Shown here: piece after piece, positions 1 to 64,000 of the stretch
Position numbering within the stretch: position 1 is the stretch's first letter
Layout: every line of letters begins with the position of its first letter
Virus record (IMG/VR): IMGVR_UViG_3300029945_000001
Span: 124,001 to 188,000 of that record
Length of the DNA stretch: 64,000 nucleotides
Direction: 5' to 3' (one strand)
Program-made: the position numbers and the translations under genes
The notes under the pieces: model-generated
Database searches by the model: none
The model's input: only the letters and a program-made list of their open reading frames with translations
Told to the model about the DNA's origin: nothing

Positions 1-1170
1 TACCGCGTCCACCAACCTTTTTCCATAACGGTCTAGTTGGAAGTTCAGATCTCTCCGTACTGTAATAGGTAACCTCAGGAGATATAAGCATGACCAGATC
101 ATGCAGGTTCGTTCTTCATAGATTGAACTTCTAAGACCACATCTGAGGTGCAATGCCTCGGCAGAGATAGCTATGTCATGTAGCATAAGTAAAAAAAACA
201 CCAACGATGAAGTTGTACTCTCTAAAGAGTTAATGAACATGTTCAGACATCTTAGGTGAACATTTACACCTTCAAAAAGATGGTAGCAACAGTATGGGTG
301 AGAACAAAGCCATCATGCTGGATATCTGGTAACAGTGTCCAGACCCATGTGCCCCCAAGAAACCATTGCGCTACGAGGATCTAGTGGAATTGATGCCATG
401 CTTCGCATGCGCACAGGTTATAATAACCACATTGTCCTTATCTGAACATTTTTATTGACTCTCTCGGAGAAAACCCTCGTTTGTTGAAATGTTTATCACA
501 AAGCTGTTATGACTCAATGACATAACAGTTTACCGCTTAAGGTTAACCATCTATCCCTCATCACCGTAGTACGCCTAGGAGTTGTCCTATGTGGTCCAAA
601 ATGATGAATGATGAGCGGTGGCGAACAGCCGGGTTTGGAGACTGTGTGATATGGCCTCCTAACTGGGCTCTGTTGTTCTTTCATGCATTGACACCCAGTG
701 TATCGAGAGAATATCGGTCCGTCTCGAACGGACAACTTTCCTGCTTTAGATCGTATGTTTTGGCATATGTCTTAATCCGCACCGGTCCGGCCGATGTATG
801 GATATGGGCGTAACTCGTCAACGATCTGCTAACAGGCTGAAGAACATGGAAGGTATACCAGGACTACGATCGCCGGCTCTAACTTAAGTCATCTGGAGTC
901 ACTCAGGGACTATCCTGCGGTGAACATACGATGAGAGTTATCTTGGGATCATTTCCGTATACACACAACTGCTGTGTCCATAAGTGTTCTGTGTCTGAAA
1001 GCAAGGCATGAAGTGATTTTGTCACCGCCAACCCGCTATGTGGGAGATCCGTGAAAAGGTCTCCCACTACGGTTTCTTTAGTGTAGATTAAGGTGAACAC
1101 CGAACACGGAATGGGCCTCCGCGCAACACAATCCCCCGATGTTGCTATGTTCGGTGTTCTCCTTAGTTTA
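1..1170 (+). ncRNA. Candidate large structured non-coding RNA (5' end probably outside the window)
   Basis: No credible ORF, visibly more GC-rich than the genome. Many nested helices: 41-52/120-130, 226-234/454-462, 239-247/441-449, 501-531, 627-638/1028-1037, 680-686/1006-1012, 742-750/994-1003, 750-759/923-932, 1040-1067, 1089-1106/1148-1165. G-U wobbles favour the + strand. Confidence 0.75.
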
Positions 1171-1217
1171 TACATATTAAATTCTTCAGGCAGCTGCTTA
1201 TTTTTTATTTCAAAGAT

Positions 1218-1229
1218 AAATATATATTA
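1218..1229 (+). promoter_or_regulatory. phiKZ-type early promoter motif AAATATATATTA upstream of tRNA-like RNAs
   Basis: Same motif recurs upstream of about 10 transcription units; resembles the phiKZ early TATATTAC motif. Confidence 0.65.
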
Positions 1230-1242
1230 ATACATTGAATTC

Positions 1243-1322
1243 GCCGCAGTATCTCCTTGGCCTTCTAAGCTATTGAAAGAGTAACTGGACACATGGGGGT
1301 TCGAATCCCTCCTGCGGCGCCA
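1243..1322 (+). tRNA. Non-canonical tRNA-Arg(UCU)-like RNA lacking a normal D arm
   Basis: 7-bp acceptor GCCGCAG/CTGCGGC, G discriminator, CCA end, T arm GGGGG-TTCGAAT-CCCTC, anticodon loop CTTCTAA; D-loop-like AACTGGAC lies 3' of the anticodon arm. Confidence 0.65.
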
Positions 1323-1346
1323 ATCATTTAAAATATTCTAATCCGG

Positions 1347-1438
1347 GATCGTCGGTCTGAGTCTGACCTGGAGACCACTAAGATACCATATATCTTCTAA
1401 GCGGCAGGTCGTAGGTTCGAGTCCTACTGGGATCGCTA
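1347..1438 (+). tRNA. Degenerate or atypical tRNA-like element with the 3' half of a tRNA-Arg(UCU)
   Basis: CTTCTAAGCGGCAGGTC-GTAGGTTCGAGTCCTAC-TGGGATCG; imperfect acceptor pairing with GATCGTCG; no CCA and no canonical D arm. Confidence 0.45.
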
Positions 1439-1440
1439 AG

Positions 1441-1840
1441 CTGCCATACATCTTCTTCAGTTTCGGGTCCTTCTGAGTAAGGCATTTGAGTATGCACACC
1501 GATCCATGAAAGTGGGGACAGTGTATCGGTTCTTTTAAAAGTTTTGGCTCCGTTAACTGAGTCTGGACTGCTCACCGGCATGTATGTGTCAGTGTTGTCG
1601 GAAAAGCATACAAATGCATTAATGGTTAGAGGGTGTCCATCTTCGGATCGGCATTTTGGCCATAGTCGCTAGAAATCAGTGAAACGGGCTGGTCTCGGGA
1701 TAAATTGTAAGTCTGACGACCGAGATAAGATTAATGACTTACCAAAGTCCTGGTGTGTTAAAAAACTTATGGTGATGTAACCAGGGATGCGAACTATGTT
1801 TGCCATCGGACGCCAAGCGATCGATGAAACCATTCTAAAT
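1441..1840 (+). ncRNA. Candidate ~400-nt structured ncRNA
   Basis: ORF-free, GC-enriched; helices 1441-1451/1580-1592, 1498-1503/1525-1530, 1661-1669/1789-1798, 1692-1698/1720-1726, 1748-1754/1780-1786; followed by a terminator. Confidence 0.55.
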
Positions 1841-1872
1841 TCCACTTAACTTTTAGGTCGATGTTATCGGGC

Positions 1873-1925
1873 TGTCACATGCATGGACGTAATGTCCATG
1901 TATGTGACAAGTTCATTTATTTTTT
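1873..1925 (+). terminator. Intrinsic terminator hairpin
   Basis: TGTCACATGCATGGAC...GTCCATGTATGTGACA followed by a T-rich tract. Confidence 0.75.
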
Positions 1926-1953
1926 AATACATTTTGAGTTTTATACAAAAAAT

Positions 1954-1966
1954 AAATATATATTAC
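1954..1966 (+). promoter_or_regulatory. Early promoter motif AAATATATATTAC
   Basis: Recurrent motif just upstream of a GGAG RBS. Confidence 0.65.
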
Positions 1967-1983
1967 TTATTTAGAAATATGGA

Positions 1984-2289
1984 GTGACTATCATGAATTA
2001 TCAAATGGTATCTATTGCTCATCCTATCGATGAGCTATCTCATCGTGAAGATATGGCTAAACATCTGGACGATCTCTTCAAAAAAGATCAAAACCACAAT
2101 ACGATATTTCCTGAAGAACTTCAAAATGCTATCAGACTTATCGGCGTCGAGAAAATCGTTAGTAACTCTGATGTTACTAAGCAGGGCATTTATTATGCTC
2201 TGCGACAGAATCGTCTTCCTAGACTTCTTACGATCTCTAGGATCTTGAAAAGTATGGGCCTTCGTCTTGCTATCGTTGTTGACGAATAA
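1984..2289 (+). CDS. Putative addiction-module antidote protein (HI1420-like HTH), orphan
   Basis: Pattern 'ELSHREDMAKHLDD...GVEKIVSNSDVTKQGIYYAL..NRLPRLLTISRILKSMGLRL' matches the HI1420/TIGR02684 antidote family. Confidence 0.7.
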   Translation: MTIMNYQMVSIAHPIDELSHREDMAKHLDDLFKKDQNHNTIFPEELQNAIRLIGVEKIVSNSDVTKQGIYYALRQNRLPRLLTISRILKSMGLRLAIVVDE

Positions 2290-2723
2290 TAAAATCTGAA
2301 ATTACCAAAGCATATGGACATCTTGATAGTACATATATCCCAAAAGGAAATGATCCACAGCAACCCATCTCACTCTTACGAATTTAGAGTCTGTCTCTGT
2401 TGATAATACTCCAGACGAAGACGGACAATATGGAGTATTATTCCTCAATGGTGACAAAGGCACGGTATATACATATGTTCATTATAAAGATGCCGTTTCG
2501 GCACATGATGATTATGTTGGCAGAAAAAGAATATTTGATGTGCATAGAACCATGGCTGATGCATTACGTAAATAGTCTTTAAAGTGAAGATGTATTAGAA
2601 TGAGTGTGTGATAGTCTAACAAACTATCACACATTTGTTTTTTGTATAAAACTTAACATTAAAAACAGATGATAATAATATGTCACAAAAAAGCAATTTA
2701 TTTATTTTATAATTTCATTTAGT

Positions 2724-2800
2724 GCCCGTATAGCTTTAGCTGGTAGAGCACCGGATTTGTAATCCGGGGGTCGTGGGTTCGAATCCTACTGCGGGCACCA
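2724..2800 (+). tRNA. tRNA-Thr(UGU)
   Basis: Canonical cloverleaf, anticodon arm CCGGA-TTTGTAA-TCCGG, CCA end. Confidence 0.95.
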
Positions 2801-2805
2801 AATGA

Positions 2806-2881
2806 TGGGATATAGCTCAGTTGGTAGAGCGGGTGGCTGTTAACCACCATGTCGTAGGTTCGAGTCCTACTATCCCAGCCA
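2806..2881 (+). tRNA. tRNA-Asn(GUU)
   Basis: Canonical cloverleaf, anticodon arm GGTGG-CTGTTAA-CCACC, CCA end. Confidence 0.95.
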
Positions 2882-2899
2882 TTTTCTGCAAGATACGAC

Positions 2900-2946
2900 G
2901 AACAGGATGGTCCGACGGACCATCCTGTTCTCTATTTTATTTTTTT
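2900..2946 (+). terminator. Intrinsic terminator after the tRNAs
   Basis: GAACAGGATGGTCC...GGACCATCCTGTTC plus T tract. Confidence 0.8.
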
Positions 2947-2958
2947 CATAAAGTTATA

Positions 2959-2970
2959 AAATATATATTA
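2959..2970 (+). promoter_or_regulatory. Early promoter motif
   Basis: AAATATATATTA. Confidence 0.6.
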
Positions 2971-3006
2971 TTTAATTGAAACACACTATAGCTTCTCAAA
3001 AGGATA

Positions 3007-3750
3007 ATGCTTATGAAAATACGATCTGCTAATAAAAAGAGGCTGGCTAGATATAAAAAAGATAATATTAGAAAATTAAATGCTATACGTAAAATTAAAC
3101 AATATATCAACACTGCTATACCTGATTGTATTGTTGTTAATATTAAAATAAAGATAAAATTAAAAGACTATATCGATAATACTTATAAATCTGATAGCTA
3201 TTATTTACGTCTCATTATGAAAGCAAGAAACATAAATAGGGCAGTAATTTATTTTAATGATGTGATAAAACTTAGATGGAATTCCCTGTATGGTGCTTCT
3301 TGTAATAATAATCCATATTCTCTTAAAATGTATAAAGATATGTATGATAGATTTAGTAAAGTTGTTAAAGACTTCAATATTAATGTCATAACATCTACCC
3401 AGATAGATAGTACGAAAATATCATCTGGTATATATAGTACTGATTCAGAAAGCTTAACGGAACAAACAAATTCATATTTATCAATATCCAAAGATCCTGA
3501 AGTTCTTGATAAAATTGTTAGATTAGAAAATAGAAAAATGGTAAAATTATTTGGAGAAAATAACTATAAAGTCGATACAGAATTGAGTTTTACTTCTGAT
3601 GAATCAGTATTACAAGTTTTTAAAAGAGAAGTAAACGACTTGGATGCTGAGGTAGTTTATGGTCCAAGCAAAGTTCAGGTTCCTGGAAAACTTAATATAG
3701 AAATTAAATATATCAGTATTAATAAGGAAAATACAAATGGGGATGTATGA
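3007..3750 (+). CDS. Hypothetical protein
   Basis: 247-aa ORF with AAGGA RBS after a promoter motif. Confidence 0.75.
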   Translation: MLMKIRSANKKRLARYKKDNIRKLNAIRKIKQYINTAIPDCIVVNIKIKIKLKDYIDNTYKSDSYYLRLIMKARNINRAVIYFNDVIKLRWNSLYGASCNNNPYSLKMYKDMYDRFSKVVKDFNINVITSTQIDSTKISSGIYSTDSESLTEQTNSYLSISKDPEVLDKIVRLENRKMVKLFGENNYKVDTELSFTSDESVLQVFKREVNDLDAEVVYGPSKVQVPGKLNIEIKYISINKENTNGDV

Positions 3751-4129
3751 TAATTTTTATATACCTACTGACAATAAATTTAATATATTTATTCCACACA
3801 GATTTAAAAACGAACCTTTTGTTACGTTTCAGACAAAACAACTATCATGCGATCTTATTCACTATGAATTTTCCAGAGAGGGTTATCTAAAAATAAGAGA
3901 TATTGGTAGATCTTCGCATAGTATTTTTACTCAAATATATATAGACATGGTTAATACAGGAAAATTTTCTACTAATGACGAATGGATAGATTTTGATAAC
4001 CGATTATTAACTCTATATCCTGCGTTTGGGTATCCAGATAGATTTGTAGAGTTTCATTTTAATATAATTAATAATAAAATACAAGAAGTTTATAATAATA
4101 AAAAAGATCTTATTTTTGAATTTAAGTGA
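3737..4129 (+). CDS. Hypothetical phage protein (MGMYD N-terminus)
   Basis: 130-aa ORF with AAGGA RBS; MGMYD...QTK pattern common in phage hypotheticals. Confidence 0.75.
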   Translation: MGMYDNFYIPTDNKFNIFIPHRFKNEPFVTFQTKQLSCDLIHYEFSREGYLKIRDIGRSSHSIFTQIYIDMVNTGKFSTNDEWIDFDNRLLTLYPAFGYPDRFVEFHFNIINNKIQEVYNNKKDLIFEFK

Positions 4130-4175
4130 TAGATGGACATTAATGTCCATCTATCATACCATTTAAGGAGAGGAA

Positions 4176-5048
4176 ATGTATCCGACATATGAGACTATAG
4201 ATCTTAATACCGATCAGTCACACCAAGAAGATAGAAAACTGTTCTTAATGAGTGGTGGTCTGGATTCAACATATATGATCTTAGAAGAATTAGAAAGTGG
4301 TAATAATATTGATATTTTGACTATTTATTGTGGCCAAGATGTCAATAAATATAAAAGAGAAAAACAAGCTATAAAAGACATCTTAAATGCACTAAAAGAA
4401 ATAAAAAACGAAAAAGACAAAAAAGATATTAAATTTGGTAAGGTTATAAAATGGTTTGTTGTCGACGATGGGCTTGATTTTAGAGGAGGTATTCTTAACA
4501 ATCATGTCTGTCTTTGTCAACCGCCGAGTTGGATTATAACAAGTATCTATGTATTACAACCTTACCACGCATCTTTAAATATCGGGTATATCACCGGAGA
4601 TAGTATTATTGGAATGTTAGATTATCTCGTCTATATTTTCGAAAATCTTACTTATATAACATTTGGAAAAACGACCAACCTTTTGTTCCCTTTATGTAGA
4701 CCTAATGGTAATGTGATGGCTGCGCGTACAAAAGAACAAGTTGTTAATGCTTTAAAAGATAGAGACTTATATCATTTGGTGTGGACTTGCGAATTCCCTT
4801 ATGAAAGAAATAATGAAATAATTGAATGTGGTGATTGTCATCCATGTCGTACTAAAAGAGCTTATGATGAACGGTTTAATAGAAAGATGTTTAAATTGCA
4901 TGCAGTATCTTTAGATACAGAAACATACGATGAAGAAAACAAGGACCAATTAAATCTTCCACCTATTCCTAAACTTTTAGTATCAAAATCAGAGTATATT
5001 GATAACAAAGAGATTACCGACGAAGCTTGTGAATCCGAACCACAATAA
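4176..5048 (+). CDS. QueC-like PP-loop ATPase (7-cyano-7-deazaguanine synthase-like)
   Basis: SGGLDST PP-loop; C-terminal WTC...CGDCHPC zinc site. Confidence 0.8.
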   Translation: MYPTYETIDLNTDQSHQEDRKLFLMSGGLDSTYMILEELESGNNIDILTIYCGQDVNKYKREKQAIKDILNALKEIKNEKDKKDIKFGKVIKWFVVDDGLDFRGGILNNHVCLCQPPSWIITSIYVLQPYHASLNIGYITGDSIIGMLDYLVYIFENLTYITFGKTTNLLFPLCRPNGNVMAARTKEQVVNALKDRDLYHLVWTCEFPYERNNEIIECGDCHPCRTKRAYDERFNRKMFKLHAVSLDTETYDEENKDQLNLPPIPKLLVSKSEYIDNKEITDEACESEPQ

Positions 5049-5068
5049 TAAAAAGGAAAAATTCTATA

Positions 5069-5521
5069 ATGAATAATACTCTTCATGAGTTTGATGGGAA
5101 TGGTTGGGATCTTTTATGGTATTTATTCAATTTTCAATCAAGTAATAATGGAAAATCACTATTATTATTTCTTAATGATGAAGGTGAATATTTTGGAATG
5201 TATAAGTTTGTGCAATATAGTCATGCAGAGAATAGAATCATAGTTACTAAAAGAACGATTTATTCTTATGAAAAACATATACAAAATTCACAAGATATAA
5301 TAGACGGTGTTACAGTAACTACTGAATATTCTAATATTTGTAATAGTCCAGTTATGCTTGATAGTTATTTGTTATCATATATTTATACTAAAATGATAAG
5401 TTTTGGCGTCATTAAAGATATATACACATCTGGTCCTTATTGGTATAATACATTCGACCTAGAAAGATATACTAAAGAAATTATACAGGGAAATTTATAC
5501 ACAGATATGTTTTCCTTATAG
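5069..5521 (+). CDS. Hypothetical protein
   Basis: 150-aa ORF with RBS. Confidence 0.7.
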   Translation: MNNTLHEFDGNGWDLLWYLFNFQSSNNGKSLLLFLNDEGEYFGMYKFVQYSHAENRIIVTKRTIYSYEKHIQNSQDIIDGVTVTTEYSNICNSPVMLDSYLLSYIYTKMISFGVIKDIYTSGPYWYNTFDLERYTKEIIQGNLYTDMFSL

Positions 5522-5573
5522 TAAATTATTGAGATATTTGTACATGTTCATGAAAAAAAACGGAGGTCCTAAG

Positions 5574-6011
5574 ATGAACGATATTGTATTAGAAATTCTA
5601 GAAACAATAGATCGTGCTATATATAACAAACCGGTAGTCTTTGTAACAAAAATTAATACGGATTATGTTTTAAATGTATTATTTAAAGATATGAAGAAAG
5701 ATATGCGTAGCTATGAAATAGCAAGTATGGTTAAAGAAAATGATTATCTTTCTATTGTGACAAAACAAGGTTATAAATTATCTGTATTTCAACACGACCG
5801 CGAACTTACTGATGAAATAGAAGCTCTTTTTGGTTCTGATAAAATAATATTTAAATCAGATGTTGATTCGATACATACTGAATATGAAACTGACCCTACC
5901 GATGATGAGTTATGTACAGTACCAGATAATTCTACAAACATACACAATGGTAGAACTAATGATAAGCAAAGGATGAATCATTACGATCCTGGGAGGGTAA
6001 AACGATGGTAA
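5574..6011 (+). CDS. Hypothetical protein
   Basis: GGAGG RBS before the ATG at 5574. Confidence 0.65.
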   Translation: MNDIVLEILETIDRAIYNKPVVFVTKINTDYVLNVLFKDMKKDMRSYEIASMVKENDYLSIVTKQGYKLSVFQHDRELTDEIEALFGSDKIIFKSDVDSIHTEYETDPTDDELCTVPDNSTNIHNGRTNDKQRMNHYDPGRVKRW

Positions 6012-6529
6012 ATTTAGAAAGATATACTAAAGCAATTGTTGACATTGAAGCTAGAAATATTTTTCATCAATATAATGCCTATGAAGCATCAATAGATTGG
6101 CCAAAGCCTTATTATCCTAGATATGATGAATGTAGATATTTAACACCTGAATTAACCAAAGAAGAGATAATATCGAGATTGCATAGAAAAATTTCTCAAA
6201 ACATATTAAAGAGCTATACTACATATACTAAAGAAATGTTGGATAATATTAGTACTATTATTTCTTTTAAAAGAAATAATAGCATAATGATAACGTGTGG
6301 AGGACATGGACTTTGTGTTGGTGATATTGTACGTCCTATCGAAATGATAAGTAATCTACCTGATACTTTCAATGGAATGTATACTGTTACTTCTCTATCT
6401 TCATACAATACTTATGTGATAGTTGAAACTCAATCACTTAGTGTGGGTAAACCAAAATCTAAGAATGATAGTTTAGGTAATCTTGTAGATCCTAGATTCA
6501 ATGCTAAATATGGACCAAAAAGGAGATAA
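6005..6529 (+). CDS. Hypothetical protein with an HGL..GD..NG.Y.V beta-domain
   Basis: 174-aa ORF with GGAGG RBS. Confidence 0.65.
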   Translation: MVNLERYTKAIVDIEARNIFHQYNAYEASIDWPKPYYPRYDECRYLTPELTKEEIISRLHRKISQNILKSYTTYTKEMLDNISTIISFKRNNSIMITCGGHGLCVGDIVRPIEMISNLPDTFNGMYTVTSLSSYNTYVIVETQSLSVGKPKSKNDSLGNLVDPRFNAKYGPKRR

Positions 6530-6532
6530 CTA

Positions 6533-6697
6533 ATGTTGGTTGGATTGATTGTTGAATATTTTATTATTATTGTATTTGGTATTATTATTTTCATTCAGCG
6601 ATGTACAATCAATCACAAGAATACGATCATTCATACATATGAACATTTAATTAATATATCGAAAGATTCAGATACTATTAAAATAGATAATGAATAA
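6533..6697 (+). CDS. Small predicted membrane protein (54 aa, not in the ORF track)
   Basis: AGGAG RBS; MLVGLIVEYFIIIVFGIIIFIQR hydrophobic N-terminus; fills the gap between neighbouring genes. Confidence 0.55.
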   Translation: MLVGLIVEYFIIIVFGIIIFIQRCTINHKNTIIHTYEHLINISKDSDTIKIDNE

Positions 6698-6985
6698 ATG
6701 GTAATATATAATCTTGATTTTCAATATGGTCCATATGTATTACCAGAACTAATTCATCCTGGAATAATTATCAAAGAAATGTTTATTAATAAATATCATT
6801 ATTCCTCAACTAAAGAATTCAGTAAAGTTCTTAATATATCAGAGTCAAAACTTGTAAAAATATTAAATGGTACTAGTGATATAACGAAATCGTTTGCTAG
6901 AAAATTAAGTAGTATAGATAAATTGTTTACAGAAAAACAACTTATTGATATGCAGGATAATTATAATAGAAGTATCTTTAAGTAA
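6698..6985 (+). CDS. HigA-family antitoxin-like HTH protein, orphan
   Basis: IHPG.IIKE...FSK.L.IS...L..ILNG...IT...A.KL matches the HigA/VapI pattern. Confidence 0.75.
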   Translation: MVIYNLDFQYGPYVLPELIHPGIIIKEMFINKYHYSSTKEFSKVLNISESKLVKILNGTSDITKSFARKLSSIDKLFTEKQLIDMQDNYNRSIFK

Positions 6986-7020
6986 TTTAAACAGATTTTT
7001 CAAAATAAGGGGAACAAATC

Positions 7021-7554
7021 ATGAATATTAAACATATTCTAACAACTAATAAAAATAATGCATCATTTATTCTTGTTATTATTTTATTATTATGTATAGA
7101 ATTCTCTCTCGTAGGAGAGATATATTTGATTAATGGAGAAAAAATAAAACTTTCTAATATTGTTAAAAATACCAAAAATTATTTGGTATTAGATAATAAT
7201 AGTAATGTTACTGGGATAAATCATACAGTTGAACAATTTATTGATATGAGAAATGTAAGAGATTATCTTGCAATAGTATTTAATGATAGTGATCACGATG
7301 TCCGTAGGATTGAATGTTCACATGTTCTTAGAAGTAGAAAAACAGATATTATTTTAGGAAATGAAGGAATATATTCAAAAAGTAATCCTTCTGAAATTAA
7401 ATCACACCATGCTGCTATCATTAATTTTGAAACATATCTTGGAGAATGTGATGAATATAGCATCTCTTTCTATAATGAAAATAGTGAATTAATAAATTCT
7501 AAATTCTTTAATAGTTCTGGATATACTGATGCATTTAGAATTGAATTATATTGA
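7021..7554 (+). CDS. Hypothetical membrane-anchored protein
   Basis: N-terminal hydrophobic helix. Confidence 0.65.
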   Translation: MNIKHILTTNKNNASFILVIILLLCIEFSLVGEIYLINGEKIKLSNIVKNTKNYLVLDNNSNVTGINHTVEQFIDMRNVRDYLAIVFNDSDHDVRRIECSHVLRSRKTDIILGNEGIYSKSNPSEIKSHHAAIINFETYLGECDEYSISFYNENSELINSKFFNSSGYTDAFRIELY

Positions 7555-7561
7555 AATTATA

Positions 7562-7610
7562 CCTGAGGGACATTATGTCCCTCAGGGTATTCTCCTCTTA
7601 TTTTTTATTT
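7562..7610 (+). terminator. Intrinsic terminator
   Basis: CCTGAGGGACA-TTA-TGTCCCTCAGG followed by a T tract. Confidence 0.75.
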
Positions 7611-7667
7611 AAAGATATCTATTGAATATAATTTAGAATACTTACTTTTTTAAAAAGGATAAAGTAA

Positions 7668-7997
7668 ATGAATAATATTTCACGTATTGATTTATCTACT
7701 ATTGAACTAATAGCTGATAATGTAGTTATTTTTATGAAACATAAATGTCATAGAGAAGTTGATGCTGAACAAATTGTTGATATCGTAGATATAGAAGGTA
7801 AATTAGTATATATGTTAAAAAATGATGCTCATAATTTAGAATCTGCTATATTGATATATCAAGAAGAAGATTTTTCAAGATTTCATAAAAAAGATTATAC
7901 TCCTGTTATTGGTGATTATTTGGTCACTCATGCAGATGGGGGTAGATCAGTTTGTCAACAGAAATTTTTTCAGTACTGGTATACAAAAATAGAATAA
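7668..7997 (+). CDS. Phage protein of the 'CHK.V.A..I ... P.xGDY.V...DG.S....F...Y' family
   Basis: KCHREVDAEQI and PVIGDYLVTHADGGRS...FF..WY motifs. Confidence 0.6.
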   Translation: MNNISRIDLSTIELIADNVVIFMKHKCHREVDAEQIVDIVDIEGKLVYMLKNDAHNLESAILIYQEEDFSRFHKKDYTPVIGDYLVTHADGGRSVCQQKFFQYWYTKIE

Positions 7998-8022
7998 TTA
8001 AAATAGGCAGAAGGAACGTATT

Positions 8023-8283
8023 GTGAAGTCTTCGGTATTTATTAAACCAACCATCCCAGAAGTCATTAATCTTTTTATTTCATATAGATGTAATAATGGT
8101 ACATGGTATTCATTGTCAGAAGTTATGATAAATAAATGTATTAGTAAAGAAAGTGTAAAAAGATGTTTGTACAAAGCAGATGAACTCGACGATGAAGAAG
8201 GATTCGTATTAGCTAAAGTATTATTCTTAATGAGTAAAACACAAAGAAGAAAAATACCTTATATTGTAGAACAACTTTTATAA
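8023..8283 (+). CDS. Hypothetical phage protein
   Basis: 86-aa ORF with AAGGA RBS. Confidence 0.65.
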   Translation: MKSSVFIKPTIPEVINLFISYRCNNGTWYSLSEVMINKCISKESVKRCLYKADELDDEEGFVLAKVLFLMSKTQRRKIPYIVEQLL

Positions 8284-8297
8284 TTCAAATTTGTTTC

Positions 8298-8310
8298 AGA
8301 TATATATTAC
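8298..8310 (+). promoter_or_regulatory. Early promoter motif AGATATATATTAC
   Basis: Recurrent motif. Confidence 0.65.
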
Positions 8311-8318
8311 TTTATTGT

Positions 8319-8665
8319 AGATGTATATGTGTGTCCATACATCTCAGCCAGTGTCATCTGATGATGATATTGGTAAATCTCCCACTGGGAGTGATCAATT
8401 GTCGATAGATCAAAAAACCAAAGAGTGTTAAGTCGACATTAACTCGATGGATCGTAATTTTCGTGAAGAGCTAGATGCGATAGCTTGTGGTGTAACTGGG
8501 ACATACAGAGCATGGCAACGCCTCTCGGTCACACTGCAAAATAAAGCTTCACGGAAAGTAACACTGAGGTCTTCTGTGCGGATTCCGGGACCGTCTCCTG
8601 CGGAAGCCAGACCTCCCCCAATCTGGTGTCTCTATCAAAAGAGATAGCCTCAGTGTTTTCTTCTT
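8319..8665 (+). ncRNA. Structured ~350-nt RNA or 5' leader
   Basis: Consecutive hairpins 8319-8344, 8348-8374, 8379-8390, 8423-8445, 8482-8548 and the 10-bp helix 8560-8569/8648-8657. Confidence 0.55.
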
Positions 8666-8693
8666 CCTCTCCAACAAAAGGACAATTTCTACC

Positions 8694-8939
8694 ATGAACG
8701 ACGCTCGTTATTCCCAACTGTGCTTCGATACAGCGGCAAAGATCAGAAGTGTTCTGCGTGCTGAAAACAAAACAATAAAACAATTGTCCATGGACATGAA
8801 GTGCGAAGTTTCCGATATTTTGGAACTTCTGTCCGAGCTCGACAAAGCAGACAAAGAAATAAATTTGTACAAAATCCAGGCTGTGTTCCTGGCACTCAAA
8901 TACGAGTATCGATTTACGTATGATGAGGCTGTTGCTTAA
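8694..8939 (+). CDS. Small putative HTH protein
   Basis: AAAGGA RBS; helical pattern TIKQLS.DM.CEVSDI.ELL. Confidence 0.55.
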   Translation: MNDARYSQLCFDTAAKIRSVLRAENKTIKQLSMDMKCEVSDILELLSELDKADKEINLYKIQAVFLALKYEYRFTYDEAVA

Positions 8940-9016
8940 ATTTAGCATCCGTTGTGTCTATGAGATGCTAATGCATCTCATAGATATTCTTTATTTTTTG
9001 TATTCAAAAATAAAAC

Positions 9017-9028
9017 AAATATATATTA
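9017..9028 (+). promoter_or_regulatory. Early promoter motif
   Basis: AAATATATATTA upstream of the NYN gene. Confidence 0.6.
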
Positions 9029-9090
9029 TTAAATTGAAGAAAATGTGCTTAACAGCATATCGGTTCAAATATATTCAGAGGAACAAGCAA

Positions 9091-10314
9091 ATGTCTAATA
9101 CGACCCTTATGGTTATTGATGGTGCTAATGTCACTAGTACTTGCATCTCTATCTACCCCAACAATCGTTTTGACTGGGATGTTATTCGTAGATACTTTGT
9201 TGATAACTACGATGTTGTGTTGTTTAATTATTACACATCTATTGTTACCGATGAAAACGGATACACAAAGAATCATGGCTTTTATCGTTGGTTGTCGACA
9301 AATGGATTTCGAATGATTACCAAAGATGCTAAGATCATCGTGGATCAGGCTACTGGAAGAACTATTATTAAAGGAAATATGGATCTTGATATCGCTTGCG
9401 ATACCTTGTCTATTAAAGGATATAAACGTGTTATTCTTGCGACGAATGATTCGGATTTTGTGAAGTTGGCAGACACCCTCTCCAAGCGCGGCGTCGTCCC
9501 TGTCTTTGCCGTGGTGAGTGGTCAGATCAGCCGCGAGATCATGTCGTCTGGATACGACCTCGTCGATCTGGCACAAATTTGCAATTTTAGACCGGAAGAA
9601 TCTTCTCTGCGTGGTGTGGTTGAGCAGCAGCGTAAAATGCTTGGTCGCGAATATACACGACATCCCGTGAATCAGACTAGAGATGTTTCGTTGTATCAAC
9701 AACAGAATAGTCGCCAGCCCGATAATGAGGAAGACATCGAAGATGAGTTTACAGTCTCCAATGTTTCTTCGACAGAAGATGCTGCCAGAATGTCGAATGC
9801 TCTTTATGTTCCTGGTATAGTTCGGACTGAGAGACTTGGTCCAGTGATGTTTCTGCGGAACGATGAGCATCGAGGTGATGTCGACGAAGATGGCGAAGAT
9901 GTCTTTCCGGTTGGCAGTAACTCTGTCGAAGAAAAGCCGACAGATATGCCTGAGGAAAAACAGGAGCCCGTCTCTAATGTTTCTTCTACTGAGGAAGCTC
10001 CGGCTCCTCGTAAATCCTCTGGCCGGCCGGCACCCATCGATATTCGTACATTGAATTTCGATAAAGATAACATCGAGACTGTTGTTGGAGCTCCTTCTCA
10101 GGATACTCAGATACAGACTTGGTGTAATTCTGGTGTGTTTGACAAGGACGGATACGAAGTCTGTATTACTGCGAGAAATACCGACGGAACTTTCGTGGTG
10201 AAATTCGAAGACGGGACGATCGAGACTGTAAGTCTCGGCATGTTGTTCATGCGTCGATATAACAAGTGGACACCGGCCAGTTTCTCAAAAGTTCAGTCCG
10301 TAATCGGAAAATAA
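9091..10314 (+). CDS. NYN (LabA/DUF88, PIN-like) domain protein with an acidic C-terminal extension
   Basis: IDGAN, KGNMDLDIACD and NDSDF catalytic motifs; GAGG RBS before the ATG at 9091. Confidence 0.85.
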   Translation: MSNTTLMVIDGANVTSTCISIYPNNRFDWDVIRRYFVDNYDVVLFNYYTSIVTDENGYTKNHGFYRWLSTNGFRMITKDAKIIVDQATGRTIIKGNMDLDIACDTLSIKGYKRVILATNDSDFVKLADTLSKRGVVPVFAVVSGQISREIMSSGYDLVDLAQICNFRPEESSLRGVVEQQRKMLGREYTRHPVNQTRDVSLYQQQNSRQPDNEEDIEDEFTVSNVSSTEDAARMSNALYVPGIVRTERLGPVMFLRNDEHRGDVDEDGEDVFPVGSNSVEEKPTDMPEEKQEPVSNVSSTEEAPAPRKSSGRPAPIDIRTLNFDKDNIETVVGAPSQDTQIQTWCNSGVFDKDGYEVCITARNTDGTFVVKFEDGTIETVSLGMLFMRRYNKWTPASFSKVQSVIGK

Positions 10315-10326
10315 CTATGGTGGCAC

Positions 10327-10354
10327 GGAGGAGTTTCCTTAAGGAAACTCCTCC
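10327..10354. terminator. Perfect 28-bp palindrome / terminator
   Basis: GGAGGAGTTTCCTTAAGGAAACTCCTCC. Confidence 0.7.
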
Positions 10355-10421
10355 ACTATCCCACTTAATAATTCTGTTAAAATTCTATAGATTTAAATAT
10401 TCTCAAAAGTAAGGAGGTTCG

Positions 10422-10661
10422 ATGATGTCAGATGATAAGATCACGGTTATCGTAAAACCAGATGCTGTCGGACAGATGGATGTCGAAGTACCAAAACATT
10501 TTAAAGATATAAGATATAGAAACGTTTCGGCCAGAACAAAAGATGATGAAGATAATGTTTTATTTTTATCATCTCATATGACGATAGTAAATACAGAACT
10601 AGTAAAATTCAGAGACATGAGCGAGTATGTTGACAGAGAACTCTATATACAATTTTTTTGA
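10422..10661 (+). CDS. Hypothetical protein
   Basis: Strong AAGGAGGT RBS. Confidence 0.7.
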   Translation: MMSDDKITVIVKPDAVGQMDVEVPKHFKDIRYRNVSARTKDDEDNVLFLSSHMTIVNTELVKFRDMSEYVDRELYIQFF

Positions 10662-10819
10662 AAAGATAAGAAGAGTTGGCTAGTGCCAACTCTTCTTACT
10701 TATATTTTTTAATGATTATTTTCACTGAATATTATTTGAGGCATATTTTGAACATACTTTAATATTGAGAACACCACATTTGTTGATGTTTTTCTGAGTT
10801 AAAAAGGATTTACCTAAAA

Positions 10820-11143
10820 ATGGCTATCTACGATTTCATCGATGCTCAAATCGCTCTGGCTAAAACACTCTTTGTAGAACTAGAATCTGATCTAAAAGGT
10901 ACTAATATATTTACTGATATTAATTCACGAGAATTTAAAAATTCTATTGATAAAGATATAGCAGATAAGATCAAAGCTATTGTCGATATTGTTTTAACAT
11001 ACTGTATTGGTTCTAAAGGCATTATTACTTTTCCATATATGTTTAAAAAAGATCTTGATATCACAATTAATTATCATAAGAAAGTAAATGGTTATCAGTA
11101 TTATGTTATCATGACAAAAGTAGGTCTTATCATTTTTGAATAA
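10820..11143 (+). CDS. Hypothetical protein
   Basis: 107-aa ORF with RBS. Confidence 0.7.
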   Translation: MAIYDFIDAQIALAKTLFVELESDLKGTNIFTDINSREFKNSIDKDIADKIKAIVDIVLTYCIGSKGIITFPYMFKKDLDITINYHKKVNGYQYYVIMTKVGLIIFE

Positions 11144-12107
11144 CAAACAAAAAACATGTATTGTGAGATCAGAGAAAATGCCAGAAATCACTACTTTATA
11201 TGTCGCGAGCGAAGAAGCAGAAAAGAAATATTCCTTTGAAGGTTCAGTTATTTCAATTGATAGTATTATTAATAGTCAAGATTTTTTAAGTCATCTAAAT
11301 AGTATTTATGAAAGAGATAAACATATTTTTAATAAGATGATAAATTTACCTATTTATAAATCATTTAAAAGTGAAGCTATTAATGTTTTTAATACTAAGG
11401 TTCATTCTCCTACTGCATACGACAAAGCTTCTGAATATGCGAATAAACTTGTTTCTAGTTATAGAAGAATACACAATAGAACTAAGTTAAGTTATGATAT
11501 CAATAAAGTTATTTTTTCATTTCTGTACCCTACTGGTGGTATTTTAAAAGAACTTTTGCATTATATCAGACAGCATTATTTTAAAGCTCAATTAGATCTT
11601 ATTGAAAATTTTAATGCACAATATAACTTTGAAGGAAACCGTATTATTGTTATATGTTATGATTTTGAAAAGTATAATCATTCTTTTGGTTTTGAAAAGA
11701 ACTACAAACGTATTAGATATGCATTAAGTCATAGTGGATTTCATACATATAGTTTGTGTAACTTTGATGATGTTTCGATAAAATCAAAATTGTTTGATAT
11801 GATGGCATTTAATAATAAAGATGCTAGTCATAAACAAGCTCTTATTATAGATAGATCGCACTTTATAACAAATGTTTTTGACTTCAAGAATGTTGATAAA
11901 GTTTATATCTTTGGAGAATCTACTGATAGCATTAAAAAGAACATAAATTTTGATAAATATAAAGATACGGAATTCATTAAAGTAGAATTTAAAAATGACG
12001 AAGAATTTATTAATTCTATCACAACAGATCCTCAAGAAATTATTGAATATTATAAGAAATCACTTGATTTTGAAAAGTTACATAAGCGCCTTATTATCAA
12101 TTCATAA
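11136..12107 (+). CDS. Hypothetical protein
   Basis: 323-aa ORF; start uncertain. Confidence 0.7.
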   Translation: MNNKQKTCIVRSEKMPEITTLYVASEEAEKKYSFEGSVISIDSIINSQDFLSHLNSIYERDKHIFNKMINLPIYKSFKSEAINVFNTKVHSPTAYDKASEYANKLVSSYRRIHNRTKLSYDINKVIFSFLYPTGGILKELLHYIRQHYFKAQLDLIENFNAQYNFEGNRIIVICYDFEKYNHSFGFEKNYKRIRYALSHSGFHTYSLCNFDDVSIKSKLFDMMAFNNKDASHKQALIIDRSHFITNVFDFKNVDKVYIFGESTDSIKKNINFDKYKDTEFIKVEFKNDEEFINSITTDPQEIIEYYKKSLDFEKLHKRLIINS

Positions 12108-12119
12108 CGTTTATTATGA

Positions 12120-12581
12120 ATGCATACAGAACGAGAAAGAAATATCTTAAAAGAGAATAAATTACCATTCTTGGTATCTATAAGTATTCGTGATTATATT
12201 AAGAAATTGGATAAAAACATCCCTATTGTATTTAAAGAATATGCTAACAATATTTTAAAATCCATAAAGGATAGTAAAAATAATAAATTCATAAAAGTGT
12301 TTTCAACATACATAGAACCAGTAGATATTTTAGAAACAAAATTTAGGATAGATATCGCTAGAAAGATAGAACAAAATATAAGGTTAAATTTATTTAGGTA
12401 TAAGAAAAGAATAGTCATTATCGAATATAAATCACCATATTTTTATAGAGAATATTATTTATGTTTTAAACCATTAAATATATTTAATAGAATTAAGATA
12501 ATAATAAAGTTTAAAAAATATTCACGTATATATTACATAAATGAAGATGGATCTGAAGGACAATTCAAACTGTTCTTTTAA
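12120..12581 (+). CDS. Hypothetical basic protein
   Basis: 153-aa ORF. Confidence 0.6.
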   Translation: MHTERERNILKENKLPFLVSISIRDYIKKLDKNIPIVFKEYANNILKSIKDSKNNKFIKVFSTYIEPVDILETKFRIDIARKIEQNIRLNLFRYKKRIVIIEYKSPYFYREYYLCFKPLNIFNRIKIIIKFKKYSRIYYINEDGSEGQFKLFF

Positions 12582-12689
12582 TCTGTCTTTTAAGTTATTT
12601 TGAATACCTTGCCATGGAGAGTGAAGAAGACAACATCTTCTTCACTTCTCCTAGCTATTGTTTTTTATAGATTTCAATGACATTACCCT

Positions 12690-12699
12690 TATATATTAC
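12690..12699 (+). promoter_or_regulatory. Early promoter motif TATATATTAC
   Basis: Recurrent motif after a terminator. Confidence 0.6.
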
Positions 12700-12757
12700 T
12701 AGAAGTAGTAGACTTCGGTCATAAACTAAAGACAAGACAGAAGAGGAGAATTTTGAT

Positions 12758-13225
12758 ATGGTTGAACCTGTATATTCTTCTTCGCCCATTACTATTGTTT
12801 GTGGTGGAGGAGATGGTGGCAGTGTTCTTGGTTATTGTGATATTGGAGTAAATGATATTTACGCTACTTTTGCTACTAAACATATTACTAAAGTAGTAGA
12901 CTTTGGATACTATATTAGAATTGGTAACCATTATAATCCGTATTTTGAAAAAGATGTAATTGTAAATATTGATGACTATGTCAGAGATAAAGAGAATGTT
13001 AAAGTTGTAAATTCATTAACAGATGCAGATAAGGTAAATACTTGGTATAAACTAAAAGACAGTTTTTATTTTAAGAATATTGAAGATGTTATTAGTCCTA
13101 GTATGATATCTTCGATTTATATCGATAATATCTTTAATAAATTTGATCGTGATATGGACAAGATGAGAGATCGTATTAATTATCGTATTCGTAAAGCTTG
13201 TAATAATATTAAGCAATTTAAATAA
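12758..13225 (+). CDS. Hypothetical protein
   Basis: GAGGAG RBS, 155 aa. Confidence 0.7.
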   Translation: MVEPVYSSSPITIVCGGGDGGSVLGYCDIGVNDIYATFATKHITKVVDFGYYIRIGNHYNPYFEKDVIVNIDDYVRDKENVKVVNSLTDADKVNTWYKLKDSFYFKNIEDVISPSMISSIYIDNIFNKFDRDMDKMRDRINYRIRKACNNIKQFK

Positions 13226-13226
13226 G

Positions 13227-14003
13227 ATGAGTAAAACTGCCGAGATAACAGCATTGGGTATTAATAATTGTTTTTCATTTAAAGAAGGAAGTTATCATAG
13301 CCACATGTTATTGAAATGTAATGATGAATATGGTCTTATCGACTGCCCTATGGATGTTAGATATACATTGGGTAAAAGAGGATTGTCTTTTAAAGATATT
13401 AAATATATTTTCTTAACACATTGTCATATGGACAACATTGCCGCTTTAGAATTATTTGCTTTTTCAAATAGATTTTGTGGTGGTAATACTAAAATTATTA
13501 CATCAAAAGAATTAATTAATACATTAACTATTCCCGGTTTAAGAGTTACAAATAATTCTAATAGAATACAAACTATTTATGATTATTTTGATATTATTTT
13601 TTATGATGATATAGAATGTTTTGTATTTAATGATTTGATTATTGATAGTTTTGAACTACCACATGTATCATCTCCTAATAACAAATTTAATGTTATGTCA
13701 AATGCTATAAGAATTTGTAATGTGAGTACAAAAAATAGAATTTTCTATACTGGTGATTATAACTTGACAGATGATCTATATAGATTATTACTGTCGAATA
13801 TATTTGATGGTGTTGATATTATATTTAGTGAAGTTGAATTTGGAAATCCATCTGGTGTGCATGCTAATGTTCAAGATATTAAAAGATTATTTAGTGAAGA
13901 TCATATTAAAAAATCATATTTTTATCATTATGACGAAATGTATAATAGAGAGATTCGTGATGATATACAACTATTGCAAAAAGGTAAGGTTATCTCATTT
14001 TAA
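13227..14003 (+). CDS. MBL-fold metallohydrolase, Apyc1-like cyclic-nucleotide phosphodiesterase candidate
   Basis: LIDC, THCHMD, LELFAF, DYFD, FYTGD, SGVHA and HY motifs. Confidence 0.75.
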   Translation: MSKTAEITALGINNCFSFKEGSYHSHMLLKCNDEYGLIDCPMDVRYTLGKRGLSFKDIKYIFLTHCHMDNIAALELFAFSNRFCGGNTKIITSKELINTLTIPGLRVTNNSNRIQTIYDYFDIIFYDDIECFVFNDLIIDSFELPHVSSPNNKFNVMSNAIRICNVSTKNRIFYTGDYNLTDDLYRLLLSNIFDGVDIIFSEVEFGNPSGVHANVQDIKRLFSEDHIKKSYFYHYDEMYNREIRDDIQLLQKGKVISF

Positions 14004-14042
14004 ATATTTTTTTCTTTTTCCAAAAGTATCAGGGGGAACACC

Positions 14043-14855
14043 ATGTTCATTACGATCGAAGGACCGGACAGGGTTGGAAAAAGTACCTTGTCGAAAGGTT
14101 TGCGTGTATATATAGGTGATAAATTTAGAATATATCATCCGAATGGGCCTTGGGAAGTTCATGATTATTTTTTACATCATAGAGATTTTATTCCTGTTAG
14201 AGAACCTGGTACTACGAAAGAAGCTGAAGCAATACGAAGTTTATTATTAAATAATGATATTGATTTAAATTTTGATAATACAACGGAATTCTTATTGTTT
14301 ATGGCGTGTAGAAACGAATTGAATAAAAAGATTCTTAAAAATTCCAATAGTAGAATTATTATGAGCGATCGTTACGATCTTTCTACATTTGTATATCAAT
14401 GTGTTGTTGGCAAACTATCTATAGATTTCTTTAGATATATGAGTACTATGATGTTCTTTAAGATTCCAGAAATTACTATTCTCTTATGTCCCATGGGCAA
14501 TGATAGCAATTTTATTAAAAGATTATCTCCAGATAAGAATAAGTTTGATAATAATACAACTGAAGATAAATTTGAAAATAGAGGTCTCCAATATCAATTA
14601 GATATTTTAGAAGGATATAGAAATATTGTTAAGTATAATGTTGAAGGGTTCATTGATGAAACTGAATTAAATACATTTAATCATCATAAATTTAAGTTTC
14701 AAGATAATAGAAAGTTTATTTTTGTTGATACGACCAATAAATCGGAAGAAGAGATTTATCAAGAAACTTTATATAAATTAGATACATATTTTCAAGAAGT
14801 ACTTGGTTGCGATATCGATACATTTATTAAGAATAAGAATTATGTCCAAGATTAA
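14043..14855 (+). CDS. tmk: Thymidylate (dTMP) kinase
   Basis: FITIEGPDRVGKST P-loop, REPG, LLF.A.R, SDRY..S..YQ, D.FE. Confidence 0.92.
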   Translation: MFITIEGPDRVGKSTLSKGLRVYIGDKFRIYHPNGPWEVHDYFLHHRDFIPVREPGTTKEAEAIRSLLLNNDIDLNFDNTTEFLLFMACRNELNKKILKNSNSRIIMSDRYDLSTFVYQCVVGKLSIDFFRYMSTMMFFKIPEITILLCPMGNDSNFIKRLSPDKNKFDNNTTEDKFENRGLQYQLDILEGYRNIVKYNVEGFIDETELNTFNHHKFKFQDNRKFIFVDTTNKSEEEIYQETLYKLDTYFQEVLGCDIDTFIKNKNYVQD

Positions 14856-14900
14856 ATTAAAATATTATATGTATAATCCCTTCTGATCGGATGAGAACTC

Positions 14901-15122
14901 ATGTCAATTCACATTGCTAAAGATCCTCAGGAAATAATAACGAACCGTAATCTTGAACAGATACGAAAAACATCAGCTAAACTAATGATAGAATCTGATA
15001 CTGATGTATGCATTGTTTGTGGTAAAGATATCACTGCTCGTAAATCTTTCATTCCTGCTGCTAAGCGATGTGTTGATTGTGAAGAAACTTATCAGAAATC
15101 TCGCAATAACAAAAGATGGTGA
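14901..15122 (+). CDS. TraR/DksA C4-type zinc-finger protein
   Basis: CIVCGKDI..R....P.A.RCVDCE. Confidence 0.85.
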   Translation: MSIHIAKDPQEIITNRNLEQIRKTSAKLMIESDTDVCIVCGKDITARKSFIPAAKRCVDCEETYQKSRNNKRW

Positions 15123-15134
15123 TGTGGCCATTTT

Positions 15135-15176
15135 AACAGATGAGAACAGTCACCTAGGTGACTGTTCTCATCTGTT
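15135..15176. repeat. Perfect 42-bp palindrome (terminator-like)
   Basis: AACAGATGAGAACAGTCACCTAGGTGACTGTTCTCATCTGTT. Confidence 0.85.
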
Positions 15177-15326
15177 CTATATCTTATAGATCTTTTTTCT
15201 CTCTGCCATTTTTTGCAGGCCCAAGAGAAAGAGGTCTTTGAGATGGGGTTTCCCCCCTTGGCCACATCTCTTATTTTGTGTCGAGTATATTTCACGTCGA
15301 AGTCCCTTTTAACTCCGTCGAAACTG

Positions 15327-15361
15327 AGAGACAGCTGGGATATCCCAGCTGTCTCTTTTTT
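15327..15361 (+). terminator. Perfect 30-bp palindrome plus T tract
   Basis: AGAGACAGCTGGGATATCCCAGCTGTCTCT-TTTTT. Confidence 0.75.
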
Positions 15362-15415
15362 ATATATAAAACCATTGTATGAAAATCTTGTTATACATAT
15401 CACAAGAGACTTTAC

Positions 15416-15937
15416 ATGGAGCACCAGGATCTCCCATGGAGCATAGTAGCCCATGATGTATTATTAGAAGTTCTAAAAAACTTTAATTCGAGTAGTCAGA
15501 TAGTTCAAATTGTTTCTATTATATCACTTGTTGTTATTTTTTGTATTAGTATGTTTTTTATGGGTAGAGTAAAAGATATTATTATGATCCTTGTGGATAA
15601 AAATAATAATAAACAAGATGACATATATGAAGATGATGAAGATAACCCAATGTCTAGAAAGTATATTAAATCTAGACGTGGCGATGATGCTGATTTTATA
15701 GAAAGAAAAAATGAAGAAAATAATAATCTTAATCCTATGTTATTGATATCACATATGAGTGAAGAATACAATAGACAGTTTTCTTCATTAGTTGAATCAA
15801 ATGAAAGATTAGCAAAAGTTGTTGATAGACTTTCTGATAAAGTAGAAAAGATTTCAGATAGATTAGATAAGAATATTACCTGTCCTCACGAAACACCTAT
15901 TTGTGCTCAATTTGCACAACCTGAAAGGAAACCATAA
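15416..15937 (+). CDS. Single-pass membrane protein with a C-terminal coiled coil
   Basis: IVQIVSIISLVVIFCISMFFM transmembrane segment; heptad-like C-terminus. Confidence 0.65.
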   Translation: MEHQDLPWSIVAHDVLLEVLKNFNSSSQIVQIVSIISLVVIFCISMFFMGRVKDIIMILVDKNNNKQDDIYEDDEDNPMSRKYIKSRRGDDADFIERKNEENNNLNPMLLISHMSEEYNRQFSSLVESNERLAKVVDRLSDKVEKISDRLDKNITCPHETPICAQFAQPERKP

Positions 15938-16953
15938 TGTTTGCTAAAGGTAATCCTCACATTACACATAAGAAAGAAGTTGCTGTTGTTAAAGAAGATA
16001 CTTCATCAATGTCATTTGCTTTAGAGAATTTACTAATGAACATGAACTCTGAAAAAGTCATTTCTTCAAAAGTTGATACTCATTTAAGTAATATTAAATC
16101 TTTATGTTATGGTCTTGAGAGAATGTCAGAAGTAAGAGATATTATTTCTGAACATGGCGTTAACAAATCATTTTTAAGTTATATTAATAAAGAAAATTGT
16201 TTAACGAATCTGGTTCCCCAAATTCCTTCCTTAGAGAATTTTACATTTGATATGTCTAAGAATAAATCACAGCACGTTGTTGATGGTTTAGAGGCTTATA
16301 TTAAATATAAGAATAATGAATTAGAGGCTGCTACTGAAGGTTTATTTAAAGATTTTAGTATATGGATTTTGAAGATGGTTAATAAGGTTAAACATGCTCA
16401 GGCTTGTATCGATGAAGCTTATAAGAAAACAGAACATAAGAAGTATGATACTGAAAGAGCTAAGACTATAAAAGTAGAAGCTATTGATTATCACAAACTT
16501 ATGAAGATCATTGAGAATTGTGGTAAAGCTCCTGATATTGCAATTCGTTTAATCGAAACATTAAAGCCTTCAGAGTCTTTTAATAATAATGATGTTAGAC
16601 ATATGGAAAATAAGATAGAAGAAGAATTTAATCATATCCTAAAATCACTTAATATTGATATTCATGGAGCGACTATTAAAGGCGATGGTATTACAAGTTC
16701 TGGTACCTGGAATAGTTTTGGATATTCAGAACATAGTATTAAATCTATAATCGAACATCTTAATAAAACAGTTCATAACTTTAGTAAGTTCAATACAGTT
16801 GTTGAGAAGATTATTGCTGCTAAGAACAAAGATTATGCTCGGCATTATTCTGAGTTAGTCGATCATATGAAACGTCTTATTAATACTATCTATGAACATT
16901 GTATTCATCTGTCTATGCTTATTATTGTAAAACTTTCTCATAATTACAACTAA
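15937..16953 (+). CDS. Putative internal head (virion) protein
   Basis: Several S/A/G-X-E prohead protease motifs (ALE, GLE, SLE, GLE, ATE) in the N-terminal third, as in phiKZ head proteins. Confidence 0.7.
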   Translation: MFAKGNPHITHKKEVAVVKEDTSSMSFALENLLMNMNSEKVISSKVDTHLSNIKSLCYGLERMSEVRDIISEHGVNKSFLSYINKENCLTNLVPQIPSLENFTFDMSKNKSQHVVDGLEAYIKYKNNELEAATEGLFKDFSIWILKMVNKVKHAQACIDEAYKKTEHKKYDTERAKTIKVEAIDYHKLMKIIENCGKAPDIAIRLIETLKPSESFNNNDVRHMENKIEEEFNHILKSLNIDIHGATIKGDGITSSGTWNSFGYSEHSIKSIIEHLNKTVHNFSKFNTVVEKIIAAKNKDYARHYSELVDHMKRLINTIYEHCIHLSMLIIVKLSHNYN

Positions 16954-17011
16954 ATATAAAATTAAATCAAATAGACATAGTGTAGATCTTTTACACAAGA
17001 GAGACTGCGCT

Positions 17012-17776
17012 ATGTCTAATAATGGACTCGTGAGTGTTTGGGCAGAAATGCCCAATGATAAACAAGAAAGTGACAGTGCTGAAATGAATACATTAGCGAA
17101 TGAAGAAACAACCGATCGCGAAGTTGTCGATAAAGAAGTTATTGTTGAATGGCCTGTTGTTATTGAAGACGATTCTGAAGAAGAACTTGTTGATGAAAAT
17201 GTTGTAACTGAAATTACACATTTAGATGTATCAGATTGTGAAATAATTTATAAATCTCCTTCTGATATATCTAAAACAGTAATAGACCTTCCTGAAGTTT
17301 GGACGAATGGTAGTTCTAAAGAAGATAAATTAATCTTGAGTGAAATTAATCCTATTGAAGAAGATAAATCAGCTGAAGACATTGCTACTGAATTTCCTTT
17401 AAGTGATTTCATATATGAAGATGATGGATTTGGAAAAGCTCAGTCGTCATTAGATGGCCCTTCTCCTTCTATTATCGAAAAGACTGTTACAACCGGACTT
17501 GGTATTTTTGAAGGATCTACTAGAATTAATGGTCTTAATGAAGCACAGACTGTTGCTGTTAGAGAAATTGCAAAGATACATCAGAAGCTATATATTGAAA
17601 TGGCAACTATGTGTAAAGATATGGAATCTATTATTAATACTCTTATTAATATGTCAGAACTTCCAAAAGATATGGTCCCTTGCAATGCGGTTCATTTTAG
17701 ACATCTCATCGAAAAACACCCACTATTCTTTAAGTTTAGAAAGACTGCTAAACTAAAAGGACGTGTTGGTAAATAA
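17012..17776 (+). CDS. Acidic hypothetical protein
   Basis: 254-aa D/E-rich ORF. Confidence 0.7.
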   Translation: MSNNGLVSVWAEMPNDKQESDSAEMNTLANEETTDREVVDKEVIVEWPVVIEDDSEEELVDENVVTEITHLDVSDCEIIYKSPSDISKTVIDLPEVWTNGSSKEDKLILSEINPIEEDKSAEDIATEFPLSDFIYEDDGFGKAQSSLDGPSPSIIEKTVTTGLGIFEGSTRINGLNEAQTVAVREIAKIHQKLYIEMATMCKDMESIINTLINMSELPKDMVPCNAVHFRHLIEKHPLFFKFRKTAKLKGRVGK

Positions 17777-17849
17777 TAATATAGAGAAATGGCAATCTAG
17801 ATTGCTACTCTGTTGTATGCATCCAACAACTTCTTCAAGGAAATTTACG

Positions 17850-18827
17850 ATGGCTATCAATTCAGTTTGGGCCGGCACCGAGTCCTTCGGTACTGCCGTT
17901 AAGTCGATCAGTGCGATCGACGCTACCATCAATATGCTCGGCAACACTTCCTGTGACATGTCTTCGGCTTTCGCCATGGAGTCGCTGAGCTCACAGATCG
18001 ACGTGATGAAGCATGCCTATGGGCAGATCAAGGCCGGCAAGTCAATCGGTGGCATGGAAACTCTTTATCCGAACGTCTTCGGCAGCGTCGCCGGCCTGGA
18101 ATCTGGTGCGTTCAACAAGGCCGCTGCCCTGGAAGGCCTTGGCGAGAAGATCAAGGAGACGGCCTCTCGTTGGTGGCAGGCTGCCAAGGAACATGTGGTC
18201 AAGTACAAGAAGTGGTACATCGGCGCCGCCATTGCCATTGCCACTACCGCCGCTGTCATCGCCGGATTCAAGACCGAAACTGGCCGCAACGTTGCGACCT
18301 GGGTTGGCAAGAAGGCCGTCAAGATCCCCGGCGTCCAGGCCGTCAAGAATTGGCTGGAGTGCATTCGTCGTTCGCGTGCTGAGCTGAATCGTGCTGCCGC
18401 CCTGGCCAAGGACAATCCTGCTGCCGCCAAGACCTGTGCCGAGAACGCCAGCAAGATCATCGCCGGCGAAAAGATGGAACTGACTCAGGTCCATCTGGAT
18501 GCTGCCGCTGCTCAGAAAGAGCTGATCGATTACAAAGCTGCCACCATTGCGGCCGCCAAAGAATCGAACTTCGCCAAGGCCGATATCGCCAAGATCGAAG
18601 CGCTCTGCGACAAGAACATCAATGCCAAGGACCCCGGCGCCAACGCCACCGCCGCTCGTGGTGCTTGGAACATGATCCTGGCTGTTCTGAAGAGCTTCGG
18701 TCATCTGATCGTCTCCGGCTTCGCCAAGGTCAGCGGTGCTGCCAAGTGGTTGTGGAGCCAGCTGTCCAGCAAGGAAGCTCGTGCCGAGACCAAGGGCAAG
18801 ATCGCTGGCGCGGCGGCCAGTGCTTAA
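17850..18827 (+). CDS. Putative abundant internal head protein (paralogue 1)
   Basis: AAGGA RBS at the 17850 start; GTE/AME/GME/GLE/ALE motifs; GC3-rich codons. Confidence 0.75.
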   Translation: MAINSVWAGTESFGTAVKSISAIDATINMLGNTSCDMSSAFAMESLSSQIDVMKHAYGQIKAGKSIGGMETLYPNVFGSVAGLESGAFNKAAALEGLGEKIKETASRWWQAAKEHVVKYKKWYIGAAIAIATTAAVIAGFKTETGRNVATWVGKKAVKIPGVQAVKNWLECIRRSRAELNRAAALAKDNPAAAKTCAENASKIIAGEKMELTQVHLDAAAAQKELIDYKAATIAAAKESNFAKADIAKIEALCDKNINAKDPGANATAARGAWNMILAVLKSFGHLIVSGFAKVSGAAKWLWSQLSSKEARAETKGKIAGAAASA

Positions 18828-18908
18828 GTCATAAGGCCGGCATTTTCGAAGAGAGACTGGAGGGGTAAAACCCTCTAGTCTTCCTTTTTAAAGAAAGGAT
18901 ATAAGTAA

Positions 18909-19916
18909 ATGTCAATTGGATCTATATGGGCTGGAGTTGAGAGTATTTCTCATACTCCAAATGTAAGTACTATCGATGTTGCTGTTAATCTATTAGATAA
19001 TTCATATATGGATCTTACGAATATTATTGCTATTGAGCATCTTGAAGATAATATTTCAGTTTTACAGAATGCTTCTAAAGCTATTAAAGATGGTAAATAT
19101 GTTTCTGGCATGGAATCTTATCTCCCTACTCATCTTTCTCGTAAGTTATTTGCTTTAGAAAATTATTCTGATACTGTAAAGGATCAGTCTATTGCCGAAG
19201 TAGATGGTGCTATTGAAGGATTTGTTGAGAAAGTTTGGGAACATCTTAAAATATTTGCTAAAGCCTTTAAAGAACATATCTTATTAGGTATCACATCAAT
19301 GCTTGTGGCTAGAACTGCTATTGCTGCAATGACCAATGGTTTGACTTCTAACAAATTTAATCCTACCTTAATTGGAACAGCCGTCGGGGCCGCTCTTGTA
19401 TTGCGTATAGTATCTGGTATCTATTTCTTTGTTGGTATCTTTAGACTCTTTAAACACTATAGTACCAAAACCAACGAAGCTATTGACAATGCTGAAAAAG
19501 ATCCTGGTAGTTATGATACTGAAATGGATAATCTTATTAATAATTTTGATAATGCTAAAAAATCTAAACCTACTGGTGGTACTAAAGATATTAAAACAGC
19601 TATGAAGGATGCTGAGAAGGTTGTAGATGAATCTAAAAATAATATGGAAATGATTAATAGTTTAGTTAAAAAGGTTGAAGTTAGAGTGTCTAATCTTGAG
19701 GCTAAGAAAAGTATAGAAGATACCGAAAAACAATCCAAGATCCGTAAAGTATATCAGAAGATCTTAGGGTTTTTAAATAAGCTTTATGAATTCTGTAAGT
19801 CTGGTGTTGTTAAGTCTTATAATTTTGTAAAATCTGTTTATAATAAAGTTATGGGAAAAGATGCAAATAAGAGTACTACAGATAAAGGCGATGTAGCTAT
19901 CAAAAAGCTTGATTAA
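18909..19916 (+). CDS. Putative internal head protein (paralogue 2)
   Basis: N-terminus SIWAGVES; AIE/GME/ALE motifs; central hydrophobic segment. Confidence 0.72.
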   Translation: MSIGSIWAGVESISHTPNVSTIDVAVNLLDNSYMDLTNIIAIEHLEDNISVLQNASKAIKDGKYVSGMESYLPTHLSRKLFALENYSDTVKDQSIAEVDGAIEGFVEKVWEHLKIFAKAFKEHILLGITSMLVARTAIAAMTNGLTSNKFNPTLIGTAVGAALVLRIVSGIYFFVGIFRLFKHYSTKTNEAIDNAEKDPGSYDTEMDNLINNFDNAKKSKPTGGTKDIKTAMKDAEKVVDESKNNMEMINSLVKKVEVRVSNLEAKKSIEDTEKQSKIRKVYQKILGFLNKLYEFCKSGVVKSYNFVKSVYNKVMGKDANKSTTDKGDVAIKKLD

Positions 19917-20019
19917 TGTGTGACATGATAGATAGCCCATTATGGGCTATCTATCAGTTAACTTATCTTAATAAAATACTATAGATGTTTCTTCTGAATT
20001 CCGAAGGGGAGTCTAGATT

Positions 20020-21021
20020 GTGACATTATCTTCCGTCTGGGGAGGCTTGGAAGATCTAAGTCTCCCGGTAAAACGAATCAGTACACTCGAAGTTAATCTT
20101 AATCTACTTGAAGATATGAATATAGATAAAACTTCTCTTGTTGCTTTTGAACATCTTGAACGACAGATCGTGACATTAAGAAATATGAGACATGCCTTAG
20201 AGAATAATACATTTAATGAAAGTATGATTTCGTTCTTAGATCCTAGTGTTTTAACTAGGGTTCCTTCTTTAGAAAACTTTGCTATTTATAATAAAGATGA
20301 TATTTATAAAACTGTTCATAGTGCACTAGAATCTATGTCAAATCAGTCTTCAGGATTGTTAACCAGATTTTTTGATCCATTCGCTAAAGTTGTTTCTACG
20401 GCTTCTGGTGTTATGGGTGGATTATCTGGCGTGATTATTAGTTATGGTGTTAAAGCTTTAGGATTTAGTCCACAGTTTGCTGCTATTTCGTCTGCTATAT
20501 CTGTGGCTTCTATGGTTGTTAATGGTGTTAATATTGCTAGACAAGTTTCTAATTATGTTGGTATGGCACAAGATGCTGCTGCTACAGTAGATACCGATCC
20601 TGAAGCTGCTGAAGCTAAGATAGCTAAAATCGAAAATAATATGAATGGTGTAGATGAGGCAAATAAGGGCAAGAAAGAGTTAAAGAACGGATCTGAAGTT
20701 AGTTCTTCTGTTCGTTCGGCTCAGGATGCTACCAAAGCTGCTAAATCTACAACAGACAAAATCAAGGATGTTGCTTCTAATGTCGAATCGCAGTTAAAGA
20801 AAGTTGATGATGGCGATGGTAAAGATAAAGATAAGAAGAGAAGTTTATTTAAACGTATTTTAAATATCTTAGAGAATGCATTTAAAAAGGTTAAAGGTGT
20901 TTTTGCTAGTGCTGGTAGATTTGTGTTAAAGATGTATAATTGGGTTAAGTCTAAAGTGACGAAGAGTAATCTTTCTCCTGAAGATCAGACTGTTGAAGCT
21001 AAAATAGACAGTATTAAATAA
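20020..21021 (+). CDS. Putative internal head protein (paralogue 3)
   Basis: N-terminus SVWGGLED; AFE/ALE/SLE motifs; central hydrophobic segment. Confidence 0.72.
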   Translation: MTLSSVWGGLEDLSLPVKRISTLEVNLNLLEDMNIDKTSLVAFEHLERQIVTLRNMRHALENNTFNESMISFLDPSVLTRVPSLENFAIYNKDDIYKTVHSALESMSNQSSGLLTRFFDPFAKVVSTASGVMGGLSGVIISYGVKALGFSPQFAAISSAISVASMVVNGVNIARQVSNYVGMAQDAAATVDTDPEAAEAKIAKIENNMNGVDEANKGKKELKNGSEVSSSVRSAQDATKAAKSTTDKIKDVASNVESQLKKVDDGDGKDKDKKRSLFKRILNILENAFKKVKGVFASAGRFVLKMYNWVKSKVTKSNLSPEDQTVEAKIDSIK

Positions 21022-21061
21022 GTTATAGATAATAGGTTATTATTCTCCGAAGCTAGCTGTG

Positions 21062-21093
21062 TGCAGAGAGGAGCCATATGGCTCCTCTCTGCA
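21062..21093. terminator. Perfect 32-bp palindrome between convergent genes
   Basis: TGCAGAGAGGAGCCATATGGCTCCTCTCTGCA. Confidence 0.8.
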
Positions 21094-21108
21094 TATCGCT
21101 TATATATT

Positions 21109-23667
21109 TTACAATCTATCAATTTTAACATGTTCATTATAAACTTCAGGTACTAAAATATTAGTATCATTTAAAACAATAACATTAGAATTCGAAATAC
21201 CATCACTAACAATAGCATGATGATTGATCATAAACAATTGACCAACAATGTGTTCATCTATGATAGTGTTTAATAATGTTAATAACTTTTGTTTATGATA
21301 AACATCTAAAGGCCTATCTATCTCATCGAGATATAAAGGAAATGTACTAAGCTCTAACTTAACAGCTAATCCTAATATAAAACAAAGATCTAATATAGCT
21401 TTTTGTCCATCAGAACAATTACCAATCTCATTAGGTTCATCTTGATCACCAATATTAATATACAAAACATAATCTAACGGATCATTCATATCAATTACTT
21501 TAAACTCTAAGGGATATGCTGAAATATACTGAATAAAGAAATTAGCATTTTCCAAAACACCATTTATAAAATCAACAGTATACTCGTGCGGTATACCCAT
21601 ATTAGGAGAAAGTATCTTTTCAAATTCAATATATAAAGCTTTTCTTTCTTCAATCTTACTGATTGAAACTAATATCTCTTCTGAGTATCGTGCATTGATA
21701 TTTTCTTGTTTACTAATAATACTACTAATTTCACCTAATCTTTGAACATTATTATTTTTTCTTTCTATTTCAAACTCTAATAATTTTTTGTTTAACAATA
21801 TTTCAAATTCGAGAGTAGTATTTCTTTCATAAGTTTTTATAAGATCTTTTGAAGTCTCTATAAAGTTCATAATTTCTTTATATTTCTGTATTAATAATAG
21901 TTCTTCTTTCTTATTTGATATTTCAGTATTGAGTTTAAAAAATATGTTTTTGTTCTCTTGTATCTTCATAGATTTCTCTATTGATAACTTTTCCATAAAT
22001 TCAATACTAATAGATTTAGATTGTTCTATTTTTAGTTTTAAGTCAAGTGTCTCATTATATTCTTTTTCTATTTTCTTAAATTCATAATAATGTTTAGAAT
22101 TTAAGAAATGGTTATATATTTTACTAGTAATGATTAGTGGATTTGTATTTAAAACTTCTTTAATATTGACATCTTGTATAGTAGTACGTAAGTATCTATA
22201 TTCGTTCAGATAGTTCATGACAGACTTAATATTTTCAAATACTATTTCCATGTTTCTAATCTTAATGTTAAGATGAACTAAGTAGTTTTTAAGTCTATTT
22301 AATCTATGATTAAATATATGCATATCTTTTATGTTTTTATCATCTTGAACTTTATATTCATCATAAGACGTCATATACATTTTAAAGAGTTGACAACCAG
22401 ATAATTTACAGTCTTGTGGTATTCCTATTTCATATCTCTGCATTCTTTCTTTAAGATAATTTTCTTTTTCTAAACATTGAATAAGCTTAGAACTATAAGA
22501 AGCAGATTTCAAAGACCATTTGTCTAGTTTTTGTTTATATCTAAGAATATCTACATTTGTAAACAACGGACCTTTGTATTCAATGAAATATTGAAGATGA
22601 TTTTCTAGTATATCGATATGATCTTGTGTAAATTCTAATAAGTCTTCAGAAATAGGATTTTCTATAGTTTTATAATTCTTTAATAAATCAAATCTGCCTT
22701 TTAAATAAACAAGTTTATCTTCAGTATCGATAATGAGTGTAGTGTCTTCATGTTCTTTTATATATGTCTGACATTGTTCATAATCTTTAACAAGTTCCAT
22801 TAAATCTTGTTCTAAAGTTTCTTTCTGTGTCGTTAGTTTATTAATATTCATATTTGTATCGGTTTCTAATATATTGATATCTACATTAATAAATTGTTTA
22901 AATTCAGAAAACCATTTTCTATATGACAGTAGTCTTTTATTAAGAGAGTTCAAGTCTATAGTACCAATATTGATATTATTCTTTTCTTTAATGTACTCAT
23001 CTATTTTAGATTCTAATCTAGCAATAGTTGTAATTTGATTTGGAATATCATTAACAAGTTGTTTATTCTCTTCTATTAAACTATTATAAATCTCTTCAGA
23101 TAACAATTGTTGTTCTAATGCATTTTTCCTAGAATATAAAGATGATAGATTATTCTGACAAGATCTTATTTGACCGGTTACTTTTTTATAATAGTCAAAA
23201 ATGAATTTTAGATTACATGGATTTATGATCATTAGAAATGTTTTTAAATTACCGGGAGCCATGCCGCTTACTTTATAATTTAGATAACATAAATCATGTA
23301 CATTTTTAGAATAACCAAAATATTGTTCTACTAACTCTTCTTGGATACTCGTATTCCCACTTTCATTTAATTCTTCATCTGTACTAATTTTATAGAAAGA
23401 ATGAGGAGATGTCTTTTTCTTATAGTCTGATGTTAAAATGTAATCTTCTCCATGGTCATCGGTAGCATATATTTTTCTATATCCATCTTCATAATAATTT
23501 GTTTTTACAGACGGTCTTAAGTTACATTCTTTTAACAATGATGTTTTACCATGACCATTTGGACTAATAATAATTTGAACTAATTCTTCAAATGTAATAT
23601 CAAGTGTTTCAATTCCAGTAAATCTAAACATAATTAACTTATGTATTATAAGTCTTGTTATTTTCAT
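21109..23667 (-). CDS. sbcC: SbcC/Rad50-like ATPase
   Basis: PNGHGKTS Walker A, long coiled coil with a central C-x4-C hook-like motif, SDGQ signature, YLDE Walker B. Confidence 0.9.
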   Translation of the reverse strand: MKITRLIIHKLIMFRFTGIETLDITFEELVQIIISPNGHGKTSLLKECNLRPSVKTNYYEDGYRKIYATDDHGEDYILTSDYKKKTSPHSFYKISTDEELNESGNTSIQEELVEQYFGYSKNVHDLCYLNYKVSGMAPGNLKTFLMIINPCNLKFIFDYYKKVTGQIRSCQNNLSSLYSRKNALEQQLLSEEIYNSLIEENKQLVNDIPNQITTIARLESKIDEYIKEKNNINIGTIDLNSLNKRLLSYRKWFSEFKQFINVDINILETDTNMNINKLTTQKETLEQDLMELVKDYEQCQTYIKEHEDTTLIIDTEDKLVYLKGRFDLLKNYKTIENPISEDLLEFTQDHIDILENHLQYFIEYKGPLFTNVDILRYKQKLDKWSLKSASYSSKLIQCLEKENYLKERMQRYEIGIPQDCKLSGCQLFKMYMTSYDEYKVQDDKNIKDMHIFNHRLNRLKNYLVHLNIKIRNMEIVFENIKSVMNYLNEYRYLRTTIQDVNIKEVLNTNPLIITSKIYNHFLNSKHYYEFKKIEKEYNETLDLKLKIEQSKSISIEFMEKLSIEKSMKIQENKNIFFKLNTEISNKKEELLLIQKYKEIMNFIETSKDLIKTYERNTTLEFEILLNKKLLEFEIERKNNNVQRLGEISSIISKQENINARYSEEILVSISKIEERKALYIEFEKILSPNMGIPHEYTVDFINGVLENANFFIQYISAYPLEFKVIDMNDPLDYVLYINIGDQDEPNEIGNCSDGQKAILDLCFILGLAVKLELSTFPLYLDEIDRPLDVYHKQKLLTLLNTIIDEHIVGQLFMINHHAIVSDGISNSNVIVLNDTNILVPEVYNEHVKIDRL

Positions 23668-23784
23668 AACAAACCTTTCTTTGAAAGGAAGTTATAAAAT
23701 GAACCTATTTATTAATATGTAACTTTTATTAAAATACTTAATTTCTTTATTTTATAAGAATGTTCCAAAAATGGGTGATGTTAC

Positions 23785-23797
23785 AAATATATATTAC
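23785..23797 (+). promoter_or_regulatory. Early promoter motif AAATATATATTAC
   Basis: Recurrent motif. Confidence 0.65.
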
Positions 23798-23853
23798 TCA
23801 TAAGGAGCATTTCAACAGAAGTTCCTTTTTAGATATATCAATCGGAGTTAGAC

Positions 23854-24357
23854 ATGACTAAGACCGCTGAAGTTACCACCAAGGAAGTCACCATCAAGGA
23901 AGTCACCACCAAACCCCGTTATGTGGAGCTGGCTGAAAAGCTGACTGAGCTCGCCAAGGCTGGTGACAAGAGCACTGTCGTTGCCTGGGGTGCCGCCGCT
24001 CCCATCGTCGAAGCTGTGACCGGGACCGATGCCGGCATGTTCAAGCAGGTCAATGACACCATCGGCGACCTCTCGAATGCCGCTATCACCATGGCCGGCA
24101 CCGGACTTATTCCCAAGATCGAAGAAGCCAAGAAGGACGGTATCGATCCGTCTGAATTGACCTATCGTGCACGCATCGCCATTCCGGGCGGATCTGTTGC
24201 TGCGATCGTTCGTGCCGAATCGACCTCGCGCAATCCTCGCACTGGCGAAACGAAAGCTGTCTATGGCCGGGCAGCCGTCGAAGTCAACTTCGATGCCGCC
24301 ATCGACAAGGACAATGTGGCTTCATTCTCGAATCGTATCGCCACGCTCCTGGGTTAA
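23854..24357 (+). CDS. Probably highly expressed protein with an HU/IHF-like beta-arm (RNPRTGE)
   Basis: GC3-rich codons; SRNPRTGETK arm motif. Confidence 0.65.
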   Translation: MTKTAEVTTKEVTIKEVTTKPRYVELAEKLTELAKAGDKSTVVAWGAAAPIVEAVTGTDAGMFKQVNDTIGDLSNAAITMAGTGLIPKIEEAKKDGIDPSELTYRARIAIPGGSVAAIVRAESTSRNPRTGETKAVYGRAAVEVNFDAAIDKDNVASFSNRIATLLG

Positions 24358-24413
24358 GCCGACGTCATCGGCTTTGAACATACGAGGAGCCACTGGCTCC
24401 TCGTATGTCATTT

Positions 24414-25031
24414 TTAGTTTTTAGCTCGTACAGATTCTGCTAAGATAAGATCGTCTAAATATATCTTAATAAATGTATGGCCAATAGCAATAGCATCAGC
24501 TTCGTGTTCAGTTAGTAATTTGATAGGATTTGCTTTAGTATCTCTAATGATAATATCTTTATTATTAAGAACACAATACTGAACAGTATCTTTATCAGAT
24601 CCACCACTATTAGAAATACATTTCTTTACTTCTCTAGGAGCAATAGTTACAATATTCTTTTTAACGTGTTTGTGAGATAATCTACGAATAAGATGAATGA
24701 TCAATACAAGGACACTAAATGCATCAATGAATTTATGAGCAAATGCACCTTCACAACAAACGTAGTCTGGCCCATACATACTAAACATTTTATTTAAAGC
24801 AATTTCTAAACTAGAAAGAACAAAGTATCGTTCTCCGAATTCACTAATAACTAATTTATCTTCATCAGTTTTAGCTTTTAATAATGATTTTGCAGTTAAT
24901 GTTCCATAAGCATATACTGTTTCAGTGCCTTTCTTAATATTGTAATCGATGACACTCCATCCAAGATTTCTTAATCCAGGATCTATAGAGAAAATTCTAT
25001 AATTTACTTTTTCTGTCATCTTAATTATCAC
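24414..25031 (-). CDS. ruvC: RuvC-like Holliday junction resolvase
   Basis: SIDPG..NLG, E in CCEG, P.EVKK, HEADAIAIG. Confidence 0.88.
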   Translation of the reverse strand: MIIKMTEKVNYRIFSIDPGLRNLGWSVIDYNIKKGTETVYAYGTLTAKSLLKAKTDEDKLVISEFGERYFVLSSLEIALNKMFSMYGPDYVCCEGAFAHKFIDAFSVLVLIIHLIRRLSHKHVKKNIVTIAPREVKKCISNSGGSDKDTVQYCVLNNKDIIIRDTKANPIKLLTEHEADAIAIGHTFIKIYLDDLILAESVRAKN

Positions 25032-25087
25032 CCTAATAAATTTTAACCTAGCCCTATAAATATGTTTATCAAAAGAAAGGACAAACT

Positions 25088-25645
25088 ATGGCTTTTTCAA
25101 AATGGTTAGTTTTTAAACATCGTACAAAAGAAATTACGGGAGATATTGATTTATCGAATTATATAATTGGTAAACTCGATATCGATGAAAAAGAAGTTGA
25201 AACTATTAGTAGTTATATGAATGAACTTATTAAATATGGCGGTATTCCTTATGGTATTAATATGGAGTTTTTAATTAAAACTATTAGAAATACTTTTAAA
25301 TCTACACACATTCCGGCATATATTGTATCTTTATTTAGTGTTATGGTTGGTGAATTTGTTTTATTGAGTCTCATTCTACTACAGAAAATAGGATACATTA
25401 TTGGATTTACGAGATTAACATTTATTTCAGATAAAGTAGATAATTCATATAAGAAATTTAAATTTGGTGTATCTTTGAATTTATACATTTCTAGAACATA
25501 TTCTCATACAACAAGTATTATTGGTTTAGTAGTTTTTATTATATTTATTCCAGTATTTGTTATTAAAGATATCATAGACTTTATTCGTATGTTTATATAT
25601 GTTGAGAAAATTAAATATACACGTTTTTCCATGGAGGATCTGTAA
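25088..25645 (+). CDS. Hypothetical membrane protein
   Basis: Two hydrophobic segments. Confidence 0.7.
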   Translation: MAFSKWLVFKHRTKEITGDIDLSNYIIGKLDIDEKEVETISSYMNELIKYGGIPYGINMEFLIKTIRNTFKSTHIPAYIVSLFSVMVGEFVLLSLILLQKIGYIIGFTRLTFISDKVDNSYKKFKFGVSLNLYISRTYSHTTSIIGLVVFIIFIPVFVIKDIIDFIRMFIYVEKIKYTRFSMEDL

Positions 25646-28062
25646 TGGAGTTTTCATCATCTAAAATTATTAAAACAGAATATGTACGTATTATTAATGA
25701 GATTACTGATGTTTATACAAAACGTCACATCGTTGATTATAAAAAGAGTATTCTTATACAAGACCTTTATCCAAATTTAGATAAATATATGAAAGAAACT
25801 TATACTATTGATAAATATCTAAACGATCTTGTTAGTAGATTGGAAGGTAATATTTTTGTTGACTATGTCACTATTTATCATGAGTCAAAACGTATTCTTA
25901 TTTCTATAAATCCTGATGCTATTAAATACGGTGCCGCAAAAGCAAAAACCCTACATATGCAATATGTTACTGATTTGTATGGTAAAATTTCTAAAGCTAT
26001 TATTGATGGCGATGGTAAGATATTTACTGTATATGAATATATGAAAAATAAAGTTTTCAAGGATGTTCGTGAAGCATTAACAGATTGTCCCCCAACTAAG
26101 TATATCACATTTAAATGTTTTGATAAAGAGTTTAAATTGAATGTTGTCGAATATAAACTTATTAAAACAATTACTGAAGGTACTAGGGTAATATTCCAGT
26201 TTGAGAAATATAATGAAAAATCAACTGATGATGTAGCTAATTATGAACATACATTGAAACGCCTTTCGGATTTTATTATTTCTGCATATAATAAAAGAAA
26301 GACTAAACTGACAATTAAATCAGGATTGATAGTAGAACTATTGTTAGAGAAAGAAAAATTTGGTATTACTAAAGATATTATTAACTATATTAATGAAAAA
26401 TATGGTTATAGTCTTTTTAATATAAACGAAGCTACATGTATTGTTGTATTCACTAATAATAAGTTTAATAACACACAAGACAACGAGGTCTGCATGACAA
26501 CGATACAAGAATATACCGAAAATATTTGTAATGTGGCTCGTGAAAAAACTGAAGAATATATTCAAAACATTACTTCAGGTGATATTATTTCTGGTACTAC
26601 TTTTATTATGGAAAAAGATAATAACATTGATTTAAATAAAGTTATTAAACTCTTAAAAACTCTTACTATTTATGCTGAAAAGAAATTCTATCTTAATGAT
26701 ATTGCATATCCTATTGCTAGATATAATGTAAATTTTGATAAATCTGAAGAATGTATTGCGGGTACAAGATTTTACTTTAATTTTACTAAAGCAAATATTG
26801 ATGAAATTAATATGAATCAAAGAATTAAATATGAAGAAAATTTGAAGATTAAAGAAGCTATACATACACTTAAATCCGAAACAGATCATTTTAAACATAT
26901 TAAAATTACTAGTAATAAATATGTCTGCGATGAACTTTATAAACATAAACAATATATTGAAGAAGTATATAACTTTGTGACATTGTGGGGTGTGACTATA
27001 GATGGTGAACAACTAAGTATTACTTTTCATCGCTTTTGTTTACTGGCAAAAAAGCCGTATCGTGTTAAAATAATTTTACATAATGAGAAAGAAAAATTAA
27101 ATAAAAAATCTGAATATAAAACTACTGGTCGTGAAGGTACAGAAGGTGTTATTGAACATATCGTTCCAGATAGCTATGTACATGTTGATGAGAATGACCA
27201 CTATTCAAAGTTTAGAGACATTTGTAATCAGATTGTTCTTAAAGCTTGTAAAATTGGTGAAGATGTTGTTAATGATAGTAAATTTAATATTATACATACA
27301 AATGATATCCATGTCCAAACTACTGAACTTAGTTTTCTTAAAATAGATGATATTATTAAATATATTAAGAATAAATCTATTTATGTTGAGGAATATTTTA
27401 CTATAAACGATATTAAATATCCTATTCGTAAGTATGGTTTGAAGTATAGAAGTTATAGTAATGATTGTTTTATATTTAGTATTAGGGTAAAACCACCAGA
27501 ACTTATTGAGTGGTCAGAACATCATACATACTCTAACAATATTGATTTGAAAACAATACTTGGAACCTTGGTACTGAGAAAAGATATACCGAGCAAATGT
27601 AATACTAATGAAATCGTAATTAGTAATCCTTATATTGTTAAAGAACTAGTTAAACATCATAAGTATATTGAGAAGATTACTAATTGGAAGCTGATGAGCT
27701 ATATAGAGGATTGTGTTACATTTAAATACTTTGATGATTATGATAAAGTTGAGAAAAACACCAGTCCTACCATTAAAGTAGATTATACAGATAATCTTAT
27801 TAATTATAAAACTTATATTAAAGAATTCCGTAAAGATATGGATGCTGTTGCTTTTATTAATATACTTCTTCGTTCCAGTATATTTGTTTTAAATAATAAA
27901 CATATTGGTCAAGATTTTCATCAGTCTTCATACATTATTGATATTATTGGAGATGATGTATATGATAAATTAACTCCAGAAGTTAATGAAATCTTTAATA
28001 ACAATGATTATTATACTGGTGATATGGATGAAAATGGTATTCGTATTAAATTGAAGAAATAG
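25645..28062 (+). CDS. Large hypothetical protein with internally duplicated domains
   Basis: LNDIAYPIARY/INDIKYPIRKY and NKYVCDELYKHKQYIE/NPYIVKELVKHHKYIE repeats. Confidence 0.8.
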   Translation: MEFSSSKIIKTEYVRIINEITDVYTKRHIVDYKKSILIQDLYPNLDKYMKETYTIDKYLNDLVSRLEGNIFVDYVTIYHESKRILISINPDAIKYGAAKAKTLHMQYVTDLYGKISKAIIDGDGKIFTVYEYMKNKVFKDVREALTDCPPTKYITFKCFDKEFKLNVVEYKLIKTITEGTRVIFQFEKYNEKSTDDVANYEHTLKRLSDFIISAYNKRKTKLTIKSGLIVELLLEKEKFGITKDIINYINEKYGYSLFNINEATCIVVFTNNKFNNTQDNEVCMTTIQEYTENICNVAREKTEEYIQNITSGDIISGTTFIMEKDNNIDLNKVIKLLKTLTIYAEKKFYLNDIAYPIARYNVNFDKSEECIAGTRFYFNFTKANIDEINMNQRIKYEENLKIKEAIHTLKSETDHFKHIKITSNKYVCDELYKHKQYIEEVYNFVTLWGVTIDGEQLSITFHRFCLLAKKPYRVKIILHNEKEKLNKKSEYKTTGREGTEGVIEHIVPDSYVHVDENDHYSKFRDICNQIVLKACKIGEDVVNDSKFNIIHTNDIHVQTTELSFLKIDDIIKYIKNKSIYVEEYFTINDIKYPIRKYGLKYRSYSNDCFIFSIRVKPPELIEWSEHHTYSNNIDLKTILGTLVLRKDIPSKCNTNEIVISNPYIVKELVKHHKYIEKITNWKLMSYIEDCVTFKYFDDYDKVEKNTSPTIKVDYTDNLINYKTYIKEFRKDMDAVAFINILLRSSIFVLNNKHIGQDFHQSSYIIDIIGDDVYDKLTPEVNEIFNNNDYYTGDMDENGIRIKLKK

Positions 28063-28068
28063 ACAATT

Positions 28069-28104
28069 ATAAGGGGGTACGGGCAATTGCCCGTACCCCC
28101 TTAT
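28069..28104. terminator. Perfect 36-bp palindrome between convergent genes
   Basis: ATAAGGGGGTACGGGCAATTGCCCGTACCCCCTTAT. Confidence 0.8.
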
Positions 28105-28105
28105 T

Positions 28106-29884
28106 TCAATATCGTGCTACATTCTTATGTTCTATGCATACAGGGTTATTTTTTAAACTTTCTAAGAATAATTTGTTCATATCACTATAATTCGGTAATC
28201 CAAAATAAGTATTCATTATCTGTACACTATTTTCATCAGTACTAATAAATAATGAGAAGAATCTCTGTGTTTTATTTTTATCCATACCTTCAATTAAATA
28301 AGCACTATTTAATTTAGTTTCTTTACTGATATTCATAACACATTCTACTGTTGGATAAAATGCGCTAAAATCAATATCATTCACGAAACTTCGCATTAGT
28401 GATTTAATACCAGTCATATCTCTAAAGATATTAATGCCTAGATCATAAGTCTTTTCTGGTCTTAGAACTGCACCACCAGTTTTACCCAACATCCAATCAA
28501 ATTCATTAAACATAGTTCGTCCTGTACTAACAAGGACTTTACCTTCTTGTAGAATATCAAAGTAGAGATCGTCAGCAGCTTTGCGAGTTTGTCTAGACCA
28601 TTTACACAATCTACTTGGCCCAGCCAACATAACCATCTGTTCTTCATCACGATTTTTCCATTCCATGATTTGTAATGAAATACAATCGAATTGGTTATAA
28701 AGAATGTATTTCAAAAATTCATTTCTTTGCATATACCGATGCCAGTTGGTATCAGTTAATTCTGCAATAATTGGATCGGCATCTTTAAATGTTAATTTGC
28801 CAACACCGATATTCTTATGCAAGATATCATCTAGTTTATAAGAGGTTTCTTTACCAATAACTGTTCTTAATAAGCTATATAACGAAGTGGCATTCGTGAA
28901 TTGACTTCCGCTAGTTGAATGAAACCAATCCCATTTCTTTGTAAAATGATCTACTTTGCTATGGTCGGTGTCATACTTAACTTTTTTATATTTTTTCGCT
29001 AATCCTGGATAACACATGATATCTTCTACATTACCATTTAATCTTTGAATGTTTCTAATAACTTGAGGAATATCATAACCCATATTCCATATACCAATAA
29101 AATCAGTCATATTAACATGGATCTGTTCAAAGATCCATTTGATACATTCTAATAAGTCATCGTGTAAAAAATACTGATATTCAAATTTAGGAATCCTAAC
29201 TTTAGGAAGGGCTTTTCTAATAGATTCGATATGTGGCTCCAATACTTCGTCTTTTAATTTAATTAATTCATCTAGAGAAGCATCGACAAACCTATCTTTA
29301 CCATCGATGATTATTCTTTTCTTAAAGAACTTTTTCCATATAGCAGTATAGACTTTATTTTCATGAGTCACAGTAATGAGATTAATATCTTTACCATTTG
29401 TTTCTAACATATCAGCTTCAGTATCGAAAAATCCAGTTGTAACAGCAGATGGTCTTAATCCACTTTTTTCAAATGTTTTCTGTAAAGCTCCTTTAATTAA
29501 TACTTCAATATGGATATCAGCACCATAGACATAAGGACTATCGCATAATTGATTTAATTGAGGATTTCTTCTAGGATAAAATCCATTTAGCCTATGAAAT
29601 AACTCTCTTGGTAATTCATGATTATAAACATCATACTTATCAAGATTTTCCATATATTCATATTCTTTTTTATACTTATGTGTTCTTAATCCAGGTTTTG
29701 TTAAATAAAAACTCCTTTTAGGTTTATCGATAACAATAACTTCTGGGGTTGATATTCCCATGTGGTGTCTATTAACTTTAGCAACAACTGCATCACCGTC
29801 TTCATAATCAACATGACAACTATGAACAAATTCATAAACAGGTTTTTCATTATAGACATTGATAGGTTCTGGGTTACTTGACAT
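28106..29884 (-). CDS. Split family-B DNA polymerase subunit (3'-5' exonuclease plus motif A), phiKZ gp82-like
   Basis: FFDTE (ExoI), WNMGYD (ExoII), YNQFD (ExoIII), GGAV, DIDFSAFYPT (PolB motif A); no motifs B or C. Confidence 0.85.
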   Translation of the reverse strand: MSSNPEPINVYNEKPVYEFVHSCHVDYEDGDAVVAKVNRHHMGISTPEVIVIDKPKRSFYLTKPGLRTHKYKKEYEYMENLDKYDVYNHELPRELFHRLNGFYPRRNPQLNQLCDSPYVYGADIHIEVLIKGALQKTFEKSGLRPSAVTTGFFDTEADMLETNGKDINLITVTHENKVYTAIWKKFFKKRIIIDGKDRFVDASLDELIKLKDEVLEPHIESIRKALPKVRIPKFEYQYFLHDDLLECIKWIFEQIHVNMTDFIGIWNMGYDIPQVIRNIQRLNGNVEDIMCYPGLAKKYKKVKYDTDHSKVDHFTKKWDWFHSTSGSQFTNATSLYSLLRTVIGKETSYKLDDILHKNIGVGKLTFKDADPIIAELTDTNWHRYMQRNEFLKYILYNQFDCISLQIMEWKNRDEEQMVMLAGPSRLCKWSRQTRKAADDLYFDILQEGKVLVSTGRTMFNEFDWMLGKTGGAVLRPEKTYDLGINIFRDMTGIKSLMRSFVNDIDFSAFYPTVECVMNISKETKLNSAYLIEGMDKNKTQRFFSLFISTDENSVQIMNTYFGLPNYSDMNKLFLESLKNNPVCIEHKNVARY

Positions 29885-30039
29885 AAGAGATCCTTGATGT
29901 CTTATGTTGAAAATACATATGATGTCGGTCTTTAAGTTAATTTAATTTTTGATTTATACAAAAAAATACACAGGATGGTGAGCTTTCGCCCACCATCCCA
30001 TGCATCACGTGTTTTTCGACTTTGACTTATTCGCAGGTA

Positions 30040-32355
30040 TTAAGCCTGGGGATCAGTCTCATCGATTTCAGCATCGGCATTAACTAAGGCCTGACCGACA
30101 CCATCGACACCTGAAGTCAGAACGCCATCGTTGCCAACCAGAGGATTGTTGTTCACCTGGATGGATTCAGACAACATCAGCTTCAGAATGGCATCGAGAC
30201 CCTTAACGCTGATGATCATGCCGATCGGGTTCGTCGGGTAGACGACCTCACGGCTGTTGGCGACAGCGCGCTGAGTCACGGCCATGGCGTTGTTGAACGT
30301 GAACTTGCCGGCGAAGATGCCACGGTCCAGATTCTTGCCAAAGCTGATGACGCTTTCCGGGTCAGCATCGCGAACCGGGACGATGAGCATCAGACCTTCA
30401 AAGTTCTTGTACGACGTGGCGACGCAGTCGATGCGTGAGCCGTTCGGAAGATAGAAGCTGTAGTCTGCCGACGGAGCTTCTTCGACGCGAGTGTCGTTCA
30501 GTTCGTTGAAGTAGGTTTTGATGGCCAGCAGGGTTGCAATGATCGTCGGGGTGGTGACCAGACGATACACAGCCTTTTCGCCAGGGTTCAGCTGGTTCAG
30601 GTACAGCGAGGTCAGCTGCGAGTCGGCGATGATCGCATTCAGACGATTCATAACCAGCGAATGCATGTCCGAGTTACGCTCGGTTTCACGCATAACGACG
30701 GCATTGGAAACGTCCAGAACACCACGCCAGACATTCGGGTTACACAGAGTGCCGGCCAGGAAGTCCTGAGCCACCGAATTGTACCAGTCGATGAGGGGAT
30801 CGGTTTCCTCGTGCTTCAGGCGATTGTAGACGTTGTTCAGGCACTCGCCGATCATGCGAACGGCCTTGGCATCATTGCCCAGCGACATGATATCATTGAG
30901 GATCTTGATGATGTCTTCGGCCGACTTGCCTTCAGTGTCCTTGATGCTGTATTCGGCGGTGTACATGCGAGACACGGGAATATAGAAGGACTGCTCCTTC
31001 TGTGTCACGCGAGCCGAAATATTCGCCTTGCGCATATTTTCTTCGCTGTACTGGGCGAAGGGTTCGAAAGCGAACAGCGAGAAGGACAGCTTGTTGTAAG
31101 CAGTATTCACGGCATCCGCAACGGTCGTGCCGGCGGCAGGGAAAAGCTGGGCGTTCAAGCTACCATAGCCTGTCGAGGCGCCGGTCTTGAGGTTAAGCTT
31201 CATGGTGAAGTTGAGATCGATTTCGGCACCGGCGTCACCAAGAACAGACAACAACGATGACGCAGTGCCCGCAGCGGTAACAGCAGTCGAAGGAATGACA
31301 CGCTGGATACGAGGAGCTGCTTCACGATCGGCCGAGTCGTTCGTGTTGGTGCGCTGCACCAGACGCGAGGCTGCCTGATATTCGGTACGAACAGGGATAT
31401 ATTCCGTGGTCGTGCCGTCGGTGACGGCGATCCAGACTTCGCGAACATAGGCGCCTTCGCCGATGATGTCAGTCCAGTTCAGATTGTCGTAGCCGACGGT
31501 GTTGGAGCTGACGCCGAGCTTGAACATGTTGAACGGCACGCCGACCTTAACCAAGTTCTGGTGAACCAGGACAGGGTTGGTCGAATCGTCGTTTTCCATG
31601 AACAGTTCGACACGTTTGGCGGTGGTGTCGACGAACGAAGGATCGCGCATCAGCCGGATCAGAGGAGTGCGAATGGCGTTCGAATAGCGAATATCGGCGT
31701 TCGGGTTCTGCGAAGCAGCCAGATCGTAAACATCGCCATTGGCGATCTTGGTGACGACGACGGTTTCTTCGGTAGCGATGCGCGGCAGGATACGATCGAT
31801 CAGCGACTTGAAGACGCGCAGCATGGTCAGCGAGATCGACAGACGAACATCGGTGACGACGCTATCGATGCCTTCACCGAACGACTCGCCGGCAGCGATA
31901 TCGTTAGTGACAGCATTGACACCACCATTGCCGAACAGCGAGCCCAGAGCGATGCATTCGGTTCCGGCAACGCCGCCCTTGGCATCAGCAAAGTTGGCAT
32001 TGGTCGAATGCAGATGCCCCATGACACCAAGCGTAGCAGCTTCGATGGCCGCCGCAATGCGAGGATTGGTACGATCCAGACGATTGTTCTGGGTCGAGCC
32101 GCTCATCGATTCGATGGTACCGATGACGAAGTTTTCAACGGCGGCCAGGTCGATGCGCTCTTCAGCGCCACGAATGACGGTCATCGGCTTGTCGAAATAT
32201 TCCAGGCCGGCAGCATTGGTGACCGAAGCAACCAATGAATTCGAACTCAGAAATGATTCTGTCGCCGCAGCCAGAGTGAACGCAGCACCCAGAGACAGAC
32301 CGCTGTTCTGGGCAACACCACGCAGCTGCTGCTTCCATGAATTAAGTTTGCTCAT
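30040..32355 (-). CDS. Major capsid protein (phiKZ gp120-like)
   Basis: ~770 aa, GC3-rich, N-terminal A-X-E cleavage motifs (ATE, GLE, AVE, AGE); helicase-gp119-MCP arrangement as in phiKZ. Confidence 0.82.
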   Translation of the reverse strand: MSKLNSWKQQLRGVAQNSGLSLGAAFTLAAATESFLSSNSLVASVTNAAGLEYFDKPMTVIRGAEERIDLAAVENFVIGTIESMSGSTQNNRLDRTNPRIAAAIEAATLGVMGHLHSTNANFADAKGGVAGTECIALGSLFGNGGVNAVTNDIAAGESFGEGIDSVVTDVRLSISLTMLRVFKSLIDRILPRIATEETVVVTKIANGDVYDLAASQNPNADIRYSNAIRTPLIRLMRDPSFVDTTAKRVELFMENDDSTNPVLVHQNLVKVGVPFNMFKLGVSSNTVGYDNLNWTDIIGEGAYVREVWIAVTDGTTTEYIPVRTEYQAASRLVQRTNTNDSADREAAPRIQRVIPSTAVTAAGTASSLLSVLGDAGAEIDLNFTMKLNLKTGASTGYGSLNAQLFPAAGTTVADAVNTAYNKLSFSLFAFEPFAQYSEENMRKANISARVTQKEQSFYIPVSRMYTAEYSIKDTEGKSAEDIIKILNDIMSLGNDAKAVRMIGECLNNVYNRLKHEETDPLIDWYNSVAQDFLAGTLCNPNVWRGVLDVSNAVVMRETERNSDMHSLVMNRLNAIIADSQLTSLYLNQLNPGEKAVYRLVTTPTIIATLLAIKTYFNELNDTRVEEAPSADYSFYLPNGSRIDCVATSYKNFEGLMLIVPVRDADPESVISFGKNLDRGIFAGKFTFNNAMAVTQRAVANSREVVYPTNPIGMIISVKGLDAILKLMLSESIQVNNNPLVGNDGVLTSGVDGVGQALVNADAEIDETDPQA

Positions 32356-32357
32356 TG

Positions 32358-34052
32358 TCAAAGAACTCCTGAAATACGCGTATTAAGACCAAGCTTGGTC
32401 AAGAGCGTTTTGGTTGCATCAATGGAAGATGTGAATAACCACAGCTTACACCATTCGTCAAGATAGGCTTTAGTTTCTGAAGAATACTGAGGATCATTCT
32501 TAATATCACCATTGAGTTTAGCAACAGCGAGTCTAACAAAATGATCATTTAGAGTCTCTTTGGAATCGATCAGCGGAATGAACAGCTGAGAATTCTCATC
32601 TTCGGAGATTTCATCAGAGACTTCAGATGATGCAGAACCATCGTCTTGATTGTCTATATTATCATCATCACCATTATCTATAGTGTTTGTATCACCAAAG
32701 TTAGCGTCATCAGATGTTCCATCGCCAGATTCATCGGTTCCTTGTGAATTGGTGTCATCATCGCTGATAGTACTATCAGGATTAGCATCACTATTACTAT
32801 TATTATTGGTAGTATCTTCACCAGAAATATCAGAACTTGGGGAAGCATCAGACGAATCATCTTTGTTAGGAACTTTCGTTTCATCGTCTGATCCCTTTGT
32901 GTCTTTATTATCTACTGTATTTTCAGGATCATCTTCTTCTGATATGGGTTTATCTGCTTCGATATTATCATCTTGATTATTTTCAGTGGCATCTGTTTTA
33001 TCTTCATTTTCCTCATCGTCTTCTTCATCATCTTTAACATCGCCTAGAGCTTCTAATCCATAAAAATATCCAGTATCGTGTCCACTACCGGATACGAAAC
33101 CATTTGGTGATTTTTTATAATAATAATCATCAACATAAATAAGAACTCTATCAATACTATCATAATTTTCAATTCCTTCTAAAGCATCACGTATTCTTTC
33201 CCAATAACGAGTGGCGTCTTTAACATCATAAATGTAATAACCAGTATTGTCGGCACCAACATTTTCAAAATTGCTAACATGTATGGCAAATGCTTTATTC
33301 TTAGTATATTTCAAACAAAGATTTGCACAGACAAAATTCTTATATGAAATAATACCATTATTAATAGCATTAATAGGAAGAGCAGTCAATGCAATAACTT
33401 TAGCAATTTCTAAAAAGCTAGGTTTCATCGTAAGAAACTTAAGACTATTTATCATCTTCCAGTAATTATCCGAATTCTTATTAAATTTGCTATTACAAAT
33501 CAATTCATCTGTATCAATGACAACATGATGGATAGGATCTAATTGTAATGGGAATAGATCGCTTTTCAAATTGACTCTAGGGACATAAAAAATAGTTTTT
33601 GTATTGGTAGTTTCAAAATTAATAGCTGAGAAGATAGCTAGAATACCATTTAATTTAGATAATCCGTGTTTCAGATATAATCCTTTTAATAAAGGAATAT
33701 CACTATCAATAATATTGTTTGTATGAATATACTTATTTACATATTGACCAATCTGGCTATCTTTAACTGATTGAGACATAGTAATGATATTATCTTTAAC
33801 CAATGATAATAAAGCAAGAACATGAGAATGAGTATTAGATTCAACAAATATATTAAAATATTTATACATAATAATTTGTTCTAAAAGAAGCTTATCATTA
33901 TCAAGATCGACATTTCTAATGTCTATATTTATTTTAAGATCTAAATTAATAGCAGTATCATCAAAAATAACTTTATCAAGTACTGAAATATTTCTGAAAA
34001 TATCATTTAAAACAATAAGTGGCTGTCTGTCCATGGGAGCATTGTCCTTCAC
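32358..34052 (-). CDS. Virion head-associated protein with an acidic low-complexity region (phiKZ gp119-like position)
   Basis: Between helicase and capsid genes; GLE motif before the D/E/N-rich tract. Confidence 0.6.
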   Translation of the reverse strand: MKDNAPMDRQPLIVLNDIFRNISVLDKVIFDDTAINLDLKINIDIRNVDLDNDKLLLEQIIMYKYFNIFVESNTHSHVLALLSLVKDNIITMSQSVKDSQIGQYVNKYIHTNNIIDSDIPLLKGLYLKHGLSKLNGILAIFSAINFETTNTKTIFYVPRVNLKSDLFPLQLDPIHHVVIDTDELICNSKFNKNSDNYWKMINSLKFLTMKPSFLEIAKVIALTALPINAINNGIISYKNFVCANLCLKYTKNKAFAIHVSNFENVGADNTGYYIYDVKDATRYWERIRDALEGIENYDSIDRVLIYVDDYYYKKSPNGFVSGSGHDTGYFYGLEALGDVKDDEEDDEENEDKTDATENNQDDNIEADKPISEEDDPENTVDNKDTKGSDDETKVPNKDDSSDASPSSDISGEDTTNNNSNSDANPDSTISDDDTNSQGTDESGDGTSDDANFGDTNTIDNGDDDNIDNQDDGSASSEVSDEISEDENSQLFIPLIDSKETLNDHFVRLAVAKLNGDIKNDPQYSSETKAYLDEWCKLWLFTSSIDATKTLLTKLGLNTRISGVL

Positions 34053-34137
34053 TGGAGATTTAATAGATAAAAAAATCTATTAAAGACTTATAATATGTTA
34101 ATTTGACGCTATAAATATTAGGAAACAGAAAGGGGAT

Positions 34138-35712
34138 TTGTTGATGCTTTTTTCTCCTGACTTTTTTATTGATTGTATGATTCTACTTATTTATGAAAAT
34201 TCAGATAAGACTAAAGCAACTGTTAAGGATCTTATTAAAATATATGACGATGATAGTAAAACAAATACGCCATCAGAAAATGACAATAGTCGTTTTTATG
34301 TTAAACTTATTAAAGAGATCCTGAGGAACAATATAACTAAAAATGACGAAGCTGGTCTAAAATCATTATTGTTGAAAATCAATACAGATAAGAGTGCTTT
34401 TAATAAATCAGAAACTTTAAAATTACTTGAAAGTATTTTCTTAAGTAAAGTGGAAATCAGTTTTCAACAATTAGAAGAGACTGCTAAGAAAGTACAAATG
34501 GCACTCATGTGGCATTTGATCAGTAAACATCAAAGACGCGGTTATATTGCTCTTAGTAAATTTGCAGATAGTTTAAATAGTGAAGACCAAGAACAAGAAT
34601 TAAGTGAAATTAATAAACAAGCAAATGCTATTCAACAAATATTTGAAGAAGCTATGTCTTCTATGATGAAAAATACATTGGCTAAAAAACCAGTAGAAAG
34701 TATAGATTTCTCTGAGAAAGATTCTCTCAAGAAAGGTATTACAAAATATAAAGATAGAGCTATTAATGGTATATTCAAAACAGGCCTTCAAGGTTTGAAT
34801 ATCATGACTGGTCCTGGTCGTGGTGGAATCATGGAAGGTGAGTCTGTTGTTTTTTATGCTCTTCCGCATAACTATAAATCTGGTCTATGTATGAGTGTTG
34901 CTACTCATGCTATCTTGTACAATAAACCAAATCTCAAAGATATTTCTAAAAAACCATTAGCATTGTTCATATCATTAGAAAATGAAGCCTTCCAGAACAT
35001 GATGTGGGTCTTCAAGCATTATTATGAAAATATTAATAATAAAGATTCTAGCGATATGGATGATGATGCTATTATTGATTGGATGTACAAATTCTTTAAT
35101 AAGATGGGATGGTCGTTTATTATTCTTCGTTATCTTCCTTCAGAATTTGGATTTAAAGATTTTGTTAATGTTGTTGAATATTATGAGAACTCTGGATATG
35201 AAATAAAATTAGCTGTTATCGACTATATGAATCTTATGTATAAAGGAAATGGATCTGAACGATCTTCATCAGTCGGAACCCATCTTCTTGTTAAGGAACT
35301 TTTTAGTAATGCTTGTAATTACACAAAATCAAAAGGTATTAGTCTTATTACGGCACATCCTCTAAATCGTAAAGCAACCGAACTTGTAAATACTGGTATT
35401 AAGAATATTGTTAAACGATTTGATACAGAGCATATTGCAGAAAGTATGGATGTCGCTAGAGAAGTTGATCTTGAAATATTTATTCATATTGAAAAGAACC
35501 AAGATGGTATTTATTATCTCACGTTTAAACGTGGTAAACATAGATATCAAGATAAAACAAAAGATGCACATAAATTCTTTGCGTATAGATTTTCTGATTA
35601 TGGTATTAAAGACGACATTGATGGTAAACCTACATTTACAAGAGATATTTATGCTATTCCTACAAATGATGATGATAGACAAAAACAACATGTTGTTATG
35701 GACATTTTCTAA
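34138..35712 (+). CDS. DnaB-like replicative helicase (phiKZ gp118-like)
   Basis: TGLQGLN, ALPHNYKS Walker A variant, ISLEN, VIDY, RGKHR. Confidence 0.88.
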   Translation: MLMLFSPDFFIDCMILLIYENSDKTKATVKDLIKIYDDDSKTNTPSENDNSRFYVKLIKEILRNNITKNDEAGLKSLLLKINTDKSAFNKSETLKLLESIFLSKVEISFQQLEETAKKVQMALMWHLISKHQRRGYIALSKFADSLNSEDQEQELSEINKQANAIQQIFEEAMSSMMKNTLAKKPVESIDFSEKDSLKKGITKYKDRAINGIFKTGLQGLNIMTGPGRGGIMEGESVVFYALPHNYKSGLCMSVATHAILYNKPNLKDISKKPLALFISLENEAFQNMMWVFKHYYENINNKDSSDMDDDAIIDWMYKFFNKMGWSFIILRYLPSEFGFKDFVNVVEYYENSGYEIKLAVIDYMNLMYKGNGSERSSSVGTHLLVKELFSNACNYTKSKGISLITAHPLNRKATELVNTGIKNIVKRFDTEHIAESMDVAREVDLEIFIHIEKNQDGIYYLTFKRGKHRYQDKTKDAHKFFAYRFSDYGIKDDIDGKPTFTRDIYAIPTNDDDRQKQHVVMDIF

Positions 35713-35720
35713 ATATTACA

Positions 35721-35750
35721 AGAGTGATGTGGGATATCCCACATCACTCT
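35721..35750. terminator. Perfect 30-bp palindrome
   Basis: AGAGTGATGTGGGATATCCCACATCACTCT. Confidence 0.75.
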
Positions 35751-35801
35751 GTTTAAATCCATCTTATGAATTCCTCTCTCCTGAAAAGGACTCGTATATA
35801 A

Positions 35802-38060
35802 ATGGTCGAATTTACGACAAAACCGCCAAAAATAACTTCAGATCCTACTGTCATATCTCCTAATGTAGTTCCTAACACTATTGCTTTACATAAAGCTCTT
35901 GGTAACTTAAATAAAAATTGGATGGATGTTTTAGATAAGTTAAGTGCTAACTTTACAAATATATTTAGTGAATCGTTATTATCATCAACATTTACAAATT
36001 CATCTACTGATATCCAATATGGTTGGATCTATTCTGGTTGGGAGAGTTTAGATGGTTCATTAACGATAGATTATGTTGAAGGTAGTATAAATAATTTTAT
36101 TACAATACCTAATGTTTATGACAGTGCCGGGTATTATTTCTTATGTTTTGATATTAAAGAATTGACTGGATATTTAAATATAACTTTAAACGGCGAATCT
36201 TTAAGAACTATTACAACAACCGGTAGATGTGGTACAGTTTATCCTGTTAGTAGTTCACTTACTGATACATTAACAATTCAACAAGTTGATCCTGATACAA
36301 ATGGATCAACTACTATTCTAAATGGTTATCTTATCAAAGTTAGTCAAGAGCTTTATGATTATATTAATTCACAAATAGCAAGTTATTTTAATTATTCTGA
36401 TTTAAGTAATTATATTACAAAGAATGATATGGATCAGGCAGTTGGTACTATTCTAGCAACGACTATGCAAGCACACCTTGCTGCTAAAAATCCTCACAAT
36501 ATTACGCCAGAACTTATTAATGCTGCTCCTGTTAACCACACGCATAGTCAGTATGCTTTAAAAACAGATCTTTCTCTCATTGGAACATATAAACCAAATA
36601 CGATCGTTTGTAATCTAAATGGTAATTATCCTAAAGAACTTTTTTCTGGATATATTGATGTTCCTGTTACCTTCATAACACAATATTTAAACCATATTTC
36701 CAAAACTAATTTTTGTTTACAATCAGGAACAATATTGATTAATGATAAAGATATAGATTGTGTTTCTATGATAGATGCAACAGTTCCTATCGATTCTAGA
36801 TATGCAGTCATTCCTTCTTCAAAACTACCAACAGTTACATATACATTTACACAAACTCGACTATTAGAAACAATTAATATTGTTAGTAATGCATCTTTAG
36901 ATACTGGATGTCCTTTAAAACTTATTGTTAGTACAAATGGATATGTAAAAGAATTTACATCCGTCTTTAATGAGAATATTTCTGGGTATCAATTATATTC
37001 TATTCCTATGAATTCTATTTCAGCAGATTCTATTACAGTTTCAATTGAACAGACTGATACAACTCTTGAAAATTATACATTCGGATTTGATATTATTTTT
37101 GCAGATACTAATTTAAATGATATTGCTATAAATACCAATATCGGTGTTGCTATGAGAACACCAGATAATTCAGCTACTTCTTTGATGTCTGTCATATCTC
37201 CTTTTTATTTTGATATAAATACCCTGGTACAAAATCATACATATATGGTTGCATATACATCTACAGATCAAGAAACTATTTCTTTAGAATTATATCCACT
37301 TCCTTATCTCTACACAAATAAAAAGAATTCCAATGGAATAAATGTATTTTCTGAATGCACAATAACGGATGCGTATTATAATATCCCTACTCTTACAAAT
37401 ATAGATATTACTGAAAATAATTACGATATTTATAAATACAATATGTCAACATCAACTTCTAATATTCTGTCAATCAATCAAGTTTTAATAAATCCATTAG
37501 TTATAAATGAAATAACAGTTCATTTTAATAAAGAAACAACAAATACTATTCCTAACACATTTAGTATTATAGTTAATTATGAAGATAATACAATAGATAC
37601 ATTTACTGTATCTACTTCAAATGTAAGTATTATTGATGGTCCTATTGGATATGCTACGATACAATCAAAACCAGTATCTTCTTTTATTATTTCATTGCAG
37701 ACAGATGAGAATACTATTTGCGATTTAAATTATATTAATGTAAAAGTAAATACATTAACATATAACAATAATAAATGGTCTGATGGTAATATGAGAGGTC
37801 TCATTGGATACTTAACTGTTTTAGAAAATGGTTTTCAGTTAGATCCTATTTTTTATAACGACGTTTGTTCTTTACCTATTGCTAATTTAAGTGATTTAGA
37901 ATTTTATACATATACAACTATTAGTAATCCATATCCTAATTTTATTATAAACGAATCTTCTTCGGATGATATTATTTATTATGAAAAATACAATCATACT
38001 ACTAAACTAATATACACTTCTGCTGGTCCTAAAACAATGACTATTTTAGCAGATAGTTAA
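35802..38060 (+). CDS. Putative tail/fibre-associated structural protein
   Basis: HLAAKNPHNIT...AA..HTH motif typical of jumbo-phage fibre proteins; beta-rich composition. Confidence 0.6.
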   Translation: MVEFTTKPPKITSDPTVISPNVVPNTIALHKALGNLNKNWMDVLDKLSANFTNIFSESLLSSTFTNSSTDIQYGWIYSGWESLDGSLTIDYVEGSINNFITIPNVYDSAGYYFLCFDIKELTGYLNITLNGESLRTITTTGRCGTVYPVSSSLTDTLTIQQVDPDTNGSTTILNGYLIKVSQELYDYINSQIASYFNYSDLSNYITKNDMDQAVGTILATTMQAHLAAKNPHNITPELINAAPVNHTHSQYALKTDLSLIGTYKPNTIVCNLNGNYPKELFSGYIDVPVTFITQYLNHISKTNFCLQSGTILINDKDIDCVSMIDATVPIDSRYAVIPSSKLPTVTYTFTQTRLLETINIVSNASLDTGCPLKLIVSTNGYVKEFTSVFNENISGYQLYSIPMNSISADSITVSIEQTDTTLENYTFGFDIIFADTNLNDIAINTNIGVAMRTPDNSATSLMSVISPFYFDINTLVQNHTYMVAYTSTDQETISLELYPLPYLYTNKKNSNGINVFSECTITDAYYNIPTLTNIDITENNYDIYKYNMSTSTSNILSINQVLINPLVINEITVHFNKETTNTIPNTFSIIVNYEDNTIDTFTVSTSNVSIIDGPIGYATIQSKPVSSFIISLQTDENTICDLNYINVKVNTLTYNNNKWSDGNMRGLIGYLTVLENGFQLDPIFYNDVCSLPIANLSDLEFYTYTTISNPYPNFIINESSSDDIIYYEKYNHTTKLIYTSAGPKTMTILADS

Positions 38061-38076
38061 ATTTGAAATAAAAAAT

Positions 38077-38088
38077 ACATATATATTA
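38077..38088 (+). promoter_or_regulatory. Early promoter motif followed by a leader hairpin (38096-38137)
   Basis: ACATATATATTA; AGAGAAGACTGGTTAAGA...TCTTGATCAGTCTATTCTCT. Confidence 0.6.
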
Positions 38089-38166
38089 ATATGTAGAGAA
38101 GACTGGTTAAGAACGCGTCTTGATCAGTCTATTCTCTAAAATCCGTTAAAATTGGGAATTAAATAA

Positions 38167-39462
38167 ATGCACTTTGATATTTCCACGCTGACTGCTGACG
38201 CTTTGACTTCTGCTACCATGATTGGTACTCTTGTTTCGGAGTCCGCAGCCCCCCTCATCGACTGGGACAGCATGCGCAAGGAGATCGAATCCTGGCCGCT
38301 GGTCTCGGAGGTGCCGCAGGACAAGGACGTTCCGCAGCTGAACATGACTTCGATCACCGGCAAGACCTGCCGTGAGCTGGTCAAGGGCGGCATCAAGACC
38401 GAGAATTTCATCGCCATCATCAAGTCGATGCTGAATGTCCGCGCCCATGTCATGTCCTCGAACGCCGGCAAGGCCCAGACTCTTTATCCGACCGTGAACG
38501 AATATGGCGCCCGTGAAGTCGGCAATGTCATCGTCGTCGCCAACAAGCATGCCGGCAAGCCCCGGTCGATCAACATCAATCGCCAGGCTTATGACCATCC
38601 GAAGAATGCCAATGACGAGACCCGTGGTCGTCAGCGGCACGTCAGCTGCGTCGTCGAAGTCGGTGGCTATATCGGTTTCGCTTTCTACAACAAGTTCTCT
38701 CCGAACACCCTGATCCAGACTTTCTTCCAGGTCACGCATGTCATTCCGCTCGGCGGCGACAGCAAGCTGTTCGAAATCGGCATGACCCTGGTTCATGCGG
38801 CGTTCGCTTCGGCCGCCGACGGCAAGGTCCTGGCCACTCCTCTGGAAGATGATACTCCGCTGGCCAATCTGATCGATGCGATGCAGCGTCGTTTGGCCGT
38901 CGGTGCTCTTCAACTGGATTGGCCGCTGTACAGTCAGATCTTCGTTCCGCATTTCGGCCTGAAGAATGACACCGCCGCCGGCATCGCCAAGATCGATCAT
39001 TGGAAGGATCTGCACTCCGACACCGTGACTGCCAATCTCGACAAGCCGGTCAGTGCCGACATCACCGACATTGAAATCGATCTGATGCACAATCTGGTCG
39101 AAGCGCGTGCCACCTCCACGCCGAAGACCGACGGCGATGGCAATGCCGTCTATGATGAAACTGCTCTGGTCATCAGCCATCACATGGACGACACCGGCAA
39201 TACCATCCGTGCGATGATGACCCTGATCAACAACAACGAAACCATCTGGACCGGCGTCACCGACATCACGGCCAACAACTTCGATCGTCCGGTCGGTGAT
39301 GACATCACCTATCCGAGCGGCAAGTTGAAGGCGGCGGTTCTCGATCCGGCCCTGATTCTCGGCGCCACCACGTTCCAGCGTCTGAAGACCGACGTCATCA
39401 ATCGTCAGGTCGAAGGAAAGCATCCTGTGGAGAACCCGACCATCCTGGGCATTCTGCGTTAA
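38167..39462 (+). CDS. Probably highly expressed early protein of unknown function
   Basis: 431 aa, GC3-rich, own promoter and terminator. Confidence 0.85.
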   Translation: MHFDISTLTADALTSATMIGTLVSESAAPLIDWDSMRKEIESWPLVSEVPQDKDVPQLNMTSITGKTCRELVKGGIKTENFIAIIKSMLNVRAHVMSSNAGKAQTLYPTVNEYGAREVGNVIVVANKHAGKPRSININRQAYDHPKNANDETRGRQRHVSCVVEVGGYIGFAFYNKFSPNTLIQTFFQVTHVIPLGGDSKLFEIGMTLVHAAFASAADGKVLATPLEDDTPLANLIDAMQRRLAVGALQLDWPLYSQIFVPHFGLKNDTAAGIAKIDHWKDLHSDTVTANLDKPVSADITDIEIDLMHNLVEARATSTPKTDGDGNAVYDETALVISHHMDDTGNTIRAMMTLINNNETIWTGVTDITANNFDRPVGDDITYPSGKLKAAVLDPALILGATTFQRLKTDVINRQVEGKHPVENPTILGILR

Positions 39463-39481
39463 GCAGAAAACCAACTAAAGT

Positions 39482-39528
39482 AGATACGGAGGAGCGCAAG
39501 CTCCTCCGTATCTCTTTATTTTTTTATT
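39482..39528 (+). terminator. Intrinsic terminator with a GCAA loop
   Basis: AGATACGGAGGAGC-GCAA-GCTCCTCCGTATCT plus T tract. Confidence 0.85.
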
Positions 39529-40332
39529 TTAATCATAAACCAATTTACTCAAAGTCAATTTAAAATTATGTTCTACCATTTGAAATGATTGAATAACTGT
39601 AGCATATGCATCTATTTGAATAGCAAATATTCTTAATATATTACTCAAGTCACGAATATCATCAGTTGTTAAGTTAAATGTTTTCTTGTTGTTTTCTAAT
39701 TGTGAAATTATTTTATCTGTTTCTTTCTCTAAATCAAATATATGTTTTCCATGAGAAATAGAGTCTTTGAAAGTATCATCTAGTTTCAGTAAATGATCTG
39801 TAATATAATTTAAATCTTCTACGGAAGAAACAACATTTTTCAAAATGGTATTAGAAATACTATTTTTTACAAATATAGTTTGTAGTTGTTTTTCAAGATA
39901 TGAAATATCTACTTTATTGATCTTTTCTAGAATATGTCTAATTTTATGAAATTCTTTATTTATTATAAATTTATGCATAACCTCTATAGTGTCATTGATA
40001 TCTATTTTATCAAGAAGTTTAAATAATGTATCTGTAGCATATCTATACGTACATATCATTCCGGTTGGTATATAGATCATAGAAAACATATTTATTTCTT
40101 TATTTTTTAGATAAGAATTTACAGCAGTATGATTAGAATCAACAAATACTTTTAATTCTGATCTTTTAAAATCACTAAATAAGCCTAATATACTTGTACT
40201 AAGATTCTTAAAATATTTAATAAAGAAATCAAATATTTTATTTTGGAATGAAATATTTTCTAATCCATAATAGTCAATATCTGTCAGATACTGATTTAAA
40301 GGAACATACGAAATGTCTGTTCTGTAAATCAT
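39529..40332 (-). CDS. Putative virion protein
   Basis: N-terminal GLE processing motif; helical; near uvsX. Confidence 0.55.
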   Translation of the reverse strand: MIYRTDISYVPLNQYLTDIDYYGLENISFQNKIFDFFIKYFKNLSTSILGLFSDFKRSELKVFVDSNHTAVNSYLKNKEINMFSMIYIPTGMICTYRYATDTLFKLLDKIDINDTIEVMHKFIINKEFHKIRHILEKINKVDISYLEKQLQTIFVKNSISNTILKNVVSSVEDLNYITDHLLKLDDTFKDSISHGKHIFDLEKETDKIISQLENNKKTFNLTTDDIRDLSNILRIFAIQIDAYATVIQSFQMVEHNFKLTLSKLVYD

Positions 40333-40334
40333 GT

Positions 40335-41906
40335 CTACGATGCTCCTACTAAAAATGTTAATTGATTTCCATTGGTATCACTACTATTATAAGATGTAAA
40401 TTCTCCAACATAACCATTTAATGGATATTGAGTATCTCCTATCGTCATTAATGTTGTATTGTCCATCGTAAATCCATATGCTTCTAATGATACTAATGTT
40501 TTATTCTTTGCTAGAATAGAAATACCATCTACAGAATATCCAAATGCTATCGCTGTTTCAATTCCAGTATTTATTGATGTTGTAATCTGTAAGTTCGTAT
40601 CTTCGTATGGACAGGTTATAGTTAAAATGCTATTCATAATAACAAACGTCAATCCATTATCAAACGATAATAATACTTTTTCAGTCGTATCATTAAATGC
40701 TACAAATCTTAATACGAACATACCTTCTTGAGAATTTAATGAAATAGGAATATTTAAAGTATTAACAGGAATTGTTTGTTGTGATCCGTTCGTAATAATA
40801 AGAGGATGTAAGCCAGGAATAATAGTTTGTTGTAATCCATAGATAATAAATAAAGGAGCATCTGTTCCTAAATATATATCGCTGTCTAATGAAGGAACTG
40901 AAATTACACTAACCGAAGAAGTAATATCATTTGTTGATTTATAATCAAATCCTAATTTAATAGAACCATTCGGTAAAAAAGAATAATAGGTTGTAAAGTC
41001 GCTACATGTAGAGATGATAGTTTGTTCTTGAAGATCAATATAAAAATAATCAGATACTTTATCTGTTATAAATACTTTTATATATCTATTTGAATTTAAT
41101 GGATATATCATAAAATTTAAATTCAATATATTTGAAGAAGATAAAGAAAATGGATACGTAAATCCAAACATATTCGTAGAAGAATTATCATTCAATTGAT
41201 AGTATTTAGATAATGAAGAAATAGAAGATGGTCTTATAGATGTATTTACTAATGATATATTTGATAGATCTTCACTAGATGTATTAATATTTGATAAAGC
41301 TCCATAAATAGGATACATCGGATCATTGAATGTATAATCTCCAACTAATCCATTTATATTAGAAAGATTACCATTAATATCAATAGTATTAATTTTCTGA
41401 ATACTTAAAGAATATGATCCGAGAATAGAATTTATAAATCCATTAAAAGAAAAGACAGGATCTGATGTAGGAGGAATACCAGGCATAAAAGAGTTTATAA
41501 GATTAGAGTGTGCATTCTTATCCAGATTATGAAGGGATATCAAGTCTTCAACTTCTGTATTCGTAACAATAACAGAATCAAAAGAAGATTCTCCCATAAC
41601 ACCAAATATCTGTATTTCAAAATCTTTGTAAGTCCCAACATTTCCAGATAATAACCAGGCATTGTAAATAGCTTGCATAACATCAAGATTAATACTCATA
41701 GTATCGATATTGTGAGGATTTGAGTTATCCATTAAGTGATTATTGATAATATCTTTTAATGTTGAAATAGTATTCGGATCAAAGTCTTTTTCAATTGTTT
41801 TTATTCTATCTACAAGTGCCGACAATGAAAGAGTATCTTTATTTATTTTTACAGTATCATCTCCAGTTGTAATAGAGTCAAACCCTGTTATAGTTCCTTT
41901 GACCAT
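40335..41906 (-). CDS. Putative tail/fibre-associated structural protein
   Basis: HLMDNSNPH and HNLDKNAH motifs; lectin-like beta-rich C-terminus. Confidence 0.6.
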   Translation of the reverse strand: MVKGTITGFDSITTGDDTVKINKDTLSLSALVDRIKTIEKDFDPNTISTLKDIINNHLMDNSNPHNIDTMSINLDVMQAIYNAWLLSGNVGTYKDFEIQIFGVMGESSFDSVIVTNTEVEDLISLHNLDKNAHSNLINSFMPGIPPTSDPVFSFNGFINSILGSYSLSIQKINTIDINGNLSNINGLVGDYTFNDPMYPIYGALSNINTSSEDLSNISLVNTSIRPSSISSLSKYYQLNDNSSTNMFGFTYPFSLSSSNILNLNFMIYPLNSNRYIKVFITDKVSDYFYIDLQEQTIISTCSDFTTYYSFLPNGSIKLGFDYKSTNDITSSVSVISVPSLDSDIYLGTDAPLFIIYGLQQTIIPGLHPLIITNGSQQTIPVNTLNIPISLNSQEGMFVLRFVAFNDTTEKVLLSFDNGLTFVIMNSILTITCPYEDTNLQITTSINTGIETAIAFGYSVDGISILAKNKTLVSLEAYGFTMDNTTLMTIGDTQYPLNGYVGEFTSYNSSDTNGNQLTFLVGAS

Positions 41907-41932
41907 TTTTTAAAGATCCTTTCCTCTGTTTC

Positions 41933-42823
41933 CTAGAAAAATAAATTTATTAAATCATCAGATAAACATCTATTATAAACAAATAATTCAGAAATAGATG
42001 TATCTTGAAATTTTATAGCATTTATTATGATGTTTGTTTTTAATGATTTAGATATATACTGAAATGAATTCGAAGTATCTGTATAGTAAATGTTTACAGA
42101 TGTAGTATTCATACTTAACATAAATTTATTAATACCCATAACAAGAGGTAAAGATTGTGTTTCGGTAAAATCAGGACCATTGACAGTCAATATAAGTACA
42201 TCTTCTTTTTTCAAGAAAATGATATCCGAATATCCAGCATTTGATATAAAAGTTAATAGATTTTTAGTTGATGTTAATTCATCTATATTAAAAGAAATAG
42301 AAATTGTATTTCCTATATCAGAACTAATTTGATTAATAGTAACATTTTCAATAAAATCACTAGGGATATAAGAGTATGCATATGTTGGAATATATTGAGG
42401 TATATTTAGATTCTTAAATTGTGTAAAGAGATCTGGATGTGTATCTATATTACTATTATGATCTGATATGTCATTCTTTGTTTCTTTTAAAGTAGCAAAT
42501 AGATCTTTTGAACTTAAGAAAAACTTTATAAAACTTTGATAAGACATTGGGTATAAAACAGTTTTACAATATGCAGCATATACAACACTCAATATATTGT
42601 TTTGGATATAAATAAGTAGAGCAGTATAGTAACTATCAGTTTCACTTAAATTATAAAGATGACTGTAGAACATCGTTAATAGATTATCTATTTCAGTACA
42701 ATCATAAATACTTTCTAATTGTGTTATCTTTTCATTTAATCTAGACCATGTTTTAAATGATAAAAGTTCTTGTTTTTTAGATCCTAAAATAGATGTAAAA
42801 TTATGTATAGTATTGGTACTCAT
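41933..42823 (-). CDS. Putative structural protein
   Basis: HNSNIDTH motif shared with the neighbouring gene; beta-rich C-terminus. Confidence 0.55.
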   Translation of the reverse strand: MSTNTIHNFTSILGSKKQELLSFKTWSRLNEKITQLESIYDCTEIDNLLTMFYSHLYNLSETDSYYTALLIYIQNNILSVVYAAYCKTVLYPMSYQSFIKFFLSSKDLFATLKETKNDISDHNSNIDTHPDLFTQFKNLNIPQYIPTYAYSYIPSDFIENVTINQISSDIGNTISISFNIDELTSTKNLLTFISNAGYSDIIFLKKEDVLILTVNGPDFTETQSLPLVMGINKFMLSMNTTSVNIYYTDTSNSFQYISKSLKTNIIINAIKFQDTSISELFVYNRCLSDDLINLFF

Positions 42824-42950
42824 ACTGATTTCCCTTTCTTTTAAAAAGGATTAGTCATAAAATGACAAAGTAAATAATAGTAAAAAATATATCTTTAAAT
42901 AAAGTAAAAATACTATAAATTAACTTTAGTTCAGAAAAGGTATAAAAGAT

Positions 42951-44339
42951 ATGGTTAGTATCTTTTCATCTGTTTCTATCAAAGAAACTGCATTTACTCC
43001 ACATTTTAATACTGGTACTCATTATGATAGTGCAACTGGTGTTTTTGTTCCTGGTCATCATGGTGGTATGATTATGAATGGTGGATTAACGTCCACGAAT
43101 GCTACAGTTGGTCGTGAACAAATGTTTAAATCGACTGAAGCTATTAGTAAAGTTTTATTTACATTGATATTCTATCCAGATACTGATTGTATTATTTATG
43201 ATACTGAATTTGCTCAGAAGATCCAGAGACTTCTCAAGTTTATTCCTGAAAGTCTTCGTAAAGGTATCGAAGAGCGCATTCGTATTATTAAAACAACTGA
43301 CTATACTCCTGAAGAAGTCTTTAAACTTATTATTCAAATTGGTAAAATGAAATTAGAACATAAGAAAGATTTTACTGAAGAGTCTCCATTTACTGATATT
43401 AAAGGCGAGAAAATTAAAATCTTAAGACCTACTATTGTCGTATTCGATAGTTGGACAAAAATGAATAGCACTAAAGTTGTTGAAAGTTTTGAAAAAGTTG
43501 ATGTTGGATCTTCTGATCAGAACATGGTATTCATGACAGATGGTAAGATGAAAACATTGATGATGTCACAACTTCCTGTGTTTGCTGTTAAGTACGGATT
43601 TATCTTTGTGTTGACTGCGCACATTGGTGATAAAATGGATCTTAATCCATATGCTGCTACACCTAAAGACTTACAGCATATGAAAGGATCTGATAAGATC
43701 AAAGGCGTTGGTGCTGATTTTACATTCTTGATTTCTAATCTAAGTGATACTCGTAAAGTTGAGTTATTGTTAGATAGCAATAAAAAATGTTTATATCCGA
43801 TTAAGAACGGATCTGATGTTGAGCTTAGTGAATTAACAACGATTATTGCTAGAAATAAGAATAACGTTTCTGGTTCTATTTGTCCCTTTGTTGTTTCGCA
43901 ATATGAAGGCATTCGTACTTCCTTATCATTTTATCATTATCTTAGAAATCATGATTATTATGGTTTAAATGGTAATAAGCAAGATCATGAGCTTTGTATT
44001 TATCCTGGTGAAAAACTATCAAGAACGACTATTCGTGTTAAGACTGATAGCGATCCTAAACTTCGTAGAGGATTAGAAATTGTAAGTCAATTTAAGTATA
44101 TTAAAGATAATTGGAATCTATCTCTATTAGATGTTGATTTTACAATTGATATTAATAAATTTGCAGAAGGTATCTTGGGAAAAGATGGATTGGCTAATGA
44201 TATATTAGAGTCTCGCGGATTTTGGACTTATGATAAAGAAAATACAACTCCATATTTATCTGTTTATGATATTGTTGCTATTGTTACTGGTAAATATGAG
44301 TCTAAGTATTTCAACCTCGGACAAAAGAAGGATAAATAA
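42951..44339 (+). CDS. UvsX/RecA-like recombinase (phiKZ gp152-like)
   Basis: GREQMFKST Walker A variant, YDTE, VVFDS Walker B, TAH. Confidence 0.85.
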   Translation: MVSIFSSVSIKETAFTPHFNTGTHYDSATGVFVPGHHGGMIMNGGLTSTNATVGREQMFKSTEAISKVLFTLIFYPDTDCIIYDTEFAQKIQRLLKFIPESLRKGIEERIRIIKTTDYTPEEVFKLIIQIGKMKLEHKKDFTEESPFTDIKGEKIKILRPTIVVFDSWTKMNSTKVVESFEKVDVGSSDQNMVFMTDGKMKTLMMSQLPVFAVKYGFIFVLTAHIGDKMDLNPYAATPKDLQHMKGSDKIKGVGADFTFLISNLSDTRKVELLLDSNKKCLYPIKNGSDVELSELTTIIARNKNNVSGSICPFVVSQYEGIRTSLSFYHYLRNHDYYGLNGNKQDHELCIYPGEKLSRTTIRVKTDSDPKLRRGLEIVSQFKYIKDNWNLSLLDVDFTIDINKFAEGILGKDGLANDILESRGFWTYDKENTTPYLSVYDIVAIVTGKYESKYFNLGQKKDK

Positions 44340-44342
44340 AAT

Positions 44343-44735
44343 ATGGATGCTATGAGTTTGGGTAAGGATTATGTTAGTAGTGAAATTATTAAAACCATTG
44401 ATCTTATTAAAAGTATTAAAAATAAAGATTTGATGTATCACAGAATTACAAGTTTTCAAGATGTTAATCGTAGAGAAACGAATGAAGTTTTAGGAAATAG
44501 TATTAAAAAGTATATGTTTAAAGAAGATGGTACTGTTATTAAGAAAAGACTTTATAATCCAAGCACGACTACTTTTATTCTCGTCGAATTGGTTAATAAG
44601 AATAATATTAAAAAGATTTATTATTTTGATACTACTTTGTTCTTTAAGAAAATGGGATTAACATTACAAGATGTTAGTGAAGAGATAGTTCATCTTGAAA
44701 GTTTATTAAGTATGATCTCACAAAGGATCATCTAG
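44343..44735 (+). CDS. Hypothetical protein
   Basis: 130-aa ORF with RBS. Confidence 0.7.
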   Translation: MDAMSLGKDYVSSEIIKTIDLIKSIKNKDLMYHRITSFQDVNRRETNEVLGNSIKKYMFKEDGTVIKKRLYNPSTTTFILVELVNKNNIKKIYYFDTTLFFKKMGLTLQDVSEEIVHLESLLSMISQRII

Positions 44736-44781
44736 ACAATATAGATAACAGAAGAGAGGCTAAGCCTCTCTTCTGTTGTCA

Positions 44782-45156
44782 TTACACTGTAGACCAGCTT
44801 GTACCATCAAATACACAAATAGCACTATCGCCATTATGTCTTAACAAAACACTATCTTGTTCATCGATCTTATTTCCATTACCACAAATTGTTATATTAA
44901 AGTACTGTGCTATATTTTTAGTATCTTTAATAAAATATACCGTATTTGTATCTGGAGTAGCAGGAAGATTGATTGTTACATTTTCTGGATTGTCATATCG
45001 AATACTGACGATAACAACATTTGATTGATAAATACCTAAGGTATAAACAGATCCTGATGTAAGACACGTAGTATAAACTGGATTTGTTTGTGAATTACCA
45101 TATGCCAACATAAATGGTTTTATAGTTGCGATAATGTAGTCTTTTAAGTTGATCAT
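44782..45156 (-). CDS. Tail-fibre-type small protein
   Basis: TINLPA....G/N..YFIKD......ITI..NG..ID...FDG..W motif. Confidence 0.6.
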   Translation of the reverse strand: MINLKDYIIATIKPFMLAYGNSQTNPVYTTCLTSGSVYTLGIYQSNVVIVSIRYDNPENVTINLPATPDTNTVYFIKDTKNIAQYFNITICGNGNKIDEQDSVLLRHNGDSAICVFDGTSWSTV

Positions 45157-45165
45157 GTATTTCTC

Positions 45166-45675
45166 CTATTTATACCAGTAAGCATTGCTAGACGAACTAT
45201 TACCAGAATCAAATGCATTTATATACCATACATCATTATACCCAAGAAGACTCATTTTATTGTTTTTTGCTAATACATATGTAGTATTATCATTGATAGA
45301 AAATGTATTGGTTGGTGCACAATTCAAGACAATAGCATCTGTAGTCATATTTAAAAATTCAATATTGAAGTAATTTGTTAGTGAACTTATATCTGGTAGA
45401 ACAATAAATTTAGTACCATTTAAAAGACATCTAGAATTATTGTTTGTATTGTCTACTTCTAATATCGGTATTGTTACTTCATCAACAACGAGCGATTGAG
45501 GAGCCCATAATGCAGTCTGAGCATCTCCAGATTGTATACATGTCCAAAATATACCACTATTTTTATCATAACAAATATCTGGAGGAGATCCATTAAACGA
45601 TACTTCTCCAGCTAAAATACCATTAGGGTTTTTAGGTACTAAAAAACAAGTTACAGCAGATAGATCGCTTGACAT
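45166..45675 (-). CDS. Tail-fibre-type protein
   Basis: NPNG.LAG...DICYD...W.C and .LP motifs. Confidence 0.55.
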   Translation of the reverse strand: MSSDLSAVTCFLVPKNPNGILAGEVSFNGSPPDICYDKNSGIFWTCIQSGDAQTALWAPQSLVVDEVTIPILEVDNTNNNSRCLLNGTKFIVLPDISSLTNYFNIEFLNMTTDAIVLNCAPTNTFSINDNTTYVLAKNNKMSLLGYNDVWYINAFDSGNSSSSNAYWYK

Positions 45676-45678
45676 GAA

Positions 45679-46314
45679 TTATGTATTCCCCTGATCTATA
45701 GTTGTATTAATAGCATCAAATGGCGCCATCAAATCTAACGTAACTAATTCATCAAAGTTGTTATTATTACATAATGTTTCTATCTGATTTGAAAGATCAA
45801 ATTGTGTTTTATAAATTGTTTGAATACACTGATTAATGAATGTGGTAATTGATGTTATATCTGAAACTTCTAGTGCTATACGACCACACCAATAGATGGG
45901 AGAAGCGATAGTACCATTTGTTAATTGAGATAATAGAGAATTCAAATCGTTATTTAGAATACTAATATTAACACCGTTATAAATAACAGATTTACTAAGT
46001 GCAGTATCTCTGTTTGCTTTAGCGATATTTGATAATGTAGTTAATAGTTCAGTATAAGCTTTAGGTGTTGCCGTATATGTGATATCTGGACCATTTCTGT
46101 TTTCAACAACATCGTAATACGTAATATCAGGAAGAGTATCATGATAGTTAATATCAACAAATCCATTTAATGTTCTAAAATCAGGATTGGATATCATAGA
46201 TCCATGATACTGAAATCCATTTAACGTAAAGAATGCGCCATCACTAAAGTATTCATTTAAAACAGGGTGATAATATTTTTCGGTATCTAAGAAACCTGTT
46301 GTCTGACTTGTCAT
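45679..46314 (-). CDS. Tail fibre assembly-like (DUF4376-like) protein
   Basis: F.LNG.QY N-terminus; A.A.RD...I.YNG and helical C-terminus. Confidence 0.5.
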   Translation of the reverse strand: MTSQTTGFLDTEKYYHPVLNEYFSDGAFFTLNGFQYHGSMISNPDFRTLNGFVDINYHDTLPDITYYDVVENRNGPDITYTATPKAYTELLTTLSNIAKANRDTALSKSVIYNGVNISILNNDLNSLLSQLTNGTIASPIYWCGRIALEVSDITSITTFINQCIQTIYKTQFDLSNQIETLCNNNNFDELVTLDLMAPFDAINTTIDQGNT

Positions 46315-46350
46315 CTTTAGTTTTCCTTGTATGTGTTTGCTTTATTAAAA

Positions 46351-46509
46351 CTATTTAGTGAGACCTAAAATAAGCCCAGTTCCTGTTATGGTAGCATAAC
46401 TTATGCCCACAATACAATTACCGGCAGCACCGCCACCAGATCCAGAATTTCCAAGACCGTCGTCAGTACCACGAGATCCAGCCTGACCGAAATCGCTCCA
46501 TCCGCCAGC
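46351..46509 (-). pseudogene. Orphaned former C-terminus of the glycine-rich tail protein
   Basis: Start-less frame AGGWSDFGQAGSRGTDDGLGNSGSGGGAAGNCIVGISYATITGTGLILGLTK*, similar to the C-terminus of 46683-47408. Confidence 0.7.
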
Positions 46510-46670
46510 TAAGACGCTTCCGCCTGCCGGCGTTGCTGAAGGCGAGCCGACATTTCCGACAAGACTTCGGGATGAGCCAGGATGTAGTGGTGCACGGCGG
46601 CATCGAAGCCGTATTTGCCCAGCACCAGGCCCATCGATGCCGCTGCAATAAGGTGAAAACGTGATTTCAT
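46509..46670 (-). CDS. 53-aa GC-rich ORF resembling the N-terminus of ScsC/Com1-type DsbA proteins
   Basis: AGGAG RBS; MKSRFHLIAAASMGLVLG...VHHYILAHPEVLSEMSARLQQRR. Confidence 0.6.
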   Translation of the reverse strand: MKSRFHLIAAASMGLVLGKYGFDAAVHHYILAHPEVLSEMSARLQQRRQAEAS

Positions 46671-46682
46671 TTCAAATTTCTC

Positions 46683-47408
46683 CTACTGCGTCGGGCCAAG
46701 GATCGTGCCCTTAGCTATCCAAGTCACATTTGAAATGCCGGTGATCGCATAACCGGGCGGGCCACCGTTCCCGCCGCCGTTGTATGATCCGACAGACCCG
46801 TTTTGGCCGTACGCACCGGGGGCTCCCCCAGCACCACTGGAACCAGCACCAGAGGTGCCGCCGCCCTGAGCGCCGCCACCTACCGACAGGGTTCCTGAAT
46901 TGCCGGCGCCGTTATATCCGTTTGACGGACTCCATCCGGGAACTGCCCCTGCGCCGCCGCCACCGTTGCCGCCCCAGCCATAAGTCGTGTATTCACATCC
47001 GCCACCGCCACCACCACCACCGCCACTCTGGATCGTGCCTAAATTTGTGATTGTGATTTTCTGCAAGGTGGAAATGGCAGGGCCACCGCTGCCACCGCTA
47101 CCGCCACCGCCATCACCACCACCGCCACCGCCGCCCTGGCCGCCGGCACCTACAATATAAGCACCAACCATTACATTAAGAGAAATATTAGAACTAGCAG
47201 GAAAACTATTGATAGTTAGTGCATACGTACTTGTTGATATCGATCCGATAATTGCAGATGAAGCAATATTTAATTTGACATTAATAGGATTTTTACCATT
47301 CCAACCATAATTAGTAGTAAGATCAGTATTTAATACGTAATTATAAATAGTTCCAGATAAATTTATTACTACTGATTGTACAGAGCTGGCAGGATTGAGT
47401 ATAAACAT
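46683..47408 (-). CDS. Glycine-rich tail/receptor-binding protein (gp38-adhesin-like), mosaic
   Basis: Poly-G runs, GG.A, I.N.GTI..GGGGG; codon usage changes near 47150. Confidence 0.7.
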   Translation of the reverse strand: MFILNPASSVQSVVINLSGTIYNYVLNTDLTTNYGWNGKNPINVKLNIASSAIIGSISTSTYALTINSFPASSNISLNVMVGAYIVGAGGQGGGGGGGDGGGGSGGSGGPAISTLQKITITNLGTIQSGGGGGGGGGCEYTTYGWGGNGGGGAGAVPGWSPSNGYNGAGNSGTLSVGGGAQGGGTSGAGSSGAGGAPGAYGQNGSVGSYNGGGNGGPPGYAITGISNVTWIAKGTILGPTQ

Positions 47409-47551
47409 AGTTAATAAACTTTTTTGTTTGAATAGAATTCTAATCTATTTAAAATATACATAATGATTCCTCCTAATAGAAATACAGATCATATAATGGA
47501 TTTAAAGATAGGAGAAGGCGCGATACCTTCTCCTATCTCATATCAGTTGTC

Positions 47552-48068
47552 TTAAGAACCCCAGATATTCCGTCTATTTTCAGGAAGATTATCTCTATCA
47601 ATATAAACAGGAATATATCCAGTTTTCATTTCAAAAGCAAGAACAAAAGGAACAATATAAGAAGTATAATTCATTTCACAATTTTGATCAAAGAGTTCAC
47701 CGTATAACGACATACAAGAACCAGTACAAATACCAACAACAGGACATGATTTACAATTATCTCTTTGAGACCAGTGAGTAATTGCATCTAATTTAACATT
47801 AGTAATATCAGTAATAGATCCACGTTGTGTGATTTTCCATTTAAAGCAATATCAAGACTGCTAGCATTAGGGCAAGAAATAATATTACCTGACATATCAA
47901 CAGCTAAATAAAAAGCACTATTCATATTACAGAAATTATAACTGGTTATCTGACTTTCATCAAATAGAACATATGTTTTATCTCTGATGAAACTAATGAT
48001 ATTGCCAAGATTAAAATTAGCATAACTTTTATCGTTTGTCCAATCGAGTGTTTTTTTGAGTATCTTAG
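47552..48068 (-). pseudogene. Truncated, frameshifted radical SAM/SPASM-domain gene
   Basis: C.M....LAVDMSGNIISC [frameshift near 47820] ...W..R.NCKSCPVVGICTGSC...C; no N-terminal radical SAM domain and no start codon. Confidence 0.75.
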
Positions 48069-48192
48069 TTATTTAAATTAGCAGCAATATTTACCATAGT
48101 AATTGTTCCTGTATTTTCTGCCACAGTATATGTCTCCTGTGTCTCTATGGTTGATACTATATATAATTTATTCTATACGATAAATTGTAAAA

Positions 48193-48232
48193 GTTAAGGA
48201 TAGGATGAGCCTAGGCTCATCCTATCCTTAAC
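48193..48232. terminator. Perfect 40-bp palindrome
   Basis: GTTAAGGATAGGATGAGCCTAGGCTCATCCTATCCTTAAC. Confidence 0.8.
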
Positions 48233-48245
48233 CACATAAAATAAA

Positions 48246-49436
48246 TCATTTATTTTCTATAATTGACAATCGTCTATCTATATCTTTTATTGCTTCTACA
48301 ATAATACCCATCATATTTCCATAAGCAACACTTAATGTATCATTATTATTAATGACAACTTCTGGTAAAACCTTTTGAATATCCTGGGCAATAAGACCAG
48401 ACTGGCGTTCTCCAGTATCTATACGAGTGTATGTATATCCAGTCAATTGTTTAATCTTACTGATAGAATCCTCAATAACTTTTAAATCTTTCTTTAATTT
48501 AATATCAGAATATGCAGTAAGATTTGCCAGTGCCACTAAGTTACCAGAAGTATCAATAGTCATTAGTGCATTTCCAGCATCGGTATTGTCCATAATTCTG
48601 AAATAGCCATTACTAGCATCAATAAATTTATCAGCCGGTGTTGTTCCAGTACCAACAACCCGAATAGAATTAAATGGAGTATTGGAATTTGCACTCACAT
48701 TAGATGTATAATCTTCTAATGTAGTATTTAATACTGTCGTTGATACATATTCGGAAAGATCAATGTTTGCTAAAGCTGTAGCTAATGCAGTATTCGTTAC
48801 ATAGTTCTGTAAAGTTGCTGTTAGTATTTTATTTGTTACATAATCAGTTAAATATGTACTAATATTATCAGACATGACATAATCGCCAGCAGGGCTATAT
48901 TCAGCCAATATTTTATTTAATGCATCTAAAGTGACATAATCCAATAATGTAGTATCAAGATCGGTGATTTTTTCATAACTATTTAAATCTTGTATAATCT
49001 GAGCAATACTGCTATCAACTGATTGTTCGAATGTAACAAGTTCGTTTGTTAAATCTGATTGTCCAGTACCAACTGTCTGTGTAATCTCTGATAGAGCTGT
49101 TGTGATAGCAGCATTCACAAACCTGGTATTGGCAGCGCCAGATGAATTATTATCAGTAGCAAGATCTGGAACATTACAACTTTCTGTAAAGGTAGCATTG
49201 GTTGTATCGGCTTTCGAATTTAAAATATTGAAAAGATTAATATAATCATTTATATTACATAATGTTTTTAAATTGGCATAAAGTGTAACACCATCACCTA
49301 TTTTAATGATACCCGTGCTACTATCTATAGTAATTAGACCATATGGAATAGGAACTGATGTATTATTCCAATCTGCTTGTGTGGCATTTAATCTTTGAAA
49401 AATACCTTGAATAACTATGGGTGTTGACATAGACAT
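48246..49436 (-). CDS. Tail fibre with Mtd_N-like N-terminus and peptidase S74 (intramolecular chaperone) domain
   Basis: KIGDG.T.Y..L N-terminus; L.DYVT repeats; SD.KLK...GLIAQD...V.Y C-terminus. Confidence 0.85.
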   Translation of the reverse strand: MSMSTPIVIQGIFQRLNATQADWNNTSVPIPYGLITIDSSTGIIKIGDGVTLYANLKTLCNINDYINLFNILNSKADTTNATFTESCNVPDLATDNNSSGAANTRFVNAAITTALSEITQTVGTGQSDLTNELVTFEQSVDSSIAQIIQDLNSYEKITDLDTTLLDYVTLDALNKILAEYSPAGDYVMSDNISTYLTDYVTNKILTATLQNYVTNTALATALANIDLSEYVSTTVLNTTLEDYTSNVSANSNTPFNSIRVVGTGTTPADKFIDASNGYFRIMDNTDAGNALMTIDTSGNLVALANLTAYSDIKLKKDLKVIEDSISKIKQLTGYTYTRIDTGERQSGLIAQDIQKVLPEVVINNNDTLSVAYGNMMGIIVEAIKDIDRRLSIIENK

Positions 49437-49452
49437 ATACTTCTCCTATCTC

Positions 49453-50496
49453 TTAAACGAGTTCATTGATTGAAACACCAGTATTGACCAATAATTTATT
49501 AACAGAATCATAAGCAAATGACAAGACACATATTCCTGTTAATGTAGGAATAGATCCTTGAGGAAAGAATATGTTTGTAGACCAATTAGGACTATAACCA
49601 TTTGAGTAAATCATTAACTGATATGTAGCATTTGGAACAGGATTACAAAATGCTATATTGCAGTTTCCTACTAATGTAACATTAGCACTCTGCCACATAC
49701 TTAAATCCCAAGTTATATTTGATGAAAACTGTATAGGACCTCCGGCTGGAGCCTGTACGGCTTTCCAAGTGTTAGGTTTATCCAGTTTCGCAGTTTTTTC
49801 TAACTGACCATATATCTGTATTGCTGTTAAGTAATTACTTAGAGTACTGGACAATGTATTTGTTGATACATAATTCTGTAATGCAGATGAAATAGAGTCA
49901 TTCATAAAATCTGTTGTAGAATACTCACTTATTATTGAATCGAAAGACGATATTGATAAATATTCTTGCAAAGTAGACGCCAATATAATGGATGTTACAT
50001 AGTCAGTAAGAGTTTCGGCTAAGACTACATTTGTTACATAATTATTTAAAGTATCTGTAAGATCGGCTGTTTTTACATAGTTTCCAATAGTACTAAGAAA
50101 TATATTAGTTGTGACAAATGTATCTGCCGTACCACTAATGGCTCCAGATAATTCATCATAGAGTGTTTGTAATGCAGCCGTTACCCATTTTGTATTTGCA
50201 GCATATAAACTATTATCTCCACTAGGAGGGGTAGGGACTTCAACACTGTTTTGAAAAATAGGATCTTTAATAGGAGCATATGATGAGACATCTCCCAATG
50301 CAATAAGGTCAGCAACAGTAATTATAACAGGAAGATCTCCGTATAGGGAAGTACCATCGCCTAATTTTATATTTCCATCTGATGAAATAACAACAAGACC
50401 ATAAGGAATAGCAACATTAACATTTGACCATGTTTGATCACTACTTGCTATTCTTTGTATTAATCCATTAATAGGAATAACATTTGGTTCTGTCAT
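49453..50496 (-). CDS. Tail fibre protein with Mtd_N-like N-terminus (paralogue)
   Basis: KLGDG.S.Y.DL; L.NYVT repeats; start moved to MTEPN after the AAGGA RBS. Confidence 0.75.
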   Translation of the reverse strand: MTEPNVIPINGLIQRIASSDQTWSNVNVAIPYGLVVISSDGNIKLGDGTSLYGDLPVIITVADLIALGDVSSYAPIKDPIFQNSVEVPTPPSGDNSLYAANTKWVTAALQTLYDELSGAISGTADTFVTTNIFLSTIGNYVKTADLTDTLNNYVTNVVLAETLTDYVTSIILASTLQEYLSISSFDSIISEYSTTDFMNDSISSALQNYVSTNTLSSTLSNYLTAIQIYGQLEKTAKLDKPNTWKAVQAPAGGPIQFSSNITWDLSMWQSANVTLVGNCNIAFCNPVPNATYQLMIYSNGYSPNWSTNIFFPQGSIPTLTGICVLSFAYDSVNKLLVNTGVSINELV

Positions 50497-50619
50497 AGAA
50501 AAATCCTTCCTTAATACAGGTAGAAAATTATTCATACTATGGCTTAAAATACGTCATATATTTTATTATATAACTTTTAACATCCTATAGTAATTTTCTC
50601 AAATTATGGAGTTATTTAT

Positions 50620-52386
50620 ATGCCATTTAGAGATACCAAAATAGAAGAATCAGTCATTCAAATATTTGATCCTGTTATTGAACAAGTCGTTCGAGGTATG
50701 CTTATTCGCTTAGGTTTGTATGAAAAGGTAAGAGATTATATTTCTATTACTACAGATTATAGATCTGCTTCTAAGACATCGGATGATTATCATAATGCAT
50801 TATTAACAAGTGATCGCTGCGATGTTTCAGTCGAGTATAACTTAAATCCTTCAGATACAAAGTGGGAGAATTTAAAGTTTAAGCATGTCAATCCTGCTTA
50901 TTATGCTATAAAAAATACTCAACATGGTATCTTCTATGATAAGTTTGCTGATATAAAGATTGTTGAAATAGATCTTCCTGCATCGATTCAGCTCAATTTT
51001 GCTATTACATATAAGAATACTCAAGATGCATATAGTGTTTTAAATACACTATATCTTTTAAATCCAAAAGATACAACTTTTAACTTTACAGATGTTGTTT
51101 ATCATTATCCCATTAATAGTGATTTACTTTATATATTAAATACGATTTACAATATGCTCGAGTTAGATCAGACAAAACTACCATTTGAAGATTACATTAA
51201 TAAATTTTCTGACAACGCATTGACTAAATTAGTTTCTAGAGATGGAACACAGGAACAATATGTCATCAAAAGAAAGTTATTAAATATTTTAGGAACATTT
51301 GATATTCAACAGTCAAAACCAGAACCTAATAATCTAGAAGAATCCCTTGATTCATTTACTATTAATTTCACATATACTTTTCAGTTCAATAATCCTATCT
51401 TATTAAGAGCATGTTTTCCAAGTGTTATAAATAATAAACTTATCCCGACATATATGATCCCACCATATAAAGAAACATACTTTCCAGCATTGGCAGGAAT
51501 CTATCAAGAGAAATGTATTAATAGTTTTTTGAATAATAATAAATCTTTACCAAATCCTGTATTACGAATTCCAATCTGGAATGATTTTGTTGTCCCAGAT
51601 TCTCTTTCCAAATTCTATAAATTTCAGCCATTTTTTATATCTGTTGTATTGTTAGATGATGGTGATGTGACTAATATCCCATTACAAGAATTACCGGACG
51701 ACTTAAAGTTTCATGATATTGTTATAGGATTAATGAAAGAACACGGTCCTGAAATTTTTGATAATACTGGCTTGTTAAATATATCTGTATATTGTAATGG
51801 TGTTCTTGTTGATAAAAGTAAATTGTCTATAGATAATGAGCTTAATCTACTTATTAATGTTTCGAATAGAAGAGCACAATATCAGCTCGTTGTATCAGAA
51901 TGCACATCTTTTAATTTTATTTCACAAAAATGGATACCTTATTTAATAAGATACAAAAGTTTCTTTCCATTATTGATTTGTAGGAATCTTAATAGTATTT
52001 TGAAATTAGGTCATTTTAGATTAGTTCACAATGAAAGATTATTATCTATCATGAAGAATTTATTGAATAGTGGAGGAATGGATAATATCTTAAATGAATT
52101 CATTGAGAATGGAAAGTGTACAGAATCTATCTATGGCTATACGACTTCTGCCGAACAATTATTGGATTATATGACATCTGTGGGTAATGATAAAGGATCT
52201 ACTATTTTTGATACGTTCTTGTTATACTGTATGAATAATTGTATTTTAACAACAAGAGATATTGAACCACTAGATATCATGAGTTCGCCTAATAAAAACT
52301 ATTTAATTCGTGGTGTAAATACAATGAACTCTGGTTCTATTAATCTTCCATTGCGAGCTTTTAATACTAATATTTATATAGATTAA
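50620..52386 (+). CDS. Conserved jumbo-phage virion protein (tentatively phiKZ gp98-like)
   Basis: First gene of a four-gene block whose sizes and order recall phiKZ gp98-101 (from memory). Confidence 0.5.
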   Translation: MPFRDTKIEESVIQIFDPVIEQVVRGMLIRLGLYEKVRDYISITTDYRSASKTSDDYHNALLTSDRCDVSVEYNLNPSDTKWENLKFKHVNPAYYAIKNTQHGIFYDKFADIKIVEIDLPASIQLNFAITYKNTQDAYSVLNTLYLLNPKDTTFNFTDVVYHYPINSDLLYILNTIYNMLELDQTKLPFEDYINKFSDNALTKLVSRDGTQEQYVIKRKLLNILGTFDIQQSKPEPNNLEESLDSFTINFTYTFQFNNPILLRACFPSVINNKLIPTYMIPPYKETYFPALAGIYQEKCINSFLNNNKSLPNPVLRIPIWNDFVVPDSLSKFYKFQPFFISVVLLDDGDVTNIPLQELPDDLKFHDIVIGLMKEHGPEIFDNTGLLNISVYCNGVLVDKSKLSIDNELNLLINVSNRRAQYQLVVSECTSFNFISQKWIPYLIRYKSFFPLLICRNLNSILKLGHFRLVHNERLLSIMKNLLNSGGMDNILNEFIENGKCTESIYGYTTSAEQLLDYMTSVGNDKGSTIFDTFLLYCMNNCILTTRDIEPLDIMSSPNKNYLIRGVNTMNSGSINLPLRAFNTNIYID

Positions 52387-52451
52387 AAAATCAAACTTCT
52401 GTAAGAGAGGCAAAACCTCTCTTACAAGAAAACAGATAGAAAGGTGAAAAT

Positions 52452-53780
52452 ATGCCACTTCCTACTGGAAAAGGTATCCCTCCGGTTATTACAGATGGAT
52501 CACAATCTCCTGGACAAGATCCAGTTGTTGCATTAGATAAAGTAAAGTATGTAAAAGATACTTTTATTACAAGAACTGCTATTGATCCAAAAACATATGC
52601 TGAAGAATATGGTAATTTATTAGGATATATTAAAGGATCGTATGTTATAGTTACATATTACAATAACGATACTGTATCAGATCTAAAATCTCAGACTATT
52701 GATCAGACAACAATTTCAAATACGATTCATGAATCATATACTAAAATTAATAAAATGGAATTGATCTTTTCAGAACAACTTCAATTTAGTTATGATAAGG
52801 ATAGAAATGTTTCTATTATCAGTGGTGTTGCTTTAGTATATCCTGGCATTGTCCCTATAAAAGGGGATTTATTTATTATGACATTAAACGATGGTAAATC
52901 CGGTATTATGCATATTGGTTCGGTTGAACGTATTGGTTATAGACAAGGAGCGTTTCATAAAGTTACATTTACACAGAGATATTACGCAGAAGATGATTCT
53001 TTTGCTAAAATAGAAGCAAGTGTTTCTAATACTGTAAATTTTGTAAAGTCTACATTTCTTGGAGATAGTACAACATTATTAAAAACAGATCAGTTTAATC
53101 AATTAAAAAGATTAGAAGCTATTAAAGATACAATTATTAAATATTATTATACTAGATATTTTAGATCTGATATTGGCAGTATCATGCATCCTTCACCAGA
53201 AAACTATTATGATCCTTATTTGGTTAATTTCTTAACAAGTAGAATAAGTATTAGACAGTCTATTAATAGAGCAAAACAATTATATCCATCATTACCGTAT
53301 TATGAATTTTCTATATGGGATATGTTCAATGATAAATTTAATACCGATGTTACAATCCTTATGAATAATTTTTCTTTTTATCAGTTAACCCCAACATACT
53401 TTGATGCAAACATTACATCGCTTATTAATCAGAAATTTATTATTTTATCAAATCCGAATGATATCCAAACTCCATTAACAGGATCTATTGATGGTGATGA
53501 ACTGATCGGTTATTCGATGTATAAGAATTCAACTAAGATAAGTGAAGATTCTTATTATATCTTTAGTAAAGCTTTTTATGATGCAGAAATTGATAAGATG
53601 AACGATTTAGAGAAATTAGTTTATGATACAATTACTAATAAGTCTGTAACGGATATTACATCATTTTTAGATATAGTTACAGTATATAACAAGCTATCGC
53701 TCAGTGATGGTTTTTATACCATTCCTATTTATATGTGGCTTATTGATATGGCTATTGCGACTCTAACTATAAAGGATTAA
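52452..53780 (+). CDS. Conserved virion structural protein (tentatively gp99-like)
   Basis: V.YY, YPG..P..GD.F and YDPY motifs; synteny. Confidence 0.55.
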   Translation: MPLPTGKGIPPVITDGSQSPGQDPVVALDKVKYVKDTFITRTAIDPKTYAEEYGNLLGYIKGSYVIVTYYNNDTVSDLKSQTIDQTTISNTIHESYTKINKMELIFSEQLQFSYDKDRNVSIISGVALVYPGIVPIKGDLFIMTLNDGKSGIMHIGSVERIGYRQGAFHKVTFTQRYYAEDDSFAKIEASVSNTVNFVKSTFLGDSTTLLKTDQFNQLKRLEAIKDTIIKYYYTRYFRSDIGSIMHPSPENYYDPYLVNFLTSRISIRQSINRAKQLYPSLPYYEFSIWDMFNDKFNTDVTILMNNFSFYQLTPTYFDANITSLINQKFIILSNPNDIQTPLTGSIDGDELIGYSMYKNSTKISEDSYYIFSKAFYDAEIDKMNDLEKLVYDTITNKSVTDITSFLDIVTVYNKLSLSDGFYTIPIYMWLIDMAIATLTIKD

Positions 53781-53785
53781 TTATC

Positions 53786-54484
53786 ATGCAACGAAGCATG
53801 CCGCGTATTTATAATTCATTCACTGATCATATCAATATGGCATTATACGATTTAAGAGTTCCTAGTACAACAGCCAATGTACCACAAGCTGTTCTAGATG
53901 GTGATTTTTTAGCGATGCCATCTGTTCTAGATTCTTTCTTTTGTAACCACGATGAGATCGATGAAGCTGATGAAGAAACAGGATTATTGAGAACTGTATA
54001 TGAAGATATTAGTGAGACTTTTTTTACAAGAAGAACAATTAACAATATGGTTCAATTTAATAAATCTAAAATATTATTTACGATTGTGAACGATATGGAT
54101 GTATTATACATTCTTCACAATATCGATGGTTATTTAAGAGAAATTAAAAATCTATTAAATGAAACAGAAGTCAGAGAGTATGTAAGAGATCTTATTTTTC
54201 TAAGAGAAAATATTGTTACATTGGCTAAGAGAGTTCTAAATATTCATAAAGACTGGAAAGAAAAATATATTAAAAATACTAATGCTGCTACTGCAATTGC
54301 TATGTTTTCTGGTGAAAATCCAGATGATATTATTTCTGCTATTTTTGCATGTCCTATTAATATTAAAGCACTGGAAGCTATGGATAAAAAGAAGAATATT
54401 ATCCTAGAAAAAGATCCTACTATAAATGTCGACCCATTAGAAAATGACAAATCTTCATCAAGTAACTTTAGTTCATATATTTAA
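53786..54484 (+). CDS. Hypothetical protein (tentatively gp100-like)
   Basis: Synteny only. Confidence 0.5.
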   Translation: MQRSMPRIYNSFTDHINMALYDLRVPSTTANVPQAVLDGDFLAMPSVLDSFFCNHDEIDEADEETGLLRTVYEDISETFFTRRTINNMVQFNKSKILFTIVNDMDVLYILHNIDGYLREIKNLLNETEVREYVRDLIFLRENIVTLAKRVLNIHKDWKEKYIKNTNAATAIAMFSGENPDDIISAIFACPINIKALEAMDKKKNIILEKDPTINVDPLENDKSSSSNFSSYI

Positions 54485-54499
54485 AATGGAGTTGGATGT

Positions 54500-55852
54500 A
54501 TGTCTACAACATTAAGTCCGGCTATGCAGCTGGCTATGAATTCAGTTATTGCATCACAGAAAACAAATGAATTCATTGTAGATTTTACAATTTTAAATGA
54601 TGATGATGCTACTTATAAATACTCACCAGAAATTATTGATAAAATTGTTATTGGATGTAAATATATTGAAACTATTACAGATGCTATCTATATTTACTTT
54701 AAAGTAGCTCCTACTGATTATATCAATCTTTATAAAAACCTATCTAATATTAGAATAAGTATGGTATTAACTTATAAAGATCCCATTACTGGAGAAAAAG
54801 ATTATACAAAAAATCCTATTAAGATATCTGGAATTGCTATGTTAAAGAACCCCAAAGACCTTTATAAAGAATATAGCCCAGAACAATTACATCCTACAGA
54901 TCAAGTTTCAAAAGTAGAATCTCATGTTAGTTTAAAAATACCTGTAGAACTACATGTTGTTAACTTTAATTTATATGCTATTAAGCAGATACAATTTCAT
55001 ACTACCTTTACAAAGACATATATAAATGATGCATTAGGTCATATTGCTAAAGCATTAAATATTTCAAATATGGAAATAAAACAGTCAGATAATACATACC
55101 AGTGGGAATATATTGTCATTCCTCCTGCTTATGATATTTCTAATATATTTACATTTCTTCAGAATAAATATGGTGTCTATAATAAAGGATGTTGTTGGTA
55201 TTATACAAATGATGATGTTTTGTATGTATATCCATCATTTGAGACAAATCCTAATAATCAAAATATTGCAAAGATTTATAATGTTCCAGATTCTGTTATT
55301 AAAGGTTCTAAAAATTATCACAAGATAACAAATGATGTTATTGAAATCGTTAGTAATAGTAAAGTTAGTCACGTCGATAAATCACAACATAGTGCCGAAA
55401 ACGGCGCTACTAGTTACAGCTTTGTTAGACAATCTTCTATATTAGATAATTTTGTTAATAATGATAGTGGTCAATCTTCTGCTAGTGTTAATAATACATT
55501 GACTGTAGCTACTGCTAAAAATAGAACTCTCTCATCCATCAATAATAATAATGATAAATTTATTCAAAACGCATCAGACAACTTATGTATGTATAGTAGT
55601 AGAATAGCTGAAGGAGATTGTTCTATGATCTCCTGTGAATGGTTCCAATGTATTCCTCTTTATTTTAGACCAGGACATCGAATAGAATATTACTTTGATA
55701 ATAATGGAGCATTCTCAAAACAGACGGGTATATTAGATGGAGTTATTTACAAGATAGAACCTGTAAAAAGACAATCGAGTGAACTTAGTTATTCTGCAAA
55801 AGCAAAGATGGTAATAAGAGCTTCGTCCGATATAACAGCATTGATATCGTAG
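54500..55852 (+). CDS. Putative baseplate hub-like virion protein (tentatively gp101-like)
   Basis: DN......I.IP......I..FLQ.KYGVY..G...YY and W.......PG motifs; synteny. Confidence 0.55.
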   Translation: MSTTLSPAMQLAMNSVIASQKTNEFIVDFTILNDDDATYKYSPEIIDKIVIGCKYIETITDAIYIYFKVAPTDYINLYKNLSNIRISMVLTYKDPITGEKDYTKNPIKISGIAMLKNPKDLYKEYSPEQLHPTDQVSKVESHVSLKIPVELHVVNFNLYAIKQIQFHTTFTKTYINDALGHIAKALNISNMEIKQSDNTYQWEYIVIPPAYDISNIFTFLQNKYGVYNKGCCWYYTNDDVLYVYPSFETNPNNQNIAKIYNVPDSVIKGSKNYHKITNDVIEIVSNSKVSHVDKSQHSAENGATSYSFVRQSSILDNFVNNDSGQSSASVNNTLTVATAKNRTLSSINNNNDKFIQNASDNLCMYSSRIAEGDCSMISCEWFQCIPLYFRPGHRIEYYFDNNGAFSKQTGILDGVIYKIEPVKRQSSELSYSAKAKMVIRASSDITALIS

Positions 55853-55873
55853 AAATCGAGAAAGGGGGGTCTT

Positions 55874-56326
55874 ATGATGGACGATTTTATAGAATATTTA
55901 ATTAATTGTATGCGACTAAATACAGTAGACAAAGCTGGTTATATTGATGATATTAATGAGATACTTACAACTATTAATAAAAAATCACCGATCTATCAAA
56001 CTTGTTTATTGTCTAAGAAAGATAAAGGTAAGAACATTTCAATGTATATCCTTGTTATAAATTATTGCATAGATCCAAATATAGCATCTGTTTACATTAT
56101 GAATAATAACTCTAACAGTTATAATTATGCCGAGTTGTACACAACAGTTCTTAATAATATCAATGATTATAAGAATGCTAATATAGATACAAGTATACAT
56201 TATTTTGTTGTTGTTGATAAGTTTAAGAATATTGAAGAATTTGTCGATACTATTCATATTCAAAATATGAATAATCTCTTAGTACATAATGCATTATATC
56301 ACAGAAAACACTTTATGGTACATTAA
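55874..56326 (+). CDS. Hypothetical protein
   Basis: 150-aa ORF with RBS. Confidence 0.65.
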   Translation: MMDDFIEYLINCMRLNTVDKAGYIDDINEILTTINKKSPIYQTCLLSKKDKGKNISMYILVINYCIDPNIASVYIMNNNSNSYNYAELYTTVLNNINDYKNANIDTSIHYFVVVDKFKNIEEFVDTIHIQNMNNLLVHNALYHRKHFMVH

Positions 56327-56757
56327 TGGCTATCTTTGATACATTTGATATTCTTGGTGATGTTCTTTCTAAAGATAAATTTAATTATTATACATTTAAT
56401 TTTGGTAGAATTATTGATAAAAAATATAGTATTGAAAACTTAAAAGTTATCAGACCTATAGCATCGGACAAATATGATATCATAGTTTTAACATTAGAAA
56501 CTGTAGAAAAATTTATATTAGTCGTAACAGTAAATAGATCTATTAGTGATTTTAAATATGATGTATCAGAAGTAACGAAATCTATTTATAGTTTTGTTAA
56601 TGATTACAACACTGATAATGATTACGTATTTGTTTATAATGCTGAAACAAATAACTTTAATAAATCAATAGGCGACCTTTATTTTTCATTAGAACAATAT
56701 GACAATTGGTTAAAACAAATGATAGATACTGTGAAGAGATTTACTATCTCTATTTAG
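56326..56757 (+). CDS. Hypothetical protein
   Basis: Coupled to the upstream ORF by TAATG. Confidence 0.65.
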   Translation: MAIFDTFDILGDVLSKDKFNYYTFNFGRIIDKKYSIENLKVIRPIASDKYDIIVLTLETVEKFILVVTVNRSISDFKYDVSEVTKSIYSFVNDYNTDNDYVFVYNAETNNFNKSIGDLYFSLEQYDNWLKQMIDTVKRFTISI

Positions 56758-56758
56758 C

Positions 56759-56792
56759 GTATGAAGGGATGGCCTAGGCCATCCCTTCATAC
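56759..56792. terminator. Perfect 34-bp palindrome between convergent genes
   Basis: GTATGAAGGGATGGCCTAGGCCATCCCTTCATAC. Confidence 0.8.
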
Positions 56793-57956
56793 ATCTTGAT
56801 CTTTCATCAATGTAAATATATTGAATGTTAATTCATGTTCTATCAATTTTCGTGTATTCTCTATTTTACAATTTGACCAGAACTTATTACCTATGAGAAT
56901 AGGGATATCTCTATTCATAGCCTTCATTAAATTCTGGCTATGTACAGTATCCCGTTGTAGAAAATATGTATACATAATGATCTCTAAGTATCTATAGTCT
57001 CTTAAGAATTCCATCCAATTATATTGTCTTAAGTTTTTAATATAACAATATTTTAAAATATGTTTTATATAAGATACAAAATCTCTATCTCCTAGTCTTA
57101 AACTATTAAGAAACATATCGCTTCTTAATGATTTCTCTTTTACTAATTTTATATTTGTAACCATTTCTTCTATAAATAAATTATATTCACTTCCTCTAAA
57201 TCCAAAGAATTGATCTTTTGCAACTTCTTTTGTATAATCATAATTATCATTGAAATAAGCATCTCTTAGTAATGACTGGTACTGATTTATCAACCAGTTA
57301 TTCATGAGATCATCTAACATAAAACATAATACATATCTGTGAATATAATTAGAAACATTGTCATCTGTTTTCTGTAGATTAAAGGTCTTTAAATAATTAA
57401 CAAACTGTAGACCTAAAGCAACAACATCAATACCAATAACAATATGAGAAGGACATTGTTCTTTGAATATTATCTTATCTAGATAAGTATTAAAAGTTAA
57501 CTCATTACTCTTTATATCCATTATACGAACGGGACGAATATGTTTCCACATATCCCATCCTTGTTCAAATGGTAATGTTTGTAAAGGATCTGTACTTTCG
57601 ATTGGAATAATGTATTCATTACATCTACCTTTGTCAGAACTCACAAAACTATTTATTCTAATAGTATTTGTTTCATTCATATCAAATATACTTTCTAATT
57701 GATCTTTGTCATTTAACATAACATCAAAGTATCTAGAAACATCAGTTTTTCTTTTAAGTACCATATTCTCTACATCCATATCTAACAAGATTTTCTTTAT
57801 AAGTTTAATAGCACCACTTTCAAAACTATTAGAATATAAAAACCTTTTATAAATAAGATTCTTTCTTACATTTAAACTATTTATATACATATTTGTTTTT
57901 GGAAATACTTTTCCATTTAAATGTGGTAAATATGTTTGCATAGATCGAAATAACAT
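56787..57956 (-). CDS. Conserved jumbo-phage protein divergent from the chimallin gene
   Basis: 389 aa; W..IRPVR..I.IDV..L..Q motifs; position as phiKZ gp52. Confidence 0.55.
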   Translation of the reverse strand: MLFRSMQTYLPHLNGKVFPKTNMYINSLNVRKNLIYKRFLYSNSFESGAIKLIKKILLDMDVENMVLKRKTDVSRYFDVMLNDKDQLESIFDMNETNTIRINSFVSSDKGRCNEYIIPIESTDPLQTLPFEQGWDMWKHIRPVRIMDIKSNELTFNTYLDKIIFKEQCPSHIVIGIDVVALGLQFVNYLKTFNLQKTDDNVSNYIHRYVLCFMLDDLMNNWLINQYQSLLRDAYFNDNYDYTKEVAKDQFFGFRGSEYNLFIEEMVTNIKLVKEKSLRSDMFLNSLRLGDRDFVSYIKHILKYCYIKNLRQYNWMEFLRDYRYLEIIMYTYFLQRDTVHSQNLMKAMNRDIPILIGNKFWSNCKIENTRKLIEHELTFNIFTLMKDQDV

Positions 57957-58188
57957 AAACCATTTCCTCTCTAAAAGAGTTAATCATATAATAGATTTTT
58001 AAATGATACTTTTATTGTAAAAAAATAAATGTGAATATAATATTGTGTAGAGACTTCGCCGAGAAATCGGTGATTTCTTAGAGGGATATATATGTCGCAT
58101 TTTTCAAACGAAATGTGAACATATATTATTTATTTGGTTATAACCATGTTCCTTGTCGACGAGGAACACAAGTAAAAGGGACTAAAAA

Positions 58189-59775
58189 ATGTCTAGTGTT
58201 TCCGGTTTTGGTACTCAGGAAAGCGATTCTCCCAAGGCTCCGCAGGGCGAAAAGCAGGCTCCTGGTTTCAGCAATTCTCAGCAGGAAAAGAAGCGTTCTC
58301 TCCTGCACAGTTCATTGTCCGAATTTGACAGCTTCTCGACGCAGTCCCCGCAGCTATCGAAGTTCGTCGAGCGTATGGAAAAGGAAATCCCCGGCGCCAA
58401 GGTCGTTCGCATCCCTGAGCCGTCCAACACTCTGGCGGTGATGGTCGACAACATGTTCTATGTTCTGCTGTTCCCCGACATGGGCGTTCAGTTCGGAACT
58501 CTTGAATTCAAGCGCAAGGCGTTCATCGCTTATTTCCCGAGCGTTCGCAAGCGCCTCGAAGCTGATTTCGCGAATTGCACCATCATTCAGAATGCCATCG
58601 TCATTCCCGAAGACTACCAGAACGAAACTCGCGTCGGCGCCATCATCGCCCATCTGCGGTCTACGTTCTCGGCGAACAAGCCTGGCAATCTGGATGTCTA
58701 CGGGTCGATCAGCTTCTTCAAGGGTTCGACCTTGACGATCTCGACGTCGTTGGCTGAAGTCCACAACTACTACGATCGCCATTGGCCGTTCGTGACCAAG
58801 CCGCGTTTCGACTACGGCATCGTTGTCAGCTCTCCTGTTCGTGACGAACTGTCGGTCTCCAACAACGAACCGACGGAACCGAAACAGCTGTTCGTCGTCG
58901 GCGGCTACACCAGCTTCGTTCGGACCAATCCTCCGAACAACTCATTGGCTCGCGAAAAGCTTCCGCATGTTCTGGCTCCGATCGTGCACATTTCTTCTGT
59001 GTTCTCGATCATGCCGATCAATGCCTTCGCTCCTCTCGCCATCGGCCTGGGTGGGTCGAAGTTCCTCTATGATGGTCTGTGGCTGTCGCCTTATACTTCA
59101 TTCGAAAGCGGAAAGCCGAACCTCGGCCGCCTGATGCCGGATGTTCTGGACAACAGCCGCAATGAACTGATGTCGTGCGACAACATGGACGACGTTAAGC
59201 AGTTCGTCCAGATCGCCTGCTTGACTCCTGTTCTGGCTATCGATAACATCCCTGGCGTTCCGACGCTGTCCATGCTCAAGCTGTTCATGGACGATGGCAA
59301 CAACAAGCGGGTCATCGATGCCTTCAGTGACTTTATGGGCAAGCCGTATGATGGCAATAGCGACATCTTTTCGGTCGCTTCGACGGTCATCACCGGCATC
59401 GTCAACTACCCTGACAGCCCGACCGATAGTCGCGTCGTCGACTATATGTCACTGGTCAGCGGTAAGGGATATCCTGCTGAGGAAATCTCGAACCTGCTGG
59501 ACGTCTATGAGAACCAGCATTACCAGGCTTCGATTGTCGCCAAGCATTCGAAGTTCATTCCGCTGTCGTACAACATTGTCAGCATCCTGAAGCCGTCTTT
59601 TGTGCAGGCCCTGGTCAATGCTATCAACAACGGCGTGACCATCAAGCAGTCCAACAGCAATACCAGCAGCAGTAACACCAACTGGCTGATCGATATGGCC
59701 AAGGGCTATAGCGAGGCTCGTCTGAGCATGGGTGCCAATACTGTCGAAGGTGGTCTCGGCGGCATGTACCTGTAA
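58189..59775 (+). CDS. chmA: Chimallin (phage nucleus shell protein) candidate
   Basis: GC3-rich; immediately upstream of the nvRNAP beta'-N gene as in phiKZ gp54-gp55; P.V.IS, W..P..NLG.L, AID..G and DSR.VDY motifs; flexible termini. Confidence 0.72.
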   Translation: MSSVSGFGTQESDSPKAPQGEKQAPGFSNSQQEKKRSLLHSSLSEFDSFSTQSPQLSKFVERMEKEIPGAKVVRIPEPSNTLAVMVDNMFYVLLFPDMGVQFGTLEFKRKAFIAYFPSVRKRLEADFANCTIIQNAIVIPEDYQNETRVGAIIAHLRSTFSANKPGNLDVYGSISFFKGSTLTISTSLAEVHNYYDRHWPFVTKPRFDYGIVVSSPVRDELSVSNNEPTEPKQLFVVGGYTSFVRTNPPNNSLAREKLPHVLAPIVHISSVFSIMPINAFAPLAIGLGGSKFLYDGLWLSPYTSFESGKPNLGRLMPDVLDNSRNELMSCDNMDDVKQFVQIACLTPVLAIDNIPGVPTLSMLKLFMDDGNNKRVIDAFSDFMGKPYDGNSDIFSVASTVITGIVNYPDSPTDSRVVDYMSLVSGKGYPAEEISNLLDVYENQHYQASIVAKHSKFIPLSYNIVSILKPSFVQALVNAINNGVTIKQSNSNTSSSNTNWLIDMAKGYSEARLSMGANTVEGGLGGMYL

Positions 59776-59792
59776 GTTCGTTTCTGGAATGT

Positions 59793-59838
59793 ATGGTAGG
59801 GGTCGAAAGATCCCTACCATCATTTCTTTTATTTTTCT
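59793..59838 (+). terminator. Terminator after chmA
   Basis: ATGGTAGGGGTC-GAAA-GATCCCTACCAT plus T tract. Confidence 0.8.
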
Positions 59839-59924
59839 TAATTGAGGTTAATTATAAATTATGATATTATCTTTAGATAATATACATATATATTACATTT
59901 TTGCATACATACAGAGGGGATCAA

Positions 59925-61768
59925 ATGCATATTAACAAACTCAATCCTGATGCTATTTTAAATTTAGAATCTACATCTACGTCTACTAAAGAGATCGTTA
60001 GACATGTTGGTTTTTGTAACTTAGAAGAATTATATGCTGGATCAAAAGAAGCTATTTGTTTAAATGAAATTCCTTTAGGAAATAAAGATTATGCACAACA
60101 GCGTAATCGTATGTTATTCTCAAGAAGTGGTGATTTGAGTTTTATTGCATCTTGTGAATGTGGGCATTATTTTGGTAATTATTATAAAGGACAAATTTGT
60201 AATATTTGTCACAGTGAAGTTATTGACGATTTCGCTGCTTATAACAAAATTCAACATAAAACTTGGTTATCTATTCCACATGGTATCAAAGTACTTCATC
60301 CTATGTTTTATAAGCTTCTTACAAATTCTTGGTTAAAGAGTGGGTACCTAGAAGCAATTTTAAACCCTAATGCACAATTACCTCCTGAATTAGAAATGCA
60401 TATTGATGGACAAGGTTATGTTTATTTCTATGAAAATTTTGATAAGATCATAGATTACTTTGCACGTATCAATAGTGTTACAAGTAAGAAACCAATTACG
60501 AAAGATATTTTAGAAGTTATTGCAAAGAATAGAGATTTGGTCTTTACAAATAAGCTTCCTATTTTGTCTAGTGTTGTTCATTCTGTTACAAACGATGGAA
60601 CACATGGTGGTCGTCAATTTGTTGATTCTGGATCTAAACTTATCCTTAATGCTGCTACTGATTTACAATGTATTTCAGATAGAGAAACAGTTCGAGTAAA
60701 AACATTATTGAAAACTATTTATGATGTTTATTCATCTTATATCAGTTATATCGATGAAATCATTAGTGATCGTATTGGTGCAAAAAGATCTATTTTCAGA
60801 GGTCAGATTTTAGGGACTAGAACACACTTTTCTTTTAGAGGTGTTATTTGTCCACATGAAGATAAATATGATCATTTGTACTTGCCATGGTCTATGGGTG
60901 TTAATACTTATAAAGATCACATTATTGGTAGATTAATTGATGATTACAAAATGGCTCCTGGAGATGCTGTTCTTAGACAACGTATCGCCTTGGTTGAATT
61001 TGATAAAGATATCAATGATATATTTATTAAACTTATTAACGATAGTCCATTTGAAGGATTACCAACGACATTTTGTAGACACCCTTGTTTAAAACGTGGC
61101 GGTGTTCAATTCTTGTATATTACTAAATTTAAAACAAACATACATGATAATACTATTAATATTGGTGTTCCTGTTAGTCATGTTACGAAGGACCCGAATG
61201 CAAAGTTAATTGGCCTACTTGAAAGTAATTTCAAGATAGAATTCTCCTTAATTGCGGGAAAACCTCGTTAAGCATCATATACCAAACATCCCTCAGAAAT
61301 GAGATATACAGGATGTGGCCAATCTAATCAATTGGGTATGGTAAAAACTATGATGATAGAGAAAGTCCGCAGCGAAGCTTCTACGGAACATCGGATGATG
61401 TGCTATGAAGAACGTTCAACGATCATGGGTTTATCACCCAGTAGACTCCCAAGTGGGAAAGAAATAGGAGATACCCTACTCCAATTGGACAGGGTAAAGA
61501 TATGATCTGGTCCACATAAAGATATGTGGCGGGTAGAACATACCGGGATATGAGAGAGATAACTTCAACGACATATCTGGACACAACGGACTTTGACGGA
61601 GATGAGATGACTGGTAATCCTATCTTTGAAAATGAAGCTGCTCGTAAGTTCAGTGTTCTGCATCCAGCAAATCGTATTCATAATACAAAATCATTTGGTA
61701 TTGCATCTGGCGTATCTTTGACATATCCTGTTCTGTCTACATTAAGTGCATTCTTGTCTTCTGATTAG
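59925..61768 (+). CDS. Non-virion RNA polymerase beta' N-terminal subunit (phiKZ gp55-like); spliced, exon 1 59925-~61202, exon 2 61589-61768
   Basis: C.CG...C..C zinc finger; R....G.R.HFSFR.VI; R.P.L; NA|DFDGD reconstituted across the intron. Confidence 0.9.
61203..61588 (+). ncRNA. Group I intron without a homing endonuclease
   Basis: P AATTGCGGGAA (61250), Q GTCCGCAGC (61365), R CGTTCAACGATCAT (61413), S AAGATATGATCT (61497), P7 GATCAT/ATGATC, terminal omega-G at 61588. Confidence 0.9.
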
Positions 61769-61780
61769 GAGTATAACCAT

Positions 61781-62392
61781 ATGTCATTTACTATGACACA
61801 GTTAGGTGCATTTCCTCTTGCTGGTAATCTTTTAGGTGGTGGCGGAAACGATGCCATTGTTAACAAGATCAATAACTCATTTCAAAGTAATAACTTCTTT
61901 GGAAATATTCAAGACGATTTTACAAGTATTCGTAAATCCTTTGTTGATACAGTCATTCGTGATATTCGTATGTCTGAAGTTAAGTTCAATGAGGCCATGA
62001 CTACTATCGATGTACAAGAAAATAATATCAAACCGTTAGAAACATTAGATGATCTTAGAGATACACCTTCTATTATGTTCCATCCTATTATTACATATGC
62101 GCCAGTATTGAATCTATTAAAACAAGGAAGAATTAGTGGATTTGGATTTGATCCAGAACATATTGATGAAGAAGATGTTTATGGAAGATTAATTAATAAT
62201 GGTAGAGTTGATGATGTTATGGAAGCCATGGATGAAAATGGAATTGTTACATTTAAAAATGTTTGGTATAGTGACGATCCTGTATTAACAAGAAGTGAAT
62301 TAGATGCCATTGAACGAACTCGTGATTTTGTTGATACTGTTATTAGAGTAATGAAGTTAGATCCTACAAATCCAGATTGTGATTTAGGATAA
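61781..62392 (+). CDS. Conserved jumbo-phage hypothetical protein
   Basis: AGGAG RBS; C-terminal DPT motif; lies in the core block after the nvRNAP gene. Confidence 0.7.
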   Translation: MSFTMTQLGAFPLAGNLLGGGGNDAIVNKINNSFQSNNFFGNIQDDFTSIRKSFVDTVIRDIRMSEVKFNEAMTTIDVQENNIKPLETLDDLRDTPSIMFHPIITYAPVLNLLKQGRISGFGFDPEHIDEEDVYGRLINNGRVDDVMEAMDENGIVTFKNVWYSDDPVLTRSELDAIERTRDFVDTVIRVMKLDPTNPDCDLG

Positions 62393-62452
62393 AATTTTAT
62401 GATGGGGATGGGTGAAAATCCATCCTCATTATAAACTACAAGGATGTAGAAA

Positions 62453-62845
62453 ATGGCAACAATTGTCATTCCAACATTAGGACCAACTGGTTTATTAAAA
62501 ACCGGTACCGATAAAGTAACATATATGTTGAATTATTTTTTTAGTATGAAGGCGGGTATTTCTGACTTATTTCCAGATCTATTAATTAGTAATCATGACT
62601 TATTAACTCGATATGAAAATACTCCTGATCAGTATGTAGCAAATACTAAAAAACAACTAATGAATGTTATGGCAAGATTATTTGGAGAAAATAACTATAC
62701 AGTTGAAGTTACTTATAATGCATCAAGTAAAGTTGGATTTTATGATATTACTATTGAAATAATGTGGATCGAAGATGGACAATGGAATAGTTTAACTTCT
62801 AATGTTAATATAACCAATAATCAAATAACCATGTCATTCACATAA
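62453..62845 (+). CDS. Conserved jumbo-phage hypothetical protein
   Basis: IPTLG..G N-terminus; RBS. Confidence 0.7.
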   Translation: MATIVIPTLGPTGLLKTGTDKVTYMLNYFFSMKAGISDLFPDLLISNHDLLTRYENTPDQYVANTKKQLMNVMARLFGENNYTVEVTYNASSKVGFYDITIEIMWIEDGQWNSLTSNVNITNNQITMSFT

Positions 62846-62857
62846 GGGAGAACTAAA

Positions 62858-63469
62858 ATGTCATTTGATTTTACAAGAGATTTATTAGCGAAACTCGGTG
62901 GACATAGTGCTGTAGATGAAATTAATAGTTTTTGTAAGACTGCTTTAAAAACCCTTGATGATATTTCAAAAAAGAATAATACTTTTACATTAATGCAGTT
63001 TAAAAAGTTTATGCCTATTTTTTATTCTAACAATAGTAATAGAGAAGATGAAAAATATAAAAAATTAGTGGAAGAATTTATGGATCGTAAAATAGATTTC
63101 TTTGAAATGATTTATGTTGTTGATAACAATGATCCCAATCTTGTTCTTTTCAGATTACCAAGATTATTTAGACGCCCTAAAGATACTGCCGAAAGAAGTA
63201 GAAATGATAGAATTGGTTTAAATGCATATGTTAATAAAACATCAAGTCAGATTCCTAGAGACTCAAGTGCCGCTTGGGGTGTTTTATATAGAGTTTTAGA
63301 TAAAAAATTTAATGTAGATGGTATAGAGATTGAAGAAGCACAGAAAGAATTTATGGACTGTATTAAGTCTATTAGAGATTTTATTCAGAATGGTCCTCCT
63401 AAAGAGATAGAAGAAACAAAAATCAATGAACAAGATAGCACAGAATGGGAAGTCCCAGACGACAACTGA
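62858..63469 (+). CDS. Conserved jumbo-phage hypothetical protein
   Basis: VVD....VLF.LP.L motif; RBS. Confidence 0.7.
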   Translation: MSFDFTRDLLAKLGGHSAVDEINSFCKTALKTLDDISKKNNTFTLMQFKKFMPIFYSNNSNREDEKYKKLVEEFMDRKIDFFEMIYVVDNNDPNLVLFRLPRLFRRPKDTAERSRNDRIGLNAYVNKTSSQIPRDSSAAWGVLYRVLDKKFNVDGIEIEEAQKEFMDCIKSIRDFIQNGPPKEIEETKINEQDSTEWEVPDDN

Positions 63470-64000
63470 TTTTGGTATTATTAATTTAACTGATGTTCAT
63501 TTAGGACATTATAAAACACCGAGTCAATATATCATTGATAATCTTTATATGTATTTATTTCCATTATTAAAACAAGAAACTACAAAACTTCTTTTGATCA
63601 ATGGTGATTTTCTAGATACACTTTTGTATTTAAATCCTAGTGTAAATATCATTCTTGGTTTTATAGTTGATCTTCTTTATCGGTGTAATAAAGAAAGTAT
63701 TGTTGTTCGTGTTGTGAGGGGTACATATTCTCACGATAGAAATCAAATGTCATTATTTAAATTACTGTATGATAAACACAAGTTTACAAACGATTTAAAA
63801 TACATAGATAAATTAACATATGAAAACATCAATAGTTTAAATAGATCTTTTATCTATATACCTGACGATTTACCATATGAGGATAGTTATGCTATTATAG
63901 AAGAAGTAAAGAATTTGCTATCTATTAATAACGTATCTCATGTTGACTATGTGACAGTTCATGGCAACTTTGCACATGCTCTTCCAGAAAATATATCATT
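63426..64000 (+). CDS. sbcD: SbcD/Mre11-like metallophosphoesterase (partial, runs off the window)
   Basis: Frame from the ATG at 63426 reads TDVHLG, INGDFLD, VRGTYSHD and HG. Confidence 0.85.
   Translation, partial: MNKIAQNGKSQTTTDFGIINLTDVHLGHYKTPSQYIIDNLYMYLFPLLKQETTKLLLINGDFLDTLLYLNPSVNIILGFIVDLLYRCNKESIVVRVVRGTYSHDRNQMSLFKLLYDKHKFTNDLKYIDKLTYENINSLNRSFIYIPDDLPYEDSYAIIEEVKNLLSINNVSHVDYVTVHGNFAHALPENIS

What the first reader, a model, noticed from the sequence alone, without database searches (positions are those of the whole stretch)
1..1170. Candidate giant structured ncRNA (>1.1 kb) next to the tRNA cluster of a nucleus-forming jumbo phage
Seen: about 1.2 kb with no credible ORF and markedly higher GC than the AT-rich genome. 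It folds by eye into several multi-helix domains with nested long-range pairings (226-234/454-462, 239-247/441-449, 627-638/1028-1037, 680-686/1006-1012, 742-750/994-1003, 750-759/923-932, 1089-1106/1148-1165). G-U wobbles point to the + strand, and it probably starts left of the window. Known: the large ornate RNAs GOLLD and ROOL occur in phages beside tRNA genes, and some form RNA-only multimers. Inference: this may be a new or divergent class of giant phage RNA (scaffold, decoy or ribozyme). I recognise no rRNA, tmRNA, RNase P or group I core in it.
Basis: partly seen in the sequence, partly recalled or inferred. Interest (0 to 1): 0.9.

Follow-up and report, generated by a model that had tools for sequence, protein, structure and literature searches.

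The report
Structured non-coding RNA in phage tRNA operon
Window 15-1170 is a non-coding stretch of a phiKZ-like jumbo phage that folds far more stably than chance on the + strand and sits inside an early tRNA operon. It looks like a string of separate folded domains with no known relatives, not a proven single giant RNA.

Summary
The core observation holds. Window 15-1170 has no coding signal: no 3-base periodicity, stops of all three kinds in all six frames, and no Pfam or PHROG hit for any ORF piece. Its GC is 0.45 in a genome of about 0.27. It folds much better than shuffles on the + strand (z -7.4) than on the - strand (-3.4), and better than eight mRNA controls from the same genome (+0.5 to -2.9). 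No Rfam 15 family matches.

- It does not start left of the window. Bases 1-14 are the 3' end of tRNA-Met, and 23-60 is a decayed half-copy of that tRNA.
- Helices of 7-12 bp are what shuffled sequence also gives. Only 3 of the 7 listed helices are in the thermodynamic fold.
- The extra stability sits in separate domains (196-494, 614-1037 and several long hairpins), not in one global fold.

Context: an early-type promoter lies about 1.8 kb upstream. It is followed by another 1.45-kb structured block, tRNA-Leu, tRNA-Lys, tRNA-Met and then this block, so the whole reads as one roughly 3-kb tRNA/ncRNA operon.

No homologue was found anywhere and all copies are 100% identical, so covariation could not be tested. 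Function is inferred only. Two adjacent small RNA motifs do show covariation.

The parts
1..14 (+). 3' end (including CCA) of tRNA-Met(CAU). The gene starts 61 bases left of the window.
   Evidence: ARAGORN and Rfam on L001, which is identical to the window and extends it leftward.
23..60 (+). Decayed partial duplicate of tRNA-Met, from anticodon loop to T arm.
   Evidence: Direct repeat D4, 79% over 28 nt. The local alignment of window 23-45 is z 4.6 against shuffled tRNA, and the similarity continues to about 60, roughly 27 of 34 identical by my count.
15..1170 (+). Block C, the finding: ORF-free, GC 0.45, strongly folding non-coding stretch.
   Evidence: No periodicity. Fold z -7.4 on + and -3.4 on -, against mRNA controls of +0.5 to -2.9. 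No Rfam hit. No gene called here by the public gene callers.
196..494 (+). Domain 2: an interrupted closing stem of about 37 bp (196-247 with 441-494) around a three-hairpin junction (248-282, 283-374, 375-439).
   Evidence: Pair probabilities 0.8-1.0. z -6.6 on + and -2.8 on - with 200 shuffles.
501..531 (+). Hairpin with an 11-bp stem.
   Evidence: Probability 0.97. z -5.6 for 497-535.
614..1037 (+). Domain 3: hairpins 627-669, 674-713 and 717-733, plus a sub-domain 742-1008. The closing helix is weak (P about 0.3).
   Evidence: z -4.4 on + and -1.8 on -. The sub-domain 742-1008 alone gives only z -1.7.
1040..1067 (+). Hairpin with a 10-bp GC-rich stem.
   Evidence: Probability 0.93. z -5.4 for 1038-1070.
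1084..1170 (+). Domain 4: a 22-bp near-perfect stem carrying two small hairpins. It marks the 3' end of block C.
   Evidence: Inverted repeat I1. Probability 0.94-0.98. z -6.5 on + and -5.6 on -.
1201..1229 (+). A run of six T (1201-1206), then a bipartite early-promoter-like motif: TTTCAAA at 1208-1214 and TATATATTA at 1221-1229.
   Evidence: The motif recurs with the same layout upstream of gene starts, and 11 of 12 copies in the window are on +. No canonical intrinsic terminator was scored here.
1243..1322 (+). tRNA-like RNA without a D arm, with an encoded CCA and a CUUCUAA loop (anticodon-like UCU).
   Evidence: Rfam tRNA 29.2 bits. ARAGORN does not call it. A family with covarying stems exists in other phages.
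1382..1438 (+). Truncated tRNA-like piece (acceptor and T arm, plus a CUUCUAAG motif), probably a tRNA-Arg(UCU) remnant.
   Evidence: Rfam tRNA 24.7 bits. My own tRNA model gives 30.4 bits. Window 1394-1436, inside this piece, is 91% identical to Agrobacterium phage Atu_ph07 over 43 nt.
1440..1915 (+). Block D: ORF-free and not globally over-stable (z -1.1), ending in a 17-bp terminator hairpin at 1873-1909.
1709..1787 (+). Conserved 'D-core' RNA motif: two covarying helices around invariant CCAAAGUC, AACUUA and GGUGAUGUAA.
   Evidence: Aligned with phiHQ, Psa21, RP13 and one metagenome contig (L031; a second, L034, is 98.5% identical to it here). 6 of 12 pairs show compensatory changes.

Best explanation
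Block C (window 15-1170) is a transcribed non-coding RNA segment that has been kept for its structure. It is the downstream part of an early, polycistronic tRNA/ncRNA operon.

Proposed sequence of events:
1. Transcription starts at an AT-rich early-type promoter about 1.8 kb left of the window.
2. It runs through a first structured block of 1.45 kb (B), then tRNA-Leu, tRNA-Lys and tRNA-Met, and then C.
3. Ordinary tRNA end-processing at tRNA-Met frees the 5' end of C.
4. C folds as a string of four or five independent domains, not one globule.
5. Its near-perfect stems of about 21-22 bp (226-247/441-462 and 1084-1106/1148-1170) are the kind of duplex that RNase III cuts, so C may be cut further into stable pieces of 100-400 nt.

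Most likely role: the product acts as RNA early in infection, as a stable decoy or scaffold for host RNA-binding or RNA-cutting factors.

Shown: it is non-coding, its stability is strand-specific and above chance, its GC is held high, and it lies within the operon layout.
Inferred: co-transcription, processing, stability of the product, and any function.
For: Non-coding; the public gene callers also leave about 4 kb empty here.

Structure above chance and strand-specific:
- C: z -7.4 on +, -3.4 on -. B: -5.95 on +, -2.9 on -.
- Eight mRNA controls of equal length from the same genome: +0.5 to -2.9.
- Domain 2: -6.6 on +, -2.8 on -.
- Paired fraction 0.67, against 0.62 +/- 0.02 in shuffles with a maximum of 0.645.

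Composition: GC of 0.45 is kept over 1.15 kb without coding constraint, in a genome of about 0.27 whose other GC-rich islands are tRNAs or strongly periodic genes such as the capsid gene.

Operon layout:
- The bipartite motif TTTCAAA-N(6-11)-TATATATTA lies at window -1823, 1221, 1957 and 2962, with none between -1815 and 1221.
- phiKZ early promoters are an AT-rich consensus read by the virion RNA polymerase (PMC8244752).
- tRNAs flank both blocks on the same strand.

Same kind of island elsewhere: two metagenome contigs that carry the D-core are about 3 kb ORF-free and non-periodic, with z -6 to -10.6 on the D-core strand.

Precedent: GOLLD and ROOL lie near tRNAs and in prophages, possibly co-transcribed with them (PMC5737381). 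The T4 tRNA cluster also encodes stable RNAs of unknown role (my own knowledge).
Against: - There is no comparative support. No homologue was found in 50,697 phage genomes, in any fetched locus, or in the partial motif and peptide-pattern scans of IMG/VR, so not one base pair is backed by covariation. JGI metagenomes and 185,579 bacterial genomes were scanned only with the D-core and tRNA-like patterns, never with a C-derived one.
- Helix counts and the longest helix are within the shuffle range.
- The 150-nt local z-scores are modest.
- Two sub-regions, 15-190 and 742-1008, are near chance.
- Only 1 GNRA tetraloop among 20 predicted loops.
- G-U and A-C mismatch counts are tied at 2 to 2.
- Hairpins 1038-1070 and 1084-1170 are equally stable on both strands, so a DNA-level inverted repeat would explain them as well.
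- tRNA debris at 23-60 and 1382-1438 shows that this region also accumulates non-functional remnants.
- No clear terminator follows C.
- No expression data exist.
Confidence: 0.5

Rival explanations
1. One reading: one giant ornate RNA of more than 1.1 kb with a defined global tertiary fold, a new GOLLD/ROOL-like class that may multimerise or catalyse.
For: Size, tRNA neighbourhood and phage context fit GOLLD and ROOL (PMC5737381). The whole-block z of -7.4 is stronger than that of any single domain. A weak closing helix, 614-623/1026-1037, spans 420 nt.
Against: - No pairing is predicted between domains 2, 3 and 4.
- Almost no GNRA loops.
- No Rfam match even at E up to 10.
- No conserved homologues, whereas GOLLD and ROOL are widespread.
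Confidence: 0.17
2. A passive structured spacer or trailer. The hairpins only protect the tRNA precursor from exonucleases, guide its processing, or insulate neighbouring transcription units. The excised RNA is discarded.
For: C lies directly between tRNA-Met and the next promoter. It has long stems of RNase III type. There is no conservation outside this phage.
Against: Over 1.1 kb, plus 1.45 kb for block B, held at GC 0.45 in a 27% GC genome is far more than protection or processing needs. Other tRNA spacers in the same cluster are 5-130 nt and AT-rich.
Confidence: 0.15
3. A non-functional remnant: decayed tRNA genes, relics of a mobile element, or recently acquired foreign GC-richer DNA that has not yet drifted to the phage's AT content.
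For: - A tRNA-Met half-copy at 23-60 and a truncated tRNA at 1382-1438.
- A marginal cloverleaf-like match at 375-440, E 0.15.
- The neighbouring small RNA modules are mobile. The D-core is present in phiHQ but absent from its closest relatives. L031 and L034 share 1.3 kb inside unrelated flanks.
Against: - My own tRNA model with filters off finds no further remnants in B or C.
- There is no residual codon periodicity.
- Junk does not fold 7 sd better than its own shuffles, and preferentially on the transcribed strand.
- No donor sequence was found in cultured phages; bacterial genomes were never searched with a C-derived query.
Confidence: 0.12
4. A DNA-level element, such as a replication origin, packaging site or recombination site, built from inverted repeats.
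For: Several hairpins are as stable on the - strand as on the + strand (1038-1070 and 1084-1170). The region is gene-free.
Against: Overall stability is clearly asymmetric between strands. There are no iterons or direct-repeat arrays. It is embedded in a tRNA transcription unit.
Confidence: 0.04
5. A hidden protein-coding gene: recoded, frameshifted or a pseudogene.
For: A 74-aa ORF at 589-813 has an AGGAG 8 nt upstream of its ATG.
Against: Periodicity is 0.67, against at least 7 for real genes. Stops of all three kinds occur in every frame. No family hit for any piece. Peptide-pattern scans find only the phage itself and one chance match.
Confidence: 0.02

Closest known systems
GOLLD and ROOL large bacterial/phage RNAs (both are Rfam families)
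   Same: They are large, non-coding, often next to tRNA genes and in phages or prophages, possibly co-transcribed with the tRNAs, and of unknown function (PMC5737381).
   Different: No covariance-model match even at permissive thresholds. GOLLD and ROOL have conserved multistem junctions and pseudoknots and are widespread. Block C is an orphan, looks modular, and has almost no GNRA loops.
Stable RNAs of unknown function encoded in the phage T4 tRNA gene cluster (species 1 and 2, genes rnaC/rnaD; my own knowledge, not checked here)
   Same: They are non-tRNA RNAs inside a phage tRNA transcription unit and are released by the tRNA-processing machinery.
   Different: The T4 RNAs are about 120-140 nt. 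Blocks B and C are about ten times longer. Processing and stability of C are only inferred.
rRNA operons and phage T7 early transcripts processed at long RNase III stems (my own knowledge)
   Same: They have a polycistronic layout with tRNAs between long structured RNAs, and stems of about 20 bp or more that could be RNase III sites.
   Different: No rRNA homology at all. RNase III cleavage was not tested.
phiKZ-type early transcription units (AT-rich promoters read by the virion RNA polymerase; PMC8244752)
   Same: An AT-rich bipartite promoter-like motif recurs upstream of the RNA blocks and of early-looking genes. In phiKZ two transcription start sites are associated with the phage tRNAs.
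   Different: phiKZ itself has no block resembling B or C. The promoter assignment here rests on motif recurrence only.

Membership tests
GOLLD RNA | Match to the Rfam covariance model (conserved 3' half with junctions and pseudoknots) | tested here: not met
   No hit at gathering score or at E up to 10 on window 1-3000, nor at E up to 5 on the whole window.
GOLLD / ROOL | Location near tRNA genes in a phage or prophage | tested here: met
   tRNA-Met ends at base 14. Six ARAGORN-called tRNAs and two tRNA-like pieces (one truncated) lie within 4.8 kb, and the capsid protein is phiKZ-type.
ROOL RNA | Match to the Rfam covariance model (six multistem junctions, three pseudoknots) | tested here: not met
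   No hit.
Group I or group II intron | Catalytic core match (Rfam models) and flanking exons of an interrupted gene | tested here: not met
   No Rfam hit. The flanks are a complete tRNA-Met and a promoter, not split exons.
RNase P RNA / tmRNA / rRNA | Match to the Rfam models | tested here: not met
   None in the window. The only tmRNA hit on L001 (11 bits against a gathering score of 47) lies outside block C.
Array of decayed tRNA genes | Repeated cloverleaf or T-arm remnants along the block | tested here: not met
   My own tRNA covariance model with filters off finds only a marginal match at 375-440 (E 0.15). Pairwise alignment adds one half-copy at 23-60.
Stable RNA of a phage tRNA operon (T4 type) | Co-transcribed with tRNAs from one promoter | tested here: inconclusive
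   The promoter-like motif is at -1823 and there is none before 1221. However, a T-run follows tRNA-Lys and there are no transcript data.
Stable RNA of a phage tRNA operon (T4 type) | Accumulates as a discrete processed RNA | not testable with these tools
   Needs RNA-seq or a Northern blot.
Structured functional ncRNA (general) | Base pairs supported by covariation among homologues | not testable with these tools
   No homologue found. All copies are 100% identical.
Protein-coding gene | Open frame, codon periodicity, family match | tested here: not met

The most novel reading that the evidence does not exclude
Blocks B and C, and the similar ORF-free, hyper-stable islands on metagenome contigs L031 and L034, are founding examples of a new kind of kilobase-scale structured RNA. 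Jumbo phages would express these from early tRNA operons, built from exchangeable RNA modules such as the D-core and the D-armless tRNA-like RNA. The RNAs would act, for example, as decoys for host RNA-targeting defences or RNases.
Probability: 0.25. Interest if true: 0.8.

Novelty: new variant of a known kind. Interest (0 to 1): 0.55.

Why it matters
Large structured RNAs of unknown function are rare in bacteria and phages; GOLLD and ROOL are the known cases. None has been described for phiKZ-like jumbo phages.

Here about 4 kb of an early region is given over to RNA instead of protein. It holds two blocks longer than 1.1 kb, several tRNAs, a tRNA-like RNA with unusual connectivity, and a small motif conserved across distant jumbo phages. 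It sits beside a known anti-defence gene, the Lockin nucleotide sponge.

If the blocks prove to be stable functional RNAs, they would add an RNA layer to jumbo-phage host takeover and would offer new large RNAs for structural study. If they prove to be processing spacers or debris, the case shows that a strong folding z-score alone does not establish a functional RNA.

Tried and rejected
1. Known RNA families. Rfam 15 was run at gathering score on the whole window, at E up to 10 on 1-3000, at E up to 1 on the upstream locus and at E up to 5 on the whole window. Only tRNAs matched.

2. Coding. Rejected on periodicity, stop counts under any code, and Pfam/PHROG searches of each ORF piece taken separately.

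3. Homologues by DNA.
- blastn of C and B against 50,697 phage genomes found nothing for C or B.
- nhmmer of B, C and D against every fetched locus found only the D-core.

4. Homologues by synteny.
- The flanking helicase has no relative above 44% identity, and its relatives are not syntenic.
- The flanking Lockin gene has over 4,600 relatives, but in unrelated contexts.

5. Homologues anchored on the D-core. The single metagenome scan gave two new contigs but no C-like sequence.

6. Fuzzy scans of IMG/VR using the two longest mechanical ORFs of C as peptide patterns found only the phage itself plus one chance hit in a 61% GC contig.

7. Similarity between B, C and D: none.

8. tRNA-remnant hypothesis: only the 23-60 piece.

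9. D-core-like motifs inside B or C: none.

10. G-U against A-C mismatch asymmetry: counts too small to decide.

11. Chimallin or PhuZ in the window, to check 'nucleus-forming': not found by PDB sequence search or Pfam.

12. My by-eye ideas that the D-core resembles RNase P CR-I/CR-V, a group I P4/P7 core or a box C/D k-turn were not supported by any model hit and were dropped.

Full report
WHAT THE WINDOW IS. The window is AT-rich, about 0.25-0.30 GC over most 1-kb bins. It encodes a phiKZ-type major capsid protein (PF25620, E 8e-15), an SbcC-like protein, a phage DNA polymerase and a divergent DnaB. It is 100% identical to several public contigs of one phage of about 229 kb. I did not find chimallin or PhuZ in the window. 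'phiKZ-like jumbo phage' is therefore supported, but 'nucleus-forming' is not shown.

WHAT LIES TO THE LEFT. Locus L001 is the same phage and adds 9 kb upstream. Window 1-14 is the CCA end of tRNA-Met(CAU). In window coordinates the layout is:
- a 107-aa GC-rich gene, a Lockin nucleotide sponge (-2292 to -1969);
- tRNA-Ser (-1942 to -1853);
- a promoter-like motif at -1823;
- an ORF-free block B (about -1810 to -359);
- tRNA-Leu, a perfect hairpin, tRNA-Lys, tRNA-Met;
- block C (15-1170);
- a promoter-like motif at 1221;
- a tRNA-like RNA (1243-1322) and a truncated tRNA-like piece (1382-1438);
- block D (1440-1915), ending in a strong terminator hairpin;
- a promoter-like motif at 1957 and a small HI1420-type gene;
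- tRNA-Thr and tRNA-Asn.
Public gene callers call nothing across about 4 kb here. The finding is thus one part of a 4-kb RNA island, and it does not run off the left edge of the window.

IS IT NON-CODING? Yes.
- The longest ORFs are 74 and 90 aa.
- All six frames carry stops of all three kinds, so no stop reassignment opens a frame.
- The 3-base periodicity signal is 0.3-0.9 for B, C and D, against 7-50 for ten coding regions, including the GC-rich ones.
- Each ORF piece, searched on its own, hits no Pfam or PHROG family.

IS IT STRUCTURED BEYOND CHANCE? Yes in total energy, no helix by helix.
- Full-length C folds at -394 kcal/mol, against -322 +/- 10 for dinucleotide shuffles. That is z -7.4 on the + strand and -3.4 on the - strand.
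- B gives -5.95 on + and -2.9 on -. D gives only -1.1. The tool's own run on 1-1000 agrees, at -5.8 on + and -1.7 on -.
- Eight mRNA segments of the same length from this genome give +0.5 to -2.9.
- By domain: 196-494 z -6.6 (- strand -2.8); 614-1037 z -4.4 (-1.8); hairpins 497-535, 1038-1070 and 1084-1170 z -5.4 to -6.5; but 15-190 z -1.9 and 742-1008 z -1.7.
- Shuffled copies of C, however, produce a longest helix of 10.5 +/- 1.3 bp and 11.5 +/- 2.6 helices of at least 7 bp, against 12 and 13 observed. Such helices are what any 1.1-kb sequence of this composition gives.
- Only 226-234/454-462, 239-247/441-449 and 1089-1106/1148-1165 are in the minimum-energy fold with probability above 0.97. 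The proposed 680-686/1006-1012 and 750-759/923-932 lose to local hairpins.
- No pairing is predicted between the main domains. Only 1 of 20 hairpin loops is GNRA.
The picture is a string of stable domains, not one ornate globule.

STRAND AND TRANSCRIPTION.
- All tRNAs are on the + strand.
- The motif TATATATTA occurs 12 times in the window, 11 of them on +.
- At seven sites it is preceded by TTTCAAA-like bases 6-11 nt upstream, and the intergenic ones sit just upstream of a gene or RNA start. This fits the AT-rich early promoters of phiKZ, which are read by the virion RNA polymerase (PMC8244752).
- One copy lies at -1823 and the next at 1221, with none between. B, three tRNAs and C therefore look like one early unit of about 3 kb.
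- This is inference. A T-run follows tRNA-Lys, and no canonical terminator is scored after C.
- A direct count of G-U against A-C mismatches is tied at 2 to 2 for C. The strand call rests on the z-score asymmetry and on the context.

WHAT IT IS NOT.
- It matches no Rfam 15 family at any threshold I could use, so it is not GOLLD, ROOL, an intron, RNase P, tmRNA or rRNA by model.
- It is not a decayed tRNA array. A tRNA covariance model that I built, run with filters off, finds only a marginal match at 375-440. Alignment adds one decayed half-copy of tRNA-Met at 23-60.
- B, C and D are unrelated to one another.

HOMOLOGUES. None were found for C or B.
- blastn against 50,697 phage genomes found nothing.
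- The phage is an isolated lineage. Its helicase has no relative above 44% identity, and those relatives are not syntenic.
- Scans anchored on the neighbouring conserved motifs, and fuzzy peptide-pattern scans of C itself, returned only the same phage.
- Every copy is identical. The covariation test that would settle the matter cannot be run with the data in reach.

SUPPORT FROM NEIGHBOURS AND FROM ANOTHER LINEAGE.
- The 80-nt core of block D (1709-1787) is conserved in Pseudomonas phages phiHQ and Psa21, in Ralstonia phage RP13 (there it sits just upstream of tRNA-Leu), and in two metagenome contigs (L031 and L034, which are 98.5% identical here, so one of them is in the alignment). Both helices covary, and 6 of 12 pairs show double changes. 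It is absent from 185,579 bacterial genomes.
- Those two metagenome contigs are themselves about 3 kb without ORFs or periodicity. They fold with z -6.3 to -10.6 on the D-core strand.
- Kilobase-scale, hyper-stable, gene-free RNA islands carrying this motif therefore exist in at least one other lineage.

MECHANISM. I commit to this: C is a selected, structured RNA segment of an early tRNA/ncRNA operon. It is freed at its 5' end by tRNA-Met processing and is perhaps cut again at its 21-22-bp stems. It acts as stable RNA, most plausibly as a decoy or scaffold during host takeover.
- The locus is flanked by a Lockin immune-signal sponge, an antitoxin-like gene and tRNAs, which suits an early counter-defence region. 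That link is circumstantial.
- The confidence values are on different scales. Functional structured RNA in this sense: about 0.5. As a sub-case of that, a single giant ornate RNA: about 0.17, and a new class of such RNAs: about 0.25. As alternatives to it: passive spacer 0.15, debris 0.12, DNA element 0.04, coding 0.02.

VERDICT. The claims of a single giant RNA, of extension to the left, and of specific long-range pairings are not supported. Novelty rests on absence of matches, not on positive comparative evidence. Interest is 0.55.

Noticed in passing
L001:3178-4630 (- strand), i.e. about 1810 to 359 bases left of window position 1: Block B, a second ORF-free structured block of 1.45 kb between tRNA-Ser and tRNA-Leu. 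GC 0.43, no periodicity, fold z -5.95 on + and -2.9 on -, with 11 helices of at least 9 bp against 4.8 +/- 1.9 in shuffles. It is unrelated in sequence to block C.
   Followed up: partly
window 1709-1787; also L004:3980-4080, L016:1526-1603, L017:1509-1584, L031, L034: 'D-core': a conserved RNA motif of about 80 nt with two covarying helices around invariant CCAAAGUC, AACUUA and GGUGAUGUAA. It is found only in phiKZ-like or large phages (phiHQ, Psa21, RP13, this phage) and in two metagenome contigs. It matches no Rfam family and is absent from 185,579 bacterial genomes. In phiHQ it sits in an insertion that the closest relatives lack.
   Followed up: partly
window 1243-1322; also L021:1066-1145, L022:7842-7921, L023:11268-11347, L024:9536-9615, L026:2769-2848: A phage-specific tRNA-like RNA family without a D arm.
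- It has a 7-bp acceptor stem in which all pairs covary, a T arm, and one extended arm ending in a 7-nt loop CUNNUAA (UCU, CCU or GAU).
- A conserved linker, AAAGAGUAACYGGAYACAUG, precedes the T arm.
- It lies unannotated inside tRNA clusters of Streptomyces phages, crAss-like Kehishuvirus and other IMG/VR contigs. ARAGORN misses it.
- It is absent from bacterial genomes by pattern.
It may be a working tRNA with rewired connectivity.
   Followed up: partly
window 1382-1438 and 23-60: Two tRNA fragments: a truncated tRNA-Arg(UCU)-like 3' part, and a decayed half-copy of tRNA-Met. They show duplication and decay within the cluster.
   Followed up: yes
L001:4788-5111 (- strand), about 2 kb left of the window: A 107-aa GC-rich gene of Pfam family Lockin (PF26760), described as a phage sponge for immune signalling nucleotides. 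It has over 4,600 homologues at 62-80% identity in unrelated contexts and lies directly upstream of the RNA island.
   Followed up: partly
window 8312-8693: Another GC-rich (0.43), non-periodic stretch that starts right after an early-promoter-like motif (8301) and precedes a small ORF and a NYN-domain gene. Fold z is -4.05 on + and -1.7 on -. It may be a structured leader or a separate ncRNA.
   Followed up: partly
window 29906-32519, 38071-39584, 17715-19007, 58047-59888, 46274-47311: The protein-coding GC islands (0.51-0.56 GC in a genome of about 0.27) are strongly periodic genes, including the phiKZ-type capsid gene. GC content seems to track a class of genes, possibly highly expressed or conserved ones. 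The cause was not examined.
   Followed up: no
L031 (2,798 bp) and L034 (3,297 bp), whole contigs: These metagenome contigs have almost no ORFs and no periodicity, and fold with z -6.3 to -10.6 on the D-core strand. They share 1.3 kb at 98.5% inside unrelated flanks. Of the 20 differences, 12 fall in unpaired positions, 3 keep a pair and 5 break one. L034 also carries a T-arm-like hairpin (E 0.0007).
   Followed up: partly
window 1208-1229, 1957-1965, 2962-2970, 8301-8309, 9020-9028, 38080-38088: A bipartite promoter-like motif, TTTCAAA-N(6-11)-TATATATTA(A/C), almost always on the + strand and, at the intergenic sites, just upstream of gene or RNA starts. It is a likely early promoter of this phage.
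   Followed up: partly
window 1984-2289 and 4176-5048: A small HI1420-type antitoxin-like HTH gene sits between the RNA blocks and tRNA-Thr/Asn. A QueC-like gene lies just downstream. Both fit an early counter-defence or modification region.
   Followed up: no

What the first reader, a model, noticed from the sequence alone, without database searches (positions are those of the whole stretch)
1441..1840. Second structured ncRNA (~400 nt) likely co-transcribed with the tRNA-like RNAs
Seen: an ORF-free, GC-enriched segment between the tRNA-like elements and a strong terminator. It has two closed domains (1441-1592 and ~1626-1838) with internal multiloops. Inference: a further phage sRNA, so 1-2900 would be a dedicated RNA island of at least six RNAs.
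Basis: partly seen in the sequence, partly recalled or inferred. Interest (0 to 1): 0.6.

Follow-up and report, generated by a model that had tools for sequence, protein, structure and literature searches.

The report
Orphan RNA trailing odd phage tRNAs
The 400-base stretch is a real non-coding piece of a giant peat-bog phage: it is transcribed behind an unusual arginine tRNA and part of it survives as RNA in nature. It has no relatives anywhere, its proposed two-domain fold is not supported, and its function remains unproven.

Summary
Window 1441-1840 lies in a phiKZ-like jumbo phage from peat, about 33% GC overall. It is free of ORFs and has 44.5% GC, against about 20% at third codon positions and in spacers.

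It is the 3' part of a roughly 690-nt unit. The unit runs from a phage promoter motif (1221-1237) to a 17-bp terminator (1873-1909).

Metatranscriptome contigs identical to the phage cover 1543-1805 in two of four peat RNA runs. Nothing covers 1441-1542. The segment is therefore transcribed, and probably cleaved in an AU-rich linker (1530-1547).

The best local fold is a branched domain at 1548-1690 (z -2.4) carrying a cUUCGg hairpin.

I found no Rfam family, no paralogue and no homologue. The searches covered 72 related jumbo-phage records, 78 other phage tRNA islands, IMG/VR, the metagenome contigs and the genome contigs. Covariation therefore cannot be tested.

The best reading is a lineage-specific stable trailer RNA of a tRNA operon, like T4 RNAC/RNAD. 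A functionless trailer is nearly as likely.

The more notable by-product is upstream. "tRNA-like 1" (1243-1322) belongs to a widespread phage tRNA family, supported by covariation, with a rearranged D arm and mostly Arg or Ile anticodons.

The parts
1221..1237 (+). Phage promoter-like motif TATATATTA-N-ATTG, 6 nt upstream of the first tRNA-like gene
   Evidence: The pattern has 5 matches in the window against 0.12 expected, all on the + strand. The core TATATATTA occurs 20 times on + and once on - in the 104-kb record, mostly in front of genes. It resembles the AT-rich extended -10 early promoter described for phiKZ (PMC8244752). That it works as a promoter here is an inference.
1243..1322 (+). 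Unconventional tRNA-Arg(UCU) with encoded CCA ('tRNA-like 1'). A 3-bp D-stem-like helix encloses the anticodon arm, and a D-loop-like UAACUGGA follows it.
   Evidence: It scores 74 bits (E 1.4e-21) to family model R1, which was built without it. Canonical tRNAs of the island score 30 bits or less. The Rfam tRNA model gives only 29.2 bits and ARAGORN does not call it.
1323..1381 (+). Spacer with a small hairpin (GGTCTGAGTCTGACC), 42% GC
   Evidence: Sequence and GC. Its predicted long-range pairing with 1691-1730 is not significant: 5-8% of shuffles do as well.
1382..1435 (+). Truncated tRNA-Arg(UCU)-like minihelix ('tRNA-like 2'). The acceptor stem (one mismatch), anticodon loop CUUCUAA, 3' anticodon-stem strand and T arm are kept. 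The D arm and 5' anticodon-stem strand are missing, and there is no CCA.
   Evidence: Rfam tRNA 24.7 bits and R1 22.1 bits. The 3' half aligns with a canonical tRNA-Arg(TCT) of phage record G031.
1443..1529 (+). Irregular long hairpin (hairpin I). Not seen in the RNA contigs.
   Evidence: Helices have pair probability 0.86-0.99. z is -1.4, not significant. There is no RNA contig over 1441-1542.
1530..1547 (+). AU-rich single-stranded linker TTCTTTTAAAAGTTTTGG, the proposed endonuclease cleavage zone
   Evidence: It is unpaired in the MFE and centroid structures. The RNA contigs begin at 1543 and 1561. Cleavage here is inferred.
1548..1690 (+). Branched domain II: three stacked closing helices and three hairpins, including a 42-nt hairpin (1622-1663) capped by C(UUCG)G at 1641-1646
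   Evidence: z is -2.39, with 2.5% of 200 shuffles as stable. The UUCG hairpin alone gives z -2.2. Closing helices have probability 0.90-0.98.
1543..1805 (+). The part present as RNA in environmental metatranscriptomes
   Evidence: X19 has a contig over L003 5599-5843 (window 1561-1805) at depth 41 with 0 mismatches. X20 has a contig over L003 5581-5812 (window 1543-1774) at depth 2.9 with 0 mismatches.
1691..1860 (+). 3' part with several short hairpins (1735-1760, 1770-1783, 1789-1803, 1804-1826), weakly supported
   Evidence: Pair probabilities are 0.76-0.96. Window z-scores are -1.0 to -1.7.
1873..1926 (+). Intrinsic terminator: a 17-bp stem with a 3-nt loop, then a T-rich tail
   Evidence: Terminator scan, pair probability 1.0 and window z of -4.8. 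The next promoter motif follows at 1957.

Best explanation
Window 1441-1840 is the non-coding 3' trailer of a short phage transcription unit, roughly 1238-1926. The first product of that unit is an unconventional tRNA-Arg(UCU) (1243-1322). A truncated tRNA-Arg minihelix (1382-1435) follows it.

Proposed mechanism:
- The phage RNA polymerase starts just downstream of the TATATATTA motif (inferred).
- The two tRNA-shaped elements are cut out by the host tRNA-processing enzymes, RNase P and the 3'-end nucleases (inferred from what is known of tRNA precursors).
- This frees the trailer, whose 3' end is protected by the terminator hairpin.
- A further cut in the AU-rich linker 1530-1547 (inferred) leaves an RNA of at least 263 nt (1543-1805). 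Its core is the branched domain 1548-1690 with a cUUCGg hairpin.
- This piece accumulates enough to be assembled from peat metatranscriptomes (shown).

I take it to be a lineage-specific stable passenger RNA of a tRNA operon, the same kind of thing as T4 RNAC/RNAD. If it has a function, it most likely acts in trans by binding a protein or RNA. That function is not shown.
For: - No ORF and no Pfam hit.
- GC is 44.5% against a neutral level near 20% (GC3 0.195; spacers 0.14-0.30).
- The promoter motif is enriched about 40-fold, is strand-specific, and lies 6 nt before the tRNA.
- A strong terminator follows.
- RNA contigs 100% identical to the phage cover 1543-1805 in 2 of 4 RNA runs, at depth 41 and 2.9. 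In X19 and X20 the adjacent repressor ORF and the AT-rich spacers are uncovered.
- All 7 adapter-bearing contigs of the island carry the adapters in the same orientation. In a dUTP-type library this means + strand RNA (my inference).
- The + strand folds 7-15 kcal/mol better than the - strand across 1401-1750.
- Domain II gives z -2.39 and has a canonical cUUCGg tetraloop hairpin.
- Two neighbouring ORF-free segments of the same island are very abundant as RNA, at depth about 100-150. The island therefore does make stable non-tRNA RNAs.
- T4 offers a precedent: RNAC and RNAD, still of unknown function (PMC9697503).
Against: - Thermodynamic support for the whole region is no better than chance (z -0.96).
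- No homologue or paralogue was found anywhere, so neither sequence nor structure conservation can be shown.
- The RNA is absent from two runs in which the neighbouring 850-nt RNA has depth 110-118. One of those runs, X22, covers the repressor mRNA at depth 3.8, so the trailer is not constitutively abundant.
- Contigs cannot define RNA ends or levels.
- The genome also contains GC-rich protein genes (GC3 up to 0.74). High GC is therefore not by itself a signature of RNA structure here.
- No significant complementarity to other phage sequence was found.
Confidence: 0.45

Rival explanations
1. Functionless 3' trailer or decaying remnant. The unit once held more tRNA genes, and the truncated tRNA-Arg at 1382-1435 is one relic. 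On this reading 1441-1840 is leftover sequence that is transcribed only because the terminator lies further on. The RNA contigs would be processing intermediates.
For: - A truncated tRNA-Arg lies directly upstream.
- A 28-nt partial duplicate of the tRNA-Met 3' half lies at window 24-51. tRNA debris therefore exists in the island.
- The fold z-score is at chance level.
- Nothing shows conservation.
- RNA coverage is patchy and variable, in 2 of 4 runs.
Against: - No residual tRNA signal is found in 1437-1930, even at E<=10 with lax filters.
- A GC of 44.5% would be expected to decay towards the roughly 20% neutral level of this genome unless the sequence is recent or selected.
- Depth 41 in X19 exceeds anything seen on neighbouring mRNA.
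Confidence: 0.35
2. Cis-acting precursor element. The trailer folds with or near the tRNA-like elements and, with the terminator hairpin, protects the precursor from 3' exonucleases or guides ordered processing of the unconventional tRNA-Arg.
For: - It lies in the same transcription unit.
- Folding the whole unit gives z -2.88 and predicts helices between 1337-1376 and 1691-1730 with probability above 0.9.
Against: - The long-range duplex is not better than shuffles (5-8% do as well).
- In other phages, members of the same tRNA family are followed directly by ORFs or other tRNAs, not by such a trailer. The tRNA therefore does not need it.
Confidence: 0.12
3. A hidden small-protein gene, or the pseudogene of a GC-rich protein gene.
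For: - Short frames exist: 42 and 33 aa on the + strand, 58 and 67 aa on the - strand.
- The genome has GC-rich genes.
Against: - No Pfam hit even at E<=1.
- The starts are GTG or TTG and I saw no obvious ribosome-binding site.
- The longest frames are on the - strand, while the promoter, the terminator and the adapter orientation point to + strand transcription.
Confidence: 0.03
4. The RNA evidence is carry-over of phage DNA into the RNA libraries.
For: The tool warns that DNA can be present in RNA libraries and that contigs do not prove transcription.
Against: - Coverage over 5 kb is extremely uneven, from 0 to 151.
- It follows the GC-rich ORF-free blocks and not the ORFs or spacers.
- The adapter orientation is uniform in all 7 contigs.
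Confidence: 0.03

Closest known systems
Bacteriophage T4 RNAC and RNAD (stable RNAs of the T4 tRNA region)
   Same: - Non-coding RNAs encoded beside a phage tRNA cluster.
- They accumulate in infected cells.
- Their function is still unknown (PMC9697503).
- That they are released by tRNA-type processing is my own knowledge.
   Different: - No sequence similarity: blastn of window 1-3000 against 50,697 phage records matched tRNA genes only.
- This RNA is longer, at least 263 nt.
- It sits behind an unconventional tRNA and a truncated one.
- Its ends and stability have not been measured.
GOLLD and ROOL large ornate RNAs
   Same: They are encoded in phages and prophages, often next to tRNA islands, and GOLLD is sometimes covalently linked to tRNAs (10.1101/2024.12.08.627333). 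They are GC-rich and ORF-free.
   Different: - No match to any Rfam model, even at E<=10.
- The region is shorter, about 260-490 nt against roughly 580-800 nt or more.
- No covariation-supported ornate structure can be shown.
- The neighbouring RNA of 850 nt or more (L003 2883-3765) is a better candidate for that kind of molecule than this segment.
tRNA-operon spacer-derived small RNAs, such as E. coli 3'ETS-leuZ (own knowledge)
   Same: It lies between the last tRNA-shaped element and the operon terminator. It would be released as a by-product of tRNA processing.
   Different: - 3'ETS-leuZ is about 50 nt and acts by base-pairing as a sponge.
- This RNA is several times longer.
- No complementary partner was found in the phage. 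Host targets could not be searched because the host is unknown.
tRNA-like processing signals that define the ends of long non-coding RNAs, such as MALAT1 and mascRNA (own knowledge)
   Same: A tRNA-shaped minihelix (1382-1435) abuts the non-coding RNA and could serve as an RNase P or RNase Z cleavage signal that sets its 5' end.
   Different: Here the tRNA-like element lies 5' of the RNA, not 3'. The system is bacterial and phage. Cleavage has not been shown.

Membership tests
Any Rfam 15 family (4,227 models, including GOLLD, ROOL, tmRNA, 6S, RNase P, introns, ribozymes and riboswitches) | Covariance-model match at the gathering score, or at least a weak match | tested here: not met
   At gathering score the whole window gives tRNA hits only. 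Region 1-3000 at E<=10 gives nothing inside 1441-1840. Region 1437-1930 alone at E<=10 gives one chance-level snoRNA hit of 13 bits against an 80-bit threshold.
GOLLD/ROOL-type large phage RNAs | Encoded in a phage beside tRNA genes | tested here: met
   Six canonical tRNAs and two tRNA-like genes flank it. The capsid protein is phiKZ-like.
GOLLD/ROOL-type large phage RNAs | Large (more than about 550 nt), elaborate secondary structure supported by covariation | tested here: inconclusive
   The trailer is at most about 490 nt. The fold z-score is -0.96. No homologues exist for a covariation test.
T4 RNAC/RNAD-type stable RNAs of phage tRNA clusters | Lies in the same transcription unit as phage tRNA genes | tested here: met
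   The promoter motif is at 1221-1237, the tRNA-like genes at 1243-1435 and the terminator at 1873-1926, with no terminator-like site between them. Co-transcription is inferred from the layout, not observed.
T4 RNAC/RNAD-type stable RNAs of phage tRNA clusters | Accumulates as a discrete stable RNA during infection | tested here: inconclusive
   Identical RNA contigs occur in 2 of 4 metatranscriptomes, at depth 41 and 2.9. Contigs give neither ends nor levels.
T4 RNAC/RNAD-type stable RNAs of phage tRNA clusters | Sequence similarity to the T4 RNAs | tested here: not met
   blastn of window 1-3000 against 50,697 phage records matched tRNA genes only.
tRNA or degenerate tRNA (for 1441-1840 itself) | Match to a tRNA covariance model or to ARAGORN | tested here: not met
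   No tRNA hit in 1437-1930 at E<=10. No R1 hit with filters off. ARAGORN finds none.
   74 bits, E 1.4e-21, full-length, and not part of the training set. Family structure: 97.4% of cells paired against 66% in shuffles, and 17 of 20 pairs show compensatory changes.

The most novel reading that the evidence does not exclude
The segment would be one of at least three previously undescribed, phage-specific structured RNAs made from this jumbo phage's tRNA island. The other two are the RNA of 850 nt or more that ends in tRNA-Leu and the roughly 340-nt RNA at window 675-1017. On this reading they are a new set of tRNA-island-associated functional RNAs in the sense of GOLLD and ROOL, with the 1548-1690 domain as a functional core.
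Probability: 0.2. Interest if true: 0.6.

Novelty: new member of a known kind. Interest (0 to 1): 0.4.

Why it matters
Phage tRNA islands repeatedly turn out to carry large RNAs of unknown function: T4 RNAC/RNAD for fifty years, and more recently GOLLD and ROOL. This phage adds an expressed, family-less example, and environmental RNA data show that its island makes abundant non-tRNA RNAs.

On its own the 400-nt segment is a modest, unverifiable candidate. Its value lies in the context it exposed:
- a transcription unit headed by an unconventional tRNA-Arg(UCU) that standard tRNA finders miss;
- the fact that this tRNA is the phage's only candidate reader of its commonest arginine codon;
- the fact that it belongs to a widespread phage tRNA architecture.

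Tried and rejected
**Homologue searches, all negative for 1441-1840**
- blastn against 50,697 phage records.
- Capsid tblastn against phages: no relative at all.
- IMG/VR through three neighbouring or hallmark proteins: only 100% identical contigs.
- The 145-aa neighbour protein: only its own cluster.
- Helicase relatives at 30-45% identity: synteny is not kept, and the metagenome records behind those loci could not be searched.
- 72 IMG/VR jumbo-phage records searched whole with the island or the segment: only tRNA-arm hits.
- nhmmer on four relatives fetched whole.
- The complete 208-kb copy of the phage: no paralogue.
- 78 loci carrying the same odd tRNA: none.
- An exact 18-mer in IMG/VR and a 21-mer in genome contigs.
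- The metagenome scan through the adjacent repressor gene: one identical contig only, with 0 differences in 3 kb.

**Other ideas tested and dropped**
- Long-range pairing of 1337-1376 with 1691-1730.
- Antisense targets within the phage.
- A decayed tRNA inside the segment.
- A coding or pseudogene reading.
- Paralogy with the other two ORF-free blocks.

**Not used:** The search of protein representatives, structure prediction and complex prediction, because there is no protein question.

Full report
**Where the window lies**

The window is bases 15039-79038 of a 104,583-nt IMG/VR virus record. Identical copies occur on 208-kb and 230-kb contigs from peat metagenomes.

The phage has a phiKZ-type major capsid protein and a divergent DnaB helicase. 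Overall GC is 33.5%, and median GC3 is 0.195. tblastn with the capsid protein finds no cultured relative.

**Checking the observation**

Window 1441-1840 has no ORF of 60 aa or more on the + strand. Its short frames hit no Pfam family. GC is 44.5%, more than twice that of the surrounding spacers (0.14-0.30) and of third codon positions.

Upstream lie two tRNA-like elements, at 1243-1319 (Rfam tRNA 29.2 bits) and 1382-1435 (24.7 bits). Downstream is a terminator with a 17-bp stem and a T-rich tail at 1873-1926.

The motif TATATATTA-H-NNN-WTTG lies at 1221-1237, 6 nt before the first tRNA-like element. It occurs 5 times in the window against 0.12 expected, always on the + strand. Its core occurs 20 times on + and once on - in the whole record, mostly in front of genes. 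It resembles the AT-rich extended -10 early promoter of phiKZ (PMC8244752). The layout is therefore one transcription unit of about 690 nt. That is an inference.

The proposed fold is not confirmed:

| Segment | z-score |
|---|---|
| 1437-1850, whole region (15 of 100 shuffles fold as well) | -0.96 |
| 1443-1529, hairpin I | -1.4 |
| 1548-1690, branched domain II | -2.39 |
| 1622-1663, cUUCGg-capped hairpin | -2.2 |

The elements that recur in the ensemble are hairpin I, an unpaired AU-rich linker (1530-1547) and domain II.

The + strand folds 7-15 kcal/mol better than the - strand through 1401-1750. This advantage comes from base composition.

**Is it transcribed?**

Six peat metatranscriptome runs hold parts of the island. 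I laid four of them on 5,001 bases of the island.

Window coordinates are L003 coordinates minus 4038. Contigs with no mismatch cover:
- window 1561-1805 in X19, at depth 41;
- window 1543-1774 in X20, at depth 2.9.

Nothing covers 1441-1542 or the AT-rich spacers. In X19 and X20 nothing covers the adjacent repressor ORF either. X21 and X22 lack the segment altogether, although a neighbouring RNA has depth 110-118 there. X22 does cover the repressor mRNA, at depth 3.8.

All seven adapter-bearing contigs of the island carry the adapters in one orientation. For a dUTP-type stranded library this means + strand RNA. That is my inference; the tool warns that contigs show neither strand nor ends.

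Together with the very uneven coverage (0 to 151), this argues against DNA carry-over. The segment is transcribed. Its 3' two-thirds survive, probably after a cut in the AU-rich linker. It is not constitutively abundant.

**Surroundings**

The RNA island runs from L003 2096 to 6919. In order it holds:
- tRNA-Ser;
- 1.5 kb of ORF-free DNA at 44% GC;
- tRNA-Leu, tRNA-Lys and tRNA-Met;
- 1.2 kb of ORF-free DNA at 45% GC;
- the unit studied here;
- a 101-aa repressor-like ORF (phrog_4268, E 1.9e-12);
- tRNA-Thr and tRNA-Asn.

Two other ORF-free blocks are far more abundant as RNA:
- L003 2883-3765, at depth up to 151, ending at the 3' end of tRNA-Leu;
- window 675-1017, at depth about 80-108.

None of these blocks matches Rfam.

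**The tRNA-like elements**

Element 2 keeps the anticodon loop CUUCUAA, the 3' anticodon-stem strand, the variable loop, the T arm and a 7-bp acceptor stem with one mismatch. All of these match a canonical tRNA-Arg(UCU). It lacks the D arm and the 5' anticodon-stem strand, so it is a truncated tRNA-Arg.

Element 1 looked like a D-armless oddity, so I scanned IMG/VR for its loop-to-T-arm spacing. That gave 83 loci with the same architecture. A second pattern that left the anticodon free gave 27 loci.

In an alignment of 23 members, the following structure is 97.4% paired against 66% in shuffles and 36-47% in slid controls:
- a 7-bp acceptor stem;
- a 3-bp helix that encloses the anticodon arm;
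- the 5-bp anticodon stem;
- the T arm.

Compensatory changes occur in 17 of 20 pairs, including all three pairs of the new helix.

The model built from that alignment scores element 1, which was not in the training set, at 74 bits (E 1.4e-21). The canonical tRNAs of the island score 30 bits or less.

The model finds 122 members in 88 loci. Among the members not selected by my patterns, the anticodons are:
- Arg, 23 (UCG 9, ACG 6, CCU 4, UCU 3, GCG 1);
- Ile, 10 (UAU 6, GAU 4);
- CAU, 1;
- UAC, 1.

ARAGORN of 78 of them.

The phage has no canonical tRNA-Arg, and AGA is its commonest arginine codon, at 404 of 890. Element 1 is therefore most likely the phage's working tRNA-Arg(UCU), and the unit is a tRNA operon with a long trailer.

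In other phages, members of this family are followed by ORFs or other tRNAs, not by anything like the segment.

**Search for relatives of the segment**

Nothing was found. The searches were:
- blastn against phages;
- IMG/VR through neighbouring proteins, which returned identical copies only;
- 72 whole jumbo-phage records related through the helicase;
- nhmmer on four relatives;
- the complete genome, for paralogues;
- 78 tRNA-island loci;
- exact-word scans of IMG/VR and genome contigs;
- the metagenome scan through the adjacent gene, which returned one identical contig.

Conservation and covariation are therefore untestable. They are not refuted.

**Interpretation**

The best reading, at about 0.45, is a processed, lineage-specific stable trailer RNA of a tRNA operon, comparable to T4 RNAC and RNAD, whose functions are still unknown (PMC9697503). 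If it has an activity, it is probably in trans.

A functionless trailer or tRNA-array relic is nearly as likely, at about 0.35. The truncated tRNA upstream and a 28-nt partial duplicate of tRNA-Met at window 24-51 show that such debris exists in the island.

A cis role in precursor processing comes in at about 0.12. It is weakened because the predicted long-range helices are not better than shuffles, and because the tRNA family does without such trailers elsewhere.

Coding and artefact readings are unlikely.

High GC is a weaker argument here than usual, because the genome also holds GC-rich protein genes with GC3 up to 0.74, the capsid gene among them.

**Comparison with known systems**

The segment shares its location, and possibly its mode of production, with T4 RNAC/RNAD, with GOLLD and ROOL (which are often near phage tRNA islands), and with tRNA-spacer-derived sRNAs. 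It is a member of none of them by sequence or model.

**Verdict**

This is a real, transcribed, non-coding segment. Its structure and function are unproven, and it is a new orphan example of a known kind. Interest is moderate, at 0.4. The unconventional tRNA family and the two abundant neighbouring RNAs deserve their own follow-up.

Noticed in passing
window 1243-1322 (also L153-L258 in IMG/VR): 'tRNA-like 1' belongs to a widespread phage tRNA family with a rearranged core. A 3-bp D-stem-like helix encloses the anticodon arm, and the D-loop-like UAAyUGGA follows it. Covariation is strong: 97.4% paired and 17 of 20 pairs compensatory. Model R1 finds 122 members in 88 loci. Unselected anticodons are mostly Arg (23) and Ile (10). 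ARAGORN misses 76 of 78, and the Rfam tRNA model gives only about 30-42 bits. I found no paper describing it, though the library is incomplete.
   Followed up: partly
L003:2883-3765 (window -1155 to -273, upstream of the window): An ORF-free block of about 45% GC between tRNA-Ser and tRNA-Leu is the most abundant RNA of the island. Contigs of 660-851 nt, at depth 110-151 in three runs, end at the 3' end of tRNA-Leu. It has no Rfam match. It is a candidate large RNA covalently linked to a tRNA, in the manner of GOLLD or ROOL.
   Followed up: partly
window 675-1017: A second abundant non-coding RNA: identical (at most one mismatch) contigs of 277-291 nt in three runs, at depth 78-108, in the ORF-free gap after tRNA-Met. 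Local fold z-scores reach -2.4 to -2.9 (601-800). It has no Rfam match.
   Followed up: partly
window 1382-1435: 'tRNA-like 2' is a tRNA-Arg(UCU) that has lost its D arm and its 5' anticodon-stem strand but keeps the acceptor and T arms. It is a pseudo-tRNA that could still act as a processing signal.
   Followed up: partly
window 24-51: A 28-nt partial duplicate (79% identical) of the 3' half of the adjacent tRNA-Met, directly after that gene. It shows that tRNA debris exists in the island.
   Followed up: no
window 30040-32361, 17763-18827, 38146-39474, 58189-59775 and others: The genome has two classes of composition. Most ORFs have about 30% GC with GC3 near 0.2. A set that includes the phiKZ-like capsid gene has 52-59% GC with GC3 of 0.6-0.74. 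The phage tRNAs (Ser-UGA, Leu-UAA, Lys-UUU, Thr-UGU, Asn-GUU, Arg-UCU) all read A/U-rich codons.
   Followed up: no
window 8301-9036: Two more copies of the promoter motif (8301, 9020) flank about 600 nt at 45% GC that has no + strand ORF. The second copy lies inside the long frame 8920-10314 (NYN domain), so that gene probably starts later. The stretch 8318-9000 may be another non-coding transcript.
   Followed up: no
window 46315-46682 and 61272-61525: Further ORF-free stretches with raised GC (0.50 and 0.41). They have no Rfam match.
   Followed up: no
L225:6330-6684 (IMGVR_UViG_3300035696_000017): A bacterial class A RNase P RNA (276.6 bits) sits inside a dense tRNA array on a 114-kb, 61% GC viral contig that also carries a member of the odd tRNA family.
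   Followed up: no
G031:C1:117334-117703 (IMGVR_UViG_3300024312_000003): ARAGORN calls a tmRNA gene in this helicase-related jumbo-phage record, among 9 tRNAs.
   Followed up: no

What the first reader, a model, noticed from the sequence alone, without database searches (positions are those of the whole stretch)
61191..61600. ORF-less group I intron splits the RNAP catalytic motif and has an atypical 5' splice site
Seen: a complete group I core with omega-G at 61588, and (C)AAAGTT able to pair with exon 2 GACTTT(G) as P10. Restoring NADFDGD needs cleavage after A61202, opposite a G of the GGC guide, rather than at the usual U-G wobble. Cleavage after U61199 is also in frame but gives PN-DFDGD, one residue short. 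Known: phiKZ-like RNAP genes carry group I introns, often with homing endonucleases. Inference: either a non-canonical splice site or a variant active-site loop; all nvRNAP activity depends on this splicing.
Basis: partly seen in the sequence, partly recalled or inferred. Interest (0 to 1): 0.65.

Follow-up and report, generated by a model that had tools for sequence, protein, structure and literature searches.

The report
Active group I intron, non-U splice site
A small self-splicing RNA sits inside the catalytic motif of a giant peat phage's RNA polymerase gene, is demonstrably active in nature, and most likely cuts its upstream exon after an A instead of the near-universal U, which would make it a natural exception to a textbook ribozyme rule.

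Summary
Window 61203-61588 is an ORF-less, 386-nt group I intron (RF00028, 59.6 bits, E 1.6e-14). It splits the N-A|D-F-D-G-D motif of a phiKZ-gp55-like RNA polymerase beta' gene in an AT-rich jumbo phage from peat.

- **Not a sequencing error:** A61202 is identical in three other assemblies and in an RNA-library contig.
- **Intron is active:** two peat metatranscriptomes hold circle junctions joining G61588 to 61205 and to 61208. This fixes omega-G and shows the ribozyme works in nature. One of these cuts is not after a U.
- **Ligated exons not seen:** no ligated-exon read or record was found, so the 5' splice site is inferred, not observed.
- **Why A61202:** all 17 intron-less homologues keep N-x-DFDGD spacing. 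The sister intron at the same site (L013) ends its exon in GCU. G61212 lies at the same distance from P2 as the wobble G of relative L015. U61199 cannot pair with the guide.
- **New here:** the J5/4 nucleotide next to P4, equivalent to Tetrahymena A207, which contacts the wobble G, is A in 9 of 9 related cores but G61365 here.

Verdict: a new variant of a known kind. Confidence in splicing after A61202 is about 0.65.

The parts
59901..61202 (+). Exon 1 of the RNA polymerase beta' N-terminal-half gene (phiKZ gp55 / PhiPA3 gp054 type). The TTG at 59901 or the ATG at 59925 is the start. It ends ...GAC CCG AAT GCA (D-P-N-A).
   Evidence: tblastn hits 147 jumbo-phage records at about 25% identity. 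PHROG 2987, 'RNA polymerase beta subunit', scores E 1.5e-60. Metagenomic relatives are 42% identical. The gene lies between the chimallin-position ORF and a gp59-like ORF, as in isolates.
61200..61214 (+). P1 hairpin. Pairs are G61200-C61214, C61201-G61213, A61202 opposite G61212 (the reactive position), A61203-U61211 and A61204-U61210. The loop is 61205-61209. The inferred 5' splice site is 61202|61203.
   Evidence: Read from the sequence. The same architecture and the same G-N5-P2 spacing occur in L015. The sister intron L013 has GCU opposite GGC. The hairpin is not stable on its own by nearest-neighbour energy, 0 kcal/mol.
61203..61588 (+). ORF-less group I intron, 386 nt, subgroup IA-like (it has P7.1 and P7.2).
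   Evidence: RF00028 at 59.6 bits, E 1.6e-14 and E 5e-16. It is 83% identical to the L013 intron over aligned positions. Contigs of it occur in all 4 peat metatranscriptomes laid.
61203..61207 (+). P10 5' strand, AAGUU. It pairs with the first five bases of exon 2 (61589-61593, GACUU).
   Evidence: Read from the sequence. Analogous P10 pairings exist in L013 (AAGAUU with GAUUUU) and L015 (AAA with UUU).
61205..61208 (+). Two circularisation sites. Omega-G 61588 is joined to G61205 (cut after A61204) in run X19 and to A61208 (cut after U61207) in run X20.
   Evidence: tables 5, 7 and 8. The X19 contig joins 61380-61588 directly to 61205-61290. The X20 contig covers 61258-61588 and is followed by AATTGGCC, which equals 61208-61215.
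61218..61235 (+). P2, a 7-bp stem (61218-61224 with 61229-61235) capped by a GUAA tetraloop.
   Evidence: Read from the sequence and the Rfam alignment. It aligns with P2 of L015 and L013.
61243..61248 (+). P3 5' strand, UCUCCU. It pairs with 61466-61471, AGGAGA.
61253..61258 (+). P4 5' strand, UGCGGG. It pairs with 61366-61371, UCCGCA.
61259..61365 (+). J4/5 (61259-61263), P5 with a branched extension (61264-61361) and J5/4 (61362-61365, AAAG). G61365 replaces the conserved A next to P4.
   Evidence: In the Rfam alignment the consensus 'uAA' lies opposite 'AAG'. Nine of 9 related cores have A there. The sub-region folds at -31.8 kcal/mol. The role of Tetrahymena A207, Azoarcus A87 and Twort A83 is described in PMC1891724 and PMC9943679.
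61372..61420 (+). P6 with P6a and P6b, followed by J6/7.
61421..61425 (+). P7 5' strand, GAUCA. It pairs with 61503-61507, UGAUC. P7 is the helix that holds the guanosine-binding site in group I introns.
   Evidence: The guanosine-site role is established knowledge, not tested here.
61426..61461 (+). P7.1 (61426-61440) and P7.2 (61446-61461), the peripheral hairpins typical of subgroup IA.
   Evidence: Fold. P7.1 is identical in L013.
61474..61494 (+). P8.
61512..61577 (+). P9 (61512-61529), P9.1 (61532-61544) and P9.2 (61547-61577).
61588..61588 (+). Omega-G, the last nucleotide of the intron. The 3' splice site is 61588|61589.
   Evidence: It is the joining nucleotide of the circle junctions in two independent RNA runs. 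Relatives end ...ACAAUCG...ACAAGCG and ...CAUAACG just before exon 2.
61589..61768 (+). Exon 2, reading DFDGDEMTG... through to the stop codon (59 aa).
   Evidence: It aligns with intron-less homologues.

Best explanation
Window 61203-61588 is a resident, ORF-less group I intron of the IA type. It interrupts the Mg-binding N-A-D-F-D-G-D motif of the gp55-type RNA polymerase beta' subunit of an uncultured chimallivirus-like jumbo phage from peat.

Shown:
- The ribozyme core is present.
- Its 3' end is G61588.
- It carries out transesterifications in nature: its omega-G is found ligated to 61205 and to 61208, forming 5'-truncated circles.
- The base at 61202 is A.

Inferred mechanism:
1. P1 forms between 61200-61204 and 61210-61214, placing A61202 opposite guide G61212, where other group I introns have a U.G wobble.
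2. Exogenous guanosine cleaves 61202|61203.
3. P10 (61203-61207 with 61589-61593) aligns exon 2.
4. The 3'-OH of A61202 attacks 61588|61589, giving ...AAU GCA|GAC UUU..., that is PNADFDGD.
5. The released intron shifts register and circularises two and five nucleotides in, much as the Azoarcus intron does.

The conserved J5/4 adenosine that reads the wobble G is a G here (G61365). I read this as a change coupled to the A at -1. That coupling is inference.
For: - **Core:** RF00028 at 59.6 bits, E 1.6e-14 and 5e-16.
- **Base call:** three other assemblies are identical, including A61202. An RNA-run contig covering 61104-61287 shows no difference.
- **Activity and 3' end:** circle junctions 61588>61205 (X19) and 61588>61208 (X20) come from different runs and studies. 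The 61207|61208 cut fits G61205-C61214, U61206.G61213 and U61207.G61212, so G61212 is the reactive guide G. The other cut follows A61204, or G61205 under the 1-nt ambiguity. Either way this ribozyme reacts at a non-U site.
- **Protein spacing:** 8 isolate orthologues have PN[A/C]DFDGD. Five intron-less metagenomic homologues have NADFDGD. Four more have N[A/N/I]DFDGD. Only A61202 plus G61588 reproduces this spacing.
- **Sister intron:** L013 sits at the same NA|D site, ends its exon in GCU opposite GGC and is 83% identical over aligned positions.
- **Matching geometry:** L015 has the same P1 layout and the same G-N5-P2 spacing.
- **Alternative excluded:** U61199 has no pairing partner in the guide (sequence).
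- **Receptor change:** the J5/4 base next to P4 is A in 9 of 9 related cores and G here. Its contact with the wobble G is documented in PMC1891724 and PMC9943679.
- **Precedents:** Azoarcus forms L-3 and L-5 circles after a 2-nt register shift (PMC13168695). Group B IStrons splice after G (PMC4227781).
Against: - No ligated-exon read, contig or protein was found. The 5' splice site is therefore not observed.
- P1 with A opposite G has no predicted stability (0 kcal/mol). The guide pairs better with an upstream decoy, AGG(A)CC at 61189-61194, at -3.3 kcal/mol.
- A G:U pair with U on the exon strand is described as a strict requirement for 5' cleavage (PMC6155759).
- All 9 related beta' introns inspected have U at -1. 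The A could therefore be a recent, mildly harmful synonymous change rather than an adapted state.
- The circles could also arise without exon ligation, by 3' hydrolysis followed by circularisation.
- An unspliced exon 1-intron contig exists. It could be pre-mRNA, or DNA in the RNA library.
Confidence: 0.65

Rival explanations
1. The intron splices after U61199. The polymerase then carries PN-DFDGD, an active-site loop one residue short.
For: U is the canonical -1 base. The product is in frame.
Against: U61199 and the bases before it cannot pair with G61212 or G61213 and their 3' neighbours (sequence). All 17 intron-less homologues keep one residue between N and DFDGD. The sister intron L013 splices between the Ala and Asp codons.
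Confidence: 0.07
2. The A at -1 and the G in J5/4 are damage, not adaptation. Exon ligation would then be slow or rare, and most transcripts would end as circles, hydrolysis products or mis-spliced RNA (for example through the decoy pairing at 61189-61194, which is out of frame). The phage would survive on a trickle of correct mRNA.
For: The isolated P1 has no predicted stability and the decoy pairing is better. U at -1 is otherwise universal among the relatives. Only intron, circle and unspliced contigs were recovered, with no ligated junction.
Against: The same sequence occurs in at least 17 peat DNA runs and in RNA libraries from 2023-2025. This is a successful phage whose gp55-type subunit is expected to be essential. 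The failure to see exon 2 at all in four small RNA contig sets says little. The productive site would still be A61202.
Confidence: 0.18
3. A61202 is a sequencing or assembly error for T, and the site is canonical.
For: GCT would also encode Ala and would give U.G, as in L013.
Against: Four assemblies, counting the window's own, have A. An RNA-run contig also has A. At least 9 DNA runs hold all sampled 31-mers.
Confidence: 0.01

Closest known systems
Intron of metagenomic contig L013 (JGI 3300060645; intron L013:3770-4257) in the orthologous beta' gene
   Same: The insertion point is the same, between the Ala and Asp codons of NADFDGD. Sequence identity is 83% over aligned positions. P7.1 is identical, and the P3/P4 sequences, the P5 extension motif and the 3' end (...GGACAAUCG) are shared. 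It is also ORF-less.
   Different: L013's exon ends in GCU, giving a canonical U.G. It keeps AA in J5/4. It carries about 77-100 extra nucleotides at its 5' end, including a second UUGGC guide-like copy.
Introns at NAD|FDGD in relatives L014, L015 and L016
   Same: The intron family is the same (74-78% identity for L014 and L015). In L015 the P1 layout and the G-N5-P2 spacing also match.
   Different: They are inserted 3 nt downstream, after GAU. Their guides differ: L015 has GUCC, and L014 may pair AUUUGC with GCAGAU. L014 and L016 carry ORFs, with faint HNH and NUMOD1 matches in L016's neighbouring ORF.
Azoarcus pre-tRNA-Ile group I intron (PMC13168695)
   Same: It is a small ORF-less bacterial-type intron. 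After splicing it forms two 5'-truncated circles a few nucleotides in (L-3 and L-5) after a register shift of P1. Here the circles would be L-3 and L-6 if the intron starts at 61203.
   Different: Azoarcus cuts after U2 and U4 and has a U.G at the splice site. It belongs to subgroup IC3 (from my own knowledge) and lacks P7.1 and P7.2.
Group B IStrons such as BcISt1 (PMC4227781)
   Same: They are natural group I ribozymes whose 5' splice site follows a non-U base (G). This was confirmed experimentally for BcISt1.
   Different: They still contain a U.G pair, shifted by one base from the splice site. They are fused to an IS element. Here no U.G is present in P1 at all.
Endonuclease-bearing introns in phiKZ and PhiPA3 RNA polymerase genes (PMC11620839, PMC10914365)
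   Same: They are group I introns in multisubunit RNA polymerase genes of nucleus-forming jumbo phages.
   Different: Those carry HNH endonucleases. For phiKZ, splicing was not detected in long-read transcriptomes. This intron is ORF-less and its activity is visible in environmental RNA.

Membership tests
Group I intron (Rfam RF00028) | Conserved catalytic core P3-P9 scored by the covariance model above the gathering threshold | tested here: met
   59.6 bits against a threshold of 50, E 1.6e-14 and E 5e-16.
Group I intron (Rfam RF00028) | A terminal guanosine (omega-G) that acts as nucleophile or leaving group at the 3' splice site | tested here: met
   G61588 is the nucleotide joined to 61205 and to 61208 in circle junctions from two RNA runs.
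Group I intron (Rfam RF00028) | A U.G wobble pair in P1 at the 5' splice site | tested here: not met
   The only in-frame register that fits the guide puts A61202 opposite G61212. The A is confirmed in 4 assemblies and in RNA.
Group I intron (Rfam RF00028) | P10 pairing between the guide region and the start of the 3' exon | tested here: met
   61203-61207 pair with 61589-61593, 5 bp including one G.U.
Group I intron (Rfam RF00028) | An A-rich J4/5-J5/4 loop with a conserved A next to P4 (Tetrahymena A207) that docks the wobble pair | tested here: not met
   J5/4 reads AAAG, so G61365 takes the place of the conserved A. A is present in 9 of 9 related cores.
Group I intron (Rfam RF00028) | Guanosine-initiated self-splicing that yields ligated exons | not testable with these tools
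   Circles show catalysis, but no ligated-exon record was found.
Subgroup IA group I introns (typical of phages) | Extra hairpins P7.1 and P7.2 between P7 and the 3' strand of P3 | tested here: met
   There is a 37-nt insertion at that place in the Rfam alignment. It folds into two hairpins, 61426-61440 and 61446-61461.
Mobile intron with homing endonuclease | An endonuclease ORF inside the intron | tested here: not met
   The intron is 386 nt. Its only ORFs are 68 and 53 aa and have no Pfam match.
phiKZ gp55-type (non-virion) RNA polymerase beta' N-terminal subunit | Sequence homology to gp55 / PhiPA3 gp054 and a DFDGD metal-binding motif | tested here: met
   tblastn to PhiPA3 gp054 and 146 other records. 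PHROG 2987 at E 1.5e-60. DFDGD is present at the start of exon 2.
phiKZ gp55-type (non-virion) RNA polymerase beta' N-terminal subunit | Conserved neighbourhood: the shell-protein (chimallin) gene upstream and a gp59-like gene downstream | tested here: met
   The order is the same in 8 isolate genomes. The upstream ORF is 24-27% identical to the upstream ORFs of L013-L015. L014's upstream ORF has a faint chimallin Pfam hit. The downstream ORF matches PHROG 3254.

The most novel reading that the evidence does not exclude
This is a natural group I ribozyme that has re-specified its 5' splice-site recognition. An A(-1) opposite the guide G replaces the U.G wobble. The J5/4 'wobble receptor' adenosine (the A207 equivalent) has changed to G as a matched partner. 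If so, the U.G rule is a property of a receptor-substrate pair that can co-vary, rather than of group I chemistry itself.
Probability: 0.3. Interest if true: 0.75.

Novelty: new variant of a known kind. Interest (0 to 1): 0.55.

Why it matters
The U.G wobble at the 5' splice site is one of the most constant features of group I introns. It is also the stated design rule for trans-splicing and circular-RNA ribozymes.

A naturally successful intron in an essential viral gene that works with A at -1 would be a rare natural exception, especially if the wobble receptor changed with it. It would also provide a ready-made pair of positions (61202 and 61365) for a double-mutant cycle.

The case also shows that environmental metatranscriptomes can confirm ribozyme activity, through circle junctions, for uncultured phages. 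Finally, the beta' catalytic motif of jumbo-phage polymerases turns out to be a crowded landing site for introns.

Tried and rejected
- **Whole-window Rfam scans:** both modes miss the intron. Only the 801-nt scan and the genome search find it.
- **blastn to isolate phages:** the locus gave no match.
- **Ligated or intron-less junction:** I searched with a gapped pattern covering splice gaps of 0-12 nt. It found nothing in JGI metagenome contigs or in IMG/VR.
- **Protein word search with exon 2:** it returned only unspliced ORFs. The search with exon 1 returned no spliced form at high identity.
- **Mis-specified pattern:** a second metagenome scan for the P3-P4 core used a pattern that, as I realised afterwards, does not fit the window's own sequence (one G too many). 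It found nothing. The same pattern family in IMG/VR found only unrelated beta-subunit introns.
- **Other splice-site combinations:**
  - G61579 as omega-G would give NDTTDFDGD. The circle junctions at 61588 contradict it.
  - Splice sites after G61200 or C61201 paired with intron ends at A61586 or C61587 also restore N-A-D at the nucleotide level, but the intron would not end in G.
  - Sites after U61206 or U61207 are out of frame.
- **Split gene without splicing:** rejected, because the cut falls inside the metal-binding motif.
- **Deletion origin of the A:** I considered that the A at -1 arose by deletion of an L013-like 5' segment, since L013 has an internal ...GUAAAGUGUUGGCC resembling the window's GCAAAGUUAAUUGGCC. 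This cannot be tested with two sequences.

Full report
**What is there**

The window comes from a 104.6-kb IMG/VR virus record, estimated about 46% complete. The same phage occurs on contigs of up to about 230 kb. Its habitat is peat: 17 runs, all but possibly one DNA (one search lists only 6 RNA runs, at shares of 0.24 or less), hold at least half of the sampled words of the locus, and six metatranscriptomes hold part of it.

The ORF at 59901/59925-61271 is the N-terminal half of a multisubunit RNA polymerase beta' subunit.
- tblastn finds 147 jumbo-phage records at about 25% identity, including PhiPA3 gp054, which its record describes as similar to phiKZ gp055.
- PHROG 2987 matches at E 1.5e-60.
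- In eight isolate genomes the gene lies between the nuclear-shell (chimallin) gene and a gp59-like gene. The window has the same order.

That phiKZ gp55 belongs to the non-virion polymerase is my own knowledge of the literature and was not tested here.

**The intron**

The frame of exon 1 reads ...K-D-P-N-A (AAT GCA at 61197-61202). It then runs into a stop at 61269-61271.

D-F-D-G-D-E-M... begins at G61589 and runs to the stop at 61768.

Between the two lies a group I core. RF00028 scores 59.6 bits against a gathering score of 50, with E 1.6e-14 and E 5e-16 in the genome search. Whole-window scans miss it, presumably through the speed filters, since the 801-nt scan found it.

From the Rfam alignment, sub-region folds and comparison with relatives the helices are:

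| Element | Window coordinates |
|---|---|
| P1 | 61200-61204 / 61210-61214 |
| P2 | 61218-61224 / 61229-61235 (GUAA loop) |
| P3 | 61243-61248 / 61466-61471 |
| P4 | 61253-61258 / 61366-61371 |
| P5 with branched extension | 61264-61361 |
| P6 | 61372-61420 |
| P7 | 61421-61425 / 61503-61507 |
| P7.1 | 61426-61440 |
| P7.2 | 61446-61461 |
| P8 | 61474-61494 |
| P9 | 61512-61529 |
| P9.1 | 61532-61544 |
| P9.2 | 61547-61577 |
| omega-G | 61588 |
| P10 | 61203-61207 / 61589-61593 |

P7.1 and P7.2 place the intron with the IA-type introns common in phages. It is 386 nt long and has no endonuclease ORF.

**The base at 61202**

Three other IMG/VR assemblies, from metagenomes 3300029945, 3300030688 and 3300029953, are identical to the window over 56901-64000. 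An RNA-library contig covering 61104-61287 shows no difference.

**RNA evidence**

I laid four peat metatranscriptomes on 59901-62400.
- All four give intron contigs.
- In run X19 a contig flanked by adapter sequence joins 61380-61588 directly to 61205-61290.
- In run X20 a contig covering 61258-61588 continues with AATTGGCC, which is 61208-61215.

These are junctions of 5'-truncated intron circles, the well-known side reaction in which omega-G attacks near the intron's 5' end.

They establish three things.
- **First:** the intron's 3' terminal nucleotide is G61588, so exon 2 starts at 61589.
- **Second:** the ribozyme is catalytically active in nature.
- **Third:** the guide G can be identified. 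The cut at 61207|61208 fits a P1-like pairing of G61205-U61206-U61207 with G61212-G61213-C61214. G61212 is therefore the guide G that sits at the reactive position.

The other cut follows A61204. Under the one-letter ambiguity of that joint it could instead follow G61205. In either reading this ribozyme reacts at a non-U site.

If the intron begins at 61203, the two circles lose 2 and 5 intron nucleotides. This is close to the L-3 and L-5 circles of the Azoarcus intron, which form after a 2-nt register shift of P1 (PMC13168695).

No contig covers exon 2 or a ligated junction. One contig is colinear across the exon 1-intron boundary. It could be precursor RNA, or DNA in the RNA library.

**Where the 5' splice site is**

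It was not observed, so it is inferred from four lines of evidence.

(a) Frame. With omega-G fixed at 61588, only cleavage after A61202 or after U61199 keeps the reading frame.

(b) Protein spacing. Eight isolate orthologues have PN[A/C]DFDGD. Five intron-less metagenomic homologues at 31-41% identity have NADFDGD. Four more have N[A/N/I]DFDGD. One residue between N and D is invariant in all 17. A61202 reproduces this; U61199 does not.

(c) Homologous introns. Protein search revealed that this gene family is riddled with introns.
- L013 carries the sister intron at the same NA|D point. It is 83% identical over aligned positions, with the same P7.1 and the same P5-extension motif. Its exon ends in GCU opposite a GGC guide.
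- L015, at 78% identity, is inserted 3 nt downstream. It has the same P1 layout: two A-U pairs on the intron side, then the wobble G, then exon pairs. It also has exactly the same spacing from the wobble G to P2, five nucleotides. This identifies G61212 as the homologous guide G.

(d) Pairing. U61199 and its upstream neighbours cannot pair with the guide in any register.

Together these make A61202|A61203 the productive site. I put this at about 0.65-0.7, and at about 0.97 for omega-G.

**How unusual this is**

All nine related beta' introns whose junction I could read have U at -1. These are L013 (GCU), L014-L016 (GAU), and L017-L019, L032 and L036 (GAU).

The literature treats a G:U pair with U on the exon strand as the one strict sequence requirement at the 5' splice site (PMC6155759; PMC4227781). 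The best-documented natural exception is the group B IStrons, which splice after a G next to a shifted U.G.

**A second deviation found here**

J5/4 reads AAAG. G61365 therefore stands where the family consensus and 9 of 9 related cores have A.

That adenosine is equivalent to Tetrahymena A207, Azoarcus A87 and Twort A83. It contacts the amino group of the guide G in the U.G wobble and packs P1 against J4/5 (PMC1891724; PMC9943679).

So the window's intron differs from its sister at both partners of the wobble-receptor contact. I read this as possibly compensatory. It could equally be two hits of decay. The circle junctions argue that docking and catalysis still work.

**Weak points**

- The isolated P1 has no predicted stability.
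- The guide pairs better with an upstream exon segment, AGG(A)CC at 61189-61194. If cleavage happened there the product would be out of frame.
- Circles can form without exon ligation.
- The persistence of an identical sequence across many peat samples and years argues that the gene works, but this is indirect.

**Verdict**

The sequencing-error refuter is excluded.

This is a new variant of a known kind: an ordinary phage IA intron in a known type of location with an extraordinary reactive pair. It awaits one RT-PCR or read pile-up.

Noticed in passing
window 58189-59775, 17763-18827, 23854-24357, 30040-32361 (-), 38167-39462, 46683-47408 (-): Codon usage is bimodal. Most ORFs have GC 0.22-0.35 and GC3 0.13-0.23. 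A discrete set of ORFs has GC 0.52-0.57, with GC3 0.64-0.74 in five of them and 0.42 in 46683-47408. Their boundaries coincide with the ORFs. One is the chimallin-position gene directly upstream of the beta' gene. One has weak tail-fibre PHROG hits. The rest have no PHROG or Pfam match. Relatives L013-L015 are GC-rich in both genes measured (the chimallin-position ORF and beta' exon 1). This is unexplained.
   Followed up: partly
L013-L019, L029, L032, L034-L036, L038 and proteins P0004-P0022: The gp55-type beta' gene is an intron hot spot. Interruptions occur at GRNP|, at NA|D, at NAD|F and at NADFD|G in different uncultured phages. In L032 and L036 the PNADFD codons appear to form a micro-exon of about 20 nt flanked by intervening sequence on both sides.
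   Followed up: partly
L013:3770-3870: The sister intron has about 77-100 extra 5' nucleotides and two guide-like copies. UUGGCA lies next to a 6-bp P10. UUGGCC lies at the position homologous to the window's guide. The internal ...GUAAAGUGUUGGCC resembles the window's exon-intron junction GCAAAGUUAAUUGGCC. This hints that the window's A at -1 could stem from a deletion.
   Followed up: partly
window 61189-61194 versus 61212-61216: An upstream exon segment, AGG(A)CC, is a better complement to the guide GGCCU than the splice-site triplet is (-3.3 kcal/mol against 0). It may be a decoy or a regulatory alternative pairing. Cleavage there would be out of frame.
   Followed up: no
L023 and L025 (IMG/VR 3300028603_000017, 3300014206_000047) and L024: Related IA introns sit in other jumbo-phage genes. 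In L023 and L025 one follows ...AGVGDRLG in what looks like an RNA polymerase beta subunit. L023 and L024 each hold a second group I-like P4/P6 core motif.
   Followed up: no
window 2724-2800, 2806-2881, 1243-1319: The window holds two phage tRNA genes, Thr-TGT and Asn-GTT. A borderline tRNA-like Rfam hit at 1243-1319 (29.2 bits) is not called by ARAGORN.
   Followed up: partly
window, whole: Method note. Rfam scans of the full 64 kb miss the intron in both modes, while an 801-nt scan scores it above the gathering threshold. Further introns in long windows may be missed in the same way. The genome search found only this one in the 104.6-kb record.
   Followed up: yes
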